From assembly GCA_965204045.1 (NCBI GenBank), contig CBDBDW010000002.1, positions 3,139,730-3,203,729 of the forward strand: DNA of 64,000 nucleotides, given 5' to 3'. Under the pieces are notes generated by a model. The model saw nothing but the letters and a program-made list of their open reading frames with translations. It ran no database searches and was not told where the DNA came from. Positions 1 through 64,000 of the stretch are shown here, piece after piece; position 1 is the stretch's first letter, and the number at the start of each line of letters is the position of its first letter. Source of the DNA: Gammaproteobacteria bacterium. GTDB taxonomy: Bacteria; Pseudomonadota; Gammaproteobacteria; Eutrophobiales; Eutrophobiaceae. The translations under genes were made by a program, and so were the position numbers.

Positions 1-1151
1 CGTACTTCAAAGCTGCCGTTGCCCAGCGAAATAACTACCCGCGTCATGTCGGCGCCGTGTATCAACGCCTCGTTAGGGATGGTCAAAATCTCTCTGGCCG
101 GCTCACCGTGTATTTCCACGTGGGCATACATATTCGGCATCAGGAGGCGTTCCGTATTATCAAACCGCAGCCGCGCGCGCAGAGTTCTCGTCACAGGGTC
201 CAGGTCAGGATAAATATATTCGACTTCTCCCGACCAGGTGCGCTCCGGTAACGCCGGCAGACGCGCTTCTGCCGCCTGCCCTTTTTTTACCCAGCCTGCC
301 TGTCTTTCAAATACCTCGGCCAGGAGCCATACCTGGTCCAGGTTGGCCAGGCTCATCACCTCCGTATCCGGTTTCACGTACATCCCTTCCCTTACGTTCA
401 ATCGGGACAAAATACCGCTCTGAGGCGCGTGAAACCTGACGTATTGCGCCACCTTGCGGTTTTGTTCCAGTTGCTTCACCTGTGCAGGCGATACCCCGAG
501 CGCGAGCAGGCGCTCACCGGATGCCTGGGACAGCAACCTGTTGCCGCTTGCCAGCGCCTGCAACGCCGACGGCGTGGCCCGCGCCCTGGGATTTGTCTGG
601 GACAGTAACCTGTTGCCGCTTGCCAGCGCCTGCAGGTATTCTTCCTGCGCATTGACCAGGATCGGCGAATATAACTCAAACAGGAGTTGTCCCTCACCCA
701 CCTGTTCGCCTTCTGCGCGCACTGCCAGGCGCTCTATCCAGCCTTCGGTTCGGGTGTGAATATGGCTGATGCGGGTCTCGTCATAATCGAGGTATCCGAC
801 GGTGCTGATTTTCCGGAACAGAGTCTCGCGCCTCACCGGTGCGGTTCGCACACCCAGGTTGTTTACGACTTCCGGCAGAATTTTTACCAGGGAACCGGTA
901 GCGCTCCCGTTATCGGCATAGACCGGAATCAAATCCATCCCCATGGGAGATTTGCCCGGTTTGTCGCGTCGATAACCCGGGTCCATAGGCGCTACCCAGT
1001 ACAAGGGTTCGTCCGCGACTGCCGCTGGACTGCTGCGGGTGGCAGGGGTTTCGCTATCGGGAAGGAGCGGGCCGTCAATTACCCGGTCTATGGTTATTCC
1101 GACACCCGTTCCGATCAACAGTGCGCAGGCAAGCAGCAAACCCTGTTTCAT
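1..1151 (-). CDS. cusB: Cu(I)/Ag(I)-type efflux RND periplasmic adaptor (membrane fusion protein, CusB-like); 3' end runs off the window; start ATG at 1151 overlaps upstream gene stop (ATGA)
   Basis: Own minus-strand translation from 1151: MKQGLLLACALLIG signal, LYWVAPMDPGYRRDKPGKSPMGMDLIPV (CusB/SilB N-terminal metal-binding motif), DYDETRISHIHTRTEGWIERL adaptor motif; absent from ORF track because edge-truncated. Confidence 0.7.
   Translation of the reverse strand, partial: MKQGLLLACALLIGTGVGITIDRVIDGPLLPDSETPATRSSPAAVADEPLYWVAPMDPGYRRDKPGKSPMGMDLIPVYADNGSATGSLVKILPEVVNNLGVRTAPVRRETLFRKISTVGYLDYDETRISHIHTRTEGWIERLAVRAEGEQVGEGQLLFELYSPILVNAQEEYLQALASGNRLLSQTNPRARATPSALQALASGNRLLSQASGERLLALGVSPAQVKQLEQNRKVAQYVRFHAPQSGILSRLNVREGMYVKPDTEVMSLANLDQVWLLAEVFERQAGWVKKGQAAEARLPALPERTWSGEVEYIYPDLDPVTRTLRARLRFDNTERLLMPNMYAHVEIHGEPAREILTIPNEALIHGADMTRVVISLGNGSFEV
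524..631. repeat. In-frame tandem duplication inside the cusB-like gene: 36-bp unit repeated with 72-bp period (35/36 identity), encoding ALQALASGNRLLSQ twice 24 aa apart
   Basis: gggacagcaacctgttgccgcttgccagcgcctgca (524-559) vs gggacagtaacctgttgccgcttgccagcgcctgca (596-631). Confidence 0.6.
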
Positions 1152-2443
1152 TGCTCATCTCCGACAAAATATAATAAATCCGACTGCACTTTAGCCCGTT
1201 CTACGGACAGCCGGATCATCGCAAGGCGTGTATCCAACTCGAGCAACCGGGCCCGCATCAAGGTGGTGAAGTCCGCCACGTCATTCCGGTAGGCCTTCAG
1301 GGTCGTGTCCGCATTTTGTTGCGCTTCGATAATCGTATGAGATTCATAGAGTTCATAACGCTCTCCCAGTTGCCTCCACGAGGCATGGATATGTCCTGCC
1401 TGGCGGGCAAGTTCCCGCAGTTGATCGGTGCGCGCGAATTTAGCAGCCAGGTGCCGTTGGCGGCCGGCCAGGACACGTTTGTCCTGGCGTTGGCCGGTAA
1501 ACAACGGGATATCCATGAGCACCATGGCGGAGAGAAAATCCTCCCGACCGCCTCCCTGCAAATCACTACCTGTCCGTTCCGAGTAAGTAACATCGATGGA
1601 CCAGCCCGGCTTGTACTGTTCTTCCGCGATGGATACCTGGTAGCGGCTGGCGTCAATCCTATGGTCATGGGCAAGGATCAGCGGATGCCGGGACAGGTCC
1701 GTGATGATCCCGCCGAGTGGGGGAATAGCAGGCAGTACAGGTTGCTCATCGGGCAGCGGCAGGACCGCGTACTGCGCGCCGATCCATTTCGACAGTTGCG
1801 CAACAGCCGCTTCCTTTAACCCGGCAATTTCAGCGCGCCTGTCCTGTAATAACGATAACTCCAGTTGCGCAAGAAGTACGTCGTGCTGATTATCACGGCC
1901 TACCGCGTATTGACGTTGCGTAACATCAAACAAGCGTGAAAACAAACGCTCGTGTTCAGCGAGTATCTTCTCGTTTTGCAGTTGAAAATAAAGCTCCAGG
2001 TAGGCTTTTCGTACTGAGCGTAACACACTGAGTCTGCGCTCGGCAGCAAGCGCGGTTTCAACTCCTGCCATGGCAGATGTCCTGCTCCTGCTGTAACGCA
2101 GGGTGTGGCCGCGCGGGAAGGTCTGCTGCACGCCGAACTGGAGTTGAGTCATGGGTTCCTGGCCGCGCGCGAACGAATCGACCGGAAAGTTGACGGCCCC
2201 CAGTTTGAACCTGGGGTCGGATAACTGCCCGTCTGCTACGGACTGGTGGCGCAGGGCCTGTGCCCTTGCACTGATACTTTGTCCCAGGGCATCCCTGTCC
2301 CCGGCAAGCCGCTCAGCCTGCGCAAGGGCAAGTACGGCTTCGTCTGCATTGGCCCGGGTTAAGCCGGCGCCGTTCAGGACGACCCATGTCGTGATACAAC
2401 ATAATAGTGTTTTGAGGCGCGTCGGCCGAATAAAATAAAGCAT
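1148..2443 (-). CDS. TolC-family outer membrane efflux protein (CusC/CzcC-like), with signal peptide
   Basis: 431-aa ORF with hydrophobic N-terminus, coiled Ala/Leu/Gln/Arg-rich helices and beta segments typical of OMF family; 4-bp overlap with downstream adaptor gene. Confidence 0.8.
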   Translation of the reverse strand: MLYFIRPTRLKTLLCCITTWVVLNGAGLTRANADEAVLALAQAERLAGDRDALGQSISARAQALRHQSVADGQLSDPRFKLGAVNFPVDSFARGQEPMTQLQFGVQQTFPRGHTLRYSRSRTSAMAGVETALAAERRLSVLRSVRKAYLELYFQLQNEKILAEHERLFSRLFDVTQRQYAVGRDNQHDVLLAQLELSLLQDRRAEIAGLKEAAVAQLSKWIGAQYAVLPLPDEQPVLPAIPPLGGIITDLSRHPLILAHDHRIDASRYQVSIAEEQYKPGWSIDVTYSERTGSDLQGGGREDFLSAMVLMDIPLFTGQRQDKRVLAGRQRHLAAKFARTDQLRELARQAGHIHASWRQLGERYELYESHTIIEAQQNADTTLKAYRNDVADFTTLMRARLLELDTRLAMIRLSVERAKVQSDLLYFVGDEQ

Positions 2444-2499
2444 GGTTGTCTCCCGTAATGAAGTCCACGAATAAAAATCGAGAGTTCAATACGGGCGGA

Positions 2500-2907
2500 C
2501 TACTTTATCTGTACTCGGTAACTGCCGATGGGAGATAATCCCGGATAACCGGGAGAGAGTGCTTTAACCGGATATGGATCCGGCTCCTCTGCCCTGCGCG
2601 TCCAGCCAAAGCCATGGACCAGCGCCACAGGGTTGAAATTGAACACTTCCTTATGCGCGCCGGGCTTGATGCCGGCAGCAACGCCATCGCATTCACAGGC
2701 GTCGCCGTAGGATTGCAGGGCGCCGCCGGTACTGTAGCCGGCAGGTTCATGCTCAGTCTTATCGCTGCAGTGACCGCTTTCTGACGTCTGCGCAGGCTGG
2801 TGATTAAGGCCGGGGTGCGCCAGGCAGGCCTGGCATACCACACTCAACCAGCCTCCCAACAGGAGCACGACTACTGCGAGACTTATCTGGCGTCGATGAA
2901 AAGCCAT
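2500..2907 (-). CDS. Small exported Cys/His-rich hypothetical protein immediately upstream of the efflux operon (candidate periplasmic metal-binding protein)
   Basis: 135-aa ORF, N-terminal signal-like LAVVVLLLGGWLSVV, motifs CQAC, HC, CECD, several His. Confidence 0.45.
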   Translation of the reverse strand: MAFHRRQISLAVVVLLLGGWLSVVCQACLAHPGLNHQPAQTSESGHCSDKTEHEPAGYSTGGALQSYGDACECDGVAAGIKPGAHKEVFNFNPVALVHGFGWTRRAEEPDPYPVKALSPGYPGLSPIGSYRVQIK

Positions 2908-2972
2908 AATGGAGAAGTATTGTGCATAAACGTGAATTTGTCAAAACCCCATCAGGTGATGCTATCGATTTC

Positions 2973-4238
2973 TCAGTCTGTCGCTCTCTGGAAGACGACC
3001 CTGCCGTTCTGTATCACCAGCCACGGTTTTACCATCGCTTCAAGGCTCTCCAACGGGTCTGAATCAAGCAATATCACGTCTCCCCATTTACCGGCTTCGA
3101 TACTCCCGGCATCAGCCTCCAGTCCCATCGTCTCTGCGCCTATCAAGGTGGCCCCCTGTATGATTTCCATGTGCGTCAGACCTCCCAGCGTGAACCCCTC
3201 CAGCTCCTGGAGATACACCTTGTCTATGGTCGGCAAATCCTTTGCGTTGGAATCCGTGCCGATCGCAAATTTTACCCCAAGCTCATGCATTCTCCTGAAC
3301 CGTTCGACCATGCCTTCATAGGTATGGCCCAGGTACTTCTCCAGGTAGGCAGCATCATACGTGTACTGACCCGCCAGTTCACGCAGGTGATAGCCGATGG
3401 TCGGGACCAGGTTGATATTATTTTTCACCATGTCCCGGTACACGTCATCATCACCGAACGGATAAAGGTGCTCCATACTGTCGACACCGGCGTCAACGGC
3501 TATCCGGCCTGAGGTATGATACGGGTCCTGGGCGCCGCCCAGGTGCGCGGTAAGGCGCAGCTTCCATAAATGTGCTTCCTCAACCGCGGCGCTGAGTTCC
3601 TCCAGTGTATACGGGGTCGTCGTCTTGATCAGGTCTGCTCCCAGTTTCGCCGCCTCGCGCACCCGTTTGCGGAATTCCCACGGCCCGTCGGCTTCCACAG
3701 CCCATATCGGCGGTATCAGCGGTTGAAATTCCGTAGCATGTCCGCCGGTTGTGGTAATCAAGGGTCCGGACACATATATCCTGGCGCCACCGATTAGCCC
3801 GTCCCGCTGCGCCCGCTTTAGCGAGTAACCGACATGGTAGCGGGACGCCACGTCCCGTATCACCGTTACACCTATTTCCTGGTAGCGTTCCAGGAAACGT
3901 TCGGAACGGAAGGCATTGATCACGTCGTCTTCCAGGTCCCGGGCGCCCGCCAGTTTGAAGGTAATGTGCGCATGCAGGTCGAACAGGCCCGGCAGCACCC
4001 ATTTTCCCTCGGCATTGATTTCCCGTGCATCCTGCGGCAGCGAGTCAGGTTTGCCCAGGGAGACTATGCTGCCTTCATTGATGAAAATGCCGGGGTTGGG
4101 TCTCGGTTCGGCCCCGGTGCCGTCAATCAAGGTACCTCCGGTTATCCAATAAGGTGCTGCAACCGCGTTACAACAAAACAGCAGTAATGCCGTAATTCCG
4201 GGCGTCCAGTGCAATTTTTGGAAAAATCGTAATGTCAT
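2973..4238 (-). CDS. Metal-dependent amidohydrolase family protein (secreted); start chosen at internal Met MTLRFF to avoid overlap with upstream gene
   Basis: PGLFDLHAHITF motif, signal peptide ALLLFCCNAVAAP; amidohydrolase fold. Confidence 0.8.
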   Translation of the reverse strand: MTLRFFQKLHWTPGITALLLFCCNAVAAPYWITGGTLIDGTGAEPRPNPGIFINEGSIVSLGKPDSLPQDAREINAEGKWVLPGLFDLHAHITFKLAGARDLEDDVINAFRSERFLERYQEIGVTVIRDVASRYHVGYSLKRAQRDGLIGGARIYVSGPLITTTGGHATEFQPLIPPIWAVEADGPWEFRKRVREAAKLGADLIKTTTPYTLEELSAAVEEAHLWKLRLTAHLGGAQDPYHTSGRIAVDAGVDSMEHLYPFGDDDVYRDMVKNNINLVPTIGYHLRELAGQYTYDAAYLEKYLGHTYEGMVERFRRMHELGVKFAIGTDSNAKDLPTIDKVYLQELEGFTLGGLTHMEIIQGATLIGAETMGLEADAGSIEAGKWGDVILLDSDPLESLEAMVKPWLVIQNGRVVFQRATD

Positions 4239-4269
4239 AATCTGAACTTCCTCTCTTCTAAAAAACCAA

Positions 4270-5952
4270 TCAGAATGAGCCGTACACCACTTTGCCCGCC
4301 AGCACCGTTGCCTCAACTTCTATATCCTTGATGGTTTCAGCCGGCACGGTGAGGATATCGTCCGACAGCACCACAAAGTCCGCATACTTGCCTGGCTCGA
4401 CAGAGCCTTTTACGTCTTCCTCAAAACTGACGTAGGCCGAATCGAGGGTGATGCCGCGGATAGCCTCTTCCCGGGTCAGTCCCTGGTCCGGGCCGAGCTT
4501 GCCGCCCCACCCTGTTCCCCTGGTGACGGCAACGTATATCTGCATTATGGGTTTTGAACGGGAGGACACCGGCTTGTCCGCGCCAAGTGACAGTTTTATG
4601 CCGTTGTCCAGCCAGTCCCTGAGCCGGTAGGACTTGTGGGCCAGTTCCTCACCCCAGTGCTCTATGAACTTGTCGCCGATAATATAGAGATGCCTGGGTT
4701 GGGGGAGCACGAGCAGGCCAAGCTTTTTTACCCGATCGTAATGGTCAGGTTGCAACAGGATGCCATGGTCCACAATCCAGCGCTTGTCGGTAATATCGAT
4801 CCGGCTGTTCACATACTCATAGGCATCCAGCAGCTGGTCTATGGAGGCGCCGCCGACGGCATGGGGGCCAGGGCGCCAGCCGTGCCGCGCGGCTGCCAGT
4901 ACAAACCGGTTCAGTTGGTCCTGTTCAATAAGCCGCAGTCCGTAGTAACCGGGCCGGCCCTGGTATTCCGTGCGAAGCTGGGCTGATTCTTCGGCGCCGT
5001 CCAGCATCATTTCCGCCAGGCCGTCAGTCCTGAACATGCCGTCCCCCCATTTTTCTTCCGGGTCGCCCAGGGATTCGAACAAGGCATCCATCTCAGCCTC
5101 CGGGGTATTGGGGTCGACGTCATAGCACCAGTCGATCCTGATGGTCAGATCGCCGTCTTCATACAGTTCGCGCAGCATTTCGACAAGCTCCTTGCTGCCG
5201 CCGGGTTCCCTCAGGCTCGTCATCCCCCAACTGTTTACCCGCCTGATCGCCTGCCGGATGCCGTCCTTCTGCACTTCTCTGCTCGGCGTCTCGAAATGAG
5301 CCAGAAACGGGTACATGGCATTGCGTACAAGAAAGCCGGTCGGTTCTCCCTCGTCATCCTTCCATATCTCCCCACCAGGCGGATTTTCGCTGTCCCTGTC
5401 GTAGCCTACCCGTTCCAGAGCCATACTGTTGGCAATAACGTAATGGCCGCCTTTCAAGGTCACCGGGTTGTCGGGTGAGACCTCGTCGAGATCATGCCGG
5501 TTCGGCAGGCGCCCATCCTCCAGCATGAACTGCCACCAGCCGCCTTCGCTGAAAATCCATTCACCTTTTTCCGTGACCGCGACGCGTTCTGCGACCGCCT
5601 GTTTGATGTCGTCGATCGAAGTTACTTCGGTCAGGTCTATCATCGTCGGCAGGTTGATCCCCATGGTGGTCATATGGCTGTGGGTATCGTTGAACCCGGG
5701 AAGGACCGTCCTGCCGCCGAGGTCCACGATTGCCGTGTCCGGACCGGCACTCTCAAGGACCGAGCTTTCAGTCCCTACCAGCAGGAACTTCCCGTCCTTG
5801 ATTGCAGCGGCTTTAACGATGGAGAAGTCCCCGTCAACGGTAACGATCTTCGCGTTGTGGATAACCAGGTCTGCATCCTGTTGGGCACATCCGCTACAGA
5901 TAAAGGCGAAGAGGACTAAAACCAGTAGAGGAATCTTGTAAATATGTTTCAT
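4270..5952 (-). CDS. Amidohydrolase-3 family lipoprotein
   Basis: 560 aa; lipobox LFAFICSGC; LPGFNDTHSHM metal-binding motif. Confidence 0.8.
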   Translation of the reverse strand: MKHIYKIPLLVLVLFAFICSGCAQQDADLVIHNAKIVTVDGDFSIVKAAAIKDGKFLLVGTESSVLESAGPDTAIVDLGGRTVLPGFNDTHSHMTTMGINLPTMIDLTEVTSIDDIKQAVAERVAVTEKGEWIFSEGGWWQFMLEDGRLPNRHDLDEVSPDNPVTLKGGHYVIANSMALERVGYDRDSENPPGGEIWKDDEGEPTGFLVRNAMYPFLAHFETPSREVQKDGIRQAIRRVNSWGMTSLREPGGSKELVEMLRELYEDGDLTIRIDWCYDVDPNTPEAEMDALFESLGDPEEKWGDGMFRTDGLAEMMLDGAEESAQLRTEYQGRPGYYGLRLIEQDQLNRFVLAAARHGWRPGPHAVGGASIDQLLDAYEYVNSRIDITDKRWIVDHGILLQPDHYDRVKKLGLLVLPQPRHLYIIGDKFIEHWGEELAHKSYRLRDWLDNGIKLSLGADKPVSSRSKPIMQIYVAVTRGTGWGGKLGPDQGLTREEAIRGITLDSAYVSFEEDVKGSVEPGKYADFVVLSDDILTVPAETIKDIEVEATVLAGKVVYGSF

Positions 5953-6017
5953 AATGTTCTCCTGACGATAAGTTACGTCTGAAAATCGTTCCTTCTGTAA
6001 CCGTAAGACCGTATCTG

Positions 6018-7334
6018 TTATGTGTACCGGTGATGACCGGTAAATTTATGCATCAGCCGGGCTCTAAGCCTGGCGCTATTGATAAGTATAGCGGGTAAGT
6101 AAGACATCAAATCGTGATAACGAACAGGATCCGGCTTTTCAACCGATAAATTCAGGTTTTCAGTGTGTCCCTGTTTGATAAAACCTGCAACTTCACGCCC
6201 AAGTATCGTGTTTACCGCCAGGCCCCTGCCGTTACAGGCCTGAATTGCAAACAGTCCATCAGAGAGCTTAACGAACCTGGGCAGGACGGAACGGCCTATC
6301 CATGGCGTGCCCTGCCACAGATAGCGGATGCGGGCCGGACCAAGCAGGGGGGAAAAATACCTCAGCCGCTGTTCGACGTAACGGATGATGCGATCCCTGG
6401 CGTTATTGAAAATGAATGCCGGGCAGGCGGTAATCAACCGACCATCCCGGTCATAACGCATCGAGTAGATATTCGGGTTGACATCGGTCATCGCATGGTT
6501 TTCAGGCAAAATGACTTCCCTTGTTTCAGCGTCCAGCGGGTCGGTTGCCACCTGGAACACCTTGAAAGGCATGACTGTTCGGGCGAGGCCGCGGTTCAGG
6601 CTGCGGTTGCCGCCACCCGCACACATCACAACTTTTTTTGCATTAATGCGGAAGGTATCCGATTCAAGACACCACCCGCCACCCTCTTCATGCATCCTGA
6701 CTACCGGGCTGTCAATAAAAATCCGGGCGCCCTGCCCCGCCGCGGCGCGTGCCAGTTCCCGTACAAAGGCAAGTGGGTTGATTGCGCCACCTGACGGATC
6801 CAGCAACGCCCCCTGGTAGGCGTCCAGTCCGGTGAGACGGCAGATTGTATCCTTGTCGACGGTTTGAATGCCGTAGCCTAACGAACGCCATTCCGCAGCC
6901 GTCTTTTCGACCCGTTCGACCTCCTGTGCGGTCCTTGCAGGAGCCAGGAAGCCCGTTTGTTGAGGCGCACAATCAAGACCCAGCTTTTGCACCAGGGAGA
7001 ATACATATTTCCCGGACTCGCCAATCAGGTTCACAAGCCGTCTGCCTTTGTTGTCGCCGTATCTTTCCAGGAGCTGATATGGGCTGTGGCGTACGGGCAG
7101 GGATGCTATGATGCCGGCACTTTTACCCGCGGCATCGCTGCCCGGTGTTACCGCTTCAAGCACAACCGGGGCCTCTCCTGCTTCAGTCAAATGGTAGGCC
7201 AGCGAAACTCCGGCGACACCACCGCCTACGATCGCGATTTCCGCATCGTGAATTCCCGTTAATTTTGCAAGGCCTGCCGCAGCCGGTGTGACGCTGCTCC
7301 AGAGCGTATTCTCTTCGACCTCAACCGCGCACAT
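6018..7334 (-). CDS. FAD-dependent oxidoreductase (DAO/glycine-oxidase-like)
   Basis: N-terminal dinucleotide-binding motif IAIVGGGVAGVSLAYHL. Confidence 0.75.
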   Translation of the reverse strand: MCAVEVEENTLWSSVTPAAAGLAKLTGIHDAEIAIVGGGVAGVSLAYHLTEAGEAPVVLEAVTPGSDAAGKSAGIIASLPVRHSPYQLLERYGDNKGRRLVNLIGESGKYVFSLVQKLGLDCAPQQTGFLAPARTAQEVERVEKTAAEWRSLGYGIQTVDKDTICRLTGLDAYQGALLDPSGGAINPLAFVRELARAAAGQGARIFIDSPVVRMHEEGGGWCLESDTFRINAKKVVMCAGGGNRSLNRGLARTVMPFKVFQVATDPLDAETREVILPENHAMTDVNPNIYSMRYDRDGRLITACPAFIFNNARDRIIRYVEQRLRYFSPLLGPARIRYLWQGTPWIGRSVLPRFVKLSDGLFAIQACNGRGLAVNTILGREVAGFIKQGHTENLNLSVEKPDPVRYHDLMSYLPAILINSARLRARLMHKFTGHHRYT

Positions 7335-7346
7335 GACTGGTTATGC

Positions 7347-7874
7347 TCAATCTACGGGCTCTATGGACAACCTGCATGCTCCGTTTTTACGGATTGCTCC
7401 GATACAGGATTGCGCGTGGGCAAGGTCCTCCGGAATAATCTCGGCACAGATATTGGCCATCAACCAGCCGAAAGGAAAGAACAGGCGCCCGCCATCGCCG
7501 TAGAAAATTCCCACGTCAAAAAACGGGCCTGGCGGCAGTCCTTTTATGCTCCCCGATTTGACATAAGCCAGGGCAATTTCCCCAGCCTGGGGGTAGGAAC
7601 TGGCATTTTCCAATGGCATGTCTGTCTGCGCCAGTTCCCCAGGCAATACCGAAGCGGGCAATGGACAGGAAAGTTCCGGGCCTGTCCACATGGCGTGGAT
7701 AGCATCGTATGAGGGCCGGGCCTGTGCCAGTTGCCATAAAAACTCGGCTGATTGCGGCGCCTTGTCATCGAGGAGAACACACCTGGCCGACAGCCCGGAG
7801 CGCGGTTCGGTAAACCTGACGTACCGGTTCACAAAATCAATGGGATCAGACTCGATTGATTTTGCTGCGGTCAT
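7347..7874 (-). CDS. Hypothetical protein (175 aa), function unknown
   Basis: ORF in operon context between oxidoreductase and amidohydrolase genes; no motif recognised. Confidence 0.5.
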   Translation of the reverse strand: MTAAKSIESDPIDFVNRYVRFTEPRSGLSARCVLLDDKAPQSAEFLWQLAQARPSYDAIHAMWTGPELSCPLPASVLPGELAQTDMPLENASSYPQAGEIALAYVKSGSIKGLPPGPFFDVGIFYGDGGRLFFPFGWLMANICAEIIPEDLAHAQSCIGAIRKNGACRLSIEPVD

Positions 7875-7923
7875 GAAAAAATTAATGAGGCACGAAAATC
7901 AATCGAGTCTGACCCCATTGATT

Positions 7924-9291
7924 TTACTTGGTGAAATCGCGTATCACCCTGCCGTCAGCAACGACCAGTTTTACGTCCTGAAGGTTCTGTATGTCCTCCA
8001 GGGGGTTGCTGCCGACTACCAGTATGTCCGCCAGCTTGCCCGGCTCCAGGGTGCCCAGTTTGTCCTCCATTCTCAATATCTCTGCGCCGACCCGGGTCGC
8101 TGAGGCAAAAACGTCCGCATCCGTAAGGCCTGCGTCTTTCAACAGGCCCAGCTCTACATAATAATCCCGGGGATAGCGTACGTCGTTTTCAAACGGGATA
8201 TCCGAACCGACGCCGATACGGATTCCAGCCTCGTGGGCGAGTCTGACCATCTCAAGATGTTGTGCATGAACGACGGGATAACGGCGAGCGAAAGTGAAGA
8301 AAAAACCACCGGAGGGTATTCCCGCCGAGGGATAGCCCGTTTTCTCCACATTGTAGAAAGCAGTCAGAGTCGGGACAAGGTCCGTCCCGTTACGCGCCAT
8401 AGTTGCTATTATCTGTTCGTTCAAATTCAAAGGATGCTCGATAGAATCGACACCTGCTTCGGACGCCCACTCGGTATATTTACCGAATGAGTCAACAGTA
8501 ACAGGGATACCCTGCATGTGGGCTTCGTCCACTGCGGCATCGACCTCCTCCCGGGTATAGGGCGAGGTCAGCTTGATCCAGTCCGCTTGTTTGCGGATCT
8601 GTTCCCGTACCGCCAGTCTCCAGTCCCAGGGCCCGGTCGCGACACGCACCCGGCTGCCAGTCGCCGTGCTTTTCGGCTTGCCCGTAGCGGTTGACGTAAT
8701 CTCATCCGCATGCCCGCCTCTTGCAGCAATCATATTACCGCTCCATAACACGCGCGGCCCATCGACCATGCGCCGTTCAACGGCCTCCTTGATCCGTAAT
8801 GCGACGTCATTGGACGTACCCACGTCCCGGACCGTGGTAACTCCGGCGTCAGCCAATTGACCCAGCAACAAGACCCCGCGAATGGCCGAGGCCGCATCCG
8901 AGGTGCGGTAGCGGGTAAAATCCATACCGCGTTGCTGGGTGAAGTGAACATGCAGGTCAATCAATCCCGGCACGATATATAAGCCTGACGTGTCGATAAC
9001 CTGCCCCTCTTCCGTCGAAACCTCGGCCCCGGCCGCACTGCCGGCATAAAATATCCGGTCACCGCGCAGCGTCACCAATGCGTCGGTTATGGGGGCAGCA
9101 CCGGTACCGTTAAGCAAGGTCCCCCCCTGTAATACGAGCAACGGATCTGCGGAGTAATCATGGGGTGGGACAGGCACCCGCCTGGTGTCGTCCGTGGTAG
9201 TGAAAGTGGTGGTTTCTGCCGCACTGATACCTGGTGCGCTGAATAACAGAAAGCAAGTGATGACTGAAAAAATATTTCTCATGTTGACCAT
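7924..9291 (-). CDS. Secreted amidohydrolase family protein; start placed at MVNMRNIFSV signal peptide
   Basis: PGLIDLHVHF motif, signal peptide FLLFSAPGISAAE. Confidence 0.8.
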   Translation of the reverse strand: MVNMRNIFSVITCFLLFSAPGISAAETTTFTTTDDTRRVPVPPHDYSADPLLVLQGGTLLNGTGAAPITDALVTLRGDRIFYAGSAAGAEVSTEEGQVIDTSGLYIVPGLIDLHVHFTQQRGMDFTRYRTSDAASAIRGVLLLGQLADAGVTTVRDVGTSNDVALRIKEAVERRMVDGPRVLWSGNMIAARGGHADEITSTATGKPKSTATGSRVRVATGPWDWRLAVREQIRKQADWIKLTSPYTREEVDAAVDEAHMQGIPVTVDSFGKYTEWASEAGVDSIEHPLNLNEQIIATMARNGTDLVPTLTAFYNVEKTGYPSAGIPSGGFFFTFARRYPVVHAQHLEMVRLAHEAGIRIGVGSDIPFENDVRYPRDYYVELGLLKDAGLTDADVFASATRVGAEILRMEDKLGTLEPGKLADILVVGSNPLEDIQNLQDVKLVVADGRVIRDFTK

Positions 9292-9381
9292 TTGATTGTG
9301 TCTCCTCGTCGTGCCTGCGCAAGCAGGAATGGAGCAGGAGCCGCGCACCCTGCCTGAACAGGATGCGCGACTCTGAGTTGC

Positions 9382-11724
9382 TTAATGACTGTAGCTGAGA
9401 CTTACCCCGAATATCCTCGGTGGGCCGTAGTGAATACGAGCGGGCAGAAAGCTTGAACCAGGTCCGAATATTTCACTGGAGTAAGTCTTGTCTGACAAAT
9501 TGCGCCCCCAGCCCGCCAGTTCCCAACGCCCGTCATCAGACCTGATGCCAATCCTGGCATTCAGGAGTGTATAGGAATTTTGCACCGCAGCAGGTTGGTT
9601 TGGTAGGATAAACTGGCTTTCATCCGTATAACTGTATCCGAACTGGGCAAAAGGCCTGAAACCGCCTATTCCCTGTGACGCCGTGTAGCTGACCAGGCCG
9701 TTTATCGTGAAGTCAGGAGCATGAGCAGGTGTATAACCTTTCAGATAACCTTCTTTGAGTTCCGCTTCCATCGCGTTAACACCGGTGTAGACTAGCAATT
9801 CGGGGGTAAGCTGCCAGGTAAGTTCCGCTTCGACTCCGTAGATCTCCGTCTTACCGGCATTGGACAACAAAATTACCCTGACCTCCTCCATTGTTACGGG
9901 GTTAACTACATCGGCTGAAGTTGTCGCCTGCATGTCGTCCCAATCATAATAATAACCCGATACATTAAACCTCACGTTTCCATTGAGCAGAGTGGACTTG
10001 AATCCTGTCTCATACGCCAGCAATTCCTCAGATTCAAACGGCAAAAGAGCGGTTACAGCGAAAGCAATCGACGCCGGATATCCACCGCTTTTAAACCCGC
10101 GGTTGAAGCTGGCATAGAACAACAAGTTGTCAGCAGGCGTGAATTCCAGAGTTGCTCTCACGCCGACCTCTTCGATATTCAGCTTTTCCGGCCTGTAATC
10201 AACAACGGGTGGCGGCCCTCCGAAACCAGATACCTGTCCACCGAAAGTAAACTCGCGATCCTCATCGGTATATCGCGCGCCCAGAGTCAGTTTCCATTGT
10301 TCATGAAGACGCCAGTCCACCTGTGCAAACGCAGAAATACCTTCTGTCTCCTGTGTGGAACCGCTTTCAAAAAAAGCGGAAAATCCGGCATGATCGCGAA
10401 AGTCGGTGTCGGAGAAGAAATCATTGTCGTCATTACTGTAGAACCCGCCAACAATCCATTCCACCGGCCCCCAACTGTCATCGGAGGCAAAACGTATTTC
10501 CTGGGTAAAACTGGTGATATCCTCCCAGTTTCTGATTTCATGGATACGCGCAGGCGAAGCGCCTTGGTCTAGGGGCTGGTACCGGTCAAATTCCCGGTAA
10601 CCGGTGATGGAGGTGGCGGTAAACCGGCCAAAATCCCAGTTGACCGTGGCAGAAATCCCCCAGGACTCCGCGTCAACCTGGTTGCCGGTGGAGAATTCGG
10701 CCAGTATCGTGCGTTCATCCGGGTTGCGATCCTGGATTACCTCTATTTCAGGTGTCAAAGGCTCTCCACCAATTCGATCGCGTATCTGGGCAAATGAGGC
10801 GCATTCAGTGTCATTGCGCACGCCATCAGTTACAAAGGAACACCGGCCTGGTGAACCGTCTGCAAATAAATTACCCGCATGCTTGAATCCAAGCACTTCA
10901 GATTTATCCCTTGAATAGTCGCCGCTGATAAAGATGTCAAATTGCTCAGTTGGTTCCCATAACAATGATCCGCGATAGGCCTTCCTGTCTATTTCCCCGT
11001 TATCGGCATCCACCCCGGGTCCGAACGGAACTTCCGGTATAGTCTCCAAAGTCTGCCAACCGTCCTGCGATACGTTTATATTTGTGGCAACCCGTGCCGA
11101 CAAGGTGTCGCTCAGAGGACCGCCGACACCCATTTCAAACTCGGTGCGGTCATACTCGGCATAATCGAAGCGGGCCTGCAGTTCGAATTCATCGGTGGGT
11201 TTGCGCGGTACGACTTTTATCGCGCCGCCGGTAGTATTACGGCCATACAGGGTGCCTTGCGGACCTTTCAACACCTCTATCCGGTCCACGTCGAATACCT
11301 GGAAGCCCAGCATGACGTGTGACGGCAAGGCTATTTCATCCAGGTAGATCATGACGGCAGGGTTCTGCTTGCTGGTTACGCTGTTCATCCCTACCCCGCG
11401 GATGGTAAACACTGAGTCTCCCTCGTAGGAGGAACTGGCGTTAACCGTTAACCCGGGCGTGAATTGCGCCAGGTCCCGTGGCTGCGCAACACCGAGGTCG
11501 CGCAACATATCACCTGTGAATGCGGTGATCGATATGGAGACATCCTGAACGTTTTGCTCGCGTTTCTGCGCCGTGACGATGATTTCCTCAATCTGGGCGG
11601 ATACAGGTAAAGAAAATAAGGAAAAGCATGAAATAAGAATTATAAGTTTTTGATTTACTGAATTTTTATCAAGACATGACAGAACTGGCACCAAAGACCG
11701 GTTCATTAAGCGAGTAATCATCAT
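9382..11724 (-). CDS. TonB-dependent outer membrane receptor
   Basis: N-terminal plug region EEIIVTAQKREQNVQDVSISITAF, VEVLKGPQGTLYGRNTTGGAI TonB-box/plug motifs, long beta-barrel; start approximated at MMITRLMNRSL. Confidence 0.85.
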   Translation of the reverse strand: MMITRLMNRSLVPVLSCLDKNSVNQKLIILISCFSLFSLPVSAQIEEIIVTAQKREQNVQDVSISITAFTGDMLRDLGVAQPRDLAQFTPGLTVNASSSYEGDSVFTIRGVGMNSVTSKQNPAVMIYLDEIALPSHVMLGFQVFDVDRIEVLKGPQGTLYGRNTTGGAIKVVPRKPTDEFELQARFDYAEYDRTEFEMGVGGPLSDTLSARVATNINVSQDGWQTLETIPEVPFGPGVDADNGEIDRKAYRGSLLWEPTEQFDIFISGDYSRDKSEVLGFKHAGNLFADGSPGRCSFVTDGVRNDTECASFAQIRDRIGGEPLTPEIEVIQDRNPDERTILAEFSTGNQVDAESWGISATVNWDFGRFTATSITGYREFDRYQPLDQGASPARIHEIRNWEDITSFTQEIRFASDDSWGPVEWIVGGFYSNDDNDFFSDTDFRDHAGFSAFFESGSTQETEGISAFAQVDWRLHEQWKLTLGARYTDEDREFTFGGQVSGFGGPPPVVDYRPEKLNIEEVGVRATLEFTPADNLLFYASFNRGFKSGGYPASIAFAVTALLPFESEELLAYETGFKSTLLNGNVRFNVSGYYYDWDDMQATTSADVVNPVTMEEVRVILLSNAGKTEIYGVEAELTWQLTPELLVYTGVNAMEAELKEGYLKGYTPAHAPDFTINGLVSYTASQGIGGFRPFAQFGYSYTDESQFILPNQPAAVQNSYTLLNARIGIRSDDGRWELAGWGRNLSDKTYSSEIFGPGSSFLPARIHYGPPRIFGVSLSYSH

Positions 11725-11794
11725 CCTTCCCCCCTGGTAAGTGACACAACTCCGACATAGGATAGTTATTAAAAATAAAACTGTCAATAATTAG

Positions 11795-13186
11795 TGTTTT
11801 CCAATATGAAATGAGCCTGAAGGGCGGACGTGATTCCAACATGAAATGAGCCTGAAATAATCGGTCTTTCTGTTCATGATACGAGGATGAAAACGATCAT
11901 GAACGCAAACGAGTTAACGAGTATCGACCAGGTACGCGCCTTTCTGGCGGGCACACAACAGGTGGCCTTTGAGGTGGCCGGTGACAAGCGGAGCCGGTAT
12001 GACTGGCTACGGCGCACCTTGGTGAAGTTTGATTATCCGGGCTGTAACAAGACGGACAAAGGGACACTGATGCGTTACCTGATGAAGGTGAGCGGCTATT
12101 CCCTGGCCCAGGTGAAGCGGTTGATTAAACAGTACCGGGAGACCGGCAAGTTGACGCCGCGCCAGTGCACGGCACGCGGCTTTGCCCGGCGCTACACGAA
12201 GGCGGATATCCGCCTGCTGGCGGCCATGGACGAGCGCCATAACACGCCCAACGGGCTGGCCCTGAAGAAGCTCTGTGAGCGGGCTTATTCAGTCTTCGGT
12301 CAGCGTGAGTACGAACGCCTGGCCAGCATCTCGGTCTCGCACCTGTACAACCTGCGCCAGTCGCAGACCTACCGGCGCCAGCGCCACACGGTGGACAAGA
12401 CCCGGCCGGTGACCCTGCCCATCGGTGAGCGGCGCAAACCGCAGCCGGACGGTCAGCCGGGCTATATCCGCATCGATACCGTGCACCAGGGCGATTTAGA
12501 CGGGGAAAAAGGGGTGTATCACATCAATGCGGTGGATGAGGTAACCCAGTTCGAGGTGGTGGTCAGTGTCGAGCGTATCAGTGAGGTCTACCTTATTCCG
12601 GCCCTGGAACACCTGCTGGAGGCCTTCCCCTTCGTTATCCTGGGCTTCCACGCCGACAACGGCTCGGAGTACATCAACAAACAGGTTGCCCGGCTGCTGG
12701 AGAAGCTGCGCATCGAGCTGACCAAGTCCCGCGCCCGGCACAGCAACGACAACGCCCTGGTGGAATGCAAAAACGGCCACGTGGTGCGCAAGCTGCTGGG
12801 CCACGCCCACATCCCGCGCCGCTGGGCCGGCCCGTTGAACGAGTTCCACCGCCGGCACCTCAACCCCTACGTCAATTATCACCGGCCCTGCCTGTTCCCG
12901 GAGACCGTCACCGACAAGAAGGGGAAACAACGCAAGCGCTACCCGTATGAGTCCCTCATGACCCCCTATGAGAAACTCAAATCCCTGGACGATGCACAGA
13001 CGTATTTGAAACCGGGGGTCAGCTTTGACATACTGGACAAGGTCGCTTACCGGATCAGCGACAACGCGGCCGCGGACGCGCTGCAACAGGCGCGCCGGGA
13101 CCTCTTCCATGAACAGGAATACAAACGGGCTTGAGATCGGGGCAGAATCTCTCTCTCTACAGGCTCATTCCAGTATTGGAAAATAC
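11795..13186 (+). mobile_element. Complete insertion sequence (about 1.39 kb) with about 25-bp imperfect terminal inverted repeats, single DDE/rve transposase; family uncertain (ISNCY/IS1202-like or IS481-like)
   Basis: IRL gtgttttccaatatgaaatgagcctgaag (11795-11822) vs reverse complement of 13158-13186 gtattttccaatactggaatgagcctgta; internal second copy of the IRL core at 11832-11857. Confidence 0.7.
11887..13134 (+). CDS. DDE transposase with integrase-core (rve) domain
   Basis: 415 aa; catalytic core region HADNGSEYINKQ ... HSNDNALVECKNG typical of rve DDE fold. Confidence 0.85.
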   Translation: MKTIMNANELTSIDQVRAFLAGTQQVAFEVAGDKRSRYDWLRRTLVKFDYPGCNKTDKGTLMRYLMKVSGYSLAQVKRLIKQYRETGKLTPRQCTARGFARRYTKADIRLLAAMDERHNTPNGLALKKLCERAYSVFGQREYERLASISVSHLYNLRQSQTYRRQRHTVDKTRPVTLPIGERRKPQPDGQPGYIRIDTVHQGDLDGEKGVYHINAVDEVTQFEVVVSVERISEVYLIPALEHLLEAFPFVILGFHADNGSEYINKQVARLLEKLRIELTKSRARHSNDNALVECKNGHVVRKLLGHAHIPRRWAGPLNEFHRRHLNPYVNYHRPCLFPETVTDKKGKQRKRYPYESLMTPYEKLKSLDDAQTYLKPGVSFDILDKVAYRISDNAAADALQQARRDLFHEQEYKRA

Positions 13187-13210
13187 TTAATTATCCACAG
13201 CGTGGTTATT

Positions 13211-14573
13211 TTACGACTTCTGCCAGCCCTCCTCTGCTTCCAGCAGACTCTGCCGGTAATATTTCAGTCCCGTATAGAGTATGAGCGCCGATAACGGCGC
13301 GGCGGTGGCCGCCACTGTCGCCAGTGAATAACCTACCAGGGCCGGGTCTCCATATAGATAGTCGGTCATCAGGGCGACAAAGGTCGGACCTATCCCCATG
13401 CCTACCAGGTTGACGCTCAACAGGTACAGTGCAGAGACCTGGGCGCGCATCTGGTTCGGCGTGATTGGCTGTAACGCAGCAGGCGCGATGCCGTGCGGCA
13501 GGCTCCACAGAAAAGTGAACGGCGCCATGAGCGCCAGCGCCAGCCACACATTGTCGACCAGCGGCACAGCAATGCCGAACGGGGCGGCGCAAAGCGCCCC
13601 GATCATAATGACTCTCAGGTTGGCATCCGTATGGCCGCGCCGGCGCAATGCATCTGCTATCCATCCTGCGCCGACTACACCGGAAGTCCCGAATATCAAC
13701 AGCATGAACCCATAAACGAGGCCCACCTCGCCCGGCGTCCAGCCATACTTGCGTATAAAAAATGCGGGCGTCCAGGCTAAAATCGCATAGGCAAGCATCA
13801 CGAACATGGAAACCCCGATCAGGTGGTGTCCGTAAGTGCGCCAGTTTTTACGCAAAAATCTCAATATGTCTTTAATCGGAATGCTTTTCGGGACAGCGCC
13901 CGGCTCATCCCCAAGCAGGCCCCTGCGGGCCGGTTCACGCAGGGTCATTACCAGGAGCGCCAATAAAACCCCGGGCAATCCTACAACTATGAATGCCAGT
14001 TGCCATGCCCTCAACTGCCCGATAAAAGGTATATCGACTGTATCAAGGCTCGCCACATAATCGACGACGAGGCCGCCGATAATATATGCAAGGCCCGCGC
14101 CGAGAAAGCTGCCTCCGGTATACACCGCGATAGCCCGTGTGACTTTACCGGGCGGAAAATAATCGCTGAACAACGAATAGGCCGGAGGAGATAATGCAGC
14201 CTCTCCGACTCCCACCCCTATGCGCGCGGCAAACAACTGCCAGAAGGTTTTCGTCAATCCACACAGGGCAGTCATCAGGCTCCAGAGAAACACGCCGGCG
14301 GCAATAATTGAACGGCGATTGGAGACGTCTGCAAGACGGGCAATCGGAATGCCCATCAGTGTATAGAACAGCGCAAAGGCAATCCCCTGCAGGAGGGATA
14401 TCTGGGTATCCGAGAGATTCAGGTCATGGCGGATTGGTTCGACCAGCAGGTTCAGGATCTGCCGGTCAATGAACGAGAAGATATAGGCGAGCGTCAGAAC
14501 GCCTACGACATACCAGGCATAGACCTGGTTGGGATAGTCTGCAGTTCCGGCAGTCGGCGTATGGGAGTTCTTC
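13211..14573 (-). CDS. MFS transporter; start moved to internal MKNSHTPTAG to remove overlap with upstream gene
   Basis: 12-TM-like hydrophobic profile, MFS motif region GIPIARLADVSNRR. Confidence 0.8.
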
Positions 14574-14594
14574 ATTTCGTTGGGAGCCCCGGGT

Positions 14595-15971
14595 TCAGTC
14601 AGAGGGCCCTCGGGATGAATCGTCCAGTTCCGCTGCCAGCCAGGTAACCACTGCCCACGCGGCAACGTTCTGTTTCAGTTGATCGGGGTCGATCTTGTCC
14701 AGGGTGTCGTCGGCCGTGTGATGGTAATCAAAATAGTCGGTGCCATCCTGCCGCAGTCGGAATATGCGCACGCCCCTTTCATGCAGCGGTACTATATCCG
14801 GTCCGCCGGACTGGGCAGCCTCCCCTTTTTCAATACCCAGGACTTCAAGCACGGGCATGGCCGTTTCCATCAACACAGGATTATCGGTATCGAAACGCCA
14901 GACCGGTCCGGCGCCGAAATCGGATTCGGAGGCATAGATATGATTTTCCAGGTTTTCGGCATGGGTATCTACATACTGTTTTGCGCCCCACAGGCCGGCT
15001 TCTTCATTCCCGAACAGGACCAGGCGGATACTGCTTCGAGGTCTTTGGGGCAATTCGCCTATCAGGTGTGCCGCGGCAGCGGTGATGGCGACGCCGGCGC
15101 CGTCATCCACTGCGCCGGTTCCCAGGTCCCAGGAATCCAGGTGAGCGCCGATCAGCACGAGTTTTTCCGGGGTTTCACGGCCGTTGAGTTGGGCTATTAC
15201 GTTCCAGGAATGTCCTGCTTCCCTTAAATCCACCTGGATATCCAGGGATATCCTGATACTGTCGCCCCGGCTCATGATGCGCGCCAGTTGATCCGCATCC
15301 GGCGCGGACAAGGCCACGGCCGGCAAGGGGTCACTAGCCATGGTGGACACTCCCGTGTGGGGGAAGCGATGGCTGTCCGTGCCGATGGAACGGATCAGGA
15401 CGCCGAGCGCTCCTTTTTCCTTGGCAAGCAATCCCGAATCGTAGCGTACCTTGACGGAATCCCCATACCCTGATCCGGTCCGTGTCCGCTCGGTGTACTG
15501 ATTGATAAAAACGAACCTGCCCTCGACCTGTTCGAGAGGGGCATTTCGAAAGGCGTCCAGATCGGCGAAGCCGATGACTTCCGCGGTGATCTCACCGTGG
15601 GTAGACCCGCTGTAACCCAGCGCCGTGACATGCAGTTCCTGCGGGTATGGCGCTTCGATTCTCGCGGACTCATGCCGGCGCGTCCACACGGGAAACTCGA
15701 TACGCTCCAGCCATACCCTGTCGAAAGATAGCGTTTCCAGCTTGCGTTTCGCCCATTCGACTGCGCGATGGTCCGCCTCCGTGCCGGCCAGACGCGGGCC
15801 TACTTCCGTCGTCAGTCCCTCCACGATCTCCCAGGCCAGACCTGAGCTCATCCCCGCTTCCCGCAACTGCGCCGCAGTATCCCATGTATTTTCTGTATCT
15901 GCCTGAACCAGCACAGGCAACAAGCACAACAGCAGGAGTGACAGCAAGCGGTTTTTTGATATTAGTGACAT
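14595..15971 (-). CDS. Secreted M28-family metallopeptidase (aminopeptidase-like)
   Basis: Signal peptide LLLCLLPVLVQA; GAHLDSWDLGTGAVDDGAG and NEEAGLWGA zinc-ligand motifs of M28. Confidence 0.8.
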   Translation of the reverse strand: MSLISKNRLLSLLLLCLLPVLVQADTENTWDTAAQLREAGMSSGLAWEIVEGLTTEVGPRLAGTEADHRAVEWAKRKLETLSFDRVWLERIEFPVWTRRHESARIEAPYPQELHVTALGYSGSTHGEITAEVIGFADLDAFRNAPLEQVEGRFVFINQYTERTRTGSGYGDSVKVRYDSGLLAKEKGALGVLIRSIGTDSHRFPHTGVSTMASDPLPAVALSAPDADQLARIMSRGDSIRISLDIQVDLREAGHSWNVIAQLNGRETPEKLVLIGAHLDSWDLGTGAVDDGAGVAITAAAAHLIGELPQRPRSSIRLVLFGNEEAGLWGAKQYVDTHAENLENHIYASESDFGAGPVWRFDTDNPVLMETAMPVLEVLGIEKGEAAQSGGPDIVPLHERGVRIFRLRQDGTDYFDYHHTADDTLDKIDPDQLKQNVAAWAVVTWLAAELDDSSRGPSD

Positions 15972-15983
15972 GGCTGCGCCGCG

Positions 15984-17153
15984 TTAGAGGTGTTTTTTCT
16001 GTGCCAGCAGTCCCGGGACCAGGACCAGTGCGCTGGCGAGAAACAGGAATGTCGCCACGATATAGACATGGTCATAACTGCTCCTGCCGAGGATGGTCGC
16101 AGCGATGAAAGGGCCGATGGCATAACCCAGCGTCTGCATGCAGATACCGTAGATCACCACCTTGCCCCGGCGGTCGAACGAGGCCATGGTCGCCAGCAGG
16201 TAGGGCATGCTCACGTTCCACAGGAAATTGAACAGGCACACACCCAGGGCAAACTGGAACAGGGCGATCTCGCCCACCAGGATGTAGATGCCGATGGCAG
16301 TGCCGATAATACTCACCTGCAAGGGAATGATACGGCCGATGCGCAACTGCAGCACCACGGCAACAAAGGCCCCGGCAATACCCAGGAACTGGGACACGGT
16401 CAGGACGTTGGCCACGGTCTGCTCGGCAATGCCGGCTTCCAGTCCGAGCAGGAACAGGTAGGCCCAGACGATGCCGATGGACGTGTTGTAGACCAGGAGG
16501 GCAAACAGTGAAACCCCTTTTAACCGCCATGAATAGCTGACTTTTTCAGGGACGGACAGGTCCAGGTGGTGCACGCCGGAGCGCGGCAGGTAGCGGGTGA
16601 AAAACAGGCCCGAAACATTGAACAGCGCAAAGAACAGCAGGACGCCGTCCATGCCGATGCTCGCAAAGGCGGTGGGCATGACCAGTATGCCCAGGGCGCC
16701 GTAAATCAGCACCCAGGTGATGATGTAACCGAAATTCCGGTCGGACTTGCCGGTCAGCCCCATCATCGCGAAGGTCAGCGACATCAGTCCGCCGGAACCC
16801 ATGCCGGTGAGGAAGCGCACCGCGGCCAGCGACTCGAAATCCGCCAGGGACAGGGACAGCAGGTTGCCCGCGGCGGCAATGATAAGACACAGCACCGTCA
16901 GCTTGCGCCAGTCGAAGCGCGCCTCCATAAAGATGAGCAGGAGGGTCGTGAAGGCGATACCGAACATCTCCGCCGAGGCGATGTAGCCCGCCTGCTCTTC
17001 ACTGAGCGCCAGGTATTCAACCAGGCCCTGCACATAACCCGGCTGCAGTATGAAGACGCAGGGCGCAATCACCGCGATATAGACAATCGCGATGATGGAA
17101 CTGCGCGCATTCACGTCAACGGGGTGGGTATCATTCCCCAATAGCCATTGCAT
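15984..17153 (-). CDS. MFS transporter; start at internal MQWLLGND preceded by GGAGG RBS
   Basis: Hydrophobic multi-TM ORF; upstream part of the long ORF overlaps a palindromic repeat element and is unlikely coding. Confidence 0.75.
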   Translation of the reverse strand: MQWLLGNDTHPVDVNARSSIIAIVYIAVIAPCVFILQPGYVQGLVEYLALSEEQAGYIASAEMFGIAFTTLLLIFMEARFDWRKLTVLCLIIAAAGNLLSLSLADFESLAAVRFLTGMGSGGLMSLTFAMMGLTGKSDRNFGYIITWVLIYGALGILVMPTAFASIGMDGVLLFFALFNVSGLFFTRYLPRSGVHHLDLSVPEKVSYSWRLKGVSLFALLVYNTSIGIVWAYLFLLGLEAGIAEQTVANVLTVSQFLGIAGAFVAVVLQLRIGRIIPLQVSIIGTAIGIYILVGEIALFQFALGVCLFNFLWNVSMPYLLATMASFDRRGKVVIYGICMQTLGYAIGPFIAATILGRSSYDHVYIVATFLFLASALVLVPGLLAQKKHL

Positions 17154-17167
17154 GTGACAACCTCCTT

Positions 17168-17362
17168 CTATACATAACGACACAAATAGCGCCGCATTAT
17201 GTTGTTTCCAGCTTATAACATGACGGGCAAACATCGCCTCCTGTTCGTCATTCCGGGCCTGACCCGGAATCCAGTCAAAACAAACATTCCTTATAAGGAG
17301 TCTTGTCATCTACTGGATTCCGGGTCAGGCCCGGAATGACGACATAAACAGTGCGGCGTTAT
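17168..17362. repeat. Palindromic REP/BIME-like intergenic element, copy A (two inverted cattccgggcctgacccggaatcc hairpins around a 40-bp spacer, flanked by acgacaNaaaNagNgcggcRttat repeats)
   Basis: Shares ctatacRtaacgacacaaatMgcgcc ... gttcgtcattcc[GC-rich 10-11 nt]ggaatccagt ... actggattcc[..]ggaatgac architecture with copy B at 20059-20170. Confidence 0.6.
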
Positions 17363-18748
17363 TTATGTCGTCAGTACATCGAGCAATATGTCCACGGCCT
17401 TGTTCATATAGTCCCGGGTGATGGTCAACGAGGGCATCAGCCTCAGCACGTTGCCGTTCCGGCCGCAGGGCACCATGATAATCCCGTTCGACAACAGGCC
17501 CATGACCACCTTCATCATCGTGTCCCCGTCCGCAGGTTCCCGGGTTTCCCTGTCATTCACCAGTTCGATGCCGATCATCAGTCCCCTGCCACGCACCTCA
17601 CCGATAATGGGCAGGTTCCCACTTTCAGCCTGCAGCCGGTCCAGGACTTCCTTGCCCAACTGCGCCGCCCTTTCCACCAGGCCGCCTTCCTGGATGATGT
17701 CGATATTGGTCATGGTGACCGCAGACGAGACCGCATTGGCGGCAAAGGTCTGGGGTTGTGACATATCGTCCAGTTGTTGCGCCAGGTCCTTGCGCATGAT
17801 CACGCCGGCCATGGGCAGGTCCCCGCCCATGCCCTTGCCGAAGGTGATCATGTCCGGCTCCACCCCGGCGTGTTCGATGGACCACATTTTGCCGGTGCGG
17901 CCGGCGCCCGCCTGCACCTCGTCCGCGACAAACAGGGCGCCGTGTTGTTCACAGGCGGCCTTTACCTTCAGGAAGAATTCGGGCGCCGGCGGCACGTACC
18001 CCCCCTCTCCCTGCACCGGCTCAACGATCACGGCCGCCACGTCGTCCGCCGCCGTGTAAGGCGTATTCAACAGGTAGTCCACGTAATCGCCGCAGACCTC
18101 TTCGCAGGACTTGTCCCCGAGCGGCAGGGGAAAACGGTAGGCGTAGGGGTAAGGCGCATGGATGACACCGCCCATGAAGGGGCCATAACCCGAGCGATAC
18201 TGTTGGCCGGTGGTAAGGGCGTTGGAAGCCGCCCAGACACCGTGGTAGGCGCCGTGGAAGGCCAGGATCTGGTTGCGCCCGGTCACCCGGCGGGCAAACT
18301 TGATGGCGCATTCCAGCGCGCCGCTGCCGCTCTGGGTGAAATAGCTGATACAGTTGTTCCTGAGACCCGGCGGGGCGATGGAGGCAATCTTCTTTGCCAG
18401 TTCGCCGCGCTTGGTATTACTGATGTCTGAGGCATGCATGAGGATTTTCGACTGGCGTTCCATGATCTCGACCACCCTGGGGTGGGAACGTCCGACGCTG
18501 CTGACCCCGACACCGGCGGAGACATCGATATAGAGGTTGCCGTCCGGGTCCTTCACCGTTACCCCCTTGCCCTCATCAAACACCAGCGGAAAACCGCCGC
18601 CGCCCCGGGTCATCGATTCATATTCCGGCGCTTCAGCCAGCAACTCGCCGGCCTTCGGGCCGGGAACGCCGCCGGTAATTATATTCGGCGCACCGGCGAA
18701 GGAAAGTTCTGCCAGTTCCTGTTCTGAGATCATGTCAGTCTCCCGCAT
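17363..18748 (-). CDS. Class-III (omega) aminotransferase, PLP-dependent
   Basis: 461 aa; characteristic AT-III regions FHGAYHG, DEVQAGAGRTGKMWS, TFGKG. Confidence 0.85.
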   Translation of the reverse strand: MRETDMISEQELAELSFAGAPNIITGGVPGPKAGELLAEAPEYESMTRGGGGFPLVFDEGKGVTVKDPDGNLYIDVSAGVGVSSVGRSHPRVVEIMERQSKILMHASDISNTKRGELAKKIASIAPPGLRNNCISYFTQSGSGALECAIKFARRVTGRNQILAFHGAYHGVWAASNALTTGQQYRSGYGPFMGGVIHAPYPYAYRFPLPLGDKSCEEVCGDYVDYLLNTPYTAADDVAAVIVEPVQGEGGYVPPAPEFFLKVKAACEQHGALFVADEVQAGAGRTGKMWSIEHAGVEPDMITFGKGMGGDLPMAGVIMRKDLAQQLDDMSQPQTFAANAVSSAVTMTNIDIIQEGGLVERAAQLGKEVLDRLQAESGNLPIIGEVRGRGLMIGIELVNDRETREPADGDTMMKVVMGLLSNGIIMVPCGRNGNVLRLMPSLTITRDYMNKAVDILLDVLTT

Positions 18749-18763
18749 GGTTAAAGATGGTTA

Positions 18764-20058
18764 TTCTATAAGGAACCTCTATTAATTCAGTGTAATGATA
18801 TAATACGGAGTACTGATTTCAACCCATACTGTCCTGTTTGAGGGTGCTGCCATGAAGAAGACTCAAGACCTGTTCGGTTCCTTTTTTGACTTGCAGGACG
18901 CCCGTTTGACGAAGCTGAAAGACCCGCTGGTGCAGTTGGAGGAGGTGGTGGACTGGGCGGCATTCCGTCCGTTGCTGTCCCGTCTCCGGCCCACGGAGCG
19001 CAAGAGCAATGCGGGCGCCCCGCGCCGGGACGAGGTACTGATGTTCAAGGGGTTGGTGATACAGCACTTGTACGGCTTGAGTGATGAGCAGTTGGAGTAC
19101 CAGGTAGAGGACCGGCGCAGTTTCCAGCGGTTCCTGGGGTTGGACAATGTCCATCGGGCGCCGGATGCGAAGACGTTCCGGGCGTTTCGGGAGCAGTTGG
19201 TGCGGTTGGGCCTGATGGAGGCGTTGTTCGAGCAGTTTGCCGGGCAGTTGGAAGCGTTGGGGTACCGGGCGCGCAAGGGGCAGTTGGTGGATGCGTCCCT
19301 GGTGCCGGCGCCGGTGCAGCGCAACACGCGCGAAGAGAATGCCAAGGTCAAGGCCGGGGAAGTGCCTGCGGACTGGGAGCAGGCGGACGCCAAGCCGAAG
19401 CGGCGTCAGAAGGACGTGGAGGCGCGTTGGACGAAGAAACGCGGCACGAGTCATTACGGGTACAAGAACCACGTGAACGTGGACAATGCGCACAAGCTGG
19501 TACGCAAGTATGATGTCACCGCGGCCAACGTGCATGATTCGCAGTTATTGGATGACCTGCTTGATGAGGACAACAGCAGCAAGGCCCTCTGGGCGGACAG
19601 CGCCTACCGGTCTGAAGAGCAGGAGCAGCGTTTGCGGGAGAAGCACTACCGCAGTCACATTCAGCGCAAGGGCAGCCGCAACCGGCCGTTGACGGCGCGG
19701 GAGCAGCAGGGCAACCGCACGCGGGCAAAAATACGGGTGCGGGTGGAGCACGTGTTCGGGGCGCAGTGTGCGACCCGTGCCAAGCTGGTCCGGTGTATCG
19801 GGCTCAAGCGCAGTGCGTTGGCCATCGGGATGATGAACCTGGTGTACAACATGCGCAGACTGTGTTACCTGCAAGGGGTCGGTGCGCCTGCTTGACGGGA
19901 AACAGGGATAAAACGGTGTCAAAACGACACCTGAGGGCGATAAAACGGCCCGATGACGGGCGTATTGAGGTGATGCGGGTCTCTGCGCACCTTACTATAG
20001 ACAAATATATGAAAAAGGAACCTGCTCAGACCTGAAATTATCAATTAATAGAGGTTCC
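18764..20058 (+). mobile_element. IS5-family insertion sequence (about 1.29 kb) with 17-bp terminal IRs and probable 4-bp TATA target duplication; inserted 16 bp upstream of the aminotransferase start codon
   Basis: IRL aggaacctctattaatt (18764-18780) vs reverse complement of 20042-20058 gggaacctctattaatt; flanking tata at 18760-18763 and 20059-20062. Confidence 0.75.
18852..19895 (+). CDS. IS5-family DDE transposase
   Basis: 347 aa; HVNVDNAHKLVRKYDVTAANVHDS and LWADSAYRSEEQ motifs typical of IS5-family Tnp. Confidence 0.85.
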   Translation: MKKTQDLFGSFFDLQDARLTKLKDPLVQLEEVVDWAAFRPLLSRLRPTERKSNAGAPRRDEVLMFKGLVIQHLYGLSDEQLEYQVEDRRSFQRFLGLDNVHRAPDAKTFRAFREQLVRLGLMEALFEQFAGQLEALGYRARKGQLVDASLVPAPVQRNTREENAKVKAGEVPADWEQADAKPKRRQKDVEARWTKKRGTSHYGYKNHVNVDNAHKLVRKYDVTAANVHDSQLLDDLLDEDNSSKALWADSAYRSEEQEQRLREKHYRSHIQRKGSRNRPLTAREQQGNRTRAKIRVRVEHVFGAQCATRAKLVRCIGLKRSALAIGMMNLVYNMRRLCYLQGVGAPA

Positions 20059-20170
20059 CTATACGTAACGACACAAATCGCGCCACGTTCGTCATTCCCG
20101 CGCAGGCGGGAATCCAGTAAGCAAACATTCATTATAAGGAGTTTTGTTGTCCACTGGATTCCCGCCTGCG
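20059..20170. repeat. Palindromic REP/BIME-like element copy B (left part); its right arm is split by the IS110-type element and resumes at 21582
   Basis: ctatacgtaacgacacaaatcgcgcc ... gttcgtcattcccgcgcaggcgggaatccagt ... actggattcccgcctgcgc | IS | gggaatgacgaac. Confidence 0.6.
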
Positions 20171-20253
20171 CCGATGTGTGGACTCCTCCCCCCTTATCAT
20201 GGTAGTTAAGGGGGGAGAAGCAATTTTGTTTAACCAACAACGAGGAGTCCACG

Positions 20254-21327
20254 ATGAGAGATACTAACACAATCGGCATAGATTTAGCGAAGCACACGTT
20301 TCAGGTGTGCGTGGTCGACAAGCAGGACCGGATGGTGAGCAACCAGGCGATGGGCCGGACGGCGTTGTCGGCGTATTTAGTGCGTCAGGCGCCGGCCTTG
20401 GTGGTACTGGAGGCGTGCGGGGGTGCGCACTATTGGGGTCGCTTAGCGGAGTCGTTCGGTCATCAGGTGAAGATTCTCTCGCCGCGTTGGGTGTTGCCGT
20501 ACCGTCAGGGCCACAAGACGGATGCGCGGGATGCGTTAGCGGTGGCCCGTGCGGGGCAGCGGGAGGAATTGCCGGGGGTGGGGTTGATGGGGGTGGAGCA
20601 ACAGAGTCTGCAGTGTCAGAAACGCGTGGCGGAGCATCTGACGGACCAATTGACGGCGACGGGGAACATGCTGCGTGGGCTGCTGGCGGAGTTTGGGGAA
20701 GTGGTGCCGAAGGGGGAGGCGGCGTTACGGCGTGAGTTGCCGCGCGTGCTGGAGGAGGCGGAGAACGGGTTGCCGTTGTCGCTACGCCCGCTCTTGGCGC
20801 TGGCCTGGCAGTTATGGCAGGCGCAGTCGGCGGCGTTGCAGGAGGCGGAGCGGCAGTTGGCAGAGCAAGTGCGCGTGACGCCGGCGTGTCGGTCGCTGCT
20901 GACACTGGCCGGGGTGGGGCCCAAGAATGCGTTGGGGTTGTATATTGCCCTGGGGGACGGGCAGGCGTACCGGCATGGTCGGGCCGCGGCGGCCTGTATT
21001 GGCTTGACCCCCAAGCAGCACAGCAGTGGGGGCAAGGTGCGCCTGGGGTCGATTGGCAAGCGCAGCGGGGACAAACGCTTACGTGCCTCGCTCATTACCG
21101 GCGCCCATGCGGTACTCCAGGCGCTGGCGCGGCGGGAACCCCGTAATGACGTTGAGGTGTGGCTCAAAGACCTGGCGGCCCGGCGTGGCGCCGGGCGGGC
21201 GGCGGTGGCCCTGGCAAACAAAACCGTGCGTACCGCCTGGGCTATGCTGCGTTACCGGACGGAGTACGATCCGGGCCATGCCAACCAGCTGTCGGGCAAC
21301 CCGCCGGCGGCAGTGGCCGCCGCCTGA
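20254..21327 (+). CDS. IS110-family DEDD transposase/recombinase
   Basis: 357 aa; N-terminal IGIDLAKHTFQVCVV (DEDD RuvC-like) and C-terminal LLTLAGVGPKNALGLYIALGDG ... GLTPKQHSSGGKVRLGSIGKRSGDKRLR (Transposase_20). Confidence 0.9.
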   Translation: MRDTNTIGIDLAKHTFQVCVVDKQDRMVSNQAMGRTALSAYLVRQAPALVVLEACGGAHYWGRLAESFGHQVKILSPRWVLPYRQGHKTDARDALAVARAGQREELPGVGLMGVEQQSLQCQKRVAEHLTDQLTATGNMLRGLLAEFGEVVPKGEAALRRELPRVLEEAENGLPLSLRPLLALAWQLWQAQSAALQEAERQLAEQVRVTPACRSLLTLAGVGPKNALGLYIALGDGQAYRHGRAAAACIGLTPKQHSSGGKVRLGSIGKRSGDKRLRASLITGAHAVLQALARREPRNDVEVWLKDLAARRGAGRAAVALANKTVRTAWAMLRYRTEYDPGHANQLSGNPPAAVAAA

Positions 21328-21581
21328 ACGGCCAGCCGGGAGAGAGGCGTCAGCGTTTATGTTATTTCCTTGCAAGACGGCACAACGTGATAGTGGTCAG
21401 ACCCACCTTCAGGGACCCTGCTCATTCCCGCGGCGTGAGAACGCCGTTGCGCCGAAGAGGGCTGAAGGGGCGAACACATCTTGGGCCAGGGGTCGCACCC
21501 CAATCAGAGTCCGTATATACGACCGCAGTCTGCCTTCACTATCGATTCGTGCCTACTTGCAAAACGGGAGGAGTCCATATA
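21328..21581 (+). ncRNA. Candidate guide (seekRNA/bridge-RNA-like) non-coding region in the IS110/IS1111-type right end
   Basis: About 250 bp non-coding between recombinase stop and element end, with GGCGTgagaACGCC hairpin and a tcattcccgcggcg stretch resembling the target flank gtcattccc|ggcgcagg; inference only. Confidence 0.35.
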
Positions 21582-23016
21582 GGGAATGACGAACGGGGGC
21601 GGGAATGACGAACCATACGGGACACAGCCTTTTCAGAACCTGAACGTATGACCCAGCCTGACCGTGACCTGCGTCTGGTCCGCATCGAAGTGGCCGGGGA
21701 AATTGTTGCTTTTCATATCTGCAGTCTGGCCTACCGCGATAAAGACTTCTGTTTCCGGCCGGGGAAACCAGCGATACCTGGCCGAAAATGAAAACCGCTC
21801 CGAAATATTGTCGTACTGCATCTGGGTATCAATCTGCATGTCGGGCGTGAAATTGATGCTGCTGTCCAGTGAGCCGATGTGAACCGTCAGCTTCCCCGAC
21901 GGCATTTCAAATTTTTCCATATTGTGCTTGGCCGTCAAGCGGAAGTATTTGGACAGCCTGAACTCCAGGATAGTATTCAGACCCAGGTAGTCTCCATCGT
22001 ATATACGGCAACAGGTAACTTCGACATCTGCAATCAGCTTTCTTGAGTTGGAAGAATTCAGCAGAACGTAAAACTGGTTGAAATGGTAATCCCCCAGAGG
22101 TACGGGAAGCTCTCCGGCTATCAGGAAGGGTTGATTGATAACCTCCCGTAAATTGCTGGCTTGAACCTTGATTTCATCTCCGATTCGATTCCGGCCCCCG
22201 GTTAACAGGGATAATTTATGGGTCTCTATGTTATTATCCAGGTCGGTAACAACATTGCCTATCACGCCTCCTTCCAACCATTGAATCCAGCCGTCCCCAA
22301 ACCGCTTTCTCCTGACATAGTCCCCGTTGTAATCCCGGATGTTACGGCGGTTGACAAATCCCAGGGCAGGATCAAACCGTTTTCCTATCTCCTTGCCGCT
22401 GATATACCAGCGCAGAAAATCGTGCGGGTATCCCAGAAAAAACCCGAACATGTCATCGTCCTTTCCCGCAGCCGGCCCATGCACGTCGTTTGAAAAACTG
22501 CGCTGGTAAAAAAAATCAGCGAGAAACCGGCCCCGGTTGAATAAATCGGAGTTCCGGTATTTGAAGTCGACGCCTGCCAGCGTATTCCTGCCCGTGCCGT
22601 CCGGGTCGCCATGCGTCAAAATCGTGCCGATGCGCGATTCTTCAAGCACTTCTGCAGACAACCGGGCGACGCTGAGGGTCTCTGCATTGATATTTTCCGA
22701 ATTATCCATTCTTACACTCAGCGCGCCCACGTTGAGGTTTCCAATGCGCCCGGATAATTTCCCGCCTGCGATGAGATCCACGATCTCATCATCCACGATG
22801 CCGATCTTGCGGGTAAAGAACGGCAATCCGTTGATGGCCGTGAGCGGCGGAGTCATCGCCCTGCCCCCGAACTCGAAGATTGTCCTGTCCTGGAGAAAGA
22901 AGTCCCTGGTCTCCGGAAAAAACAGTGAGAACCGGCCCGTGTTAACCTGCCGTTCGTCGAGTGGAGAATCCGAAAAATCCGTATTAAGGACTCTGATCGA
23001 TATTAAATTTCCAACT

Positions 23017-24243
23017 TCATCGTGGACGTAATTCGTAGTTCCAATCCCCGTGGAACTCGTTACGATGGAGCGACAGGGTGTCCATCTCCGCCTGCGTTAC
23101 GGCCTCGCCGGTCGGGTACTTTCTTTCATCAAGTTTGGCTTTGACGCGCAGGCCGGCGGCGGTGCGCGTATTGCCTATCAGGTCGACAATGGTCTCAAAG
23201 GTCCGCAACGGCTTGCCGCGCCAATTCTGCGTGATGTGACAGAACAGGCGGTGCTCAATCTTGTTCCACTTGCTGGTGCCCGGCGGGAAATGGCTGACGT
23301 GGATACGCAGTCCCGTCTCATCGGCAAACTGCTGCAAGCGGCGCTTCCAGACCCGCGAGCGATAGCCGTTGCTGCCGCCCGCATCGGCCGTGATGAACAA
23401 GTCCTGCGCCTCGGGGTAGCGGCGCCGGCCCATCTCCTCCCACCAGCGTCGCAGCGAGGCCACCGCAAAGGCGGGCGTGTCGTGGTCCTGCCCCACGTTC
23501 ACCCACGCCTCGTTATGCCCCATATCATAGATACCGTAGGGAATCGCCTTGCCGAGGGAGTCCTGGGGAAAATCATGCACCAGTGATTGCTCGGGCCGGC
23601 CCTGCGGCTGCCATTCCCGGCCGCCGTTCCTGAACTCCCCCACCAGTTCCTTCTTCCTGGTATCCACCGACACCACCGGCTGACGCCGTTGCAGGAACGC
23701 ATCCGCCTGCGCATTGATGTGTTCGAACTGCGCGTTGCGGTCCGGGTGCGAGGCCACTTCCCGACTCTTGCGCACCGCTTGCAGGCTGTAGCCCAACTCG
23801 TGCAGCAAGCGACCCACCGTCGTCGAACTCACCTGCCAGCCCGCCCTCGACAACGCTGCGGCCAGCTTTGCCCGACTCTTGCACGTCCACCGCAACGGCG
23901 AGTCCGGGTCGCCCCGCGTGACCGGGTCCACCAACTGCTCCAACGCCTGTTTGATGCCCGGCTGCGACTGCTCAATGCCCGGCCGGCCGGCGCCCGGCCG
24001 GCGAATGCGACCGGCTTCGGCGCCGCCCGCCGCCAACTCCCGGCGCCCCTTGCGCACCGTCGGGCGCGACAACCCCGTCGCATCCGACACCAGCGCATCG
24101 CCCCCATACCCGATGGCACGTGATTCCGTGGCCGCCCAGATACGACGCCCGCGCTCATCGAGATGCGCCTGCACCGCCGCGTACTTCTCAACAATCGTCG
24201 CTTCAAGTTCAAGATTGCGTCGCATCGGGGAAGTAAAACACAA
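23017..24243 (-). CDS. ISAzo13-family (Rhodopirellula-type DDE) transposase; probable true start at MRRNLELEAT (24225)
   Basis: 408 aa; ...FPPGTSKWNKIEHRLF... motif characteristic of this transposase family. Confidence 0.8.
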   Translation of the reverse strand: MCFTSPMRRNLELEATIVEKYAAVQAHLDERGRRIWAATESRAIGYGGDALVSDATGLSRPTVRKGRRELAAGGAEAGRIRRPGAGRPGIEQSQPGIKQALEQLVDPVTRGDPDSPLRWTCKSRAKLAAALSRAGWQVSSTTVGRLLHELGYSLQAVRKSREVASHPDRNAQFEHINAQADAFLQRRQPVVSVDTRKKELVGEFRNGGREWQPQGRPEQSLVHDFPQDSLGKAIPYGIYDMGHNEAWVNVGQDHDTPAFAVASLRRWWEEMGRRRYPEAQDLFITADAGGSNGYRSRVWKRRLQQFADETGLRIHVSHFPPGTSKWNKIEHRLFCHITQNWRGKPLRTFETIVDLIGNTRTAAGLRVKAKLDERKYPTGEAVTQAEMDTLSLHRNEFHGDWNYELRPR

Positions 24244-24274
24244 AAACCGAAAGATGGCAACTTAATTTACGTCA
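23023..24274 (-). mobile_element. ISAzo13-family insertion sequence (about 1.25 kb) with about 18-bp imperfect terminal IRs
   Basis: ggacgtaattcgtagttcc (23024-23042) vs reverse complement of 24255-24273 tgacgtaaattaagttgcc; boundaries approximate. Confidence 0.6.
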
Positions 24275-25176
24275 GGGCCCTAAGCGTCAGGGTTCCGGTC
24301 AGGGAGGGCGTAATCCTGTAGAATATGTTCCCGCTCGCCTCCGGGGTGAAGCTGTCATCACGCGGCCGCTGCATCCAGTCCCTTTCATAATTGAACTTGC
24401 CGAATGCCTGTACGTCCAGGCCCAGGCCCTGGCTGATATCCCGCAGCCCGGTAATTGAACCTATTTCCGAAACGTTCCAGGGAGGAAGGAACTGGTCAAT
24501 CTGGGACCATCTCACGGTTTCATTCTTGTGGCGGATTTGCCGCATGATCTCGAAACCCCACTTATCGACACCGGGGTCATAAGAGATACTCCGAAACGGG
24601 ATTGCCATCTCCGCCGTCCAGCCATTATCCGTACGTCTGGCATCAACGTCCCAGATCGTGTCCCACTCCGGGTAAAAGTTGCTGTTATTTTCTATCAACA
24701 TGTCCATCTGCGTACCCAGGGAATTGACCAGGAAAGCCATCGCATCCCTGGAACTGTCATACGGATCCAGGTATACCCGAATATTATCGTCCTGCCATAA
24801 TTCGCGGTCCCGTTGCATAACAGTAGCCAGAATCTTGTCAGGCTGGGAATCCCCGCAGAAAAACGCGAAATACAGGTTGTTTTCATCGTATGCAATGTAG
24901 ACGACCGTGGTTTCGGAAGGCTCTGCGCCCCGGACTGGTTCCGTCTGGTAAAACCTGTCTATCCTGGTCGCCTTCGACCAGACAGGGTCGGAGATATCAC
25001 CGTCGATTTTCGGCGCTTCGTCAGATGCTATTCTTGCTATTTCGGCTTCAGGCTCATAGTGCTGAAAATCAATCGATACGTCCTCCGCGCTTAATGGCAG
25101 ATTTATGACAACCGCAAGAATTACAAAGCTGCCGATGAAAAGAGATTTTAAGGTCATAATCTCTTATGCTGTACGG

Positions 25177-26427
25177 TCAGGGGAAAATTCCTTTCTGGAT
25201 GATGCCATGCACGCCCCAGTTGCCATCAACCACCTGGGTGACGCCAAAGTCGGCTGCCACCGACATCAGGGTAATTGCTTCGTCTTCGCTCAGGCCTTTT
25301 GCATCCATCAGGAATTTACGCATCTTGCGAAACGCGTCGCGCATGGCGTTGTCAACTGAGGACTTTTCAAATATCTCGCCCTGCGCCGCATCGCCAAGCT
25401 CGGCCAGGTAGTTGGCGTAACTGAAGCCATGGACGACGTACTCGGCGCCTGTCTCCAGCAGGGGGTAGTCCAATCCCTGCAACAGGGTGCCGGTGAGACG
25501 ATTTTTCTTGTGCAGGACGACCTGGAAATCGCCGGTCAGCGAGGTTTCGATTGCCGTGCCCGCCAGTTCCGAGTCTCCCTGCGCGGCGTGCGGGTCGCCA
25601 ACGCTGAAAAGGCCGCCCGGCACCGCTACCGGGTAATACATGCTGCTGCCCTTGCCGATACGCCAGTTGTCGATGTTGCCGCCGAAATAGCTTGGCGGGA
25701 TGGAGTTGACGACATCAGCTTCTGCCGGCGCCAATCCGATGGCGCCGAAGTGCAGGCGGATAGGCACCCGCACACCGGATAAAACCGAGCTGTTTTTTTT
25801 GATCGTATCGTGGTTTACCGGCACACCCGGGTAATCGATAGTGGCATGCTCGACGCCGAACGGGTCGGTCTGCGGCGTCCAGCGGAAGTTATATAATGCC
25901 CTGGCCCAGGTACGTTGTCCGGATGCGTCGATCTCATAGATCGTGATTACTTCGCGTGGTCTGGGTTCGGTGATCAAATCGTTGTACTGGTAACCCCACC
26001 AGGCCGCGGCATTGCTGCCGAAGGTTTTGCCCGGATGATTGGGATTGGCGCTGGGACGGGGCCTGACGTCAAGAATGCGAACCTCCAGGATGTCGCCCGG
26101 TTCGGCCCCCTCAACATAAACCGGACCGGTCAGCAGGTGTACCCCGAGTCCTTCACCCGCGCCACGGCCAAACAGCGATGCGTCCACAGGCCCCGCGCCG
26201 CGCCGATCGACGTTTTTATGGGCCCGGGTCCAGCGAAAGACGCTCTCCGCGCCCGCATCGCCATCAACCATCAATGAAGCATCGTCGTTGGCGTGGTGGG
26301 TCAGTGTTTCGATGGTGATGAAATCACCCGACTCGACGGTCAGCCTCGGTTCGATATCCTTGCTGAAATAACCCCAATGCACAGTCTCGCTGTTTACGGG
26401 CAATGTATGATGACGCTTCAGGTTCAT
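25177..26427 (-). CDS. Acetamidase/formamidase family protein (FmdA/AmdA-like); start MNLKRHH with GAGGAAAG RBS
   Basis: About 416 aa with typical formamidase-family length and composition. Confidence 0.75.
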   Translation of the reverse strand: MNLKRHHTLPVNSETVHWGYFSKDIEPRLTVESGDFITIETLTHHANDDASLMVDGDAGAESVFRWTRAHKNVDRRGAGPVDASLFGRGAGEGLGVHLLTGPVYVEGAEPGDILEVRILDVRPRPSANPNHPGKTFGSNAAAWWGYQYNDLITEPRPREVITIYEIDASGQRTWARALYNFRWTPQTDPFGVEHATIDYPGVPVNHDTIKKNSSVLSGVRVPIRLHFGAIGLAPAEADVVNSIPPSYFGGNIDNWRIGKGSSMYYPVAVPGGLFSVGDPHAAQGDSELAGTAIETSLTGDFQVVLHKKNRLTGTLLQGLDYPLLETGAEYVVHGFSYANYLAELGDAAQGEIFEKSSVDNAMRDAFRKMRKFLMDAKGLSEDEAITLMSVAADFGVTQVVDGNWGVHGIIQKGIFP

Positions 26428-26605
26428 AAGTGCTTTCCTCGCCGTTCTCTGCAAACTGCTGGTTGATAATCATGGACAATGGCACCGTCTTCTGTGCAGT
26501 TTGTCAAGTTTTGCAGCCCCGAACATGCACTGGTCTGGTGTCAGCCCGGTAGCCTTCCATTCAACATAATGATATGGTTGATCATACGAATATCAGGATG
26601 GCGAG

Positions 26606-28138
26606 ATGACTGAATTAACGCCTGTTTTGGAATTAATAAAAGCGGCAAACAGTGAAACCGCCGCAATAAACGCACCCGGACAAAAGACCCTCAGTTACGG
26701 CGATTTACTGCAACTGGTTGAAAACACGGTATTGATACTGAACCGTAACGGCATTCGCAGAAATGACAGGGTAGCGATCGTATTGCCTAACGGCGCTGAG
26801 ATGGCGGCAGCTTTTATTGCAGTCTCATGCGCCGCAACTGCCGCGCCGCTTAATCCTGCGTACCAAAAGGCTGAATTTGACTTTTACCTGTCAGATCTCA
26901 ACGCCGGCGTGCTGATAGTGGAAGAGAATAGCAATTCTCCATCACTTGAATCTGCGCGGGAACTGTCCATTCCCGTAATGACGCTGAAAAAGGGGGGGAC
27001 ATCAAGGGCAGGTGAATTTAAACTGGAGCCTGCCGATAATTCCCGGCATGATAAGCCTGTCATCGCTCCTGATTTTATCGGTGGAGACGATACCGCCCTT
27101 GTTCTACACACTTCAGGCACCACGTCGCGCCCCAAGATTGTGCCGTTAACACAGCGGAATATTTGTGTCAGCGCGGGTAATATTCGTACCACCCTGAACC
27201 TCACACCAGGGGATCGTTGTCTGAACGTGATGCCCCTGTTCCATATCCACGGCCTGATCGCGACAGTGCTTGCGAGTATCAGCGCCGGCGCGAGTATCTT
27301 TTGCGCGCCCGGGTTCAATGCACTGAAATTCTTTGCCTGGCTGGAGGAAGCACAACCAAGCTGGTATAGCGCGGTTCCGACCATGCACCAGGCCATCCTG
27401 GCCAGGGCCGGTAAGAATAAAGAGACAATCAGGAAGTCCGCCTTGCGGTTTATCCGATCCTCATCCGCGTCGTTGCCCCCCCAGGTTTTGAATGATCTGG
27501 AGCAGACTTTTAAAACACCTGTCATCGAAGCTTATGCCATGACGGAAGCCTCCCACCAGATGACGAGCAATCCGTTACCCCCCGGGACCAGAAAACCGGG
27601 CACCGTCGGCATCGCCGCCGGTCCAAAGGTGGCGATCATGGACGGGAGCGGAAACCTGCTGGAGCAAGGTTCTGTCGGCGAGGTGGTGATCCAGGGGGAA
27701 AACGTGACGGCGGGATACGACAATAATCCGGCGGCAAACCGGGAAAACTTTGTCAACGGCTGGTTCCGCACCGGCGATCAGGGCATCATGGACCAAGACG
27801 GATACCTGACAATCACCGGCCGTTTGAAGGAAATCATAAACAGGGGGGGAGAAAAGATTTCACCCAGGGAAGTGGACGAAATCCTGCTGGACCATCCTGC
27901 GGTGAGCCAGGCTGTCACATTTGCCGTACCACACGATAAACTGGGCGAAGACGTGGCGGCGGCTGTCGTATTGAACGATGGGCGGACGGCGAGCGAAAGT
28001 GATATCCGTGCTTATGCCGCCGGTTACCTGGCCGGCTTCAAAGTGCCGAAGAAAATTGTGATCCTTGACGATATCCCCAAAGGCCCCACCGGAAAAATAC
28101 AGCGCATCGGCCTGGCCGGGAAACTGGGTCTCGTTTGA
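26606..28138 (+). CDS. AMP-dependent acyl-CoA synthetase/ligase (AAE3/oxalate-CoA-ligase-like)
   Basis: LHTSGTTSRPKIVPLTQRN AMP-binding motif, TGDQG..., PKGPTGKIQR C-terminal motif. Confidence 0.85.
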   Translation: MTELTPVLELIKAANSETAAINAPGQKTLSYGDLLQLVENTVLILNRNGIRRNDRVAIVLPNGAEMAAAFIAVSCAATAAPLNPAYQKAEFDFYLSDLNAGVLIVEENSNSPSLESARELSIPVMTLKKGGTSRAGEFKLEPADNSRHDKPVIAPDFIGGDDTALVLHTSGTTSRPKIVPLTQRNICVSAGNIRTTLNLTPGDRCLNVMPLFHIHGLIATVLASISAGASIFCAPGFNALKFFAWLEEAQPSWYSAVPTMHQAILARAGKNKETIRKSALRFIRSSSASLPPQVLNDLEQTFKTPVIEAYAMTEASHQMTSNPLPPGTRKPGTVGIAAGPKVAIMDGSGNLLEQGSVGEVVIQGENVTAGYDNNPAANRENFVNGWFRTGDQGIMDQDGYLTITGRLKEIINRGGEKISPREVDEILLDHPAVSQAVTFAVPHDKLGEDVAAAVVLNDGRTASESDIRAYAAGYLAGFKVPKKIVILDDIPKGPTGKIQRIGLAGKLGLV

Positions 28139-29112
28139 TGAAAATATGTATCTATGGCGCCGGCGCTATCGGGGGGTATTTGGGCGCCCTGCTCTCCCTG
28201 TCAGGGGTTGACGTTACCCTGGTTGCGCGCGGACCGCACCTGCAGGCAATGCGGAAAAACGGTCTGAAAATCATTGCCGGCGGAGAGGCAAAAACGGCAT
28301 ATCCGAAATGCACCGATAATCCTGTTGAAGCGGGTCGCCAGGACTATGTAATTATTACCCTGAAAGCCCCATCGGTGCCGAAAGTCCTGGATGCGATGCA
28401 GCCGTTGCTGGGAGAGCGAACCAGTGTAGTTACTACCGCCAATGGCATCCCCTGGTGGTATTTTTACGGTCTCAAGGGGCACTGGGAGAACCATCGGCTG
28501 AAAAGTGTTGACCCGGATAACCGTCAATGGGAAGAGATAGGCCCGGAACGCGTCATCGGTTGCGTTGTTTACCCTGCCTGTGAAATCAGTGAACCGGGCG
28601 TAATCAGGCACATAGAGGGAAACAGGTTTACCCTCGGCGAACCCGGCGGTGAAAAATCGGAACGCTGCATGCAGTTGAGCAAAGCGCTTATCAGCGCCGG
28701 TTTCAAATCACCGGTAAGATCGGAAATCCGCAATGAAATCTGGGTGAAGTTATGGGGCAATCTCTGCTTTAATCCCCTCAGCGCCCTGACACACGCCACC
28801 CTGGATGTGATCGCGACAGAACCGGGCACACGCGCCATGGCAAAATCCATGATGCTGGAAGCGCAGGCTATCGGGGAAAAGCTGGGGGTGCGGTTCGGGG
28901 TTGACGTGGAAAGGCGGATCGACGGCGCCGCGGCCGTGGGAGCACACAAAACATCCATGCTCCAGGACCTGGAAGCCGGCAGGACCATGGAAATCGATGC
29001 AATGCTGGGTGCGGTAAAGGAACTGGGAGAACTGGTCGGCGTGGCAACGCCGATAATCGACCTGGTACTGGCGCTGGTACGGCAACGGGCGCGTGTTGCG
29101 GGTTGTTATTAG
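28135..29112 (+). CDS. 2-dehydropantoate 2-reductase family (ApbA/PanE-type ketopantoate reductase-like)
   Basis: MMKICIYGAGAIGGYLGALL Rossmann motif; 4-bp overlap with upstream ligase. Confidence 0.8.
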   Translation: MMKICIYGAGAIGGYLGALLSLSGVDVTLVARGPHLQAMRKNGLKIIAGGEAKTAYPKCTDNPVEAGRQDYVIITLKAPSVPKVLDAMQPLLGERTSVVTTANGIPWWYFYGLKGHWENHRLKSVDPDNRQWEEIGPERVIGCVVYPACEISEPGVIRHIEGNRFTLGEPGGEKSERCMQLSKALISAGFKSPVRSEIRNEIWVKLWGNLCFNPLSALTHATLDVIATEPGTRAMAKSMMLEAQAIGEKLGVRFGVDVERRIDGAAAVGAHKTSMLQDLEAGRTMEIDAMLGAVKELGELVGVATPIIDLVLALVRQRARVAGCY

Positions 29113-29113
29113 C

Positions 29114-30505
29114 ATGCACACATCCATCATTCAATCACTACGGAACAACATTCGCGGCCCGGTGTTATGTCCGGGTGATGCCGATTACGACAAAACACGG
29201 GCCCTGCACAATGGCATGATCGACAAGCGTCCGGCAGCTATCGCACGCTGCACGGGTGTAGCCGATGTGCGTTATTGCGTTAATGCGGCGCGTGAAAACG
29301 ACCTGTTGGTGGCCGTTCGCGGCGGCGGCCATGGGGTGGCAGGGAATGCCAGTTGTGATGAGGGTCTGATGATCGACCTGTCGTTGATGCGCGGCGTCCG
29401 CGTCGATGCCGGGCAACGGATTGCCTGGGTCAGCGGTGGCGCCACGCTGGGCGATATCGACCATGAAACCCAGCCGTTCGGCCTGGTGGCGCCGGCCGGT
29501 GTGGTATCGGAAACGGGGATTGCCGGTCTCGCACTCGGCGGTGGGTTTGGCTGGGTGCGCGGCAAGTACGGAATGACTGTCGATAACATTCTCGGCGTCG
29601 ATATCGTCACTGCCGACGGCGAGTTGCGCCATGCAAGCGCATCGGAGAATCCGGATCTTTTCTGGGCGATACGCGGCGGCGGCGGTAATTTCGGTATAGT
29701 CACGACCTTCGAATTCCGCCTGCACCCGTTAGGACCCCTCGTCATGCATTGTGCGCCGGTATACGCTGGAAACCAGGCGCGTGACATCCTGCAAGGTTGG
29801 CAGGAATTCATGCAGACGGCGCCCGATGAGTTCACGACCGAATTCTTTTTCTGGACGATTCCAGACCACGACACCTTCCCGCCGGACCTGCGCGGCGCGG
29901 ATGTCGTCATCCCGGCCGGCGTCTACGCCGGCCCGGCCGATGAAGGTGAGCGTTACGTACAACCATTGCGGGAACTCGCGACGCCGCTTATCGATCTCAG
30001 CGCCCCACGGCCGTTTACGGTCGTGCAGCAAATGTTCGACATGTACCTGCCGAAAGGTGAGCTGCTGAATTACTGGAAATCGCTATACCTTGATCGTATG
30101 ACGGACGAAGTGTTCGACGCATTGATCACGGTCTTCAATGAACGCCCGGCCAAACGCACACCGTTCGTACTGCATGACTTGCGCGGCGCCAGTTCCCGGG
30201 TCGACGCCGACGCCACCGCGTTCGGCAGCCGCGCCATGCCGTATCTCATGGAGTTCAACTCATCGTGGACAGAGCCCGGGGACACGGATGCCAACATCGC
30301 CTGGACCCGCAAGGTGTGGAATGATATGGCTACGCGTTTCTCCTCCGGTCATGGCGGCTACCTCAACATGACCTCCTACAACGAACACGGCGAAGGCCTG
30401 GTCAAGGAAACCTACGGTGTAAATTACCGGCGCCTGCGCCAGGTCAAACGGCAATACGACCCCGATAACCTGTTCCGCTTGAACGCCAATATCCTGCCGG
30501 CTTAG
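29114..30505 (+). CDS. FAD-linked oxidase (FAD_binding_4 plus BBE-like C-terminus); start at MHTSIIQ
   Basis: VAVRGGGHGVAGN FAD-binding motif; C-terminal ...NLFRLNANI. Confidence 0.8.
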   Translation: MHTSIIQSLRNNIRGPVLCPGDADYDKTRALHNGMIDKRPAAIARCTGVADVRYCVNAARENDLLVAVRGGGHGVAGNASCDEGLMIDLSLMRGVRVDAGQRIAWVSGGATLGDIDHETQPFGLVAPAGVVSETGIAGLALGGGFGWVRGKYGMTVDNILGVDIVTADGELRHASASENPDLFWAIRGGGGNFGIVTTFEFRLHPLGPLVMHCAPVYAGNQARDILQGWQEFMQTAPDEFTTEFFFWTIPDHDTFPPDLRGADVVIPAGVYAGPADEGERYVQPLRELATPLIDLSAPRPFTVVQQMFDMYLPKGELLNYWKSLYLDRMTDEVFDALITVFNERPAKRTPFVLHDLRGASSRVDADATAFGSRAMPYLMEFNSSWTEPGDTDANIAWTRKVWNDMATRFSSGHGGYLNMTSYNEHGEGLVKETYGVNYRRLRQVKRQYDPDNLFRLNANILPA

Positions 30506-30589
30506 CGTTTGAGTACTGGGGCTGGCGGGGTACAAAATTGGAGTATCATAGGTGCAATATGAAAGTATAACTTGCAATTTACTCCTCGT

Positions 30590-30852
30590 GTCCTGACGGG
30601 GCAATCCTGGACGAAATACAGCGGACACCTGAACTTCCGTCGTACCTGCAACCTGTCATTGATGACAGTGGCGCGCCCGGACAACTTATCCTGACCGGGA
30701 GTCAACAATTTGAGGTGATGACCAACATAGGTCAATCTCTACAATATTGCCAAACGACAAATCAAATCCCCGAAACTCTACTTCTATGATGTGGGTCTGG
30801 CGAGTTGGCTGCTTGGCGCCGAAGACGAGCGAGTCGAATTAGCAATATAACT
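30590..30852 (+). pseudogene. Remnant of a COG1373/DUF4143 AAA+ ATPase gene (two out-of-frame fragments, internal deletion)
   Basis: Own translation: ILDEIQRTPELPSYLQPVIDDSGAPGQLILTGSQQFE ... and PKLYFYDVGLASWLLG in another frame; no intact ORF. Confidence 0.5.
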
Positions 30853-30970
30853 TGTTGTTTTATTAAGGATAAATGTTGTGCGTGGTGTCTATTGCAACAT
30901 TTTTCCTAACATTATTTTGGGGCTGGATTCATGATGATTTTGTGTTTCTTTCATCTTCCAATTACATGGC
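30827..30970. repeat. Copy R1 of a about 125-145-bp conserved repeat family (about 95% identical to R2 over about 100 bp; tRNA-like 5' part degenerate)
   Basis: aatataacttgttgttttatt..aatgttgtgcgtggtgtctattgcaacatttttcctaacattattttggggctggattcatga shared with 44176-44300, 46165-46285, 47226-47372. Confidence 0.7.
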
Positions 30971-30998
30971 AATAACTTCCCACAGGTTTTAGTCCAGT

Positions 30999-31724
30999 TC
31001 ATCCAGGGGGTTCCTTGAGAGTGGGTGCCTGTAAAACCGGATCAAGCAGCGGGGACAATCCATGAACCAGTTCACGCTCAGTGGGCAACCCGTCAAAGAC
31101 CAGGTCGAAAAATGATTCATCACTGAAAATCAGGCTGGTCGACGCGCACTCCAGTTCATCAATGCGAAAACGCCACAGCTTGTTGAACTTTGCTTTTCCG
31201 TAAATCAAGACCTTCCCGTTCTTATACATGAGAGCGATATTGGACGTGCCGCCCAGTGTATCAAGCGTGATATCCAGCGCTTCCGAGAGTTCGCGGCCGT
31301 CGGCAATGAGTTTCTCCGTCATGCGAAAACCAACTTCCGAATCGACCCTGCCGGCGAGCTGGCCGTCGAATTGATCCCTGAAATCATCCGCCTTTTCAAA
31401 GTCGCCGTTATGGGCATAAGCAAAACCGAATTTGTCTGAATAAAACGGCTGCATGTCCTCGACGATGTTCGGCAGTCTTAACGGGCGACGCAGGTGGAAC
31501 ACCCACCGGCGTGATTCCAGTTCCCGAAGTGAGTCCAGGCCGTCGGGATCCTCAGCCAGCTTACCGACATGGCGCCGGACATCCAGGCGGCCGTCGTCAG
31601 TCAACCGTGCAACTCCCCAGCCCCACCCGGCAATCCCGTACTTCTCCTGGGTAAGCACCCATTGCTCCAGCCGTGTAAATGGAACCGGCTTTTCAGCGCC
31701 TGCAACCAGAATCTCGCACATATC
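30999..31724 (-). CDS. Class-II (Ntn) glutamine amidotransferase-like protein; start MCEILVAG with Cys2 nucleophile
   Basis: MCEILV N-terminus typical of class-II GATase/YafJ family. Confidence 0.7.
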   Translation of the reverse strand, partial: DMCEILVAGAEKPVPFTRLEQWVLTQEKYGIAGWGWGVARLTDDGRLDVRRHVGKLAEDPDGLDSLRELESRRWVFHLRRPLRLPNIVEDMQPFYSDKFGFAYAHNGDFEKADDFRDQFDGQLAGRVDSEVGFRMTEKLIADGRELSEALDITLDTLGGTSNIALMYKNGKVLIYGKAKFNKLWRFRIDELECASTSLIFSDESFFDLVFDGLPTERELVHGLSPLLDPVLQAPTLKEPPG

Positions 31725-31920
31725 AGTCTTCTTCGATAACAGTGATCGCCCTCTCCGGGCAGGACAGCGCCGCACGGCGCGCCGGATTTTCCTGCCCGGG
31801 AACTATCGGGTCCTGTTTCAGGAGCGCTAATCCCTCATCATCCGGCTCAAAGATTTCAGGCGCAACAGCAACACAACGGTTATGCCCCTGGCAACGATTT
31901 CCATCAATTTTTACGCGCAT
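31723..31920 (-). CDS. Small [3Fe-4S]/[4Fe-4S] ferredoxin (P450 redox partner type)
   Basis: 65 aa, IDGNRCQGHNRCVAVAP ... ALSCPERAI cysteine pattern; adjacent to P450. Confidence 0.75.
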   Translation of the reverse strand: MRVKIDGNRCQGHNRCVAVAPEIFEPDDEGLALLKQDPIVPGQENPARRAALSCPERAITVIEED

Positions 31921-31932
31921 ATCTGTCCTCTT

Positions 31933-33093
31933 CTATCCCGCGGAGGATATGACTTTCAGCGGCCCGATATCATCCCAACGGGTTTCCACCTCTTCAGCCA
32001 GAGTAAATCCTGGCAACATGTTCAGCACTTCATCGATAGCGATGCCGATCTCCGCACGCGCCAGGTTGGAACCCAGGCAACGATGGGGCCCGACACCGAA
32101 TGCGACATGACGGTTGGGGAAACGGTCGATATCAAACTTGTCCGGTTCATCGAACTCCTGCGGGTCCCGGTTGGCGCAGCCGAACAACATCACAGCAGGT
32201 TCACCCTTATGTACGGGACAGCCCTGGAATTCGATATCGTTCACCGCATGGCGGCCAAGCGCAATGACGGGGGAGAAGTAACGCAGCGCTTCCTCTACGG
32301 CCGGGTCGATTAAGGAACGATCTTCAATCAGGCGTTTTTGCAGGTTTTGATCGAGAGCCAGTTGCAGCAGTAATGCCCTGATGGTGAAGTTGGTATTGTC
32401 CAGACCGGCCACCAGCAGGAAGAAACAGAAATTGACTACGACTTCATCATCCAGGTGTTTTCCGTCGATCCTGGCATTCAGAACCAGGGAGACCAGGTCA
32501 TCGCCCGGGTGAGCCCGCCGTTCCGGCAATAACTCCGTAAACATCCGGTAAATATTTTCAGTGGCCTCATTGGCGGCCTGCGGGTCTGAAATCCGGCGGT
32601 AAACGGAATCTTCCACCCACTGCTGGAACTCGGCTTTGAATTCCAGACCAAGCATTCTGCAGATAACCACCGTAGGCAATAACTTGGCATAGCCGTAACT
32701 GAGGTCGTAGGGTTCACCGGAACTCATCAGGTCCTTCAGCAAATCACGGGAAGATTGGCGAATCGCCGGAAACCACTCCCTGATTGCTCTCGGAGAAAAT
32801 CGTCCGACCAGGATTTTTCGGTACTCGGTATGTAACGGGGGATCGGACTCCATCGGCAACATGGGCCGGTCGGTCATCGGAGGAAACATCGTACCCCGGG
32901 CCGGACTGAAATTCGCGGTATCGTGCGCCATGGCCTGCACCGCCTCATAGGTAGGCACCAGCCATAAACCGCCGTAGCGGGACGTCTTGCCTACCCCCTC
33001 CTCCCTCAGGTGTTTATAGTAAGCAACGGGATCGGCGCGAAATTCCGGTGAATTGTGATCAAAATCCGCATGAACTTTAGTCATCTTTCCCAC
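31933..33093 (-). CDS. Cytochrome P450
   Basis: Heme-binding loop FGVGPHRCLGSNLARAE; 386 aa. Confidence 0.9.
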   Translation of the reverse strand: MGKMTKVHADFDHNSPEFRADPVAYYKHLREEGVGKTSRYGGLWLVPTYEAVQAMAHDTANFSPARGTMFPPMTDRPMLPMESDPPLHTEYRKILVGRFSPRAIREWFPAIRQSSRDLLKDLMSSGEPYDLSYGYAKLLPTVVICRMLGLEFKAEFQQWVEDSVYRRISDPQAANEATENIYRMFTELLPERRAHPGDDLVSLVLNARIDGKHLDDEVVVNFCFFLLVAGLDNTNFTIRALLLQLALDQNLQKRLIEDRSLIDPAVEEALRYFSPVIALGRHAVNDIEFQGCPVHKGEPAVMLFGCANRDPQEFDEPDKFDIDRFPNRHVAFGVGPHRCLGSNLARAEIGIAIDEVLNMLPGFTLAEEVETRWDDIGPLKVISSAG

Positions 33094-33103
33094 CCCCTTC
33101 TAA

Positions 33104-34204
33104 TCACCAAAGCACGTAATCGCCGTCTCTCAGGACAGGGAGCCGGTCGCCGCCGGTTTTCACCAGGTCAACCGAGACGGTTACCGGGCATTCCTTTGCA
33201 TAGGGCAGGTCCCTGTGCAGGACCGTGTCCGGTGTTTTGAATGCCTCAGGTCCCACGGTGCCGCCAAGAAATTCGCTGCGCCCATAGCCCCAGTGAAAGC
33301 CGGCCTTTTCATCTTCGATAAACAGGCCTGTGACGCGGGCCGCGTAGTTGTACCCAAAGGCGATTTCGCCCACGTTACGGCGCGCGGGGTCCAAGTCGAG
33401 TTCCTCCCGTAGCGCATCCGCATGAGCGCCGTCGCCCAGCACGTCCGTAATCCGGTTTTCCTCAACGACAAAGCGCGCAATGTCATCATTACCACCAGCA
33501 ACGGGAATGATCCCCCGGGTGCGGGACTTCTCTCCCGGCCGTTCTCCCTCGTAGGGGACAATCCATACTTCACCGGATGGCAGGTTGATGAATGCGTCGC
33601 CTTCCTTGTCAGGATGGAGGTAACCGTTGTCCACATATGCCTGCCGGAAACGCAGGTCGAACAGGCAGGTATCACCCGTGGTGAACCTGACCTCCGCCGC
33701 CCGGGTGTCTTTCATTGCGTCCAGGATGACATTGCCGCGTTCTACCAGGTAACGGGTATCAGCCATCAGACAGGTGTCCTCCATGCTGCGGTTGGCCAGC
33801 GGCATGGACGCTACCCGGAATTGTTCTGCAGAGCCTTTATTTTGGCCGAACGCCATCAACGGACCTGTAATCGAGACTTCCGTCATGGAGATGACCACCG
33901 TAGCCTGATCGAGCACTTCGGTGAAGGGTTTTTTCTCCCCCGCAACCGAGGCATACGCCGGAAACTCGGCGTTCGCGTCCGCCACTGCCGGAAAGGAAAC
34001 AAGCGGCAACGCCTTGAAACCGTGTCTTTCACCCATTGCCGCGATTTGATCGCGCCAGTCGGCAGCCATTTCACGCCGTTCCTGCCAGGCCGGATTATCT
34101 TCGGACGCAGATGCGGGCAGATCTGCCAGGATCGCAAACACGTCACCAGGCCGCGGGCCGAACACTTCGGCCACCAGGCTCTCGAGGTTGAATTTCTTCG
34201 TCAT
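33104..34204 (-). CDS. Hypothetical protein (about 366 aa from MTKKFNLESL), possibly a metallopeptidase-like hydrolase
   Basis: Long ORF in operon; N-terminal 68 codons of the track ORF overlap the P450 terminator region and are unlikely coding. Confidence 0.55.
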   Translation of the reverse strand: MTKKFNLESLVAEVFGPRPGDVFAILADLPASASEDNPAWQERREMAADWRDQIAAMGERHGFKALPLVSFPAVADANAEFPAYASVAGEKKPFTEVLDQATVVISMTEVSITGPLMAFGQNKGSAEQFRVASMPLANRSMEDTCLMADTRYLVERGNVILDAMKDTRAAEVRFTTGDTCLFDLRFRQAYVDNGYLHPDKEGDAFINLPSGEVWIVPYEGERPGEKSRTRGIIPVAGGNDDIARFVVEENRITDVLGDGAHADALREELDLDPARRNVGEIAFGYNYAARVTGLFIEDEKAGFHWGYGRSEFLGGTVGPEAFKTPDTVLHRDLPYAKECPVTVSVDLVKTGGDRLPVLRDGDYVLW

Positions 34205-34968
34205 AACTTCCACACTTCCATGCAACGGTTTATCATCGCAACTACCTGGTCTGCGGCTTCGAGATGGACATAATGACCCGATGCAATGACCTGTCCGATG
34301 AGGGCCCCAGGTTGATGTGCAAGCAATACTTCGGGTTCGCTGTTGCGGCCTGCCCAGAAACCGGCTACCGGAACAGTGATGCGTGATAAGGCGTTCCCGC
34401 CATCCCACGCCAGCATGCCGGCGAAGGATTGCATCAAGGTATCCGGATCAATTTTTTCCATTATTTCGGCGCGCCCTGCAACGGCTGTTTTATCGTCATA
34501 CGGTCCCGACTGGGCGTCTATCAAAATATTCCTCGCTTCTTCATAGCCGTCTCCCCGCAGCATTTCCAGCAAGCCTTCCCAACCGCTGCGGGTATCCGGA
34601 TCGAGAACCACGGGCGCAGGATCCAGCAACATGACGGCCGCAACCTCGTCAGAATGCCGGGCGGCCATCTCCAACGCGACAAGGGCACCCATGCTGTGCC
34701 CGATCAATACGGGTTTTTCCAGGCCTGCAGCCTGGACAACCCTGCGAATTTCCCCGGCGCTGTTCCCGATGCTGATGGGCGATGCCGGCGCCGGGTTCTC
34801 TCCATGACCCGGCAGGTCGATGAGAAGCGTAGAACCGTTACTGATACGCCACCACTCAGCCAGGCCGGCCATGAATTGCCTGTGACCCAGTAATGCATGG
34901 AGGAACACCGCAGGCCGTCCCCCTGCCTCGATCAAGTCATGGGCCAGTAACTCAGACCGTGTCGGCAT
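34201..34968 (-). CDS. Alpha/beta-hydrolase fold protein
   Basis: GHSMG nucleophile elbow, HG oxyanion region. Confidence 0.75.
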   Translation of the reverse strand: MPTRSELLAHDLIEAGGRPAVFLHALLGHRQFMAGLAEWWRISNGSTLLIDLPGHGENPAPASPISIGNSAGEIRRVVQAAGLEKPVLIGHSMGALVALEMAARHSDEVAAVMLLDPAPVVLDPDTRSGWEGLLEMLRGDGYEEARNILIDAQSGPYDDKTAVAGRAEIMEKIDPDTLMQSFAGMLAWDGGNALSRITVPVAGFWAGRNSEPEVLLAHQPGALIGQVIASGHYVHLEAADQVVAMINRCMEVWKL

Positions 34969-36355
34969 ACCGCATCAACTCCCAGTCTGACACATCGTCC
35001 TCGGATGAATCCCCGACAGCTTCATTGTAGGCGTCCAGTTCCACGCGCCGGTTGTGGGCATAGAAGCGCACAAAATCCTCCCCCAGGTACGCGTTGGCAA
35101 TTTCACTCTGTTCAAAGACGTCAAGCGCTTCGGCCATGGTAGTCGGTACGCTTTGCAGGGACTCGTTCATATACCCGTCACCCACCACGGGAGCAGGCGG
35201 TTCGAGTTCGTTTTCTATCCCATAGGCCATACCCGCCAGGCACATGGCGATGGACAGGTAGGGATTTGCATCTGCGCCCCCGGTCCTCTGCTCAATCCGG
35301 CACGTGGATGGCGAGTCGACTACAGTACGCAGGGCAATCGACTTGTTGTCATGACCCCATCCTACCAGGTGCCCCGTGGAATAATGCGCAGCGAAGCGGC
35401 GGTATGAATTACGGGTCGGACAGCACATCAGGGTGAAATCCCGCAACGTGGCCAGTTCTCCGGCAACGGCCTGCTTGATGATCCTCGAGCGTTTGTCCGC
35501 CTTGGTTTCATCGTAAAATACGGGCCTGTCGTCCTGCCACAGGGAGTGGTTGATGTGGATGCCATTCCCGAAACCCTGCATGGTCGGTTTCGCCATGAAA
35601 TTGGGGAACAAATCCTGTTGTGACGCAATTTCCCGGATCGCGTGTTTGAACAGGAATGCCGTATCGGCTGCCGTTGTTGCGGGTTCCGGCGTCAGGTTGA
35701 ATTCCTGCATGCCGGGCCCGAATTCCGCCGACCAGACTTCAATGGGCATACCGAACTCCTGCAGGGCTTTGCGCACCGGCTGTACCAGCGGCGCATCACG
35801 GCCGCTGCGGGTTAGGCTGTAACACTGGGCGGTCGGCGACAAGGGCGTCATGTTGCGATAGCCTTTCCGGTATGCCGATTCCTCCGTCTCGCGAAACAAC
35901 AACCATTCCAGTTCCATCGAAAACATCGCCCTGAAGCCCAGTCCCACCAGGCGCTCTTCGAGTCGCCTGACCAGGGCGCGCGGCATGAACTCCAGGGGCC
36001 ATTTGTTTTCCGCGTGCTCATAATCACAGATAACCAGGGCGTTGGCATCCTGCCAGGGAACCAGGCGCACCGTTGCCGGATCCGGGACCAGGCGCAAATC
36101 GGTAAACCCTTCATCCCATGAAGGCCACCAGCCGCTGCCTCCCTCCGGTGGTGGAGAGGGCACGCCTGCGCAATCCATCATTATCATGAAACTGGAAATA
36201 TTTACCGTGGTCGCCGGGTCGGCAAGAAATCGCTTTGCAGGGATATGTTTGCCGCGCGCAATACCGTGGAGATCCGCTGCAACAAACGAGACTGAATCGA
36301 GTTCATGTCGTTCGATGAGATCCAGTATGGGCATGTAATTATTTGTCGAGTTCAC
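34952..36355 (-). CDS. Glutamine synthetase family protein (gamma-glutamyl-polyamine synthetase, PuuA-like)
   Basis: 467 aa GS catalytic-domain architecture. Confidence 0.8.
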   Translation of the reverse strand: MNSTNNYMPILDLIERHELDSVSFVAADLHGIARGKHIPAKRFLADPATTVNISSFMIMMDCAGVPSPPPEGGSGWWPSWDEGFTDLRLVPDPATVRLVPWQDANALVICDYEHAENKWPLEFMPRALVRRLEERLVGLGFRAMFSMELEWLLFRETEESAYRKGYRNMTPLSPTAQCYSLTRSGRDAPLVQPVRKALQEFGMPIEVWSAEFGPGMQEFNLTPEPATTAADTAFLFKHAIREIASQQDLFPNFMAKPTMQGFGNGIHINHSLWQDDRPVFYDETKADKRSRIIKQAVAGELATLRDFTLMCCPTRNSYRRFAAHYSTGHLVGWGHDNKSIALRTVVDSPSTCRIEQRTGGADANPYLSIAMCLAGMAYGIENELEPPAPVVGDGYMNESLQSVPTTMAEALDVFEQSEIANAYLGEDFVRFYAHNRRVELDAYNEAVGDSSEDDVSDWELMRYADTV

Positions 36356-36619
36356 AGTAATTACCCTTCAGCAGTTTTTCGTGAGGGATAAATACCGATA
36401 CCCGTCGGTATATTCCCCCGAGCAGCGAATACATATCATAGGATTAACATGACTGATTTGAAGTGTCCTAATAATACAATTTTTATAACAATTTAAAAAA
36501 ACGCCCATATAGAACCCTGCGGCAAATCAGGTTTACTGCGGTGACCGGCGCGGCGACTGGTTGAGTGGTAAACCACCCGGTGCTATGATTCATGTCCCTG
36601 TCAAGTTCCGTGAACAGCA

Positions 36620-38470
36620 GTGATAAATATCACCGGCAACAACGTTTATAAGTTCCCTCCGTTCCGGCTCAACCTGGCTGAAGCAACGCTGCACAGGGAC
36701 GCGGTTGAACTGCAGGTGCGGCCAAAAACTTTCTCGGTACTCTCAGTACTGGTTCAAAATCATAATAAACTGGTGACAAAAGACAACCTCATGCTGACCG
36801 TCTGGCCCGATGTCATCGTTGAAGATCAGGCATTGAAAAACTGCATAAGGGAACTGCGGCAAATTCTTGGAGACAACCCGCGCTCAGCCGAGTTTATCCA
36901 GACCGTGCACGGCCGGGGTTACAGGTTTATTGCACCCGTGTCCGGCGTCGACCTTGACCCTGCGGATAATTTGCAGAATGACGAGCCTGAACGGCAACAT
37001 ATACTTGTCGATCGGGATGAACCGCTGGCGCAGCTCAATGAATACCTGTCCCGGGCGCTGGCGGGAGAACGGCAATTGGTATTCATAAATGGTGAAGCCG
37101 GGATTGGGAAAAGTGCGCTTGCCGATACGTTCTTCAAACAGGTATTGCCCGATCGAGTGATGTTATCAGGCCAGGGGCAGTGCATAGAGCGACGCGGCAC
37201 GGTAGACGCCTTCATGCCTTTCATAGATGCGCTTGTCGATGCCTGTAAAACAGCCGGATTCGATGCTTTTTCACTCATTGAGCAGCATGCGCCTAACTGG
37301 TACCGGCGGTTGCCCGGCCAAAAAACACGAACCCGTTCAGGTATGACGGGTTCAGGGCTTGCATACAATGATAATGACGGGATGCTCCTGGAAATGGCGG
37401 AAGCACTGGAAACCATAACCAGGAATTATCCCGTCTTGATTTTGCTCGAAGATGTGCAATGGTGTGACAATGCGACCCTGGAATTACTGGCTTTTTTAGC
37501 CCGACGCCGCAACGCCGCCAAGTTCCTGGTGATTGCGACGTATCGAATAGAAGACGTGGTCGGCACGGAGCATCCACTGCCTGCGGTCAAGCAGGAGTTG
37601 CTGGTACACAAACGCTGCGCGGCGATTAATTTACCTCCCCTGACAATCAATGGAATTCACAGGTTTCTCCTCCGGCGCTTCACCCCGGTAGACTCCGCTT
37701 CACTCGATTTGCGCCGTCTGGCAGTAAAAATTCATGGTCGGACAGACGGTAATCCACTGTTCATGACGGAATTCCTCCAGCATTTGATTAACAAGAATTA
37801 TCTTGTCATGGAACAAGAAAACTGGCGCTTGAAATATGATCTGGATGTTGCGGTGAATGAAATTCCTGCAGACCTGAAATTGTTTATCGACGTGCTCGTA
37901 AACAGGCTGGATCCCCTGCCGCGTCACATCCTGGAGATCGCCAGCCTGGCCGGCCCGAAGTTTTCTGCGCGTTTGATTACCGGACTGGTCAATTCAGGCA
38001 TCTTTGAGATTGAGGAGATCTGCTCACAACTGGCAGAGCGTGAATTTATGCTGGCATTCGACAATGAGAAAATTCTGGAGGACGGCAGTTCGGTACAGCG
38101 CTTCCGCTTTATTCATAGCGTGCACCAGGAGACGCTCGCAAATAGAATGCCGGCGGCGCACCGGATTCGTACCTTGAGGGCCATAGCAGAACGCATAGAA
38201 AACCTGTATGCCAGTGACACATCGGAAGTCAATGCTGAGCTTGCGAGCCTCTTTGAACGGGGAAAGATGTATGACAAGGCCATACAATATTTTTTCATGA
38301 ATGCCTGCCAACTCAGCGACAGAGGGGCGGAGCGAGAAGCCCGGTCTCAATTTGCCAGGGGCAGTGAATTACTTAACCTGGTACGGGAGTTGAATGTTCA
38401 GCGGGGGTTGGTCGAAAGGCTTCGAACAACCCGGGAAAAATTGTATGGAAACAAGTCTGCTTTGGCTTGA
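36620..38470 (+). CDS. Transcriptional regulator: N-terminal OmpR/CadC-type winged helix plus AAA/NB-ARC-like ATPase domain; GTG start
   Basis: wHTH ...WPDVIVEDQALKNCIRELRQILGD...HGRGYRF; Walker A LVFINGEAGIGKSAL. Confidence 0.8.
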   Translation: MINITGNNVYKFPPFRLNLAEATLHRDAVELQVRPKTFSVLSVLVQNHNKLVTKDNLMLTVWPDVIVEDQALKNCIRELRQILGDNPRSAEFIQTVHGRGYRFIAPVSGVDLDPADNLQNDEPERQHILVDRDEPLAQLNEYLSRALAGERQLVFINGEAGIGKSALADTFFKQVLPDRVMLSGQGQCIERRGTVDAFMPFIDALVDACKTAGFDAFSLIEQHAPNWYRRLPGQKTRTRSGMTGSGLAYNDNDGMLLEMAEALETITRNYPVLILLEDVQWCDNATLELLAFLARRRNAAKFLVIATYRIEDVVGTEHPLPAVKQELLVHKRCAAINLPPLTINGIHRFLLRRFTPVDSASLDLRRLAVKIHGRTDGNPLFMTEFLQHLINKNYLVMEQENWRLKYDLDVAVNEIPADLKLFIDVLVNRLDPLPRHILEIASLAGPKFSARLITGLVNSGIFEIEEICSQLAEREFMLAFDNEKILEDGSSVQRFRFIHSVHQETLANRMPAAHRIRTLRAIAERIENLYASDTSEVNAELASLFERGKMYDKAIQYFFMNACQLSDRGAEREARSQFARGSELLNLVRELNVQRGLVERLRTTREKLYGNKSALA

Positions 38471-38500
38471 TAAAAACCTTTACGGTACGGCCACCGCGGT

Positions 38501-39256
38501 TTAAGCTGTATTGCAACATTTTGCGGCACTGGCCAGATCATCAAATAATTCTTGGTTGTCCATTGCCGGTAATTTTTCCGGGTGCCATTGCACTCCGATG
38601 ATATATTTTCCCGGGTCTTCAGCCTCTATCGCCTCAACAGTGCCGTCGGGCGCACGAGCGACCACTTTGAAACCTTGCGCAAGCCGGGCAAGGCCCTGGT
38701 GGTGCGTGGTGTTCACCCGCCGGGTTCCACAGCCCAAAATTGATGCCAGTCGCGATCCCGGTACGATTTCAACCGGGTGGCGCAGCGCCAGGATATCATC
38801 AAGCAGCGTCGGCCGGGGACCGTGGTCGGCCCTTCCTTCCTGCGTGATTTTCTGATTGAGCGTGCCACCGAATGCAACGTTTATCAGTTGCATGCCCCGG
38901 CAGGTGCCCAATACCGGGATTCCACGTTCAACTGCGGCATTTAACAGCGCTATTTCCCTGCGGTCTGCGTCAGGGTCAACATTCCGGCAAGTGCCTTTAT
39001 CACTGTCTCCATAGCAGGCAGGATCTATATCATCGCCCCCGGTGAGCAATAACGCATCGATTCTGGAAACCACATTTCCCTCTGTGCCCGGCCTGACGTG
39101 CGGCAGCATCATCGGAATGGCTTCGGCTGCATGGATTCGATCTACATAAGCCTCATCGATCTGAAATATATTCATACGACTGCCCCACACCTCAACATCC
39201 TGGCGCCAGGCTGCGATGCCGATTACCGGCAGGGTTGACTTCGATCGCGAATTCAT
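38501..39256 (-). CDS. Class-I glutamine amidotransferase-like peptidase C26 (gamma-glutamyl-GABA hydrolase, PuuD-like); start at MNSRSKSTLPVIGI
   Basis: GTCRGMQLINVAFGG Cys nucleophile, HHQG..., GVQWHPE. Confidence 0.8.
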   Translation of the reverse strand: MNSRSKSTLPVIGIAAWRQDVEVWGSRMNIFQIDEAYVDRIHAAEAIPMMLPHVRPGTEGNVVSRIDALLLTGGDDIDPACYGDSDKGTCRNVDPDADRREIALLNAAVERGIPVLGTCRGMQLINVAFGGTLNQKITQEGRADHGPRPTLLDDILALRHPVEIVPGSRLASILGCGTRRVNTTHHQGLARLAQGFKVVARAPDGTVEAIEAEDPGKYIIGVQWHPEKLPAMDNQELFDDLASAAKCCNTA

Positions 39257-39311
39257 TACTCCGAAAACAATGCAGCTTATACCAATACTGTTATTCCGGA
39301 GGAGCCAGCTT

Positions 39312-41318
39312 TCACAGCAAGCCGATTGCCTGTCGCGCAGCGCGCTGCCCCTCCGCCATTCCTCCCACGAAGGCTTGCAGGCCGCGCAGTTCGGCATGCG
39401 CGAAAAAGATCCGCCCATAACCCTCGCGCAACGTATCAGTTGCCGAACGGCTGTTATCCGCCGGATAGAAAAAACCGGGTTTTGGAACTGAATAGGCATG
39501 ACCCCATCGGTTAACGGTGATGGCCGCTATGTCGCGTTGTGGTTCGAATCCTCCTTTATCAAATAACACATGCATCTGTTTGATAACACGGTGCTCAATA
39601 TCCATATATGGCGTTGCCAGCAATTGTTGTCGCAATTCAAGGCCCTGTTGCCTGGCCGGCAAGGAACTGTCGATCAATGGCGCGTAAAATGTCAGGACTA
39701 TGGGTTTATCCGGGTGAAAGGGCGCCTTGTAGTCACCTACAACAAGCGGTTGCCGGATATTACAATAAAAACCGAATTTTCCGCCAAAGTACAGAACTGA
39801 CGTCAAGCCCATACGCTCCATAAAACGCCAGTTGGTTAACGCTACATTCACTACGACTACCGGTGAATGATCGAATTTATCCAATGCCGTTGCCACTGCG
39901 GGCGGCGCGTCGCCCAGAATATGCCTGCTGACCCAGGCGCCGGCGCAAACTATAGCCGTTTTCGAAATGACCTGGTGTAATTCGCCGTTTTTCTCATACA
40001 CGATCCGCACCCTGCTGCCGTTACTGCCCTTCAGGTGCCGCACGTCTATTACAGTGGCCGCCAGGTGCATACGCATATTGTTGTCTCGATTTTCCAATTC
40101 ATCAAAACGTATTTTGCCTCCCATCATGGAAGCAGGCTTGTTCTCGCCTTCAAACAGGCCAGGCCAGACATAATTCATCAGGTACCTGTATACATAGGTG
40201 TTCCCGCCGGGGAAACAACCCACATTGAAATCACGCATGAACGTGGTCAGGTGTTTGGCAGATACCGACGCCTTGTATTCACCCGACTCCGGGGTCTCGG
40301 CCGCCCCTGGCATCATCAGCAATTTCGTCGCCACATAGGCCGAACAGGTGGCAGACCCAAAACCGAGAGCGCTGGCGAGCAGAGGATCGCAAAAACGGGC
40401 AACGGCAGGTGACAGCCCATGGACATCCACCAGCAATTCTTCGTAAGACATCCGGTCCAGCCACCGATCCATGTCTTCCCTGTCATGGTTAAAGGAAAGA
40501 CTCCAGTTATAACGGAGAAAATCGTTCCGGGTTTTTTTATCATAGCCGAGCCCCTGCATCCCGTTCATAAAAGGGTTTCTGACAGGCTCGGGTTGGGGAT
40601 TATCATCCGTCGGGGCCGGGAAATAACCGATACTGTCAGAAACGGTCGCCCACAACGTAAATGCGTAATTCGTAACATCGAACTCCAGCGGTTTATCGGT
40701 CCCTTCCAGTTCAACCCAATCATAGGAAAGCGGCATTCCGATATCGTTAAACTCATCGAACATGAGGTCGTCACCGATTGCCGTCTGCCCCGAATAACGG
40801 GGCAGGATGACCAGATTTGAACCCTGTGGTCCGAAAACCCGGCGCCCATTTACGTTAAATTCGTTGTGTTTTGCCTCGCCGCCGAAAATCCTGTGATTCT
40901 CAAGGATCAGCATCCTTGTTTCTGGTGCGTCTTTCTTTATGCGATATGCCGCCCCCATGCTGGTCGCGCCGCCACCAATAATGACGACGTCATAATCATC
41001 ATCGGATGTATGGGCGTTATTGAACGCAGATTCGTCAAACTGGTTTTCCGCAATTGCGTGGGCACGGGCTACAACATCCCAGGTGTTACCATTTTTTCCC
41101 TGATAATCGCCGATACCACTGGGGCCGTCATAGGTTAAATTCACCGGAGCGGCGGCAGAATATTGAGCTGCCCTGGCCTGTAATAATTGTACCGGCGTTA
41201 ACCCACCCAGTAACGCTGTTCCGGCGCCAAGCAGACTCCCTCCAAGAAAATCACGACGCGTAATCTGCATACAAGGCAGATGGTTCTGTTGAATTACTGA
41301 TTGTCGTTTTCTGTTCAC
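39312..41318 (-). CDS. TAT-secreted FAD-dependent amine oxidoreductase (spermidine-dehydrogenase SpdH-like)
   Basis: Twin-arginine signal MQITRRDFLGGSLLGAGTALL; DVVIIGGGATSMGAAYR FAD motif. Confidence 0.75.
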   Translation of the reverse strand: MNRKRQSVIQQNHLPCMQITRRDFLGGSLLGAGTALLGGLTPVQLLQARAAQYSAAAPVNLTYDGPSGIGDYQGKNGNTWDVVARAHAIAENQFDESAFNNAHTSDDDYDVVIIGGGATSMGAAYRIKKDAPETRMLILENHRIFGGEAKHNEFNVNGRRVFGPQGSNLVILPRYSGQTAIGDDLMFDEFNDIGMPLSYDWVELEGTDKPLEFDVTNYAFTLWATVSDSIGYFPAPTDDNPQPEPVRNPFMNGMQGLGYDKKTRNDFLRYNWSLSFNHDREDMDRWLDRMSYEELLVDVHGLSPAVARFCDPLLASALGFGSATCSAYVATKLLMMPGAAETPESGEYKASVSAKHLTTFMRDFNVGCFPGGNTYVYRYLMNYVWPGLFEGENKPASMMGGKIRFDELENRDNNMRMHLAATVIDVRHLKGSNGSRVRIVYEKNGELHQVISKTAIVCAGAWVSRHILGDAPPAVATALDKFDHSPVVVVNVALTNWRFMERMGLTSVLYFGGKFGFYCNIRQPLVVGDYKAPFHPDKPIVLTFYAPLIDSSLPARQQGLELRQQLLATPYMDIEHRVIKQMHVLFDKGGFEPQRDIAAITVNRWGHAYSVPKPGFFYPADNSRSATDTLREGYGRIFFAHAELRGLQAFVGGMAEGQRAARQAIGLL

Positions 41319-41628
41319 GGTGTTCTCTTCAACGGGCGAATACTACTTATCATCATTAAAATATCACTGTCAGAAAATACAAAATTCATACAATTTGCCG
41401 AGTCGCAACAGGCATGAAACCAGCGCAAGGACATCGCGGATTTCGTTACCCGGAAGAGTTGGCAGTATCTGCTGGGAATGACATGGAAAATATTTTGTAC
41501 CATTTTTGTACTTTTCGGATTCTTCAGGTGATTTATTTTTTTATATCGTAAAGCAGTAACAATCCCAGGGGCAGACAAGGTGTGATTATTTGTACTGCAC
41601 ACTGGAATTTCCATACGGGGATGGTGAT

Positions 41629-44103
41629 ATGAAGAACTTAACCTTGACCAGGCAACTAGGTGTATTGATCTCTGTTTTCAGCATTTCTGCTGTGCCTGTG
41701 AATGCTCAAATACTTGAAGAAATTGTTGTAACCGCTGAAAAACGGGAAGAAAAACTATCTGACGTCAGTATTTCTGTTACCGCGTTTACAGGAGAGCAGT
41801 TAAAACGGCTTGGTTACAAAACTACGCGGGAGCTGAACGGGCAGATTCCAAACCTGACAATTACCGATTTCGGAGGCGTACCCCAGACTGTGCTGGTAAC
41901 CATCCGCGGATTGACACAGGACGATTTTCTCAACCACCAGGAGTCGCCGAATTCAGTCTTTTACGATAACGCCTATAACAGTTTTCTCGGCGGTATCGGA
42001 AACCAGTTATTTGATATTGACCGCGTAGAAGTTTTACGCGGACCGCAAGGGACCCTGTTCGGAAGAAATGCAACGGGGGGACTCATCCACATTCTCACCG
42101 CAAAGCCTACGGATGAGTTCGAAGGTTATGGTGAAATAACCGCAGGTTCATATGAGATGGTCCGGTTTGAAGGAGCAATCAGCGGGCCGCTATCCGACGA
42201 ACTTTCCGGGCGGCTTTCAATTGCAACGGAGCATAACGGCGGATTTGTAGAAAACCGGGCCGACACATTGAGTGACGGTACAGTGGCCAGCGATGGCAAG
42301 GATGGCGGTAATATGGAGAACTACAGCCTGCGGTCCAGACTCTTATGGTCTCCCGGAGACGACACCGAGGTATTGATAACAGGAAGGTACTCCAGGGACG
42401 ATGACGTCAGGGCTGCAGTATATGACATTGATGCCGCCCTCAATCTTGGCGCATTCGATCCATCCATTGGCGGACCTAATGTAAATCTTCCGAATGTCGG
42501 TTCATATCCACTCAGCCAATCCGATTTCAATTCATACTGTTTAAATGTCTTCGCTGTTTCCGCTGCCGACAGTGAGGATAATTGTACCGGCAATGATGAT
42601 GACGATGATTTTGCCGGTTCTTTCAGTGACAGTTTTTTCAATCGGGAGAGTTACGGAATTACACTTGATATCAATCACTCAACGGGGGATATACAGATAA
42701 CATCCATTACTGATTTCAAGACTATTGAGCAGGATTACCGGGAGGACAGTGATGGGGTCTCCCGTACCGGGCCGGCGCTGGAAGCTGCCAGGCAGGCCTC
42801 GATTGACGGCACTCTCTTCGGTGTTCCAACCCTGCCCCCGGGGGCACCGATAGAAACTGTCATAGTGGCGGATTTTATCGGATCTGCAGATACGGATCAG
42901 TTCTCACAGGAGTTGCGTATTTCAGGTGAAAACGCTTCCCTGCAATGGCAAACAGGCGCTTATTTGCTGTACATCGATGGTGACTACACAAGCGGCTACG
43001 CTTCATTGGAAACATTCGGCGCAGCGAACGAAAATTTCTATAGTCTCGAAACGCTGAGTTATGCATTTTTTGTCGAAGCACAGTATTTTCTGACGCAGGA
43101 GGTAACTTTTATCGGAGGTGTTCGCTGGACCAGGGACGAAAAGGAATTCTCATTTATCGGTACGTGCACGAATAATACGACCGGCACTTACACATTTGAT
43201 TTTTTTGGATTGGCAGACCCCTGCGTGGATTTCGGTTTTGTCGTACCTGGAGCAGGTTTCATTCAGGACATCGGTTTCACAAAGGAAACCGCAGGTGATC
43301 TGACTGAATTGAATGACGATGCATTTTCATTTAAAGCGCAAATTGAATGGCAGCCGAATGATGACTTGTTGTTTTATGGGGGTGTGACCCGCGCAAATAA
43401 AGCTGGAAATTTCAACGCGGGTATCGCAAACAATATCGTTCCGGCCGTAGTCCCGTTTCAGCAGGAGATTCTTACTTCCTATGAGGCCGGTGTTAAAACG
43501 ACCTTGCTGAACGGAACCGTCAGGTTAAGTGCTGCAGGATTTTACTACGATTATGAAGATTACCAGGCAGCAACCTTCACGCCCGATTTTGTAAACCTGA
43601 TTTCGAATGTTGAGGCGGATGTAGTCGGTGGGGAGGTGGAAATATACGCCCAACCATTTGAAAACACGACTTTTGTGTTCGGCGCCTCATACCTCGATGC
43701 AGAAGCGGACGGTGTGCCAATTCCATTCGGTTCGGGTGAACTGGTTCCTCTCAAACAGGATATGCCGCAAGCGCCGAAATGGTCCGCAAACGGCCTGCTA
43801 CGTCAGGATTGGCCGACGACCTTCGGCAACCTGTTCACACAGATAGACTTCAACTACATAGACGAAAGGGCTACAAGTACTGCAAATTCGCCAATTGCAA
43901 CCCTTGAAAGTTATGTGTTAGCCAATCTTCGCGTAGGTATGAGCACAGCTGATGATAAATGGACTGCTACATTTTTTATTAACAACCTGACTGATACCAC
44001 CGCGATACAGAAGGCGTTTGATCTTTCATTATTTGGAGGATATCGACAACTGGTTAATGGTACGCCTCGTTGGTATGGAGGCACAATCAGGTATCAATTC
44101 TGA
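41629..44103 (+). CDS. TonB-dependent outer membrane receptor; start MKNLTL
   Basis: Plug motifs EEIVVTAEKREEKLSDVSISVTAF, VEVLRGPQGTLFGRNATGGLI; C-terminal ...RYQF. Confidence 0.85.
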   Translation: MKNLTLTRQLGVLISVFSISAVPVNAQILEEIVVTAEKREEKLSDVSISVTAFTGEQLKRLGYKTTRELNGQIPNLTITDFGGVPQTVLVTIRGLTQDDFLNHQESPNSVFYDNAYNSFLGGIGNQLFDIDRVEVLRGPQGTLFGRNATGGLIHILTAKPTDEFEGYGEITAGSYEMVRFEGAISGPLSDELSGRLSIATEHNGGFVENRADTLSDGTVASDGKDGGNMENYSLRSRLLWSPGDDTEVLITGRYSRDDDVRAAVYDIDAALNLGAFDPSIGGPNVNLPNVGSYPLSQSDFNSYCLNVFAVSAADSEDNCTGNDDDDDFAGSFSDSFFNRESYGITLDINHSTGDIQITSITDFKTIEQDYREDSDGVSRTGPALEAARQASIDGTLFGVPTLPPGAPIETVIVADFIGSADTDQFSQELRISGENASLQWQTGAYLLYIDGDYTSGYASLETFGAANENFYSLETLSYAFFVEAQYFLTQEVTFIGGVRWTRDEKEFSFIGTCTNNTTGTYTFDFFGLADPCVDFGFVVPGAGFIQDIGFTKETAGDLTELNDDAFSFKAQIEWQPNDDLLFYGGVTRANKAGNFNAGIANNIVPAVVPFQQEILTSYEAGVKTTLLNGTVRLSAAGFYYDYEDYQAATFTPDFVNLISNVEADVVGGEVEIYAQPFENTTFVFGASYLDAEADGVPIPFGSGELVPLKQDMPQAPKWSANGLLRQDWPTTFGNLFTQIDFNYIDERATSTANSPIATLESYVLANLRVGMSTADDKWTATFFINNLTDTTAIQKAFDLSLFGGYRQLVNGTPRWYGGTIRYQF

Positions 44104-44175
44104 CAATAGCATTCTGGTCAGGCAATAAAAGTAACGTAACGATTGACCTCCGTCACTACGTTACGAACAGCGCTG

Positions 44176-44300
44176 GAAAGAATGCCGATGGCCGGATTCG
44201 AAAGAATAATATAACTTGTTGTTTTTATTGTATAATAATGTTGTGCGTGGTGTCTATTGCAACATTTTTCCTAACATTATTTTGGGGCTGTATTCATGAC
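44176..44300. repeat. Repeat copy R2; carries tRNA-Leu 3'-end-like segment (minus-strand reading TTCGAATCCGGCCATCGGCATTC)
   Basis: gaatgccgatggccggattcgaa + conserved aatataacttgttg...ttttggggctgtattcatga. Confidence 0.7.
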
Positions 44301-44320
44301 GGTCCCTGTTGGCGTTGGTT

Positions 44321-44893
44321 TCAGGTGTCGTCCGGGAGTGTCTGCGTCCAACTGTTGCGTACAGTATCAATGCTGATGAACATTCTTAATGGGCGCGTCG
44401 GCAGCGACTGAAACCCCATGGCAAGATAAAATGCCCGGCGTTTTTCTGTAATATCGGGACCACCGTCCTCAATCACGTCGAGCACCACGGCCTTCAGTCC
44501 GATTTGATCGGCAGCGCCCACCGCGCGCTTTAATGCGTTTCCGAGCAGGATACTTCCTATGCCTTGCCCCTGGTGGCGACGGTCTACGGCGATCATTGAG
44601 AGGTAGGCTGTCGGGATACTTCCGGACCGGGGAGCGTGTTTCGTCAGGCTGGGCGGGAGACCCTCTCCTTCCAGCGAGTGCGCGTTCAGCGCGTAATAAC
44701 CCAGAATTTCATCTCGCCCGCCCTCAGTAGCAACCCAGACCCGTGTAAAGTCCCCCGACTGCTGTTTCCTGGCGCTACGTTTGAGAAAGTTGTCGAGCCG
44801 GACGGTCCCGCATGAGAAAGACGCCCTGTCGTGTTTCTCCGGGTCAAGCGGTGTGATGGATATCCGCCGTGGGTTCAACCCGGCTTCAGTCAC
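44321..44893 (-). CDS. GNAT-family acetyltransferase toxin (TacT-like); probable GTG start overlapping antitoxin stop
   Basis: ...ITPLDPEKHDRASFSCGTVRLDNFLKRSA..., acetyl-CoA motif RRHQGQGIGSILL. Confidence 0.7.
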   Translation of the reverse strand: MTEAGLNPRRISITPLDPEKHDRASFSCGTVRLDNFLKRSARKQQSGDFTRVWVATEGGRDEILGYYALNAHSLEGEGLPPSLTKHAPRSGSIPTAYLSMIAVDRRHQGQGIGSILLGNALKRAVGAADQIGLKAVVLDVIEDGGPDITEKRRAFYLAMGFQSLPTRPLRMFISIDTVRNSWTQTLPDDT

Positions 44894-45197
44894 CCTGCGC
44901 CACTCGGGCGTCGTGCATAGCCATAACTTTCCGCAGTGCGTCGGTCGGCGGCGCCGGCGTTTCCAGGGCAGCCAGAACCACCTCACGGTCTGCGGCAGAC
45001 AGGATCGTACGTTCATGGTCTGCAATCGTTGCCTGTGCCCGCTCAAGCGCCACGCTTGTCACGAAAGTTGTCTCATCGATACCGAGCAGGGCCGCCGCTC
45101 GCTGTATCTGCGCCTTGACGTGCGGTTTGGTTCGTTGTTCCATCCGCGCCGTTTTCGGTTCATCAATAGCGGCCGCATAATCGTCGAAATTCAGCAT
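44886..45197 (-). CDS. DUF1778-family (TacA-like, RHH) antitoxin
   Basis: 103 aa; ...KAQIQRAAALLGIDETTFVTSVALERA... Confidence 0.75.
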   Translation of the reverse strand: MLNFDDYAAAIDEPKTARMEQRTKPHVKAQIQRAAALLGIDETTFVTSVALERAQATIADHERTILSAADREVVLAALETPAPPTDALRKVMAMHDARVAQGD

Positions 45198-45301
45198 GGT
45201 CGTATCTCCATTATTTTTTGTTATTGTACGGTAATTTGCCGGACAATCAACTAATTCCTAAACGGCTAGTGGTTCAGGTTACGGGGAGAGGGTCAAGGGG
45301 G

Positions 45302-45805
45302 TCAACGTGCCTGAAGAAGTGTTTCGATACGTTGAACGGGAAGCATCAGGGTCATAGGGTCAATATGCGACACCCGGAACCCGTATCTCAGGTAAAAACG
45401 CCTGGCATCTTCTGAAATGGCGTGTACCAGCACCGCCCGGACGCCTGCATTCCGTGCAACAGCCAGTGTGCGTAACAAGGCATCTTTCAGCAGGGCAGCG
45501 CCCAGGCCTTGACCCTGCGTTGCACGTTCAACGGCCAAACGACCCAATACCATGACGGGAACGGCTTCCGGCATATTGCGGGCTATCGCCGCAGGAGCGC
45601 TGATTCGCTCGACACTCCCGCTGGCAAGAGCATAGAACCCGACTACCCGCTTACCCTCGCTGATAACAAAAGTTCTGCTGGCGCCACTGTCCTGATTTTT
45701 CAGCGCATGCTTTTTAAGCCACTCATTGAGCGCTTCATTACCACAGTCAAACTCCACCAGCAGATGACTGTCAGTCAGAGGCTCCGGGGCTTTGGCTACT
45801 CCCAT
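45302..45805 (-). CDS. GNAT-family acetyltransferase toxin (TacT-like), second paralog
   Basis: LLVEFDCGNEALNEWLKKHA N-terminus, QGQGLGAALL acetyl-CoA motif. Confidence 0.8.
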   Translation of the reverse strand: MGVAKAPEPLTDSHLLVEFDCGNEALNEWLKKHALKNQDSGASRTFVISEGKRVVGFYALASGSVERISAPAAIARNMPEAVPVMVLGRLAVERATQGQGLGAALLKDALLRTLAVARNAGVRAVLVHAISEDARRFYLRYGFRVSHIDPMTLMLPVQRIETLLQAR

Positions 45806-46059
45806 GGAGAAGGAGAAGTCAACAGGGATTTCAGCTTCTCGTTAGCAGGCGCCGGCGCTTCCAGGGCTGCGGTAAAGGCAGCAAAAGTATCATCGTCAAG
45901 TTGAAAAAGACGTTGATTGAGCAACACGTGTTCCGCTTCCCGACAGGCAACGTCCAGGATAAAAGCGCTTCTGTCCTTGTTAAGCATCGCAGCAGCTTTG
46001 GTCAACAGCGCACGCTGACCAGGTTCAACGCGCATGTTAATAGGGGCAGTTTTGGACAT
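45796..46059 (-). CDS. DUF1778-family antitoxin, second paralog; start at MSKTAPINMRVEPG
   Basis: INMRVEPGQRALLTKAAAMLNKDRSAFILDVA. Confidence 0.75.
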   Translation of the reverse strand: MSKTAPINMRVEPGQRALLTKAAAMLNKDRSAFILDVACREAEHVLLNQRLFQLDDDTFAAFTAALEAPAPANEKLKSLLTSPSPWE

Positions 46060-46164
46060 AATGATAAATCTCTTTGAATATCTTGATGCGATACATTCTA
46101 GTATAGCTATCAGATACACGCAAATGTTCCGCTCTCAGCAGAGAAATTGGAACTGCAAAAACGG

Positions 46165-46285
46165 ATAAATGGTGCCGATGGCCGGAATAGAAACTGTAAT
46201 GTAACTCGTTGTTTTTATTAAAATATAATGTAGGGCATGTTGTCTATTCCAACATTTTTTCCAACATTATTTTGTGTCCCCAAAA
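46165..46285. repeat. Repeat copy R3 (minus-strand reading ...TTCCGGCCATCGGCACCA; distal end partly inverted relative to other copies)
   Basis: ggtgccgatggccggaataga + taactcgttgtttttatt..atgttgtctattccaacattttttccaacattattttgtgtcccc. Confidence 0.65.
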
Positions 46286-46311
46286 CTATGCAATTACAGG
46301 GCCGCGGGTCA

Positions 46312-47137
46312 CTATGAAATACTTAAGTCGAAGCCGGCTGAGATTGTGTACCATGTACCTTTCCCTTTCCCGTGTTTCGTTAAATGACCATTTTTTACTA
46401 AAGAAGCAATGTGCTCTTTAATCGTCCCCCGGGCGGCACTGGTTGACTTTATGATGTCATCCATTTTGATTTGACCCCGCTCACGTGCAAGTTCCACATA
46501 ATCTACCGTTACCATCCTGAAACGGGTGGATTTGTAACAAGACAACGATAAATACCGCAATAATCAACAGGGGATGAAAAGACCGTTCTTGTAGCGCTTT
46601 ATTCGTCCACTCCTCCAACTCAGTCATCAAACGTGGTGTATCAAAAGGTGATGCCGTAGCAAAAACAACCCCGAGGCTTTTCCCGCTTTCATCAAAAGCC
46701 TCAACATGATTATCAATTTTTTTGTAGTGTCCACGATGTCTTTCGTCTTTTCCTGAATATTGAAGTAAATCACGATGCAGTTGTTTGATGTGATTTTCTG
46801 TCAGTGTGATTGCCGACCACGATGAGAAAATTGTCTCCATGACTTCTGCGTAGCCTGCCACTTCTTCTTCATCGCGTGATTGGAAGGACTTGTTCGGTAG
46901 TTCAATTAACAAGGCTTGAACCTGATTATCCGATAATTGACTTCCTTCTATCCTGGTTGAGGAACCAATGCTTTCGATTGTTGCCACACGACGTAAGGCG
47001 GATAGCCGCTCGGGGGTAAGGGTTGCCAACGCATGCCACGCCCCTTTGAACTCATCCAGTTCTGCAATAATATCGAGTATTTCCGGGGTGATATGAAGGG
47101 TATGTGTTTTAATTGTTTCAGCCATAAATCCAACCAT
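46312..47137 (-). pseudogene. fic: Decayed fic (Fido-domain) gene: Fic domain ORF ends 5 codons after the HPFQDGNGR motif and the C-terminal wHTH continues in another frame
   Basis: HPFQDGNGRLCGTCT* in one frame; overlapping ORF MRYLSLSCYK...LARERGQIKMDDIIKSTSAARGTIKEHIASLVKNGHL (wHTH); about 80 aa missing between motif and wHTH. Confidence 0.65.
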
Positions 47138-47225
47138 ATCCGGCCATAAATATCAAACAAATAATCATAAACGGTTTTCGGCCATAAATCCAGCCAAATT
47201 CAGCCATAAAAAACCGTTAAAGCCA

Positions 47226-47372
47226 GGAAATGGTGCCGATGGCCGGATTCGAATAAGTAATATAACTTGTTATTTTATCCGGGGAAAATGTTGTGAGTGG
47301 TGTCCATTACAACACTTTTCCTAACATTGTTTTGGGGCTGGTTTCATGATGATTTTGTTGTTTTTTCATCTT
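47226..47372. repeat. Repeat copy R4 (minus-strand reading ...TTCGAATCCGGCCATCGGCACCA)
   Basis: ggtgccgatggccggattcgaataagtaatataacttgtt...ttttggggctggtttcatgatgattttgttg. Confidence 0.7.
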
Positions 47373-47579
47373 TCAGCAACAGGGCAATGACGTCCTGCAG
47401 TTTTTTATCCTGGTCCTTCAGGGTTTTTTCAGAAAAAAAGAACCCTTAAAACCTGGCAAGTACCTGTTCACCTACATACAACAGGGGATTGAAACGGATA
47501 CAACCCGGGGAGACTTCCCATAATCGGTCGTCATGTTATAATCAACATTTAGAATTTAATTTCGTATATAAGAAATATT

Positions 47580-48320
47580 ATGGCTTCAGTTCGAACCGCG
47601 GACAGGACGCTGAGATTGTTCGAAGCGTTTAAGGTTGAAGGTCAGCCTTTGAGCCTGTCGGAACTGGCGGGGTTCATGAACGTGCCGATGTCCAGTTGTC
47701 ATGGCCTGGTGAATACACTAATCGAGCGTGGCTATCTTTACCACATTTCAAGAAGAAAGCTTTTATATCCGACAGGAAAAATACTGGAAGTTGCCGAAAC
47801 AATAGTAAGTAAAGATCCTCTGTTAGACAGGATCAGGCTGCCGTTATCAGCCCTTCGGGACAAATTAAAAGAGACGATCATTATCGGAATAAGAGAACAG
47901 GAGCGGGTGATGTATATTGACGTAATAGAAGGAACACATACCGTACGATACACGGCCTATCCAGGTGAATTCAAACCCTTGCATTCAAGTGCCGTTGGTA
48001 AGGCAATCCTTGCGAGCATGACGGAAAATGAGCTTGAAAAACTACTTCGCAGATTACCCCTGGAAAAAATTACGCCGATGTCAATCACTGATAAGAAACA
48101 ATTACTACAAGACTTAGATCAAGGCCGAAAGCGGGGCTATTACGAAACCCATGGGGAAAATGTGGTGGACGTGGATGCAGTGGCTGTTCCTGTGGTATCG
48201 AACAAAGACATTATCGGCATATCAGTCGCTGCTCCAAGCCACAGGATGGAAGAAGGCAGGATAGATATTGCACAGGAACTGCTCAAAACCAGGCAAACGA
48301 TTTTAGAAGAATTGAGATGA
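47580..48320 (+). CDS. IclR-family transcriptional regulator
   Basis: N-terminal HTH SLSELAGFMNVPMSSCHGLVNTL, C-terminal effector domain. Confidence 0.85.
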   Translation: MASVRTADRTLRLFEAFKVEGQPLSLSELAGFMNVPMSSCHGLVNTLIERGYLYHISRRKLLYPTGKILEVAETIVSKDPLLDRIRLPLSALRDKLKETIIIGIREQERVMYIDVIEGTHTVRYTAYPGEFKPLHSSAVGKAILASMTENELEKLLRRLPLEKITPMSITDKKQLLQDLDQGRKRGYYETHGENVVDVDAVAVPVVSNKDIIGISVAAPSHRMEEGRIDIAQELLKTRQTILEELR

Positions 48321-49090
48321 GTTCTACCGGCAGTGACCTCTCTGTTGATATCAGGGAAAAAGTTTTGCATGTAAAGATTAATCGCCCCGAAAAGCGTAAT
48401 GCACTGAGCCGCACAACCCTGAAAGAAATCGGTAATGTTTTCAATCATCACAAGTCAGACGATTCCATACTGGTTGCGGTACTGACGGGAGCAGGTGACA
48501 GGAGCTTTGCTGCAGGCGGTGATCTGAAAGACCTGGACTCCGTCCGCACGCGGGAGCTTACTGTTGACATGGTAAATACAGGTAAAACAGCACTGGATGC
48601 AATCCGTAATTTCTGTGTGCCTGTTGTCGCGGCAATAAATGGTACGGCCTTGGGTGGCGGCGCCGAGCTGGCCATGGCCTGTGATTACCGGGTTGCGGAC
48701 GAGACTGCAAAAATAGGCTTCGTGCAGGGAAAACTCAATATCACCACGGCCTGGGGAGGAGGCGCCGATTTAATGGAGCGCATCGGGTCCGCTCCGGCAA
48801 TGAAACTGCTTGCTGGTTGCAGAATTCTCGACGCAAAGGCTGCGCTGGAACTAGGTGTAATCGACGCCTGTTGTTACAGCAACCAATCTCTTGATGATTG
48901 CGTGAAAGATTTTGTCTCACCTTTTCTGGAGCGCAGCACAACTGTCATGCGCGGGTTTAAATCGCTGAGAAATCATGCGCGCAATTACTTTGTACAGTCA
49001 TTAAATGAACTTGAAACAAACAACTTCATTGAAAGCTGGTTACATGATGAGCACTGGCAGGTAGCAGGCAATATATTGAAAAAAAGTTGA
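48317..49090 (+). CDS. Enoyl-CoA hydratase/isomerase (crotonase) family protein
   Basis: INRPEKRNAL, AAINGTALGGGAELAMACD oxyanion-hole motifs. Confidence 0.85.
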   Translation: MSSTGSDLSVDIREKVLHVKINRPEKRNALSRTTLKEIGNVFNHHKSDDSILVAVLTGAGDRSFAAGGDLKDLDSVRTRELTVDMVNTGKTALDAIRNFCVPVVAAINGTALGGGAELAMACDYRVADETAKIGFVQGKLNITTAWGGGADLMERIGSAPAMKLLAGCRILDAKAALELGVIDACCYSNQSLDDCVKDFVSPFLERSTTVMRGFKSLRNHARNYFVQSLNELETNNFIESWLHDEHWQVAGNILKKS

Positions 49091-49113
49091 TGTAAATCAG
49101 CATACGAGTCGAG

Positions 49114-50727
49114 ATGAACAGTTCAAAAATATTATCACCCGATCCGGAGCAAAACCTGAATACCATAACGGGAGAAGAAACGCCGGTTCTGGTGACGGAT
49201 GACATGATAGACAGCAGGAAAATAGGGACGCCAGGCGAATATCCCTATACAAGAGGTATTTTTAACAATGGCTACCGCGGGCGTTTATGGACATTCCGGC
49301 AATATTCCGGATTCGGCACCGCGGAAGAAACCAATGAACGATACAGATTTTTACTGGACAGAGGTTCGACCGGCCTCTCAGTGGCGCTGGATTTGCCGAC
49401 ACAATGCGGTTATGACCCGGATGATGTCATGGCCACCGGTGAAATAGGAAAAGTCGGGGTCTCACTGTCCAATCTGGCTGAAGCGGAACTATTATTCGAC
49501 GGCATCGATCTGAGTAAGATATCCACATCTTTTACCATAAACGGTACAGCAGCTATCATCTATGCCATGTATCTCGCGGTCGCTGATAAGAACAACACGC
49601 CGCGCAGTGTCCTGACCGGGACCATACAGAATGACATACTGAAAGAATATGCCGCGCGCGGCACATGGATCTTTCCGGTGCGGCCTTCCATGCGTCTCAT
49701 CGCTGATTCGATACTGTATTCAAATGAACAAACACCCAGGTTCAACCCCATAAGTATCGCAGGCGCTCATGTACGGGATGCAGGCGTGAATGAAGTCGAA
49801 GAGTTGGGATATACGCTGGCTAACGGCCTGACTTATGTTGATGAACTGGTCAAGCGCGGCGCCGATCCGAACAAATTTGCCAGAAGGTTGAGTTTCTTCT
49901 TTTATGTGCATATGGGGTTTTTTGAGGAGATTGCCAAGTTTCGTGCAGGAAGAAGGTTATGGGCGAGATTGCTCAGGGAGCGTTACGGCATCACGGACCC
50001 GAAGGCGCTGATGTTCCGGTTCGGCGTTGTCTGTGGCGGGTCCTCCCTCACCGCATCACAGCCTTATAACAATATCGCCCGGGTTGCTCTTGAAAATATG
50101 GCTGCCGTCCTGGGAGGCGTGCAATCGGTGTTTACCTGCGCCTATGACGAAGCCTTTCAGATTCCGACGGAATTCAGCGCCGAAACAGCTTTGAGAACTC
50201 AGCAGATAGTTGCGTATGAAACCGGAGTCACCAAATCGGTTGATCCTCTCGGCGGCAGTTATTACGTGGAGTGGCTGACAGACCGCATGGAAGAGCAGGC
50301 GGGAAACATCATCAGGGAACTGGAGGAGTATGGCGGTGTGGAGAAAGCAATCGAAGATGGATTCATTCAATCCAGAATTGCTGAGAGCGCGCGCAACCGC
50401 AAGATCCGGAAAGACAGTGGAGAAGACGTGGTCGTAGGCGAGAATTATTACCGCAACGAAAATGAAGTAAATGATTTCGGTGAAATTTTTCAACTGGATA
50501 GCCAGGCTACCGAAAAAATCATGACCAGGCTGGATTCCGTAAGAGACCAACGTGACAATAACGAAGTGCGCAGGACATTACGGAAACTCGAAGGTTGCGC
50601 GGCAACTGAAGGAAAAAACCTGATGCCGTATATCGTTGATTGCTGTCATGCATATGCCACAGTCGGAGAAATAGTATCGAGCCTCAAGAAGCAATGGGGT
50701 GAATTCAGGGAGCCCATACGGCTTTAA
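49114..50727 (+). CDS. Acyl-CoA mutase large (substrate-binding) subunit, methylmalonyl-CoA-mutase family, without fused B12 domain
   Basis: YPYTRGIFNNGYRGRLWTFRQYSGFGTAEETNERYRFLLDRGSTGLSVALDLPT. Confidence 0.85.
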   Translation: MNSSKILSPDPEQNLNTITGEETPVLVTDDMIDSRKIGTPGEYPYTRGIFNNGYRGRLWTFRQYSGFGTAEETNERYRFLLDRGSTGLSVALDLPTQCGYDPDDVMATGEIGKVGVSLSNLAEAELLFDGIDLSKISTSFTINGTAAIIYAMYLAVADKNNTPRSVLTGTIQNDILKEYAARGTWIFPVRPSMRLIADSILYSNEQTPRFNPISIAGAHVRDAGVNEVEELGYTLANGLTYVDELVKRGADPNKFARRLSFFFYVHMGFFEEIAKFRAGRRLWARLLRERYGITDPKALMFRFGVVCGGSSLTASQPYNNIARVALENMAAVLGGVQSVFTCAYDEAFQIPTEFSAETALRTQQIVAYETGVTKSVDPLGGSYYVEWLTDRMEEQAGNIIRELEEYGGVEKAIEDGFIQSRIAESARNRKIRKDSGEDVVVGENYYRNENEVNDFGEIFQLDSQATEKIMTRLDSVRDQRDNNEVRRTLRKLEGCAATEGKNLMPYIVDCCHAYATVGEIVSSLKKQWGEFREPIRL

Positions 50728-50751
50728 TTCAGCGGATATTCGGGAGAGATA

Positions 50752-51148
50752 TATGTCGATCAGGGGAAAAAGAATACTGGTGGGTAAACCCGGGTTGGAT
50801 GGCCATGATGTCGGCGCAAAGGTGATTGCGCTGACATTACGCGATGCAGGGGCCGATGTCATCTATACAGGTCTGCGAAAAACACCGGAATACATTGCCA
50901 GAGCGGCCGTAGATGAAGATGTGGACGTGGTAGGGTTGAGTATTTTAAGCGGCAGCCACAAGGAACTCGTAAAGGCAATAAGGGCAAATCTCGACGAATT
51001 AAGCGCCGCGGATATTCCGATTTTTGTCGGCGGAACCATTCCTGCTCATGATTACGACGAACTGAAAGAATACGGGGTGGTCGCTATTTTTACTGCGGAA
51101 ATGCCCCTCGATGAAATCGTTGCAAAAATCGATACGTTATTGGCATGA
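50752..51148 (+). CDS. Cobalamin-binding small subunit of the split acyl-CoA mutase
   Basis: KRILVGKPGLDGHDVGAKV (DxHxxG B12-binding motif); GGGAGAG RBS. Confidence 0.85.
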
Positions 51149-52278
51149 AAGATTCAACAAGCGGAACAGGACCTCTTGCAGGGTTACGAATTATTGAGAT
51201 TGGTCATATGTTGGCGGGCCCCTATTGCGGGTTGTTATTAGCTGATTTAGGCGCGGAAATAATTAAAGTAGAAACGAATAAAGGTGATATATCCCGAGCG
51301 ATAGGCCCAAATTACATTGGTGAACACAATATTTATTTTGCCAGTCTGAACCGTAATAAAAAAAGCGTGGAACTGGATATTGCAACAGACGATGGAAGAC
51401 ATAAATTCAATCATCTGGTAAGCACGGCAAACGCATTAATCTGTAATCTCCGGCCCGGAGCGATCAGGAAACTGGGCCTGACGTATAATGCATTAAAGGC
51501 AATCAATCCGAAGCTGACGTGTGTTGCCTTGACCGGATTCGGGCTCGAGGGACCTTATAGTGACATGCCCGCCTACGATTATGTTATCCAGGCATTATCC
51601 GGCATTACCATGTTGACCGGAAACCCGGGGAATCCGCCCACGCGTGTCGGCTATTCTGTTGTGGATAACACCGCAGGCATGATGGGTGCAATCGGTGTCT
51701 TGGCAAAACTGGTAGAAGGCAAGGGAGGCCAGGTGGATATAGCGTTATACGACACCCTCATCTCACAGTTTAATTACATTGCCAGCGCCTGGTTGAATGC
51801 AGGAGAAAAACCCAGACGGCAAGTTGACGGCGGACATGCTTATATTGTACCGGCCCAGTTTTTCGAAACGTCAGATGGCCATGTCGCATTGTTTATAACT
51901 CATGACAGGTTTTGGCGCGATTTTTCACAGGAGGTTGGTATGCCGGAATGGATTGAAGATCCGGACTTTGCCACGATGGAAACCCGATCAAAAAATCGTA
52001 ATATTGTCGTGAACTCTGTAAAAAAGATTATGATGACTGATACAACCTCGAACTGGCTCAATCGGTTGCAGCCTCTAGGCATAGTTATAGCGGGTGTGCG
52101 CGGCATGGAAGAGGCGCTCGTCGATAAGCATGTTTCACACAGGGACATGGTAATTCAAATTCCAACTCCCGATGGTTACATTAATCTAGTTGGCAATCCG
52201 GTAAAAATATCCGGATTTCAAACACAATACCACGCGCCTCCCGGATTAGGTGAACACAACAGCATCATATTAAGTTGA
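51145..52278 (+). CDS. Family-III CoA-transferase (CaiB/BaiF type)
   Basis: GPLAGLRIIEIGHMLAGPYCGLLLADLGAEIIKVE N-terminus. Confidence 0.85.
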   Translation: MKDSTSGTGPLAGLRIIEIGHMLAGPYCGLLLADLGAEIIKVETNKGDISRAIGPNYIGEHNIYFASLNRNKKSVELDIATDDGRHKFNHLVSTANALICNLRPGAIRKLGLTYNALKAINPKLTCVALTGFGLEGPYSDMPAYDYVIQALSGITMLTGNPGNPPTRVGYSVVDNTAGMMGAIGVLAKLVEGKGGQVDIALYDTLISQFNYIASAWLNAGEKPRRQVDGGHAYIVPAQFFETSDGHVALFITHDRFWRDFSQEVGMPEWIEDPDFATMETRSKNRNIVVNSVKKIMMTDTTSNWLNRLQPLGIVIAGVRGMEEALVDKHVSHRDMVIQIPTPDGYINLVGNPVKISGFQTQYHAPPGLGEHNSIILS

Positions 52279-52284
52279 TATCCG

Positions 52285-53184
52285 ATGGCGCCACCTGATA
52301 AATCATATAAAAACCGGCTTGAACTGGCGCGTACCCTCAGTAAGATTGCCAACGCTGGTATCCATGACATTCTGGATAAGCCCCAGAAATCTACGCTGCT
52401 CGGGCGTTCCCAGAGGATAGGCATTACCGGCCCACCTGGTACCGGTAAAAGCACACTAATTGCCGGTTGGGCTGAATTCCGGCTGAAAATGGGTAAGACC
52501 ATTGGAGTGCTTGCGATTGATCCTAGCAGCCCAGCAACGCAGGGGGCGATTCTCGGAGATCGTATTCGAATGGAAAGCGTTATCGATAATGAGCGCTTCT
52601 ACCTTCGATCCATTCCAGACACGTTAAACGGCAATGGATTATGTCACAATATTGTTAATCTTCTTGACGTATTCGAGCAGTACAATTTTGACGACGTTGT
52701 GCTGGAAACGGTAGGGATAGGCCAGTCCGAACATCATATCCGTTGCTTGGTAGATACGGTGGTATTGGTATTAAATCCGCAATCAGGCGATATAATCCAG
52801 ACAATGAAGGCAGGCATAATGGAAATAGCCGATGTTTTCGTTATCAACAAGACAGATTTGGGAGGAAGCGAATTACTGGAGCGGGATATAAGTGGCGTTC
52901 TGGACTTTACGATACACGAAAATTCCTGGCGCCCGAGGATTATTAAAATATCCTGCAAAGATGACACAGGAATTCAGGAACTGAATAAATCTATTGATGA
53001 TCACTATGAGTGGGTGAAGGAAAATGTAGCTCTGGATGAAATATATAACCAGCGCCAGGACTTCCAGTTAGCACAGTTGATTTCCGGCCAGGTATGTCAC
53101 TATTTAACTCAAAATGCCGAAGTATCCAAGAATTTACGGGAAAAATACGACAATGTTACCAGGTGGATTGTTGGGTTGAAATAA
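52285..53184 (+). CDS. meaB: MeaB/ArgK-family G-protein chaperone for B12-dependent mutases
   Basis: P-loop GITGPPGTGKST; about 300 aa; adjacent to mutase subunits. Confidence 0.8.
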   Translation: MAPPDKSYKNRLELARTLSKIANAGIHDILDKPQKSTLLGRSQRIGITGPPGTGKSTLIAGWAEFRLKMGKTIGVLAIDPSSPATQGAILGDRIRMESVIDNERFYLRSIPDTLNGNGLCHNIVNLLDVFEQYNFDDVVLETVGIGQSEHHIRCLVDTVVLVLNPQSGDIIQTMKAGIMEIADVFVINKTDLGGSELLERDISGVLDFTIHENSWRPRIIKISCKDDTGIQELNKSIDDHYEWVKENVALDEIYNQRQDFQLAQLISGQVCHYLTQNAEVSKNLREKYDNVTRWIVGLK

Positions 53185-53238
53185 TCAGAAGTTCCTGAAA
53201 ATACAATTATCAATGTCCTTGGCACCAGGAGAGTTACT

Positions 53239-53691
53239 ATGAAAAAAATACATTTTGTCCTTATGACGGCAATAGCTCTGAATTTAATCATAACCCCGGT
53301 AGTCAGTTCTCCTGTACCCGAATTATTAGGGGTATGGGAAGGTACGGCAAAAAGTATTTATACAGCCGCCGGACGAAATGTCAAAAATGTCGCAGATGAA
53401 GGTGTTGTGGTAGAGCAACTGACACTTTCAATGGAAATTGATTATCAGGACGGCGCTGTATTCAGAGGCATCATGTCTTCAAGGCTGGGGGAGCATCTGC
53501 TGATTGGCTCGATTCGAAGTGATGGTAAAACAGGATATGTCACTGTTGCGGGTGGTGAAAGCGGCAGTATTGATATTCGTGCTACTCTTAGCGTCTTGAC
53601 AGAGAACGAACTGGAAGTATGTTATACCCAGGGTGAGGAAAACAATGTCATGGCAGTTGCATGTTCAATACTCACCCGGGTGTCGGAGTAG
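53239..53691 (+). CDS. Small secreted hypothetical protein
   Basis: Signal peptide MKKIHFVLMTAIALNLIITPVVSS; no motif recognised. Confidence 0.55.
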   Translation: MKKIHFVLMTAIALNLIITPVVSSPVPELLGVWEGTAKSIYTAAGRNVKNVADEGVVVEQLTLSMEIDYQDGAVFRGIMSSRLGEHLLIGSIRSDGKTGYVTVAGGESGSIDIRATLSVLTENELEVCYTQGEENNVMAVACSILTRVSE

Positions 53692-53729
53692 TTCAGTTTG
53701 CGGAATTCTTGAATTAGATGTAAAAGACC

Positions 53730-54431
53730 TTATGATTTCGTAGGTCCATCATTTTGAAGCAGGTAGTGACACCCCAGATAGGCATCGATCACCTCCTTGG
53801 GTGGCATGTCGAAGTCTCCATATTCGACGTAGGCTAGATATAAGTAGCTGCGTGCAGCCATCATCGTATAGGCCGCGACTTCGAGCTCAGTGTCCGTATA
53901 ATCCTTCAGCGTGCCATCCCGTATACTCCGCTTCATCGAAGCTACGTAGCGAGCGATGAGATCCTGAAAGTGTTTTCGATGTCCGGCGGGTGCTGCGAAT
54001 TGGGCTTCATTCAGAACGCGATGATAGCCCGGATTGTCACGCATATACTCAAAAAAGGCGATGACGGCACGCTCCTCCACCTCGCGGAAGCTCTTCGCCC
54101 CCCGGAGCGCTCCTCCGATATACTTCATGGCTTTCTGCCCGGCATATGGCAGCAATTCGTCGAGCAGATGTTGTCGCGTCTCAAAATAAAGATAGATGGT
54201 TCCCTGAGCAACATCAGCTTCGATGGCAATCCGGCCAACCGAAGCGTTCTGGTAACCACGTTCGCGGACAATCTTTTCGGCAGCATTCAGAATGCGCTCG
54301 CGCACCTGGTTCGCGCGTTCAGCACGGGTTGGCTTCCTGCGCTTTTCCGCTCGAGGCGTTGCCGCCGCCTTTTTCTTGCCAGGTGCAATCGCCTTTGGGG
54401 TTTCAAGAGCTACTTTGTTTGCTGTGCTCAT
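53730..54431 (-). CDS. TetR/AcrR-family transcriptional regulator with Lys/Ala-rich N-terminal tail
   Basis: HTH region ILNAAEKIVRERGYQNASVGRIAIEADVAQGTIYLYF. Confidence 0.8.
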   Translation of the reverse strand: MSTANKVALETPKAIAPGKKKAAATPRAEKRRKPTRAERANQVRERILNAAEKIVRERGYQNASVGRIAIEADVAQGTIYLYFETRQHLLDELLPYAGQKAMKYIGGALRGAKSFREVEERAVIAFFEYMRDNPGYHRVLNEAQFAAPAGHRKHFQDLIARYVASMKRSIRDGTLKDYTDTELEVAAYTMMAARSYLYLAYVEYGDFDMPPKEVIDAYLGCHYLLQNDGPTKS

Positions 54432-54556
54432 CGGAGCAAATTATTTGAATAGTTGATTGGAGCAAGGTGAATTATCGTTCATTTTAAAGTGATTATCCAT
54501 GAGAGCGTCTCTAAAAATTAGAGTCGCCCCTGCAGCATAGGGATGTACTGTCCTAT

Positions 54557-55364
54557 TCAGGAAACCCCAAACCAGTGTCCGTCTTTGTCAAGTGGTTCGT
54601 AATTGGGTTCGCGTTTTTCGCTGAACGCCGCGAGGGCTTCTTTTGAGTCGGGATGACCGCTCATGCGAACGGTGCCACCTTGTTCGAATTCATAGCCCGT
54701 CTTCAAATCCATCCACTCAATACGATCAAGAATGCGTTTGCTCACACGAACCGCTGTCGGGCTGTACCTGGCAATACGGGAAGCCAGTTTTTCAGCCTGT
54801 TGCATGAGTTCATCAGGTTGGCAGACAGTCACGGCCGCGCCAGCTGCTTTGAAATCCTCCGCTGTCATGGGATCTCCGGTGAAATACATGCGTCGAACAA
54901 GGGGTTGCGGCGCAATTCTCGCCAGGTGCCTTGCGCCGCCCATAACGCCGACGGTAAGCTCAGGCAAACCAAACCTGGCGTCCCTCGCCGCGACGATGAA
55001 ATCACATGACCCCGCGATGGCAAGTCCGGTCCCTAACGCGACGCCATGGACGGCGCCGATGACGGGAACAGCGCAATCCGAAATCGAGAAAAACGCTTCG
55101 CGAACTCGCCACATACGTTCAACGCCGTTCTCCGGCGTCATCGTGGTAAATTCTTCCAGGTCATTGCCGGCGCAAAAGTGCTTTCCCTCAGCGCTTAATA
55201 TGATCACGCGGACAATATCACTCAACTGGTCGACATTACTGAACAGCTCCTTGATTTCAATATACATGCCGCGATCAACAGCATTCGCTGGAGGCCGGTT
55301 AAGGCGCACATTAACGATACCATCACCCTTGTCATCAACAAGCAAATACTTGAATTCTGTCATT
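54557..55364 (-). CDS. Enoyl-CoA hydratase/isomerase family protein; start MTEFKYLLV with AGGAG RBS
   Basis: Crotonase-fold motifs NRPPANA, ...GAVHGVALGTGLAIAGSCD. Confidence 0.8.
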
Positions 55365-55403
55365 ACCCGCTCCTGTTTTAAAGTCGAAGCGCGGGGGACG
55401 CTC

Positions 55404-56579
55404 TCAGGTCGATAGCGGCCCACCTCTTCGTTTCATCGATTTATAAATATTGTTCTTTTGAATTGCAGTGGACCCGCCGAAAATAGGCAGCACCAAGGCA
55501 TCACGGACATAACGTTCCGTATCAACCTCTTTAACGTAACCATAAGCGCCAAATATAGTCTGACATTCCAGCGCCACAGATTTCGCCACTTCAGCCGCAT
55601 ACATCTTAGTCATGGAGGTTTCCAGGTCGCATGGGCGCTCCTCATTCGCCATCCAGGCGGCGTGGTAGAGCATCAAACGCGCTGAATGTACTTGCGTCGC
55701 CATGTCAGCAAGTTTGTGCTGAATCGATTGATAAGAGGCAATCGTTTTGCCAAATTGCTTACGCTCTTTGGCATACTCCCAGGCATCATACAGGGCCGCC
55801 TGCGCAACCCCAAGAGAGATTGCTGCCACTTCCAGTTTTTCCACATCCAGACCCGATCCGGTGAGCATTGACCAGCCCTGGTTCCAACCAGCTTCGCCAC
55901 CCATCAGATTTGACGCCGGGACGACAACATTATCGAAATGCACGTCAGTCGTAGCCGGGCCTTTGAAACCCATGGCATCGATCCGGGTAATCGTAACCCC
56001 GGGTGTTGAGGGTGGAACCATGACAAAAGACAAGTTTTTGTATCGATCTTCTTTTTCGCCCGACCGGCCCAGGACATATATGTATTCCACAAATTCCGCA
56101 CTGGAGCAGAAACGTTTTTCGCCATTAACGACAAGATTATCGCCAGCGCGGTGAATGGTGGTTTTCACGCCTGCCAGGTCGGCGCCGATGTCCGGTTCCG
56201 TCCATCCATAAGCGAACTGCAGTGAACCTTCAACCACCTTGGGAAGAAGCTCTTTCTTTTGTTTTTCACTCCCGCATTCAACCAAATTCATCCCCGCATA
56301 ACAGGCCGCGTTCAGATACGGAATTGAAACCGCCATGCTACGTTTCGACAATTCTTCGATGACAACCATGGTGGCGACAATGTCCCGGCCAAACCCTCCG
56401 TATTCTTCGGGGATTGTCAGGCCCATAACACCTAACTCAGCCAGCTTGTCAAAGACGTCTCGCGGAAAGTGATTCTCTTTATCCCATTCCTGTGCCGCTG
56501 AGCGCGGCATTTCATTCTCAACAAACCGTCGCAGAGTATCGCGCAACTGCCTGATATGATCGGGTTCTTCAAAGTTCAT
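55404..56579 (-). CDS. Acyl-CoA dehydrogenase
   Basis: 391 aa; conserved ACAD motifs incl. C-terminal ...QIFGGYGY..-like QTIFGAYGYVKE. Confidence 0.85.
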   Translation of the reverse strand: MNFEEPDHIRQLRDTLRRFVENEMPRSAAQEWDKENHFPRDVFDKLAELGVMGLTIPEEYGGFGRDIVATMVVIEELSKRSMAVSIPYLNAACYAGMNLVECGSEKQKKELLPKVVEGSLQFAYGWTEPDIGADLAGVKTTIHRAGDNLVVNGEKRFCSSAEFVEYIYVLGRSGEKEDRYKNLSFVMVPPSTPGVTITRIDAMGFKGPATTDVHFDNVVVPASNLMGGEAGWNQGWSMLTGSGLDVEKLEVAAISLGVAQAALYDAWEYAKERKQFGKTIASYQSIQHKLADMATQVHSARLMLYHAAWMANEERPCDLETSMTKMYAAEVAKSVALECQTIFGAYGYVKEVDTERYVRDALVLPIFGGSTAIQKNNIYKSMKRRGGPLST

Positions 56580-56649
56580 GTATCTACCTTGCCTTGCGCC
56601 AAAGGGCGCCTGAGAAATTATTGTGTTTCAGCCGATGCCGTCCAGGCGA

Positions 56650-57879
56650 TTACTGCTCCCAAAGCTCCGTCGATCGCGCAAGTTCCAGTCTTGAAATCGT
56701 ATGCAAATGCACCTCGTCGGGCCCATCAAAAATCCGCATACCGCGCGCCATCGCATAAAAGTGAGCCAGACCGAAGTCCTGACTGACGCCGGCGCCGCCA
56801 TGTACCTGTATCGCACGGTCAATGACTTTTTGCGCCATGTTCGGCCCCAATACCTTGATCATGGCAATTTCTGACTTCGCGACCTTATTACCAACGGTGT
56901 CCATCATGTAGGCCGCCTTGAGGCAAAGCAGACGCGCTTGTTCAATATCGATTCTGGAATGAGCTATCCCCTCCCGCAGCGAACCCTGCTCCGCCAGTGG
57001 CTTGCCGAATGCGATACGCGCTTTGGCACGCGCTATCAGGGAATCCAATGCGCGTTCGGCCTGGCCGATGACACGCATACAATGATGGATGCGGCCAGGG
57101 CCAAGGCGACCCTGGGCTATCTCAAATCCACGCCCCTCGCCCAGCAGTATGTTCTCTTTGGGCACACGCACATTTTTAAAATCAACCTCCCAGTGGCCGA
57201 AGGGCGCATGATCATAACCAAATACCGTTAACGGCCTGAGTATCTCAACCCCTTTGGTCCCGACCGGCACCAGGATCTGCGACTGCTGTTGGTGTTTGGC
57301 CGCCGAGGGGTCGGTTTTCCCCATTACAATGAGAACTTTGCAGCGCTTGTCGCCTGCGCTGGACGACCACCACTTGCGTCCATTGATGACATAATCATCA
57401 CCATCACGCTTTATCTCTGTTTCGATATTCGTCGCATCGGATGAGGCCACAGCAGGTTCAGTCATGCAGAAGGAAGAACGAATTTCACCAGCCAGCAGCG
57501 GCTTCAGCCACTGCTCTTGCTGGGCAGCGGTGCCATACCGCTCGAGCACTTCCATATTGCCGGTGTCCGGGGCCGAACAGTTGAAAGTCTCCGGACCAAT
57601 CCAGCTTCGCCCCATGAGCTCGCAGAGCGGCGCATATTCGACATTGGTGAGGCCAGCGCCCAGGTCACTCTCAGGCAAAAACAGATTCCACAATCCCTGT
57701 GCCCTCGCCTTTTGTTTCAACTCTTCCAGGACAGGCGGGATGTCCCAACGGTCAGCCTGAGCTGCATGTTGTTCCTCGTAAACGCGCTCGGCTGGATATA
57801 CATGCTCATCCATGAACGCCGAAACCCGCTCTATGAGCTTTTTGGTCTTTTCTGAATGTTCGAAATACATGGCTGGCAC
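56650..57879 (-). CDS. Acyl-CoA dehydrogenase (ACAD10/11 C-terminal type)
   Basis: 409 aa; ...[23 protein letters not shown]. Confidence 0.85.
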
Positions 57880-57900
57880 GCCCTCTACTCTCTTACGTAA

Positions 57901-58953
57901 TCAATATTCTTCGATTAGACGCCACGCCGTCTCTGCGAGCGGCCATGCGACCTTGCCGACTGCAAGCGCGTCCGCCGCGCTCGCGATCCCCTGCAAGGCA
58001 CGCGCATAGACCCCTTGAAGAATCGACACTGAACGGAACATGGCAAATGACCGATAGAACCGCCAATCAGCGATACCCGCGCGCCCGATGCGTGCGCAAT
58101 ATGCATCCAGATAGTCCTGCTCATCGGGGATATTGAGCGCCGCAAGGTCAAGATCGCACATGCCGTTGATACCCGGAGTTCCATGCGGCAGGTGATAGAC
58201 CATGCAGTTAAATGCCAGGTCCGACAATGGGTGCCCCAAGGTTGCCAGCTCCCAGTCCAGTAGCGCCAGCACCCTGGGTTCGGTCGGATGAAAAATCAGG
58301 TTTTCGAGACGGAAATCGCCATGGGCAATGGTCGTGACATCATCGTCGGGAATATTTTCCGGCAGCCACTCGATGAGCTTCTCCATCGCCGGGTTAGGAT
58401 CTGTTTCCGCCGCACGAAACTGCTTTGTCCACAAACGAATCTGTCGCTCGACATAGGCGGAGTGTTTGCCGAAATCAGCCAGTCCGGCAGCCTGCCAGTC
58501 GATGGAATGAAGCTCTGCGAGTGTCTCGCCCATCGCATCATAGATTTTTCCGCGCTCTGTTGCCTCCACTCCCGGTAAGGAGGGGTCCTGGAATACGCGG
58601 CCGTCGATATACTCCATAACGTAGAACGGGGTGCCCACAACAGCGTCATCTTCGCAGAGCAGATACACCTTGGGGACAGGAACATCGCTCCCCTGTAAAG
58701 CCGCAAAAACACGGTATTCACGCTCAATCATATGCGCCCCTCGCAATAACTCGCCTGGTGGCTTTTTACGCAAGACGTATTTCTTTTTGGGAGTTTCAAT
58801 CAAAAACGTGGGGTTGGATTGGCCACCGGAGAACTGCCGTACGGTTGCCGGCGCTTGATAGCCTTGTATATTATCCTGCAAATACGTGGACAAACGTGCT
58901 TCATCGAACGAGTGCCCCGTTCTAACGTCGGTAGTTTCAGGGAGTGCTGACAT
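57901..58953 (-). CDS. Phosphotransferase-family kinase (APH-like; ACAD10/11 N-terminal type)
   Basis: HGDFRLENLIFHP catalytic motif, DWELATLGHPLSD. Confidence 0.8.
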   Translation of the reverse strand: MSALPETTDVRTGHSFDEARLSTYLQDNIQGYQAPATVRQFSGGQSNPTFLIETPKKKYVLRKKPPGELLRGAHMIEREYRVFAALQGSDVPVPKVYLLCEDDAVVGTPFYVMEYIDGRVFQDPSLPGVEATERGKIYDAMGETLAELHSIDWQAAGLADFGKHSAYVERQIRLWTKQFRAAETDPNPAMEKLIEWLPENIPDDDVTTIAHGDFRLENLIFHPTEPRVLALLDWELATLGHPLSDLAFNCMVYHLPHGTPGINGMCDLDLAALNIPDEQDYLDAYCARIGRAGIADWRFYRSFAMFRSVSILQGVYARALQGIASAADALAVGKVAWPLAETAWRLIEEY

Positions 58954-58964
58954 CGCCGCCTTCC

Positions 58965-59378
58965 CTACTCCGCAGGCTTGAATTTAGGCAATTTGAATTC
59001 ATCGCCGGCCTGCTCAAAGGTCACTTCGACGCGCATATCCCCGGCGATTTTTTCGTGCTCGCATTCAATGATGTTGGATACCATGCGAACGCCTTCGTCG
59101 AGTTCGATCAGCCCCACTGCGTAGGGAACGTCGTCGCCCCATATATTGGCTGGAACGGGATGGTTGACAATAATCCAGCTGAACACTTTGCCTTTGCCGG
59201 AGGCTTCAACCCAATCGTAGGAACCCGATCGGCAATTTGCGCAATAATGCATCGCCGGAAATCGGTGCGTTCCACATACATTACACTTTTGAATGACCAG
59301 ACGCTCTTCTTTGCAAGCAGACCAGAAAGGCTCGCTTTGAATGTCAACAACCGGAAGCGGTTTCACGTAGTTGGACAT
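58965..59378 (-). CDS. Zn-ribbon/OB-fold protein (DUF35), thiolase-associated
   Basis: CNVCGTHRFPAMHYCANC zinc ribbon followed by OB-fold; precedes thiolase. Confidence 0.8.
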   Translation of the reverse strand: MSNYVKPLPVVDIQSEPFWSACKEERLVIQKCNVCGTHRFPAMHYCANCRSGSYDWVEASGKGKVFSWIIVNHPVPANIWGDDVPYAVGLIELDEGVRMVSNIIECEHEKIAGDMRVEVTFEQAGDEFKLPKFKPAE

Positions 59379-59382
59379 AGCG

Positions 59383-60549
59383 CTAATTCCGCAGGATAAG
59401 TGCGCTGGCGCATGTCATTGCGCCCGCCGTTGTGAGGCCGACATTGGCGTTTTTGAGTTGTCTTTCGCCCGCTTCGCCGCGCAATTGCTGAACGGCTTCA
59501 ATGACATGGTTCAGCCCGTGAATATAACCTTCCGACAACAGGCCACCGGCTGTATTGAGCGGCAATGATGCGTCAACGCGAATATTACCATCCTGGACAA
59601 AGGGGCCGCCCTCCCCTTCAGCACAAAACCCCAGACCTTCGAGCGCCATCAGAACGCTATAGGTAAAGCAATCATAGATCTGCGCGAAATCGATATCGTC
59701 TTTTGTAAGACCCGCGCCCTCCCACAAACCTTTTTGTATATAGGGATAAGCATTATGAGAATGATCCGGCCAGCGCAGGAGGTCTTCTCCATTCTGGCCC
59801 TGGCTGGGACCCCCCCCGTAGGCCGCCGACGTGATATAGACGGGCTTCTTCCTGAAATCTTTTGCCCGTTCTGCCGATGTCACCAGCACCGCGCAGGCGC
59901 CATCCGTTTCGAGACAAAGGTCATACATGCGAAACGGATCGACAATCATACGCGCATCCATATATTCATCCATGGAGAGCGGCTTACGCATCATAGCCCG
60001 CGGGTTAAGCATGGCGTTTCCCCTGAACGTCGTCGCAATCGTGCCAAGCTGCTCGCTGGTGGTGCCGTATCTAATCATGTGACGGCGACACCACATCGCC
60101 ATCGCCTGGCCGTAGGTCATAAGCCCGAATGGCGCGCTGTATTGCGTAACGCCTGCGGCCTGTGCTGCGTTACCGCCACCACCAAAACGAAAGCCGGAGC
60201 GTCCGTTCATGGCGCGAAAACACAGGACATTATTCGCCATACCGGCCTCGATTGCCGACGCCGCGTTGGAAATAACCAAATTCGCTGCATTGCCGCCTGC
60301 ATAATAGTCCATGGCATACTGCACATCCGGTATGCCCAGCTCTGTCGCGATGGCAACACCCATAACAGAGTCGTTCATACTGTAACTGACGAGCCCGTCG
60401 ATTTCGTTGATATCAACACCGGCGTCTTCCACTGCCTTCAGGCATGCTTCGGACGCCAGGCGCTGAACGGTTTTCCCGGAGTTTTTTGAAAACTCCGTAT
60501 AACCGATGCCGGAAATCGCATATTTATCTTTTAGTGACCAGGTAGCCAT
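59383..60549 (-). CDS. Thiolase-superfamily protein (SCP2/lipid-transfer-type thiolase)
   Basis: 388 aa; N-terminal ISGIGYTEF..., thiolase fold. Confidence 0.8.
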   Translation of the reverse strand: MATWSLKDKYAISGIGYTEFSKNSGKTVQRLASEACLKAVEDAGVDINEIDGLVSYSMNDSVMGVAIATELGIPDVQYAMDYYAGGNAANLVISNAASAIEAGMANNVLCFRAMNGRSGFRFGGGGNAAQAAGVTQYSAPFGLMTYGQAMAMWCRRHMIRYGTTSEQLGTIATTFRGNAMLNPRAMMRKPLSMDEYMDARMIVDPFRMYDLCLETDGACAVLVTSAERAKDFRKKPVYITSAAYGGGPSQGQNGEDLLRWPDHSHNAYPYIQKGLWEGAGLTKDDIDFAQIYDCFTYSVLMALEGLGFCAEGEGGPFVQDGNIRVDASLPLNTAGGLLSEGYIHGLNHVIEAVQQLRGEAGERQLKNANVGLTTAGAMTCASALILRN

Positions 60550-60563
60550 TGGGACTCTCTTGA

Positions 60564-61376
60564 TTATGGTTTGGGACGTTTCTTCTTGCCGAATGTGGGT
60601 TTGCGTTTGTCGCGGAAGGCAAGCAAGCCCTCCATGGGATCCGCTTCCGTGGTCGCGTAACGGTGCACATACCTCATCTCTGTACGCAAGCCCTGCTCAA
60701 GGCCCTCGTATACGGCTCGGTTCATCAGGTGTTTTACGCCCTTGACGCTGACTGGGCTCTTGCGGTGAATCTTTTCTTCCATTCTCTTGATCGCCGCTTC
60801 AAAGTCCGCATCCGGAGCAATCTCCTGCACCAGCCCCAGTTCATACGCCCTGCGAGCCGGTAGAAGATCACCCGTGAATATCAGGTGCTTGGCGTTGTGG
60901 GTACCAATGGCACGCCATGCCCGGATGGAGCTGCCGGCGCCTGGCAGTTGACCGAAGTTAAGATGCCCATCACCAATCCGTGCGCTTTCCTTCGCGATAA
61001 CCACATCGCAGGCAAGCAGTACCTCAAGACCGCCGGCCACACACACACCATTGATCGCCGCAATGTAGACAGCATGGGACTCCTCAACTGCACAAAATAG
61101 CCGGTAAAACTCTTCCATGAAGCCGCTGAAATCATCCGGGTTCTCAAACAGCTCAAGATATTTCTCAAGATCACCGCCGGCTGAAAAACTATCCCCCGAA
61201 CCGATGATAACGACCGTCATCACTTCTTCGTGGTTTTTTTTAATCTGCTCGGCGGCAATGCGTAGCTCGCGAACCGTCTCCCAATTCAGGGGGTTCTTTT
61301 TTTCCGGCCGGTTCAGCGTGAAACGCGCTCGCTTGCCCGAAACCTCAACTGAAATATTATTGAAATCGTGGTCCAT
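60564..61376 (-). CDS. Enoyl-CoA hydratase/isomerase family protein; start MDHDFNN with AGGGAG RBS
   Basis: LNRPEKKNPLN, AINGVCVAGGLEVLLACD. Confidence 0.8.
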   Translation of the reverse strand: MDHDFNNISVEVSGKRARFTLNRPEKKNPLNWETVRELRIAAEQIKKNHEEVMTVVIIGSGDSFSAGGDLEKYLELFENPDDFSGFMEEFYRLFCAVEESHAVYIAAINGVCVAGGLEVLLACDVVIAKESARIGDGHLNFGQLPGAGSSIRAWRAIGTHNAKHLIFTGDLLPARRAYELGLVQEIAPDADFEAAIKRMEEKIHRKSPVSVKGVKHLMNRAVYEGLEQGLRTEMRYVHRYATTEADPMEGLLAFRDKRKPTFGKKKRPKP

Positions 61377-61392
61377 GTGAACTCCCTGTAAA

Positions 61393-62175
61393 TTAAACCG
61401 CGGAAACACCGCCATCGACGCCAAGCGCCTGACCCGTAACATGGCGCGACGCTTCAGACGCAAAAAATGCGATTACGCCTTTCAGGTCATCGCTTCCGCC
61501 GATCCGTTGCAACGGCGCCAGCTTCATGATTTCCGGACCCAGGGCGTTCAAATATCCTTCCGCCATCCTGGTTTCAAAAAAACCCGGGCAAACCGCGTTT
61601 ACATTGATGTTGTGCTTGCCCCATTCGCTCGCCAACTGCTTCGTCAGGCTGACAACGGCGCCCTTACTGGCACAATAACCGGACGTGTATGCATTGTAGG
61701 CAGGTGGGTTGCCAAACATGCCGCCGATGGAGGCAATATTGATTATTTTACCTCGCTTGCGCGGGATCATGGAGCGGCGCGCGACCTCCTGCGTAAGGAA
61801 AAATAAACCGTCGACATTCAACGCCATTACCTTGCGCCATCCCTCGACGGAATGCTCTTCAGCAGGCTCCGCCCAGCTTGTGCCGGCATTGTTTACGAGA
61901 ATGTCGATATCGCCGAACTTTTCCATCACAGTATCGATCAACCCGGCAATCGCCCCAAGCGACGAAACATCGCCCTGAATCGAACACACATTACTGCTGA
62001 TTTTTTCAAGGTCCTTTTCGGCGCTCTTGAGTTCCTCTTTTTTTCGCGCGGTAATGACAACTTTTGCATTCATTTCCAGCAAGCCTGCCGCAATATCGCG
62101 TCCCAGACCACGGCTGCCGCCGGTAACCAAAGCAACCTGATCCGTTAAATCAAACATCTCCGCAAGATTTGCCAT
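61393..62175 (-). CDS. Short-chain dehydrogenase/reductase (SDR)
   Basis: VALVTGGSRGLG Rossmann motif; YCASKGA catalytic motif. Confidence 0.85.
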   Translation of the reverse strand: MANLAEMFDLTDQVALVTGGSRGLGRDIAAGLLEMNAKVVITARKKEELKSAEKDLEKISSNVCSIQGDVSSLGAIAGLIDTVMEKFGDIDILVNNAGTSWAEPAEEHSVEGWRKVMALNVDGLFFLTQEVARRSMIPRKRGKIINIASIGGMFGNPPAYNAYTSGYCASKGAVVSLTKQLASEWGKHNINVNAVCPGFFETRMAEGYLNALGPEIMKLAPLQRIGGSDDLKGVIAFFASEASRHVTGQALGVDGGVSAV

Positions 62176-62180
62176 CGTAT

Positions 62181-63611
62181 CTACGAATCTTCAAATCGCC
62201 TGTCAGCAAGACGTTTCGCTTTACCTTCCTTGCCGATATTTGCAACGTCTGTCAGCGAGCCCTCGTCAACAAGCTCAACGATGACGCCAATACCGAGATC
62301 GCTTTTCAGTTTCTCAGAAAGTATCGCCTCCAGCCCATCAACAGCGCTGGCGCTCTTTGATACCTCAACCTGAACGGTTAAATCATCTCGGATAACGCCG
62401 TCTTTCTGGCTTCTGGTGGCAATGCAGAACCACTCGCCCGTGGTGCGCGGATCACTTTTGACCGCGTTTAGGCAAGCCATGGGATAAACATTGGCGCCGC
62501 GAATTTTCACCATGTCGTCGCTACGGCCGAGAAAGTGGTCGATTCGCTGGAACGAACTGCCCAGCGCGCTTTCGCCGCGCGACACGACGCGACTGAGATC
62601 GCGCAAATTCAAGCGAATGACGGGCGGTATTCGCCGCGACAGGCAGGTCGCGACAAGATTACCGGTTTCACCGGGTGCAACCGGCTCGCCCGTCTCCGTG
62701 TCGAGTACCTCAAGATAAACAAGATCTTCCATAATGTAGAGTCCGTCCTTATCAGGTCCCTCAAAAGCGGCAATGGAAATCTCATTGGTACCATAGTTGT
62801 CGTAAACATCACAGTCGTAAAGATCTTCCAACTCCTTGCGCAGGGCACCCTTCGTATCCGGCCCCAGAAAAGTTGGAATGAATTTCACGCGCAAATCTTT
62901 AACATCACGCCCTAATTCATTGCGCGCCGTTTTTGCAAGGCTCGTCAAGTATTCCGGGAAGCACGGAAGAATATTCGTCCCGTAATCAAAAGCGATTTCG
63001 AGCTGTTTCCTGCTTGGGGTGACAACGCCGCTACCCGTCGTGATCGGCAAAATGCCGAGATAGTCATGAGCGGCTTTATAAAAAACCCAGGCAAATTGCG
63101 ACAAAGAGTTTGTTGCCGGAATTTGCATCACGTCACCGGGACGTGCGCCTTGAATATAAAGCGAACGCGCGGTTTGAAGCCCGATCAGCTCCCACTCAAG
63201 AACGCCGAGAAGCGATGGGCGCGGCTTGCCTGTAGTGCCGCTGCTCGTTTGAACCTTTAAAGGATTTGTATTCAGTTCGGTACGCACGTCAACGCCATTG
63301 ATAAAACCGTATGGCGGATTTTCAGCCTGATCGTCTTTTACATCCTCAGTCGTGTAGGTCGGCAATTTAACGATATCATCAAGTGACCGAACATCGCCTT
63401 CCTCCACTCCGGCTGCGGTCCAGCGCTTGCAATAAAATTCATTGGTCCACGCGTATTTGATAATTTGCTGAAACCGTTGCTCCTGCAACGCCCGGATTTC
63501 ATCCCTGGACGCTTTAAAAGTTGTTTCCGCAAAAATGTCCGGCGGCGCAAATTCGTTGTCAAATGCGTCGAAATCAATAGCGCGCCGGTAAAGGGGAAGG
63601 TTAGAATACAT
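62181..63611 (-). CDS. Phenylacetate-CoA-ligase-like (PaaK/F390-synthetase family) adenylate-forming enzyme; start tentatively at MYSNLP
   Basis: TSSGTTGKP AMP-binding P-loop; family length about 470 aa. Confidence 0.75.
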   Translation of the reverse strand: MYSNLPLYRRAIDFDAFDNEFAPPDIFAETTFKASRDEIRALQEQRFQQIIKYAWTNEFYCKRWTAAGVEEGDVRSLDDIVKLPTYTTEDVKDDQAENPPYGFINGVDVRTELNTNPLKVQTSSGTTGKPRPSLLGVLEWELIGLQTARSLYIQGARPGDVMQIPATNSLSQFAWVFYKAAHDYLGILPITTGSGVVTPSRKQLEIAFDYGTNILPCFPEYLTSLAKTARNELGRDVKDLRVKFIPTFLGPDTKGALRKELEDLYDCDVYDNYGTNEISIAAFEGPDKDGLYIMEDLVYLEVLDTETGEPVAPGETGNLVATCLSRRIPPVIRLNLRDLSRVVSRGESALGSSFQRIDHFLGRSDDMVKIRGANVYPMACLNAVKSDPRTTGEWFCIATRSQKDGVIRDDLTVQVEVSKSASAVDGLEAILSEKLKSDLGIGVIVELVDEGSLTDVANIGKEGKAKRLADRRFEDS

Positions 63612-63926
63612 TTGATATTTCCAGGTTTTTTTCTCGCACGGGGGCAAACCGAAGTTCTGAATGGTCCACGCGGTAAACCCCGCCGGTTAATTGGTGTTTC
63701 CATATAATTTACCCTTATGAAGCACTGAAATCAATAAAATAATGATCTCTGACCCATAATTCATTTTTTGTTGACCGGAATTAAAAATATGACTAAACTC
63801 GGGCTTCAATCTCTCTGGCGACGGTAGATTTCGAGACGAAAGTATGGCTGGCGATGATGGCTATGAATGCAACGCGGGAATTACTGGAAAAAACTATATC
63901 GATGGGGCTGGCATGAGGACTTATAC

Positions 63927-64000
63927 ATGCTGGAAGTGAGCGTAAAAAGAAAAATACCGGTAGGTGAAAAGGAAGTCTGGACTTTGCTGGAAGATTTCGG
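63927..64000 (+). CDS. 5' end of an ORF running off the window (MLEVSVKRKIPVGEKEVWTLLEDF...), unknown
   Basis: ATG at 63927 open to window end; too short to classify. Confidence 0.3.
   Translation, partial: MLEVSVKRKIPVGEKEVWTLLEDF

What the first reader, a model, noticed from the sequence alone, without database searches (positions are those of the whole stretch)
20059..21614. IS110/IS1111-type element inserted precisely in the arm of a palindromic REP-like element, with a candidate guide RNA region
Removing 20171-21581 restores actggattcccgcctgcgc+gggaatgac, the reverse complement of the element's left arm (gtcattcccgcgcaggcgggaatccagt). Copy A (17168-17362) shows the uninterrupted architecture. 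The element has 12-bp subterminal IRs (gtggactcctcc / ggaggagtccat), a short 5' leader and an about 250-bp non-coding 3' region. That layout is described for IS1111-group elements, whose guide (seek/bridge-type) RNA is encoded downstream of the recombinase. The 3' region contains ctgctcattcccgcggcg, which resembles the target-site flank gtcattccc|ggcgcagg, as a target-specifying guide would. IS110-family members are known to target REP-type palindromes.
Basis: partly seen in the sequence, partly recalled or inferred. Interest (0 to 1): 0.7.

Follow-up and report, generated by a model that had tools for sequence, protein, structure and literature searches.

The report
RNA-guided IS1111-type insertion sequence in REP hairpin
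This is an intact 1,410-bp insertion sequence of the IS1111 group sitting at a precise spot in a repeated DNA hairpin, and its non-coding tail encodes a two-loop guide RNA matching that spot and the element's own ends; this kind of system was described in 2024, so it is a clean new example, not a new kind.

Summary
Removing it restores a perfect 28-nt complement of the left arm.

The ORF (20254-21327) is a DEDD IS110-family transposase. The element has subterminal inverted repeats, no target duplication, an 82-bp leader and a 254-bp 3' non-coding region.

A conserved RNA of about 139 nt (21396-21534) has six helices with abundant compensatory changes. A covariance model built only from relatives with at most 53% protein identity finds this one site in 64 kb (E 6e-27).

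One internal loop carries CTCATTCCC, the complement of the right flank, and GTTGCGCCG, the left flank plus CG. A second loop carries AACACATC and GTATATACG, which match the left and right ends of the element.

Across about 80 relatives these positions track each element's own flanks (0 of 20,000 permutations). Four relatives with 55-82% protein identity sit at the same position (within 1 nt) of similar hairpins.

All of this matches published IS1111 seekRNA/bridge RNA biology and known REP targeting, so it is a new member of a known kind. RNA expression and activity were not tested.

The parts
20059..20171 (+). Left part of REP-like composite palindrome 'copy B'. It comprises a leader, the intact left-arm hairpin (20091-20118, core ATTCCCGCGCAGGCGGGAAT at 20094-20113), a spacer, and the first 19 nt of the right arm (20153-20171). 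Its last bases, CTGCGC, are the left target half-site.
   Evidence: (I4: 20100-20118 with 20153-20171, 19 nt, 100% complementary).
20091..20105 (-). Unoccupied perfect copy of the target (CTGCGC|GGGAATGAC) on the opposite strand, in the left arm.
   Evidence: the only zero-mismatch match to the restored target in the 64-kb window.
20172..21581 (+). The insertion sequence, 1,410 bp, from CGATGTG... to ...CCATATA, with no target duplication.
   Evidence: (contigs L058 and L059 end exactly at CCATATA).
20178..20189 (+). Left subterminal inverted repeat GTGGACTCCTCC. The perfect 11-bp core TGGACTCCTCC leaves a 7-bp left extension, CGATGTG.
20242..20252 (+). GAGGAGTCCAC directly before the ATG. It is an internal near-copy of the right end, contains the ribosome-binding site, and is the inverse of the left repeat.
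   Evidence: GGAGTCCAYAC before the ATG in nearly all 44 relatives. The role is inferred only.
20254..21327 (+). Transposase gene, 357 aa. [quoted passage not shown]
   Evidence: PF01548 3.7e-13; PF02371 5.5e-16; NF033542, 268 bits against a cutoff of 140.
21396..21534 (+). Predicted guide RNA (bridge RNA / long seekRNA) with two internal-loop modules.
21406..21468 (+). Target-binding module. Outer stem CCTTCAG/CTGAAGG (21406-12 with 21462-68), stem CCCT/AGGG (21416-19 with 21458-61) and inner hairpin 21431-21446.
   Evidence: helices 1-3: every pair but one shows compensatory changes; module alone -30 kcal/mol, z -2.07.
21421..21429 (+). Right-target guide CTCATTCCC. Positions 2-9 are the exact complement of the top strand of the right flank, GGGAATGA (21582-21589).
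   Evidence: cognate 6.30 of 8 against non-cognate 3.25 of 8; 0 of 20,000 permutations.
21446..21454 (+). Left-target guide GTTGCGCCG. It equals the left flank TGCGC plus the first two bases of the element, CG, so it would pair with the bottom strand.
   Evidence: cognate 4.95 of 7 against 1.77 of 7; 0 of 20,000. L061 carries CAAGCCCG beside the flank CAAGCC|CG.
21470..21526 (+). Donor-binding module. Closing stem GCG/CGC (21470-72 with 21524-26), stem GGGC/GTCC (21483-86 with 21509-12) and hairpin GGGG-TCGCA-CCCC (21489-21501).
   Evidence: helices 4-6; register-shifted compensatory pairs seen by inspection of alignment A3.
21473..21480 (+). Right-donor guide AACACATC. ACACATC is the complement of element bases 2-8, GATGTGT.
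   Evidence: all 8 loci with a GATGTGT left end carry ACACATC, and most with GATGTAT carry ATACATC. Only ACATC is matched in every locus.
21513..21521 (+). Left-donor guide GTATATACG. ATATACG equals the last five bases of the element plus its first two, which is the circle junction.
   Evidence: the last two bases equal the element's first two in 41 of 41 loci (CG or AG). ACATAAG goes with the end CCACATA, and CTATACG with CCCTATA.
21557..21562 (+). TTGCAA, a -35-like hexamer. In a circularised element it lies 17 nt from TA|CGAT, a -10-like hexamer formed across the junction.
   Evidence: (TTG at this fixed position in 65 of 68 relatives; junction hexamer TACGAT or TAAGAT in 35 of 35). Promoter activity was not tested.
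21567..21578 (+). Right subterminal inverted repeat GGAGGAGTCCAT.
21582..21594 (+). Right target half-site GGGAATGACGAAC, the rest of the interrupted right arm.
   Evidence: (I7).
17168..17362 (+). REP-like composite palindrome 'copy A', uninterrupted, with the same architecture but a different hairpin sequence.
   Evidence: I1, D1, D2, D6.

Best explanation
The region holds an intact insertion sequence of the IS1111 group of the IS110 family. It carries a DEDD transposase gene and, in its 3' non-coding end, a guide RNA of about 139 nt.

The RNA has two internal loops. One loop reads the target on both strands. Its 5' side pairs with the top strand of GGGAATGA. Its 3' side pairs with the bottom strand of TGCGC plus the next two bases. 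The other loop reads the joined ends of the circularised element in the same two-strand way.

The transposase-RNA complex would bring the circular element and the hairpin repeat together. It would exchange strands between ...CTGCGC and GGGAAT..., inserting in one orientation without duplicating any bases. Circularisation would also assemble a promoter across the junction.

Shown here: the anatomy, the precise insertion, the conserved RNA structure, and the match of guides to flanks and ends across relatives. Inferred from published work on related elements: that the RNA is made, binds the protein and directs recombination.
For: Anatomy and family.

Same insertion position (within 1 nt) in similar hairpins: L060 (82% protein identity), L061 (79%), L062 (61%) and L065 (55%).

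RNA conservation: nhmmer matches in about 100 loci, running up to the element's right end.

RNA structure: RNAalifold finds 17 of 18 pairs with compensatory changes. The count on my six-helix structure gives 89.9% paired against 30-45% when slid, with 0 of 500 shuffles reaching the observed values.

Independent covariance model: one hit in the window, 21396-21534, 113.4 bits, E 5.6e-27.

Guides track their own flanks: the right-target guide scores 6.30 of 8 cognate against 3.25 of 8 non-cognate, and the left-target guide 4.95 of 7 against 1.77 of 7. Both give 0 of 20,000 permutations. Among near relatives, TCATTCC changes to TCATGCC together with GGAAT to GGCAT, and TGCGCCG to CAAGCCCG with the left flank.

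Donor guides track the ends and the first two bases in 41 of 41 loci.

The top-strand match lies 5' of the bottom-strand match, as reported for IS1111 seekRNAs (PMC11187229). The RNA lies in the right end, as reported for IS1111 bridge RNAs (PMC11208160).
Against: There are no expression or activity data. Single-sequence folding is not significant for the whole non-coding region (z -1.08) or for the donor module alone (z +1.34). No Rfam family matches.

The relatives are related by descent, so the shuffle and permutation counts overstate independence; the slid-partner control and the number of distinct guide classes (37 and 19) mitigate this.

The left-target guide has mismatches at its outer two positions, and one against the presumed original target: the guide reads CG where the target had GG. 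A second right half-site 19 bp downstream leaves some doubt about the history of this particular copy.
Confidence: 0.88

Rival explanations
1. The 3' non-coding region is conserved as DNA, for example as transposase-binding sites, end-recognition sequences or promoter elements. No guide RNA is involved, and the resemblance to the target is incidental.
For: The last 25 bp or so (the subterminal repeat and the TTG box) are conserved as DNA elements. Single-sequence folding is not significant.
Against: Compensatory double changes keep six helices paired, and DNA-binding sites do not predict that. The variable positions fall exactly in two loop segments that follow each element's own flanks. Homologous regions of other IS1111 members give a transposase-bound RNA that is required for transposition (PMC11187229).
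Confidence: 0.04
2. This copy did not arrive by RNA-guided insertion here. An already interrupted repeat unit (the element plus its flanks) was moved into this palindrome by homologous recombination or gene conversion between repeat copies.
For: The right half-site GGGAATGACGAAC occurs twice (21582-94 and 21601-13). In L060 the element sits in a unit with loop CTGC, and a truncated unit follows whose loop ATGC is the true complement of the left arm. Beyond GAACG the right side of copy B does not mirror its left side.
Against: In the window the restored arm is a perfect 28-nt complement of the left arm, loop included. Downstream half-site duplication is no commoner next to these elements than at other such sites: 4 of 18 against 21 of 145, p 0.48. 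Even if true, this would change only the history of this copy, not what the element is.
Confidence: 0.08
3. The element is longer than stated. Its right end is at 21600, so GGGAATGACGAACGGGGGC belongs to it.
For: Removing 20172-21600 also restores CTGCGC+GGGAATGACGAAC.
Against: Two contigs of a 96%-identical copy stop exactly at CCATATA. All relatives share ...GGAGTCCATATA followed by unrelated, locus-specific sequence. The palindrome with the left arm is one base longer with the 21581 end (I7 against I9).
Confidence: 0.02

Closest known systems
IS1111-group elements with a 3' seekRNA: ISPa11 (targets Pseudomonas aeruginosa REP), ISEc11, ISKpn4 and ISPst6 (Siddiquee et al. 2024, PMC11187229)
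   Same: DEDD transposase of about 340-357 aa with the GL-P----SG motif. Subterminal inverted repeats with a 7-bp left extension. No target duplication. The long non-coding region lies downstream of tnp. The RNA segment matching the top strand lies 5' of the one matching the bottom strand, and the two overlap at the insertion point. Insertion is immediately 5' of a CG-type dinucleotide, as listed for ISPa11, ISKpn4 and ISPst6. The target is a folded repeat.
   Different: The nearest database proteins are unnamed: 96% identity in metagenome contigs, and at most 50% in species-representative genomes. The target is a different repeat family (GTCATTCCC...GGGAATCCAG). No experimental data exist for this element.
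Bridge RNA of IS621 and the IS110 group (Durrant et al. 2024, PMC11208160; structures 8wt6 and 9t56)
   Same: One RNA carries two internal loops, one for the target and one for the donor. Each loop reads both DNA strands. A short dinucleotide is read in both the left-target and left-donor guides. A promoter is formed at the circle junction.
   Different: Here the RNA lies in the right end, not the left. The order of guides within each loop is reversed. The subterminal repeats are long. The protein is only weakly similar (E about 1e-6, C-terminal domain only). The dinucleotide read by the right-target guide need not equal the one read by the left guides (window: GG against CG).
REP-targeting IS110-family elements ISPpu9 and ISPpu10 of Pseudomonas putida (PMC12288879; Tobes and Pareja 2006, cited in PMC11208160)
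   Same: Orientation-specific insertion at a fixed position of an extragenic palindromic repeat.
   Different: ISPpu9 moves as modules (tnp alone, RNA gene alone, or both) and forms no junction promoter. The window element is a single unit with a conserved junction-promoter arrangement.
Neisseria filamentous prophage Nf1/MDA, which integrates into dRS3 repeats through an IS110-type transposase (PMC3898611, PMC7058167)
   Same: The restored 20-bp target ATTCCCGCCTGCGCGGGAAT fits the published Nf1-subtype dRS3 consensus ATTCCCRCCTRCGCGGRAAK at all 20 positions.
   Different: Nf1 is a phage, and its integrase is described as using the conserved CT within the repeat. The window element inserts after GCGC. 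It has no phage genes next to it, and the window has no Neisseria uptake sequences.

Membership tests
IS110 family (DEDD transposases) | Transposase with the N-terminal DEDD/RuvC-like domain (PF01548) and the C-terminal PF02371 domain | tested here: met
   PF01548 E 3.7e-13 and PF02371 E 5.5e-16. NF033542 'IS110 family RNA-guided transposase', 268.4 bits against a cutoff of 140.
IS110 family (DEDD transposases) | Conserved acidic residues and the Ser-Gly of the G--P----SG motif | tested here: met
   IGID, LEAC and KTDARDA align with the ISCro4 acidic positions; GLTPKQHSSG lies at residues 250-259.
IS1111 group | Subterminal inverted repeats of 7-17 bp, with short extensions beyond them (7 bp at the left) | tested here: met
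   12-bp repeats, 11 of 12 identical. The 11-bp perfect core leaves the extension CGATGTG at the left and TATA at the right. The arrangement is conserved in relatives.
IS1111 group | The longer non-coding region lies downstream of the transposase gene | tested here: met
   254 bp downstream against 82 bp upstream.
IS1111 group | Site-specific, orientation-specific insertion without target duplication | tested here: met
   no duplicated bases. In five elements the left flank always ends the CTGGAT... side and the right flank is ...ATGACG.
IS1111 group | Transposase clusters with IS1111-type transposases in a phylogeny of named elements | not tested
Only the GL-P----SG form of the motif and the non-coding-region layout were checked.
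seekRNA / bridge RNA systems | A conserved structured RNA in the non-coding end | tested here: met
seekRNA / bridge RNA systems | [quoted passage not shown] | tested here: met
   In the window the segments are 21421-29 (top strand) and 21446-54 (bottom strand), overlapping by two bases.
seekRNA / bridge RNA systems | A second loop complementary to the donor, that is, the joined ends of the element | tested here: met
   21473-80 and 21513-21. The dinucleotide matches in 41 of 41 loci, and changes at the right end are mirrored in the loop. The ends vary little, so this rests on fewer independent changes than the target loop does.
seekRNA / bridge RNA systems | The RNA is transcribed, binds the transposase and is required for, and reprogrammes, transposition | not testable with these tools
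   No expression or functional data.
seekRNA / bridge RNA systems | A promoter assembled at the circle junction | tested here: inconclusive
   TTGCAA, 17 nt, then TA|CGAT; the TTG is conserved in 65 of 68 relatives. This is sequence-level evidence only. ISPpu9 shows that not all members use one.
REP (repetitive extragenic palindromic) elements | A short imperfect palindrome, repeated many times in intergenic regions of the genome | tested here: inconclusive
   The palindromic hairpin is confirmed. However, only two composite copies (three intact hairpins plus the interrupted one) lie in this 64-kb window, and genome-wide abundance is unknown. Similar hairpins flank relatives in other genomes.
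REP (repetitive extragenic palindromic) elements | Association with a RAYT (REP-associated tyrosine transposase) | not tested
   The window's ORFs were not screened for Y1 transposases.

The most novel reading that the evidence does not exclude
In this clade the two bases at the crossover are not a shared core as in IS621. The left-target and left-donor guides always read the element's own first two bases (41 of 41). The right-target guide reads whatever two bases the target has, even when they differ; the window has CG against GG, and 15 loci differ in all. The left junction always carries the donor's pair, and the right junction the target's.

This would mean that IS1111-type recombination needs no core identity between donor and target, and that both strands are exchanged at, or resolved to, the same position. 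That would be a mechanistic difference from the IS110-type model.

A second, softer point is that the target here is the same 20-bp hairpin that the Neisseria Nf1 phage uses. Unrelated branches of the family would then have converged on one widespread repeat, inserting at different positions in it.
Probability: 0.3. Interest if true: 0.5.

Novelty: new member of a known kind. Interest (0 to 1): 0.3.

Why it matters
For genome annotation, this settles a 1.4-kb region as an apparently intact mobile element with exact ends, and assigns four guide segments in its RNA.

The comparative set assembled here is a natural table of guide-target pairs for the less studied IS1111 branch. It holds about 80 relatives, 37 distinct right-target guides and 19 distinct left-target guides. 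No solved structure turned up for that branch.

The set could help in designing programmable recombinases. It could also test whether the crossover dinucleotide must match between donor and target.

It does not reveal a new kind of system.

Tried and rejected
Rfam. A permissive search of 19900-21800 gave nothing in the 3' region. It gave only sub-threshold matches of the hairpin repeat to Wolbachia and Francisella sRNA families.

Single-sequence folding. It gave the expected target-module shape but no significant stability, so I relied on comparative evidence instead.

Plasmid DNA search. There was no nucleotide match. At protein level there were only unnamed IS110-family genes at 46% identity or less.

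Exact-protein look-up of the window transposase. It is not on record, so the host genome and other copies in it could not be examined.

A promoter for the RNA. The consensus scan found none in the non-coding region. TTGCAA at 21370-75 has no properly spaced -10. The RNA may instead be processed from the tnp transcript, as reported for seekRNAs.

Right half-site duplication as a footprint of the element. Rejected: it is not enriched next to these elements (4 of 18 against 21 of 145, p 0.48).

A Neisseria origin, suggested by the dRS3-type target. Rejected: the window holds no uptake sequences and only one intact dRS3-pattern hairpin.

Host identity was not pursued, because it would not change the verdict.
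Full report
**1. The observation**

Reading 19900-21800 and checking by script shows an inserted block at 20172-21581 (1,410 bp). Removing it joins ACTGGATTCCCGCCTGCGC (20153-20171) to GGGAATGAC (21582-21590). The joined sequence is the exact reverse complement of the left arm GTCATTCCCGCGCAGGCGGGAATCCAGT (20091-20118). No bases are duplicated.

The subterminal repeats are real: GTGGACTCCTCC at 20178-89 and its inverse with one mismatch at 21567-78. The ORF 20254-21327 (357 aa) carries PF01548 and PF02371. It passes NCBIfam NF033542, 'IS110 family RNA-guided transposase', at 268 bits against a cutoff of 140. It also has GLTPKQHSSG at residues 250-259. The leader is 82 bp and the 3' non-coding region 254 bp.

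Copy A (17168-17362) is an uninterrupted element of the same build, with a different hairpin sequence.

**2. Boundaries and other copies**

The exact protein is not on record. A 96%-identical protein lies on two metagenome contigs of 1,417 and 1,419 bp. Both end exactly at ...GGAGGAGTCCATATA and begin (TG)CGC|CGATGTG.

Relatives with 82% and 79% protein identity on long contigs (L060, L061) are inserted at the same position (within 1 nt) of similar hairpins: CTGGATTCCGGCCTGCGC|element|CGGAATGACGG and CTGGATGCCGGGTCAAGCC|element|CGGCATGACGG. L062 and L065 (61% and 55%) do the same.

Scans of species-representative genomes and of metagenomes gave 119 further loci. About 80 of them show the right end ...GGAGTCCATATA followed by locus-specific sequence. 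This excludes the alternative right end at 21600.

**3. The RNA**

An HMM of the non-coding region from four close copies finds it in about 100 loci. The matches run from about window 21391 to the right end of the element.

I aligned 68 distinct sequences and then a thinned set of 37 (A3). RNAalifold predicts four helices, and 17 of 18 pairs show compensatory changes.

On my six-helix structure, 89.9% of cells are paired, against 30-45% when the partners are slid. There are 146 cells changed on both sides, and 0 of 500 shuffles reach any observed measure. One further four-pair helix (GGGC/GCCC) shifts register by one column in some clades. It shows GGAC/GTCC, GGCT/AGCC and GGGT/ACCC variants (inspection of A3).

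A covariance model built from 26 relatives with at most 53% protein identity, without the window or its near relatives, gives one hit in the whole window: 21396-21534 on the plus strand, full length, 113.4 bits, E 5.6e-27.

By contrast, single-sequence folding is not significant. The whole non-coding region gives z -1.08, the target module -2.07 and the donor module +1.34. Rfam has no matching family.

**4. The guides**

The first module is an internal loop closed by two stems, with an inner hairpin.

- Its 5' side (21421-29, CTCATTCCC) is the complement of the right flank GGGAATGA.
- Its 3' side (21446-54, GTTGCGCCG) is the left flank TGCGC plus CG.

Among close copies these positions change with the flanks. 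L061 has TCATGCC and CAAGCCCG beside ...CAAGCC|CGGCATGA. Across the family:

| Guide | Distinct guides | Cognate match | Non-cognate match | Permutations reaching observed |
|---|---|---|---|---|
| 5' side vs own right flank | 37 | 6.30 of 8 | 3.25 of 8 | 0 of 20,000 |
| 3' side vs own left flank | 19 | 4.95 of 7 | 1.77 of 7 | 0 of 20,000 |

 Within the clade that shares TCAT, the four variable bases still track the flank: 3.06 against 1.89 of 4, with 0 of 20,000 permutations.

The second module has the same layout but reads the element's ends.

- AACACATC (21473-80) is the complement of GATGTGT at the left end.
- GTATATACG (21513-21) is the right end ATATA plus CG.

Its last two bases equal the element's first two in 41 of 41 loci (CG or AG). 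Changes at the right end to ACATA or CTATA are mirrored in the loop.

An enterobacterial plasmid element with 41% protein identity (L124) has the same RNA, and its loops match its own flanks.

**5. Comparison with what is known**

Siddiquee et al. (PMC11187229) reported these features for IS1111-type elements:

- The long non-coding region lies downstream of tnp.
- It yields a transposase-bound seekRNA of 82-96 nt, with long forms of 148-172 nt.
- The top-strand match lies 5' of the bottom-strand match, and the two overlap at the insertion point.
- The left end carries a 7-bp extension, and no bases are duplicated on insertion.
- A promoter forms at the circle junction.
- ISPa11 targets REP sequences.

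Durrant et al. (PMC11208160) predict bridge RNAs in the right end of 93% of IS1111 elements. They describe the two-loop logic for target and donor.

The window element fits every one of these features that sequence analysis can test. It is therefore a new member of a known kind.

The junction-promoter arrangement is present: TTGCAA, then 17 nt, then TA|CGAT. The TTG is conserved in 65 of 68 relatives.

**6. The target**

The restored hairpin ATTCCCGCCTGCGCGGGAAT fits the published consensus of the Neisseria dRS3 repeat subtype used by the Nf1 filamentous phage. That phage carries an IS110-type transposase. The window has no Neisseria uptake sequences, so the repeat family is wider than Neisseria. 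Nf1 is described as using the CT inside the repeat, whereas this element inserts after GCGC.

A perfect, unoccupied target remains on the other strand, in the left arm (20091-20105).

**7. Open points**

The two bases after the insertion point are GG in the target. This follows from the palindrome and the hairpin stem. They are CG at the left end of the element. The right-target guide reads GG and the left guides read CG. Fifteen loci show this kind of split. In the six of them (window included) whose left end was also recovered, the left junction has the donor's pair and the right junction the target's.

The right half-site recurs 19 bp downstream, and similarly in L060 and others. This is not enriched next to these elements.

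Expression, protein binding and activity of the RNA are inferred, not shown.

Noticed in passing
window 20158-20171 + 21582-21587 (restored); intact inverse copy at 20094-20113: The 20-bp target hairpin ATTCCCGCCTGCGCGGGAAT fits the published Neisseria dRS3 'Nf1 subtype' consensus ATTCCCRCCTRCGCGGRAAK at all positions. That repeat is the integration site of a filamentous phage carrying an IS110-type transposase. The window has no Neisseria uptake sequences.
   Followed up: partly
window 18767-20063: An IS5-family insertion sequence lies directly against the left tip of REP-like copy B, with CTATA on both sides. It has 21-bp terminal inverted repeats at 18767-87 and 20043-63, and its ORF 18852-19895 carries PF01609 plus DUF772. 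Two unrelated insertion sequences therefore sit in or at one repeat element.
   Followed up: partly
window 20242-20252; same place in L002-L110: GGAGTCCAYAC immediately before the transposase ATG is a near-copy of the element's right end and the inverse of the left subterminal repeat. It contains the ribosome-binding site and is conserved in nearly all 44 relatives checked. It could sequester the ribosome-binding site or bind transposase; neither was tested.
   Followed up: partly
window 20172-20173 against 21582-21583; 14 other loci (e.g. L008, L062, L078, L116): The first two bases of the element (CG) and the first two of the right flank (GG) differ. The left-target and left-donor guides follow the former, and the right-target guide mostly follows the latter (8 of the 15 split loci, window included). 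This suggests no shared crossover dinucleotide is needed.
   Followed up: partly
window 21582-21594 and 21601-21613; L060, L081, L048, L047, L055, L074, L091, L066, L116: The right half-site is repeated in direct orientation 17-52 nt downstream; L074 has a tandem 21-nt array. A control shows no enrichment next to these elements (4 of 18 against 21 of 145, p 0.48), so this is probably a property of the repeat clusters.
   Followed up: yes
L023 3120-3310 and 3963-4153 (same in L087); L051 3756-3941 and 4125-4310; L042 4148-4256 and 4673-4781: Some relatives carry a second tandem copy of the RNA-plus-right-end module a few hundred bp downstream. In L023 only the outer copy's flank fits the guide. 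This recalls the modular transposition reported for ISPpu9, or cargo capture.
   Followed up: no
L124 (NZ_CP056636.1 123132-125345): A related element on a Citrobacter freundii plasmid (41% protein identity) sits directly after an IS21 istB gene. Its loop sequences CGTCAAC and CAAGATAG match its own flanks, which shows the same logic in clinical plasmids.
   Followed up: partly
window 20068-20180: The hairpin repeat gives sub-threshold Rfam matches to Francisella sRNA FtrB and Wolbachia WsnRNA46. Those 'sRNA' families may therefore include the same widespread repeat motif.
   Followed up: no
protein of window 20254-21327: The only solved structures with detectable similarity are IS110-group enzymes (IS621 8wt6, ISCro4 9t56). 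The E-values are about 1e-6 and cover the C-terminal domain only. No IS1111-group structure turned up.
   Followed up: no

Follow-up and report, generated by a model that had tools for sequence, protein, structure and literature searches.

Two repeat copies in the same orientation, R1 and R2, flank about 13.3 kb of metabolic genes in the window (the whole 64,000-nucleotide stretch of gammaproteobacterial DNA analysed here), and the question is whether they are the two ends of one integrated island, as an earlier note on this DNA proposed, or junctions of another kind. The reading preferred here is that R1 to R4, the four copies of the repeat, are probably att-type junctions at which toxin–antitoxin (TA) modules devoid of an integrase are gained and lost by recombination, and that the block between R1 and R2 is not mobile. 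What looked like a 13-kb att-flanked island would thus be a hot spot for the exchange of small TA modules at tRNA-derived sites, in which the block stays put, and repeat pairs of the R1/R2 type would not be safe as island borders without a comparison of alleles. The host gammaproteobacteria are probably sponge-associated.

Anatomy of the repeat and origin of its core

The four copies detected with nhmmer lie on the same strand and share 75–82% pairwise identity. The repeat is a module of about 125 bp that, read on the minus strand, consists of an AT-rich arm of about 85 nt followed by the last 28 nt or so of a tRNA-Leu(GAG) gene, spanning the T-loop to the CCA, plus TTTC. R2 (44176..44305, minus strand), R3 (46167..46292, minus strand, 3' of a fic gene) and R4 (47227..47355, minus strand) have both arm and core, the latter at 44183–44196, 46173–46186 and 47234–47247, respectively; in all three, TGCCGATGGCCGGA is the reverse complement of the tRNA 3' end, and in R2, which sits 3' of the gene for a 190-aa GNAT toxin (GNAT190), the core is followed by TTC where CCA would be expected. 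R1 (30815..30941, minus strand), delimited by nhmmer, alignments and a core search, has only the arm and a T-loop-like part (…GTTATATTGCTAATTCGACTC), and both TGCCGATGGCCGGA and the invariant core CCGGCCATCGGCA are missing from it. The T-loop-like 7 nt differ among copies (TTCGAAT, TTCTATT and TTCTACT). The arm contains the conserved blocks CAAAATAATGT, GGAAAAATGTTG.AAT.GAC and AAGTTAYATTA, which are probably binding sites for a recombinase or an accessory protein.

Over the central 63 nt, no two copies are more alike than R1 and R2, with 62/63 positions identical (AATGTTGTG...TTCATGA); between AATATAAC and TTCATGA, 87 of 94 columns agree (~93%, with 5 columns gapped), and identity is 81% over the whole local alignment of 144 columns. 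The earlier description of both as direct copies with about 95% identity over about 100 bp was therefore accurate in kind and slightly generous in its figure, and the extension reported to be common to R1 and R4 was also recovered (164/208 identical, 30814–31020 vs 47231–47433). A chance origin of the repeat is excluded, since a 25-nt degenerate pattern built on it has 4 matches in the window vs 0 in 100 shuffles. Moreover, 44 copies (25 distinct) with the same architecture and invariant blocks occur in related contigs. The pattern is present in only 5 of the 185,579 species searched, and in the complete chromosomes OZ244846.1 and OZ252091.1 its matches are confined to one 8-kb stretch. A scan of JGI metagenomes yielded one true contig, from the same locus as L026, and two IMG/VR scans for an attP of phage or satellite origin bearing the arm gave only chance matches or phage tRNA genes.

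The identity of the core is revealed by L026, a related MAG in which an array of these repeats begins with an intact tRNA-Leu(GAG) gene (160–245) that ends in GGTTCGACTCCGGCCATCGGCACCATTTC, identical to the repeat core; that is, the core TTCGAnTCCGGCCATCGGCACCA(TTTC) is the 3' end of this tRNA gene. In L026 the tRNA gives way first to an AbiE islet and a bare core repeat of 25 bp, then to a TacA/GNAT module and a full repeat. That an intact tRNA precedes an array of this kind indicates that R1–R4 are att-type junctions of site-specific integration, and the two earlier suggestions of att-type repeats derived from a tRNA 3' end and of tandem accretion both find support in it. No tRNA or tmRNA gene occurs in the 64-kb window, and no tRNA was found in L001–L005, L018–L020, L025 or L076–L077; L026 is the only contig whose array starts with one, the arrays of the window's own clade being without.

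As an intergenic, AT-rich sequence of about 125 bp, with a sigma-70-like match in R2 (10/12) that faces the core, the repeat might also be taken for a dispersed non-autonomous element of the MITE/REP type, for a small RNA or for a regulatory element common to TA operons. Nevertheless, such an origin is very improbable, because matches are limited to one locus per genome, the repeat has neither terminal inverted repeats nor target duplications nor an inverted partner, the promoter-like match is not kept in R3 or R4, and related TacAT modules elsewhere do not have the repeat. Thus, its absence from the solitary TacAT homologues L078–L080 implies that the repeat is no intrinsic part of that TA family. 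Rfam gave no match to the repeat, its single-strand folds reach z scores of only -0.4 to -2.9 against shuffles, and the consensus folds at -3.3 kcal/mol with 0 compensatory pairs; with neither a conserved fold nor covariation, the repeat is a duplex DNA site. A conserved outward promoter was rejected, as the sigma-70-like match is good in R2 only, and a Xer/dif-like site was dropped, one arm motif matching a XerD half-site by eye at 7/11 positions with no correctly spaced XerC half.

The metabolic block and the R1 junction

The segment between R1 and R2 is a 13.1-kb block (31034..44175) that was delimited by gene calls, Pfam and comparison with relatives. It encodes a 258-aa GATase_6-like protein whose 3' end has been replaced, a ferredoxin, a P450, an M29-like protein, a hydrolase, a Gln-synthetase-like protein, an OmpR/AAA_16 regulator, a C26 GATase, a spermidine-dehydrogenase-like protein and a TonB receptor; the P450, ferredoxin, GATase, Gln-synthetase-like, spermidine-dehydrogenase-like and TonB-receptor genes that had been placed here earlier are thus confirmed. 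The block is 98–99.9% identical in every close relative recovered (L001–L005, L028–L033). The earlier note had taken a block conserved and syntenic in all relatives, with repeats absent or elsewhere, as the refutation of its island; the block was found in all related contigs that cover the region, so that this refutation is largely borne out. Composition gives no clear block-wide contrast: the GC content is 0.528 vs 0.562 in the left flank, and GC3 is 0.61–0.68 in the left half, equal to the flank, and lower (0.48–0.57) in the right half.

That the block is one discrete island, with R1 as a decayed att site and R2 as an intact one, is quite unlikely. It would agree with the direct orientation and close similarity of R1 and R2, with the TonB-side end, which abuts a core in each of the four junction contexts observed, with a location of the block with respect to the cassettes that varies among lineages, and with the spermidine-dehydrogenase-like gene, whose nearest homologues beyond the clade reach only 59% identity. 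However, all close relatives have the block, its left half is like the flank in GC3, no integrase accompanies it, and a partly syntenic cluster in L075 (SpdH, Gln-synthetase-like, 368 aa, P450 and GATase) has no repeats. In addition, the 'type A' relatives L003 and L029 have no repeat at the R1 end, their repeats being located elsewhere. R1 itself is coreless and joined to a foreign gene remnant, and the junction of the block with a hicB remnant truncates a block gene. R1 and R2 are therefore not supported as the ends of one 13.3-kb island, given the universal presence of the block in close relatives and the missing core of R1; the block is a conserved metabolic segment set within the array and not the mobile unit.

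The structure of R1 accounts for its irregular appearance. The earlier note had called its tRNA-like part degenerate and that of R2 kept, which holds for R2, where the core is present, but not for R1, whose corresponding part is no decayed copy; leftward from 30826, what is found is coding DNA that belongs to the remnant of an AAA_14/DUF4143 ATPase gene (30601..30826, plus strand), recognized from translations and by tblastn with the intact homologue of L074. This remnant contains an internal deletion and a frameshift and stops at the R1 junction (…WLLGAED), where it meets the R1 arm and T-loop stump at a core-like sequence (TCGGCGCCA vs TCGGCACCA). On the other side, the extension shared by R1 and R4 corresponds to the 3' half, now decayed, of a HicB/UPF0150-like antitoxin gene (30932..31033, minus strand), a call supported by an intact 56-aa copy in L025 and by a Pfam match (E=7e-6) just under the cut-off. 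The hicB remnant is joined at about 31033 to the 3'-truncated last block gene, the two having been brought together by a deletion. R1 is thus a hybrid scar and no cognate end of the 13.3-kb block.

Toxin–antitoxin cassettes and their alleles

Every repeat copy is located directly 3' of a TA module. Between R2 and R3 lie two minus-strand modules, identified by gene calls (those of L001 for the first) and Pfam, namely TacA (103 aa) with the 190-aa GNAT toxin (44321..45197) and TacA (87 aa) with a 167-aa GNAT toxin (45302..46059). The Fic/DOC gene (46312..47137, minus strand), assigned by gene calls, Pfam and comparison with relatives, has lost 268 bp internally at 46498 in the window and is thereby inactivated, while relatives keep an intact 360-aa form. 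Its cassette has a second conserved end (47116..47226, minus strand) with TTTATGGCYGAA repeats adjoining the core, an end that also occurs in a TacA cassette of L026, and a further HicB/UPF0150-like remnant (47347..47457, minus strand) adjoins the R4 arm and is followed by the iclR promoter region. The Fic-type arm (R3) accompanies fic in three species and in three kinds of junction context, and it is kept with TacAT167, the block or the BBE flank as its neighbour. The Fic cassette, from R4 to R3, and the TacAT cassette, from R3 to R2, are att-bounded on both sides and contain TA genes only. In relatives, the TA modules at such repeats also include FitA/PIN, Phd/PIN, RES-Xre, AbiE and DUF2442.

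These cassettes between R2 and R4, and not the metabolic block, are the variably present units. Contigs at least 98.8% identical have 0, 1 or 2 of the window's two cassettes in the interval from the TonB-receptor gene to iclR, and one repeat persists in every allele: a single repeat without any cassette in L033, Fic alone in L032, and both TacAT modules and Fic in the window, with flanks that are 98.8–99.5% identical. Compared with L032, the window contains an extra 1,990 bp bounded by the 14-bp TGCCGATGGCCGGA at 44183–44196 and 46173–46186. Since this indel breaks inside the 14-bp core, module exchange at the repeats would be partly site-specific, and it might also proceed in part by recombination elsewhere in the repeat. 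Other junction mosaics (L033 vs L032; L002 vs L001) switch inside the arm and not in the core, which fits homologous recombination or gene conversion and counts against the preferred model.

It could then be that the repeats are only fossils of old integrations and that all present variation, namely the gain, loss, duplication and reshuffling of cassettes, arises by RecA-type homologous recombination or gene conversion, with no active dedicated recombinase. No integrase was found near any array, several mosaics switch within the arm, and in contig_14 a 2.3-kb Fic/TacAT segment occurs on both sides of the block as a duplicate of ~99% identity, all of which speaks for this reading. Nevertheless, copies that are just 75–82% identical within a genome are a poor substrate for RecA, and the L032/window indel offers just 14 bp of identity at its breakpoints. 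Moreover, the repeats are 84–88% conserved between species vs 85% for the neighbouring TacA/GNAT genes (L018); non-coding repeats kept about as well as adjacent genes suggest selection on the site. Recombination between inert fossils is accordingly an unlikely account of the locus.

Proposed mechanism and comparison with known systems

Under the preferred reading of R1–R4 as att-type junctions, circular elements carrying an arm plus a core would integrate successively, either at the tRNA gene's 3' end or at a core that the array already contains. In this clade, the elements are miniature ones without an integrase, each TA module carrying its own arm at the 3' end, and those of the window (Fic, two TacA/GNAT pairs and HicB) are part of a co-oriented array; the recombinase would presumably act in trans. 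Several results weigh against this model. Neither the 64-kb window nor contexts of ~20 kb in 12 or more related contigs revealed an integrase: Pfam searches of the ORFs of the window and of L018, L025 and L026, and the surroundings of the GATase and IclR genes, of ApbA, for which a single contig was recovered, and of the SpdH-like and GNAT190 homologues, yielded only IS transposases. No tRNA gene lies in the window or at the start of the arrays of its clade, and in type-A genomes the block adjoins a core at one end only. Circular or excised forms of a cassette were not observed, and a strictly overlap-dependent integrase would be hindered by the variable T-loop-like 7 nt.

A bolder and rather doubtful possibility is an integron-like capture with a different chemistry, in which a recombinase encoded elsewhere would insert, excise and reshuffle cassettes composed of an arm and a tRNA-Leu core at any core of the array, and the array could live apart from the tRNA gene. 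If true, the system would be a dedicated, fast-changing store of TA and defence modules for these gammaproteobacteria. By contrast, a classical integron cassette array with the repeats as attC sites is hardly credible. Small co-oriented modules, mostly TA, with a site-like repeat of their own at the 3' end and a content that varies from strain to strain do recall an integron, but neither intI nor any tyrosine recombinase was detected by Pfam in the window ORFs and neighbours, and the conserved end of the repeat is a tRNA 3' fragment. Furthermore, the attC identity of the repeats is refuted by the failed tests for attC sites: the folds are no better than those of shuffles, covariation is lacking, and the repeat ends are not inverse-complementary and thus form no R''/R' pair.

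The arm-plus-core family is defined by sequence and offers natural alleles with zero, one or two cassettes in near-identical genomes, making it a convenient system for tracing the recombinase responsible for the movement of TA cassettes that lack an integrase. Likewise, the locus could serve to test whether cis-mobilizable arrays can act like integrons.

Among known systems, elements with P4-type integrases (phage P4, E. coli leuX islands) target the 3' end of tRNA-Leu genes and carry a copy of the tRNA end, which results in a direct repeat of ~20–28 bp, and their attP arms have repeated protein-binding motifs. These features would be shared, whereas no P4-like integrase gene was found for the present array, which uses the GAG isoacceptor of an uncultured gammaproteobacterium. 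Chromosomal integrons such as the Vibrio superintegron consist of small, co-oriented, strain-variable modules with a 3' recombination site and frequent TA cassettes. The array of the window resembles them in layout, TA cargo and strain-variable content, but has no IntI or attI and no attC hairpins or R''/R' boxes, and its core is a tRNA-Leu 3' end. The tandem ssrA islands of Dehalococcoides form a highly variable region of many co-oriented units with tRNA-like 3'-end direct repeats and extra conserved bases directly upstream of the repeat, insertion having been inferred in the T-loop; most are 10–30 kb long and have a serine-recombinase integration module, while some without such a module have been suggested to be CIMEs (PMC3146451). 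Co-oriented units ending in direct repeats of the tRNA 3'-end type are common to both, although the modules described here have no recombinase, an arm of ~85 nt and TA cargo. CIMEs related to ICESt1/ICESt3 of Streptococcus thermophilus are bounded by att sites and devoid of integration and transfer genes (PMC5704250), as are the cassettes of the window. However, the latter are TA modules of 1–2 kb and not decayed ICEs, a single arm family serves at least 6 types of cargo, no partner element with an integrase was seen, and the array of the window's clade does not adjoin a tRNA gene. With these differences, the locus is of a kind that is already known, a CIME-like array.

Anatomy and origin of the repeats

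The direct repeats R1 and R2, which lie where the earlier note had placed them, belong to a family with four co-oriented members in the window according to nhmmer (R1, 30815-30941; R2, 44176-44305; R3, 46167-46292; and R4, 47227-47355), and a 25-nt degenerate repeat pattern matches the window four times, as against 0 matches in 100 shuffles. R1 and R2 agree at 62/63 central positions; their identity is ~93% across 94 columns and 81% across 144. TGCCGATGGCCGGA starts R2, R3, and R4 and is absent from R1. At their left ends, R2-R4 carry TTCGAATCCGGCCATCGGCACCA in reverse complement, a sequence that covers a tRNA from the T-loop through the 3' T-stem and the 3' acceptor strand to the CCA; thus, the repeat unit on the minus strand consists of an arm and then a tRNA 3' fragment. 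Neither tRNA genes nor Rfam families were found in the window.

Among 44 aligned copies, 25 of them distinct, drawn from the window and relatives, four blocks are invariant or nearly so, namely CAAAATAATGT, GGAAAAATGTTG.AAT.GAC, AAGTTAYATTA, and CCGGCCATCGGCA, the last two being separated by a variable 12-nt stretch with a T-loop-like heptamer. The arm motif AAWAATGTTR, read from the sequence in two direct and one inverted occurrence, is a putative binding site. Folding of the repeat was no better than that of shuffles on either strand, and the consensus fold of 15 repeat sequences (-3.3 kcal/mol) contained 0 compensatory pairs; therefore, what is conserved is the primary sequence, which would be expected of a duplex site bound by protein.

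A scan of 185,579 species, each represented by a single genome, with a 22-nt arm pattern recovered true arm copies in five Gammaproteobacteria MAGs only, and in two complete chromosomes (OZ244846.1 and OZ252091.1) all pattern matches fall inside one 8-kb stretch. The related MAG contig L026 (JAPOQU010000055.1) carries, in this order, an intact tRNA-Leu(GAG) (160-245), an AbiEi/AbiEii module, a bare repeat of 25 bp from the tRNA end (2946-2970), a TacA/GNAT module that shares 90% identity with the one in the window, and a full repeat (3922-4044). The 3' end of this tRNA (...GGTTCGACTCCGGCCATCGGCACCA TTTC) is the same as the repeat core over ~28 nt, and the arrangement gives the textbook picture of serial integration into a tRNA gene at its 3' end. 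The att-type nature claimed for the repeats is borne out, their core being the 3' end of tRNA-Leu(GAG). The 2.7-kb AbiEi/AbiEii islet of L026 (160-2970), placed between the intact tRNA and the bare repeat, has neither an R-type arm nor an integrase and is a second element family on the same core.

TA cassettes and natural alleles

On the minus strand, the gene order of the window is iclR, hicB remnant-R4, Fic-R3, TacA/GNAT167-TacA/GNAT190-R2, the 13-kb block, hicB remnant-R1, DUF4143 remnant, and BBE/FAD oxidase, and at every repeat 15-30 nt separate the stop codon of the TA gene from the repeat. In relatives, the same repeat lies 3' of FitA/PIN, Phd/PIN, and other TacAT modules, and RES-Xre and DUF2442 modules are interspersed with repeat copies or bare cores; TacAT homologues at 82-85% identity in other genomes are without the repeat. 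The arm type tracks the upstream cargo, and the Fic arm (GGAATAGACAACATGCCC...GTTACATTACAG) is unchanged before TacAT167 (window and many relatives), the block (related contig L032), or the BBE flank (L019). The fic gene of the window has a 268-bp internal deletion at 46498 with respect to the intact 360-aa gene of L001, L004, and L032 and, therefore, this toxin-like gene is dead in the window's genome.

The Fic cassette and a TacA cassette of another species have in common a second conserved end beside the core (47116-47226 in the window and 2971-3040 in L026), which contains TTTATGGCYGAA repeats and shows an identical apparent start, M(V/A)GFMAETI; this end may be a second arm or a common signal for expression. 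The Mb-scale contigs L076 (1-11500) and L077 (9400-13600) contain larger arrays of the R1-R4 repeat, with TacAT, RES-Xre, PIN, HTH/DUF6932, and DUF2442 modules and an IS21, and smr-msrQ-msrP is the conserved distal flank in L076, L078, and L026.

Contigs carrying the proteins of the window, with flanks 98.8-99.5% identical, provide natural alleles of the array. L033 has the TonB gene, one repeat, the hicB remnant, and iclR, with no cassette; L032 has TonB, a repeat, an intact Fic, a repeat, and iclR; and the window has TonB, R2, two TacAT pairs, R3, the deleted Fic, R4, and iclR. The first repeat of L032 is a mosaic that joins the left flank and core of R2 to the arm of R3; thus, the extra 1,990 bp of the window are bounded by the 14-bp identity TGCCGATGGCCGGA (44183-44196 and 46173-46186), which is exactly the core and is too short for efficient homologous recombination. 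Other mosaics switch within the arm (L033 versus L032 inside AATATAACTT; L002 versus L001 near GTYAGGA), so recombination in the repeat is not limited to one point. Beyond the array, the operon at 47580-53184 (iclR, ECH, methylmalonyl-CoA mutase, CoA-transferase, and meaB) has a low GC3 of 0.46-0.54; the operon is missing at this place in L018, where the repeat adjoins the homologue of the following gene (53239-53691), and in L076 it lies at the opposite side of a TA array. The operon itself may be hot-spot cargo.

The metabolic block and the nature of R1

The earlier note had considered R1 and R2 as the ends of a 13.3-kb island, which is not borne out. Rather than being variably present, the block is carried at 98-99.9% identity by all related contigs extending into the region (L001-L005 and L028-L033). 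At the TonB end it invariably shows core-TTCTTTCCAGC|GCTGTTCG, preceded by four different arms (GNAT190, Fic, hicB, and an "alternative arm" after an MFS gene), and its non-TonB end varies by lineage. In L003, L005, and L029 the block runs, with no repeat, into FitA(-PIN)-TacAT190-R-Fic-R-TacAT167 and then BBE; in contig_14 (L001 and L002) arrays flank it on both sides; and R1 stands at the block end only in the window and L028 (99.87% identical). As a unit, the block does not clearly stand out in composition: GC3 is 0.61-0.68 in its left half, as in the left flank, and 0.48-0.57 in the part from the regulator to TonB, and fic and iclR-meaB are lowest. Identities to homologues of the spermidine-dehydrogenase-like gene drop from 92% to 59% with nothing in between, and L075 contains a repeat-free cluster partly syntenic to the block.

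The window departs from L002 and L003 at ~31033, within the last block gene, and the sequence between that point and R1 shares homology with the R4 side. The extension common to R1 and R4 derives from a HicB/UPF0150-like gene, of which it is the 3' half; L025 retains this gene intact (56 aa) immediately upstream of its repeat. The fusion of the block gene to hicB, at a GGTTTT microhomology, is the scar of a deletion. At its opposite end, R1 keeps the arm and TTCGACTC and then passes into coding sequence from a remnant AAA_14/DUF4143 ATPase gene, in which homology to an intact protein continues through ...WLLGAED at 30815-30826. Thus, the "degenerate tRNA part" previously taken for a decayed copy is foreign sequence that resembles the core by chance (TCGGCGCCA versus TCGGCACCA). 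Such a junction fits secondary-site use or an illegitimate join and does not fit slow decay of the core. The far-end flank is common to all lineages up to 9 nt past the BBE stop codon, where L019 has an intact core, L002, L003, and L020 keep GTGCCGGTG, and the window has nothing recognisable.

Transposases, other repeats, and known systems

Four transposase genes are present in the window: rve-type (11887-13134), IS5-like DDE_Tnp_1 (18852-19895), IS110 family (20254-21327), and ISAzo13 family (23017-24243). The last three are insertions absent from L002, L003, and L019; the ISAzo13 copy interrupts a CBM9_1 gene, which relatives keep intact at 742 aa, and two of the IS are spaced 113 bp apart. 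A spacer-less 98-bp palindrome, whose 49-nt arms are 84% complementary, sits at 17245-17342, a place of difference between the window and L002; it and a hairpin at 7833-7925 (36-nt arms, 92%) look MITE/REP-like. A 41-nt direct repeat pair (522-562 and 594-634; 95%, spacing 72 nt) and a three-copy 31-nt direct repeat family (8267-8297, 14470-14500, and 27972-28002) probably reflect coding-sequence similarity.

A search of the window and of ~20-kb contexts in a dozen related contigs found neither tyrosine nor serine recombinases, the only such genes seen being IS transposases, and the arm was not found in phages or satellites in IMG/VR. A trans-acting recombinase dedicated to the cassettes, if found, would make the locus matter more. 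In layout, the array is like an integron cassette array; an integron was rejected, as every defining integron test failed. Tandem accretion, also put forward in the earlier note, is upheld by the serial order from the intact tRNA-Leu(GAG) in L026. The window structure matches the published concept of cis-mobilizable elements (CIMEs) and tandem accretion (PMC5704250), and the array belongs to this accretion/CIME kind. Moreover, it resembles the ssrA island arrays of Dehalococcoides, in which co-oriented islands, some of them without integration genes, are delimited by direct repeats that copy a tRNA-like 3' end and have additional conserved bases upstream (PMC3146451).

Follow-up and report, generated by a model that had tools for sequence, protein, structure and literature searches.

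What a block of about 13 kb in a marine gammaproteobacterium does, and for which compound, is the question raised by a locus in which a relative of spermidine dehydrogenase (SpdH) lies beside gamma-glutamylation genes, a TonB-dependent receptor (TBDR) and a regulator. The original prediction placed a polyamine-catabolism cluster at 34952-44103 of the window, the 64-kb stretch of DNA analysed here, and took it for a merger of both known polyamine degradation routes. All five of its genes are present, several with corrected starts: a glutamine synthetase (GS)-family gene, a C26 hydrolase, the SpdH homologue, the TonB receptor and a wHTH-AAA regulator. The right end of the span stands, and the left end was set too short, because the operon headed by the GS-like gene runs down to 30999. 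The block as delimited here spans 30999-44103 and has counterparts in related bacteria. We lean, with modest confidence, towards a substrate-inducible catabolic locus for an amine compound with a cleavable secondary-amine bond, either polyamine-type or N-alkyl.

The block behaves as a mobile unit. It is bracketed by copies of a direct-repeat family of about 95-160 bp, neither assigned to a strand, at 30831-30990 on the left and 44183-44299 on the right, and the left copy is 92% identical to 44208-44299 in a self-BLAST. Synteny with close strains stops at 31033 and breaks again at the right repeat, and the segment 31033-44299 (13.3 kb) has been relocated as a single piece in strains of 98-99% identity. 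The surroundings contain many repeats and IS elements and are rearranged between strains. The two halves of the block differ in G+C (0.57 versus 0.50), which suggests that they were joined recently.

Six genes on the reverse strand form a tightly packed operon with overlapping start and stop codons, in the order GS-like ligase, α/β-hydrolase, M29-fold protein, P450, ferredoxin and Ntn-amidotransferase-like hydrolase. The first (34952-36355; Gln-synt_C E 1e-81) encodes a putative ATP-dependent gamma-glutamyl-amine ligase of the GS family, in which metal, ATP and glutamate residues are kept, and D50, Y179 and E327, which in established GS literature form the ammonia site, are replaced or deleted. 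On its sequence the protein is best classed as an IpuC-like ligase and not as a true glutamine synthetase. The P450, apparently of class I type, is encoded at 31933-33093 (reverse strand; alternative ATG 33084; Pfam p450 E 6e-31), and its best PDB match, P450cin, reaches merely 197 bits. Among 1552 plasmid records its top matches are ipu-cluster P450s, and the plasmid genes that best match the P450 and the GS-like gene lie next to each other, in pairs, within ipu clusters. The small ferredoxin of 65 residues (31723-31920, reverse strand; Pfam Fer4_15 E 2.9e-15) probably serves the P450 as redox partner, and its orthologues come after the P450 in related loci L003, L082, L083, L087, L088 and L089.

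These matches identify ipu, a catabolic set, as the closest characterised gene set. The Ipu systems of Pseudomonas sp. KIE171 (ipuABCDEFGHI) and Paenarthrobacter aurescens TC1 (pTC1/pTC2), whose step order and IpuF hydrolase role we take from PMC6776027, have in common with the block a GS-like ligase, a class-I P450, a small ferredoxin and a class-I amidotransferase-type hydrolase. In a comparison with the ipu-annotated pTC1 cluster, which rests on annotated homologues in strain TC1, identities were 32.5% for the ligase (IpuC, 244 bits), 39.3% for the P450 (252 bits), 47.6% for the ferredoxin and 38% for the C26 hydrolase (AAur_pTC10065). Scores against E. coli Puu proteins are lower, with PuuA 27.8% identical to the ligase (139 bits) and PuuD 32.6% identical to the C26 hydrolase. 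The NCBIfam equivalog models tell the same story: the ligase reaches 205.9 bits with the PuuA model NF045547, whose cutoff is 650, and the C26 hydrolase 110.8 bits with the PuuD model NF008471, whose cutoff is 266, so that with both proteins nearer their ipu-cluster counterparts the PuuA and PuuD identities were rejected. Because these four proteins match pTC1, and the ligase and hydrolase do so with scores above those for PuuA and PuuD, the gamma-glutamyl branch looks Ipu-type rather than Puu-type.

The general logic of ATP-dependent gamma-glutamylation, oxidation and C26-type hydrolysis regaining glutamate is also that of E. coli Puu and P. aeruginosa Pau, but oxidation in the Puu route uses the flavoprotein PuuB and the aldehyde dehydrogenase PuuC where the block has a P450 and a ferredoxin. 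In tblastn searches of the 64-kb window PuuC had no match, and the sole PuuB match (6132-7244, 27% identity) lies about 24 kb from the block; PuuP and PuuR are absent. The block departs from Ipu as well, in that it lacks a ferredoxin reductase, a permease and an alcohol or aldehyde dehydrogenase, and adds the M29-fold protein, the α/β-hydrolase and the Ntn-type hydrolase, together with a periplasmic front end (TBDR and SpdH-family dehydrogenase) and the wHTH-AAA regulator. The ferredoxin reductase of pTC1 has no tblastn match anywhere in the 64-kb window. A 'glutamine synthetase' gene also neighbours P450 and ferredoxin genes in clusters of the amine degraders Mycobacterium (pipA/morA) and Gulosibacter (PMC9477822). 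By gene content these clusters resemble the block, but they are actinobacterial and cytoplasmic only, and are without an SpdH-type enzyme, a TBDR or an M29-fold gene.

The most distinctive operon member is a protein of 366 residues encoded at 33104-34204 (reverse strand), a conserved part of the core module whose start codon overlaps the preceding stop (ATGA). It matches Peptidase_M29 (PF02073) only weakly (E 2e-4, 20.7 bits, under the gathering cutoff of 27), and even a 16-sequence profile found no sequence match in the PDB. Its AF2 model (pLDDT 89.5) nevertheless retrieved AmpT (E 6e-14), PepS and AmpS (about 1e-12) with Foldseek, along with the crocagin biosynthetic protein CgnE, which has an M29 fold; the best TM-score, 0.67-0.70, was to the Fe-dioxygenase NicX. 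The model thus assigns the protein an M29 fold, and we class it as metalloenzyme-like. Residues E212, E280, H304, H330 and D332 are invariant, and their spacing resembles that of the Glu, Glu, His, His and Asp ligands of dinuclear-metal M29 enzymes. The gene is absent from the plasmid collection, the pTC1 and pTC2 ipu plasmids included.

The operon also encodes two hydrolases. The α/β-fold hydrolase (34201-34968, reverse strand, 255 residues; Pfam Abhydrolase_1 E 2e-17) carries a GHSMG motif, overlaps the end of the GS-like gene by 17 nt and has orthologues of 52-68% identity in loci L003, L085, L088 and L091. The last operon gene (30999-31721, reverse strand), whose ATG overlaps the ferredoxin stop codon (TGATATG), encodes a stand-alone class-II (Ntn) amidotransferase-like protein of 240 residues that begins 'MC' and is a putative gamma-glutamyl-amide hydrolase. 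Its Pfam matches to GATase_6 (E 3.5e-4) and GATase_4 (E 0.01) both fall under the gathering cutoff, and a four-homologue profile matches PurF at E 3e-3; C2, R78/R79, N105-G106 and D127 are invariant, and orthologues of 58-68% identity hold the same operon slot in L082, L083, L087 and L088.

The SpdH homologue provides the periplasmic side of the locus. Its listed reading frame (39312-41318, reverse strand) most likely starts at 41270, at 'MQITRRDFLGG', which yields a protein of 652 residues from M17 at 39312-41270. The proposal of a Tat-secreted SpdH-type enzyme was borne out: the Tat signal scores 19.5 with TIGR01409 (cutoff 16.7), phmmer aligns the protein to P. aeruginosa SpdH (PaSpdH; PA3713; PDB 7D9F-J) in two stretches at E 5e-40, and the ten top Foldseek matches are all PaSpdH (E about 1e-31, TM 0.71-0.73), with the next fold class at 1e-15. 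NAD_binding_8 and DAO matches at residues 110-160 mark the FAD dinucleotide-binding motif near the N-terminus, and an FAD-binding fold is shared with PaSpdH. The counterparts of the PaSpdH heme-b axial ligands His54 and His562 (PMC12564564) are H87 and H607 ('RWGHAY'), and all 14 subfamily members compared have both histidines. Membership in the SpdH family thus rests on sequence, fold, heme histidines and Tat signal. With both histidines kept, the protein is probably a flavocytochrome dehydrogenase, and the earlier label of oxidase is probably wrong. Differences from PaSpdH are also considerable: identity is about 20-21% over the Foldseek alignment, the central ~190 residues (174-360) are unaligned by phmmer, Y443 (mutated in 7D9J) corresponds to V489, a position where the subfamily has V, A or I, and D282 could not be mapped. 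Given this central divergence and the replacement of Y443 by Val, spermidine or putrescine is unproven as the substrate.

Directly downstream, 55 nt away on the same strand, lies the gene for a putative C26-type (class-I amidotransferase-like) gamma-glutamyl-amide hydrolase of 251 residues (38501-39256; Peptidase_C26 E 3e-62). As listed (38501-39499), the frame runs into the upstream gene; translation likely begins at the ATG at 39256. No signal peptide was found in it, and its sequence is that expected of an amidotransferase-type hydrolase in the IpuF role.

Divergent from the SpdH-like gene is a TBDR gene (41629-44103, forward strand; listed from 41590, likely start 41629) with N-terminus MKNLTLTRQLGVLISVFSISAVPVNAQ. 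A plug domain (PF07715, E 2e-13), a barrel domain (PF00593, E 1e-30) and a signal peptide mark it as one of the TonB-dependent outer-membrane receptors, a class with a 22-strand barrel; its best subfamily model is a siderophore receptor, under that model's cutoff. The anticipated combination of winged helix and ATPase in one regulator was likewise found, at 36620-38470 (forward strand), where an OmpR/CadC-type winged helix (Trans_reg_C E 9e-18) precedes an AAA_16 (STAND-like) NTPase domain (E 4e-20) and a helical C-terminus. This gene is divergent from the GS operon, and its orthologues adjoin GS operons in L006 (91% identity), L083 (54%), L088 (48%), L015 (38%) and L091 (29%). Divergent units, a TBDR with periplasmic enzymes, cytoplasmic catabolism and a dedicated regulator are features in common with PUL-like TBDR-linked loci, from which the block differs in its cargo, apparently an amine or amide compound and not a glycan, and in having no SusD-like partner.

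Whether these parts belong together was addressed by comparing the window proteins by tblastn with 78 genomic loci holding SpdH homologues, 15 of them with a homologue at least 48% identical and 63 with homologues of 33-41%. Among the close loci the M29-like and P450 genes occur in 13 of 15, the GS-like gene in 12 and the C26 gene in 10, whereas the GS-like, M29-like and C26 genes were found in none of the 63 distant loci. Ten of the 15 close loci have a TBDR within 10 kb, versus seven of the 63 distant ones. An eleventh copy of the C26 gene in the close loci is truncated where the Pseudomaricurvus locus ends. Among cultured strains, Pseudomaricurvus alkylphenolicus KCTC 32386 has the module. 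The linkage recurs across two lineages of the module, with the genes arranged in several ways, and the amine module always contains the M29-fold gene. The co-occurrence of SpdH homologue and module is therefore beyond chance, and the proposed physical association of an SpdH-family enzyme with a gamma-glutamylation module, a TonB receptor and a wHTH-AAA regulator is a recurrent one, a conserved context that distinguishes the window gene from PaSpdH. Coupling is frequent and not obligatory, since the closest relatives of the GS operon, the type-A operons of L082, L083 and L087 (GS 66-71% identical), show no SpdH homologue in the flanking sequence retrieved, and L001, L002/L013 and L016 have a close SpdH homologue without the module. 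Further periplasmic partners in related loci include signal-peptide amidohydrolases, a gamma-glutamyltranspeptidase and TBDRs.

Gene content, homologies, the conservation of catalytic and cofactor residues, the linkage and the relocation of the block as a unit are observed; we infer the catabolic direction, the nature of the substrate and the following order of steps. The TBDR would import the compound into the periplasm, where the Tat-exported flavocytochrome would oxidise a C-N bond and pass electrons from FAD through heme b, the final acceptor presumably being periplasmic; the imine would hydrolyse to an aldehyde and a primary amine. The amine would then enter the cytoplasm, a step for which the block holds no inner-membrane transporter gene, and be joined to glutamate by the GS-like ligase at the expense of ATP. 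The resulting gamma-glutamyl amide may be hydroxylated by the P450 with its ferredoxin, and glutamate and the oxidised product could be freed by either or both of the C26 and Ntn-type hydrolases, with the M29-fold protein and the α/β-hydrolase performing additional steps. Pathway-specific regulation likely falls to the wHTH-AAA_16 protein; a shared operator or other regulatory signal was looked for and not found.

The merger of two classical polyamine routes, in which SpdH would cut spermidine or spermine and a Puu/Pau-type branch would take putrescine or diaminopropane, draws its appeal from the fact that the only characterised relatives of the SpdH-like enzyme are spermidine/spermine dehydrogenases, and that Pseudomonas is known to gamma-glutamylate the diamine that SpdH releases. 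The GS-like and C26 proteins do share superfamilies with PuuA and PuuD, and the corresponding equivalogs are their best NCBIfam models, but at 206 of the 650 bits and 111 of the 266 bits set as cutoffs, with no PuuB or PuuC homologue in the block and a P450, ferredoxin and constant M29-fold gene in their stead, the Puu branch is unsupported. Free polyamines are small enough to do without a TonB receptor, and several SpdH paralogues in the same genomes imply diversified substrates. The enzyme itself has a divergent centre, with Val for Tyr. We consider such a merger unlikely. On another, doubtful reading, the block would serve the TonB-dependent use of polyamine-type compounds too large, or conjugated, to pass porins, candidate cargo being long-chain or acylated polyamines from hosts, sponges or algae; the SpdH-type flavocytochrome would cleave the backbone and feed the respiratory chain, and alkylamine fragments would enter an Ipu-like gamma-glutamyl/P450 route that includes a new M29-fold catalytic step.

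It is also conceivable, though we think it improbable, that a TBDR/SpdH-like/C26 unit and an Ipu-like alkylamine operon under a regulator of its own are unrelated neighbours juxtaposed by island shuffling, with no common pathway. The SpdH-less type-A operons, the SpdH homologues that stand without the module, the unequal G+C of the halves and the rearranged, repeat- and IS-rich region would all fit. Yet the linkage persists across gene orders and lineages, strains of 98-99% identity move the entire block and not its halves, and the C26 gene, last in type-A operons, here, in the window lineage, follows immediately after the SpdH-like gene in the same orientation. More remote still is a biosynthetic or salvage locus, in which gamma-glutamyl would be a protecting group in the tailoring of an amine metabolite such as a metallophore, which would be taken back up through the TBDR. 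Gamma-glutamyl protection with Ntn-type deprotection does occur in some biosyntheses, the M29 fold of CgnE and the siderophore-receptor model of the TBDR point the same way, but no NRPS, PKS, NIS synthetase or exporter is encoded in or beside the block, the gene set is hydrolase-rich and its closest characterised relative is catabolic, and a periplasmic C-N-cleaving dehydrogenase, with the periplasmic amidohydrolases and transpeptidase of related loci, suits degradation better.

Should the catabolic reading be true, gamma-glutamyl/P450 amine catabolism, so far known from soil isopropylamine degraders, would reach marine bacteria and extend to substrates that need active transport across the outer membrane and periplasmic C-N cleavage, and a role would be assigned to an M29-fold family that is widespread (>1000 homologues) and currently unannotated. 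To our knowledge, the characterised members of the SpdH family are the spermidine enzymes of Pseudomonas and Serratia only. The locus provides one subfamily with a defined, conserved genetic context, and hence a testable pathway, and SpdH homologues with known substrates are wanted as direct-electron-transfer biosensor enzymes (PMC12564564). A single scan confirmed 330 SpdH-family loci, and the proteins are multi-copy in marine Gammaproteobacteria, Gemmatimonadota and Acidobacteriota.

The pairing of an SpdH-family enzyme with a gamma-glutamyl branch at this locus is real, and the gamma-glutamyl half is not the Puu pathway. All five genes named in the original prediction were recovered by domain and homology matches. 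They encode a GS-family protein (34952-36355, minus strand; Gln-synt_C, E 1e-81), a regulator (36620-38470, plus strand; Trans_reg_C, E 9e-18; AAA_16, E 4e-20) that sits between the two minus-strand units, a C26 hydrolase (ORF 38501-39499, minus strand; Peptidase_C26, E 3e-62), an SpdH-like protein (39312-41318, minus strand; match to P. aeruginosa SpdH, PaSpdH, E 5e-40) and a TonB-dependent receptor (TBDR; 41590-44103, plus strand, likely start 41629) with plug and barrel domains, whose gene and the SpdH-like gene are transcribed in divergent directions. The SpdH-like protein probably starts at the ATG at 41270 with the N-terminus MQITRRDFLGG, and the C26 gene follows 55 nt downstream on the same strand; C26 itself probably begins at the ATG at 39256 and has 251 aa, since the longer reading frame runs into the upstream gene. 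The unit exceeds the predicted span of 34952-44103, as the GS gene heads a tightly packed six-gene minus-strand operon that continues with an alpha/beta hydrolase (34201-34968; 17 nt shared with GS), an M29-like protein (33104-34204, its start overlapping the upstream stop as ATGA), a cytochrome P450 (31933-33093), a 65-aa ferredoxin (31723-31920; Fer4_15, E 3e-15) and a 240-aa Ntn protein beginning MC (30999-31721, its start overlapping the ferredoxin stop as TGATATG). Genes for an inner-membrane transporter, a ferredoxin reductase and an aldehyde dehydrogenase are missing from this block of 30999-44103. An Rfam search of 30000-48000 (E <= 1) returned no match, promoter and terminator scans did not rise above shuffled-sequence level, and a search for an operator shared by the two divergent intergenic regions (36356-36619 and 41271-41628) found none.

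Assignment of the gamma-glutamyl branch depends on comparison with two reference systems: puuPADRCBE of E. coli, and the genes annotated as ipu on plasmid pTC1 of Paenarthrobacter aurescens TC1. The best NCBIfam matches of the GS-family and C26 proteins are the PuuA and PuuD equivalogs, both far under their cutoffs (206 vs 650 and 111 vs 266). The GS-family protein is 32.5% identical to pTC1 IpuC (244 bits) vs 27.8% to E. coli PuuA (139 bits), and C26 is 38% identical to AAur_pTC10065 of pTC1 vs 32.6% to E. coli PuuD. The P450 (39.3%, 252 bits) and ferredoxin (47.6%) match their counterparts in the pTC1 ipu cluster and have none in E. coli Puu. Of the 1552 plasmid records that match the P450, those holding P450s of ipu-type clusters match best, and in these records the P450 adjoins the best-matching GS-like gene. 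The one PuuB match in the window is distant and lies 24 kb away; neither PuuC nor the ipu ferredoxin reductase has a match anywhere in the 64 kb. Alignment with E. coli GlnA revealed that the metal, ATP and glutamate residues are kept, while the ammonia-site residues of GlnA are altered: Asp50 has become Pro, Glu327 has become Ser, and the segment with Tyr179 is missing. The same ammonia-site pattern occurs in IpuC and PuuA. In the Ipu route the ligase acts first, followed by P450 hydroxylation of the gamma-glutamyl amide and amidotransferase-type hydrolysis (PMC6776027). We therefore class the branch, by gene content and closest homology, as Ipu-type and as falling outside the Puu pathway. 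Of the proposed merger of both classical polyamine degradation routes, the pairing is upheld by recurrent linkage in other genomes, and the Puu branch is not, given equivalog scores under cutoff and the closer resemblance to pTC1 ipu proteins.

The periplasmic half of the block is anchored by the SpdH-like protein, whose N-terminus passes a Tat-signal model (19.5 vs a cutoff of 16.7) and for which an exact-sequence look-up returned no record. In an AlphaFold model built from a 14-sequence alignment (pLDDT 73), the ten best PDB matches are all PaSpdH structures (E ~1e-31, TM 0.71-0.73), and the next fold matches, to monoamine, L-amino-acid and putrescine oxidases, reach only ~1e-15. In PaSpdH, heme b is held by His54 and His562 and the FAD electrons go to the heme (PMC12564564). 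These histidines align to H87 and H607 in the window protein, positions that do not vary in 14/14 close homologues. Because both are conserved, the protein is best described, from its sequence, as a Tat-exported flavocytochrome dehydrogenase and not as an O2-dependent oxidase; the prediction had called it an oxidase. Spermidine cannot be assumed as its substrate, since the phmmer alignment with PaSpdH is confined to residues 17-173 and 361-644, since PaSpdH Tyr443, the residue mutated by the depositors of 7D9J, is Val489 here and varies among V, A and I in the subfamily, and since up to three SpdH paralogues occur in single genomes.

Two operon members extend the gamma-glutamyl half. The M29-like protein scores 20.7 bits against Pfam M29 (cutoff 27), and PDB sequence searches with the single sequence or a profile gave no match. 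Its model, predicted with confidence (pLDDT 89.5), shows the M29 fold in a fold search (AmpT, E 6e-14; also PepS and AmpS), with the best TM-score, 0.67-0.70, to the Fe(II) dioxygenase NicX, and five acidic or histidine residues are invariant. The gene is absent from plasmid ipu clusters. Its identification as IpuE was considered and rejected, as a plasmid collection that includes pTC1 and pTC2 holds one archaeal aminopeptidase and no other homologue. The Ntn protein has weak class-II amidotransferase matches, and its Cys2, Arg78/79, Asn105-Gly106 and Asp127 are invariant, a set which we take to correspond to the glutamyl-moiety binders of PurF-type Ntn amidotransferases.

A profile scan in which each GTDB species was represented by one genome yielded 78 loci with SpdH homologues, against which all window proteins were run by tblastn. 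The M29-like and P450 genes are present in 13/15 loci whose SpdH homologue is at least 48% identical, with GS also in 12/15 and C26 in 10/15, an eleventh C26 copy being cut by the end of the Pseudomaricurvus locus; GS, M29-like and C26 partners were found by tblastn in 0/63 loci with homologues of 33-41% identity. Two metagenome contigs (L090, L091) supply further examples of the linkage, and a metagenome scan with the M29-like profile gave 8 loci, too few for statistics. A TBDR lies within 10 kb in 10/15 close vs 7/63 distant loci, a comparison to be read with caution as the TBDR queries were drawn from the close loci. Gene order varies by lineage: some loci are compact, with SpdH forward, GS reversed, M29-like and P450 forward and C26 reversed, Pseudomaricurvus alkylphenolicus (cultured strain KCTC 32386, scaffold JAAQPI010000030.1) has C26 and GS reversed followed by forward M29-like, P450, ferredoxin, TBDR, two amidohydrolases and SpdH, and other orders occur too. 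These differing orders indicate that the linkage is maintained and not merely inherited. Recurrent extras in related loci are gamma-glutamyltranspeptidase, TBDRs and signal-peptide periplasmic amidohydrolases of the Cc2672/prolidase/molinate-hydrolase class.

Coupling between the two halves is not obligatory. One form of the module, type A, is a collinear operon of GS, (alpha/beta hydrolase), M29-like, P450, ferredoxin, Ntn and C26, to which the window GS, M29-like, P450 and Ntn proteins are closest (58-71% identity), and which often carries the window's type of regulator (48-54% identity). No SpdH homologue was present in the fetched flanks of the type-A operons at three loci (L082, L083, L087). 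In type B, the module genes are 43-52% identical to those of the window, and every example fetched has an SpdH homologue close by. The lineage of the window (loci L004-L006) joins type-A genes to an SpdH-like-C26 unit. The type-A operon of L082 (contig of ERZ25069412, ~7087-14821; GS-M29-P450-Ntn-C26, no SpdH homologue) is flanked by genes for a double Ectoine_synth-domain protein, a DAO flavoprotein, an FMO-like monooxygenase and a RedAm-like imine reductase, a hint of cyclic-imine or amine chemistry around the module.

The components of the block are of known kinds, namely the SpdH family, Ipu-type gamma-glutamyl/P450 catabolism and TBDR-linked catabolic loci. Literature searches found no published description of an SpdH, GS, P450 and TBDR system, and none of a conserved M29-fold member of such a module; what appears new is the combination of these parts together with that member. 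As a whole, we propose a mechanism in which the receptor would import an amine or amide compound and the periplasmic flavocytochrome would oxidise a secondary-amine C-N bond to an aldehyde and a primary amine. In the cytoplasm, the primary amine would be trapped as a gamma-glutamyl amide, hydroxylated by the P450 and ferredoxin, and de-glutamylated by the C26 and Ntn hydrolases, with the M29-fold protein and alpha/beta hydrolase possibly performing further steps and the wHTH-AAA_16 protein plausibly controlling the two divergent promoter regions.

Comparison between strains also shows the block to act as a unit. At 99.2% identity, the window is a rearranged relative of MAG chromosome OZ244846.1; segment 31033-44299 is collinear there and its flanks are not, and a 98%-identity strain has a third arrangement. 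A direct repeat of ~95-160 bp occurs in four copies (83-92% identical), of which 30831-30990 and 44183-44299 bracket the block and 46173-46274 and 47234-47405 separate GNAT and Fic cassettes. Each copy holds TGGTGCCGATGGCCGGATTCGAA, the reverse complement of a tRNA-like 3' end (T-loop, acceptor strand, CCA); ARAGORN found no tRNA in the window and Rfam gave no match. G+C content differs between the GS operon (0.57) and the regulator-to-receptor half (0.50), which would fit a relatively recent joining of these halves. Between repeat copies lie GNAT acetyltransferase ORFs (44321-45046 and 45302-45805), which may be toxin-antitoxin-type cassettes, and a Fic-domain ORF (46481-47137) with an apparently truncated C-terminus. 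In loci L004 and L005, from strains of 98-99% identity, the cassettes stand in another order, as if recombining at the repeats.

Genes beside the block at 24267-30505 encode a secreted CBM9-like protein, an FmdA/AmdA-type formamidase/acetamidase, an acyl-CoA ligase, an ApbA-type reductase and a BBE-type FAD oxidase; we excluded them from the unit, as their adjacency is lost even in strains of 98-99% identity. An 83%-identical formamidase recurs near the block in L006, on the receptor side. A second TonB-receptor-linked cluster (2973-11787, minus strand) holds three amidohydrolases (2973-4316, 4270-5952, 7924-9348), a DAO-family flavoprotein with 27% identity to PuuB of E. coli (6018-7334), a DUF3830 protein (7347-7874) and a TBDR (9382-11787), followed by an rve-type integrase gene (11887-13134). 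Orthology of this cluster to the periplasmic amidohydrolases of related loci was rejected at only 23-33% identity. In two other gammaproteobacterial MAGs (L060, L066), an SpdH paralogue that shares 36% identity with the window enzyme lies directly upstream of 88-92% orthologues of the window class-III aminotransferase (17363-18748) and MFS transporter (15984-17309). The corresponding window site carries three transposase genes (DDE_Tnp_1, 18852-19895; IS110, 20254-21327; ISAZ013, 23017-24243), with no paralogue remnant detected there. Intergenic elements of ~80-100 bp at 7833-7925, 17245-17342 and 20087-20171 match their own reverse complements at 83-86%, two of the three being mutually related (81%), and look like REP or MITE-type palindromic repeats. 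Finally, a plus-strand cluster of lower G+C (0.45-0.49) at 47580-53184 encodes an IclR regulator, an enoyl-CoA hydratase, a family-III CoA-transferase, a MeaB GTPase and a methylmalonyl-CoA-mutase-family large subunit (49114-50727) followed by a small ORF (50699-51148), which suggests a B12-dependent acyl-CoA mutase pathway.
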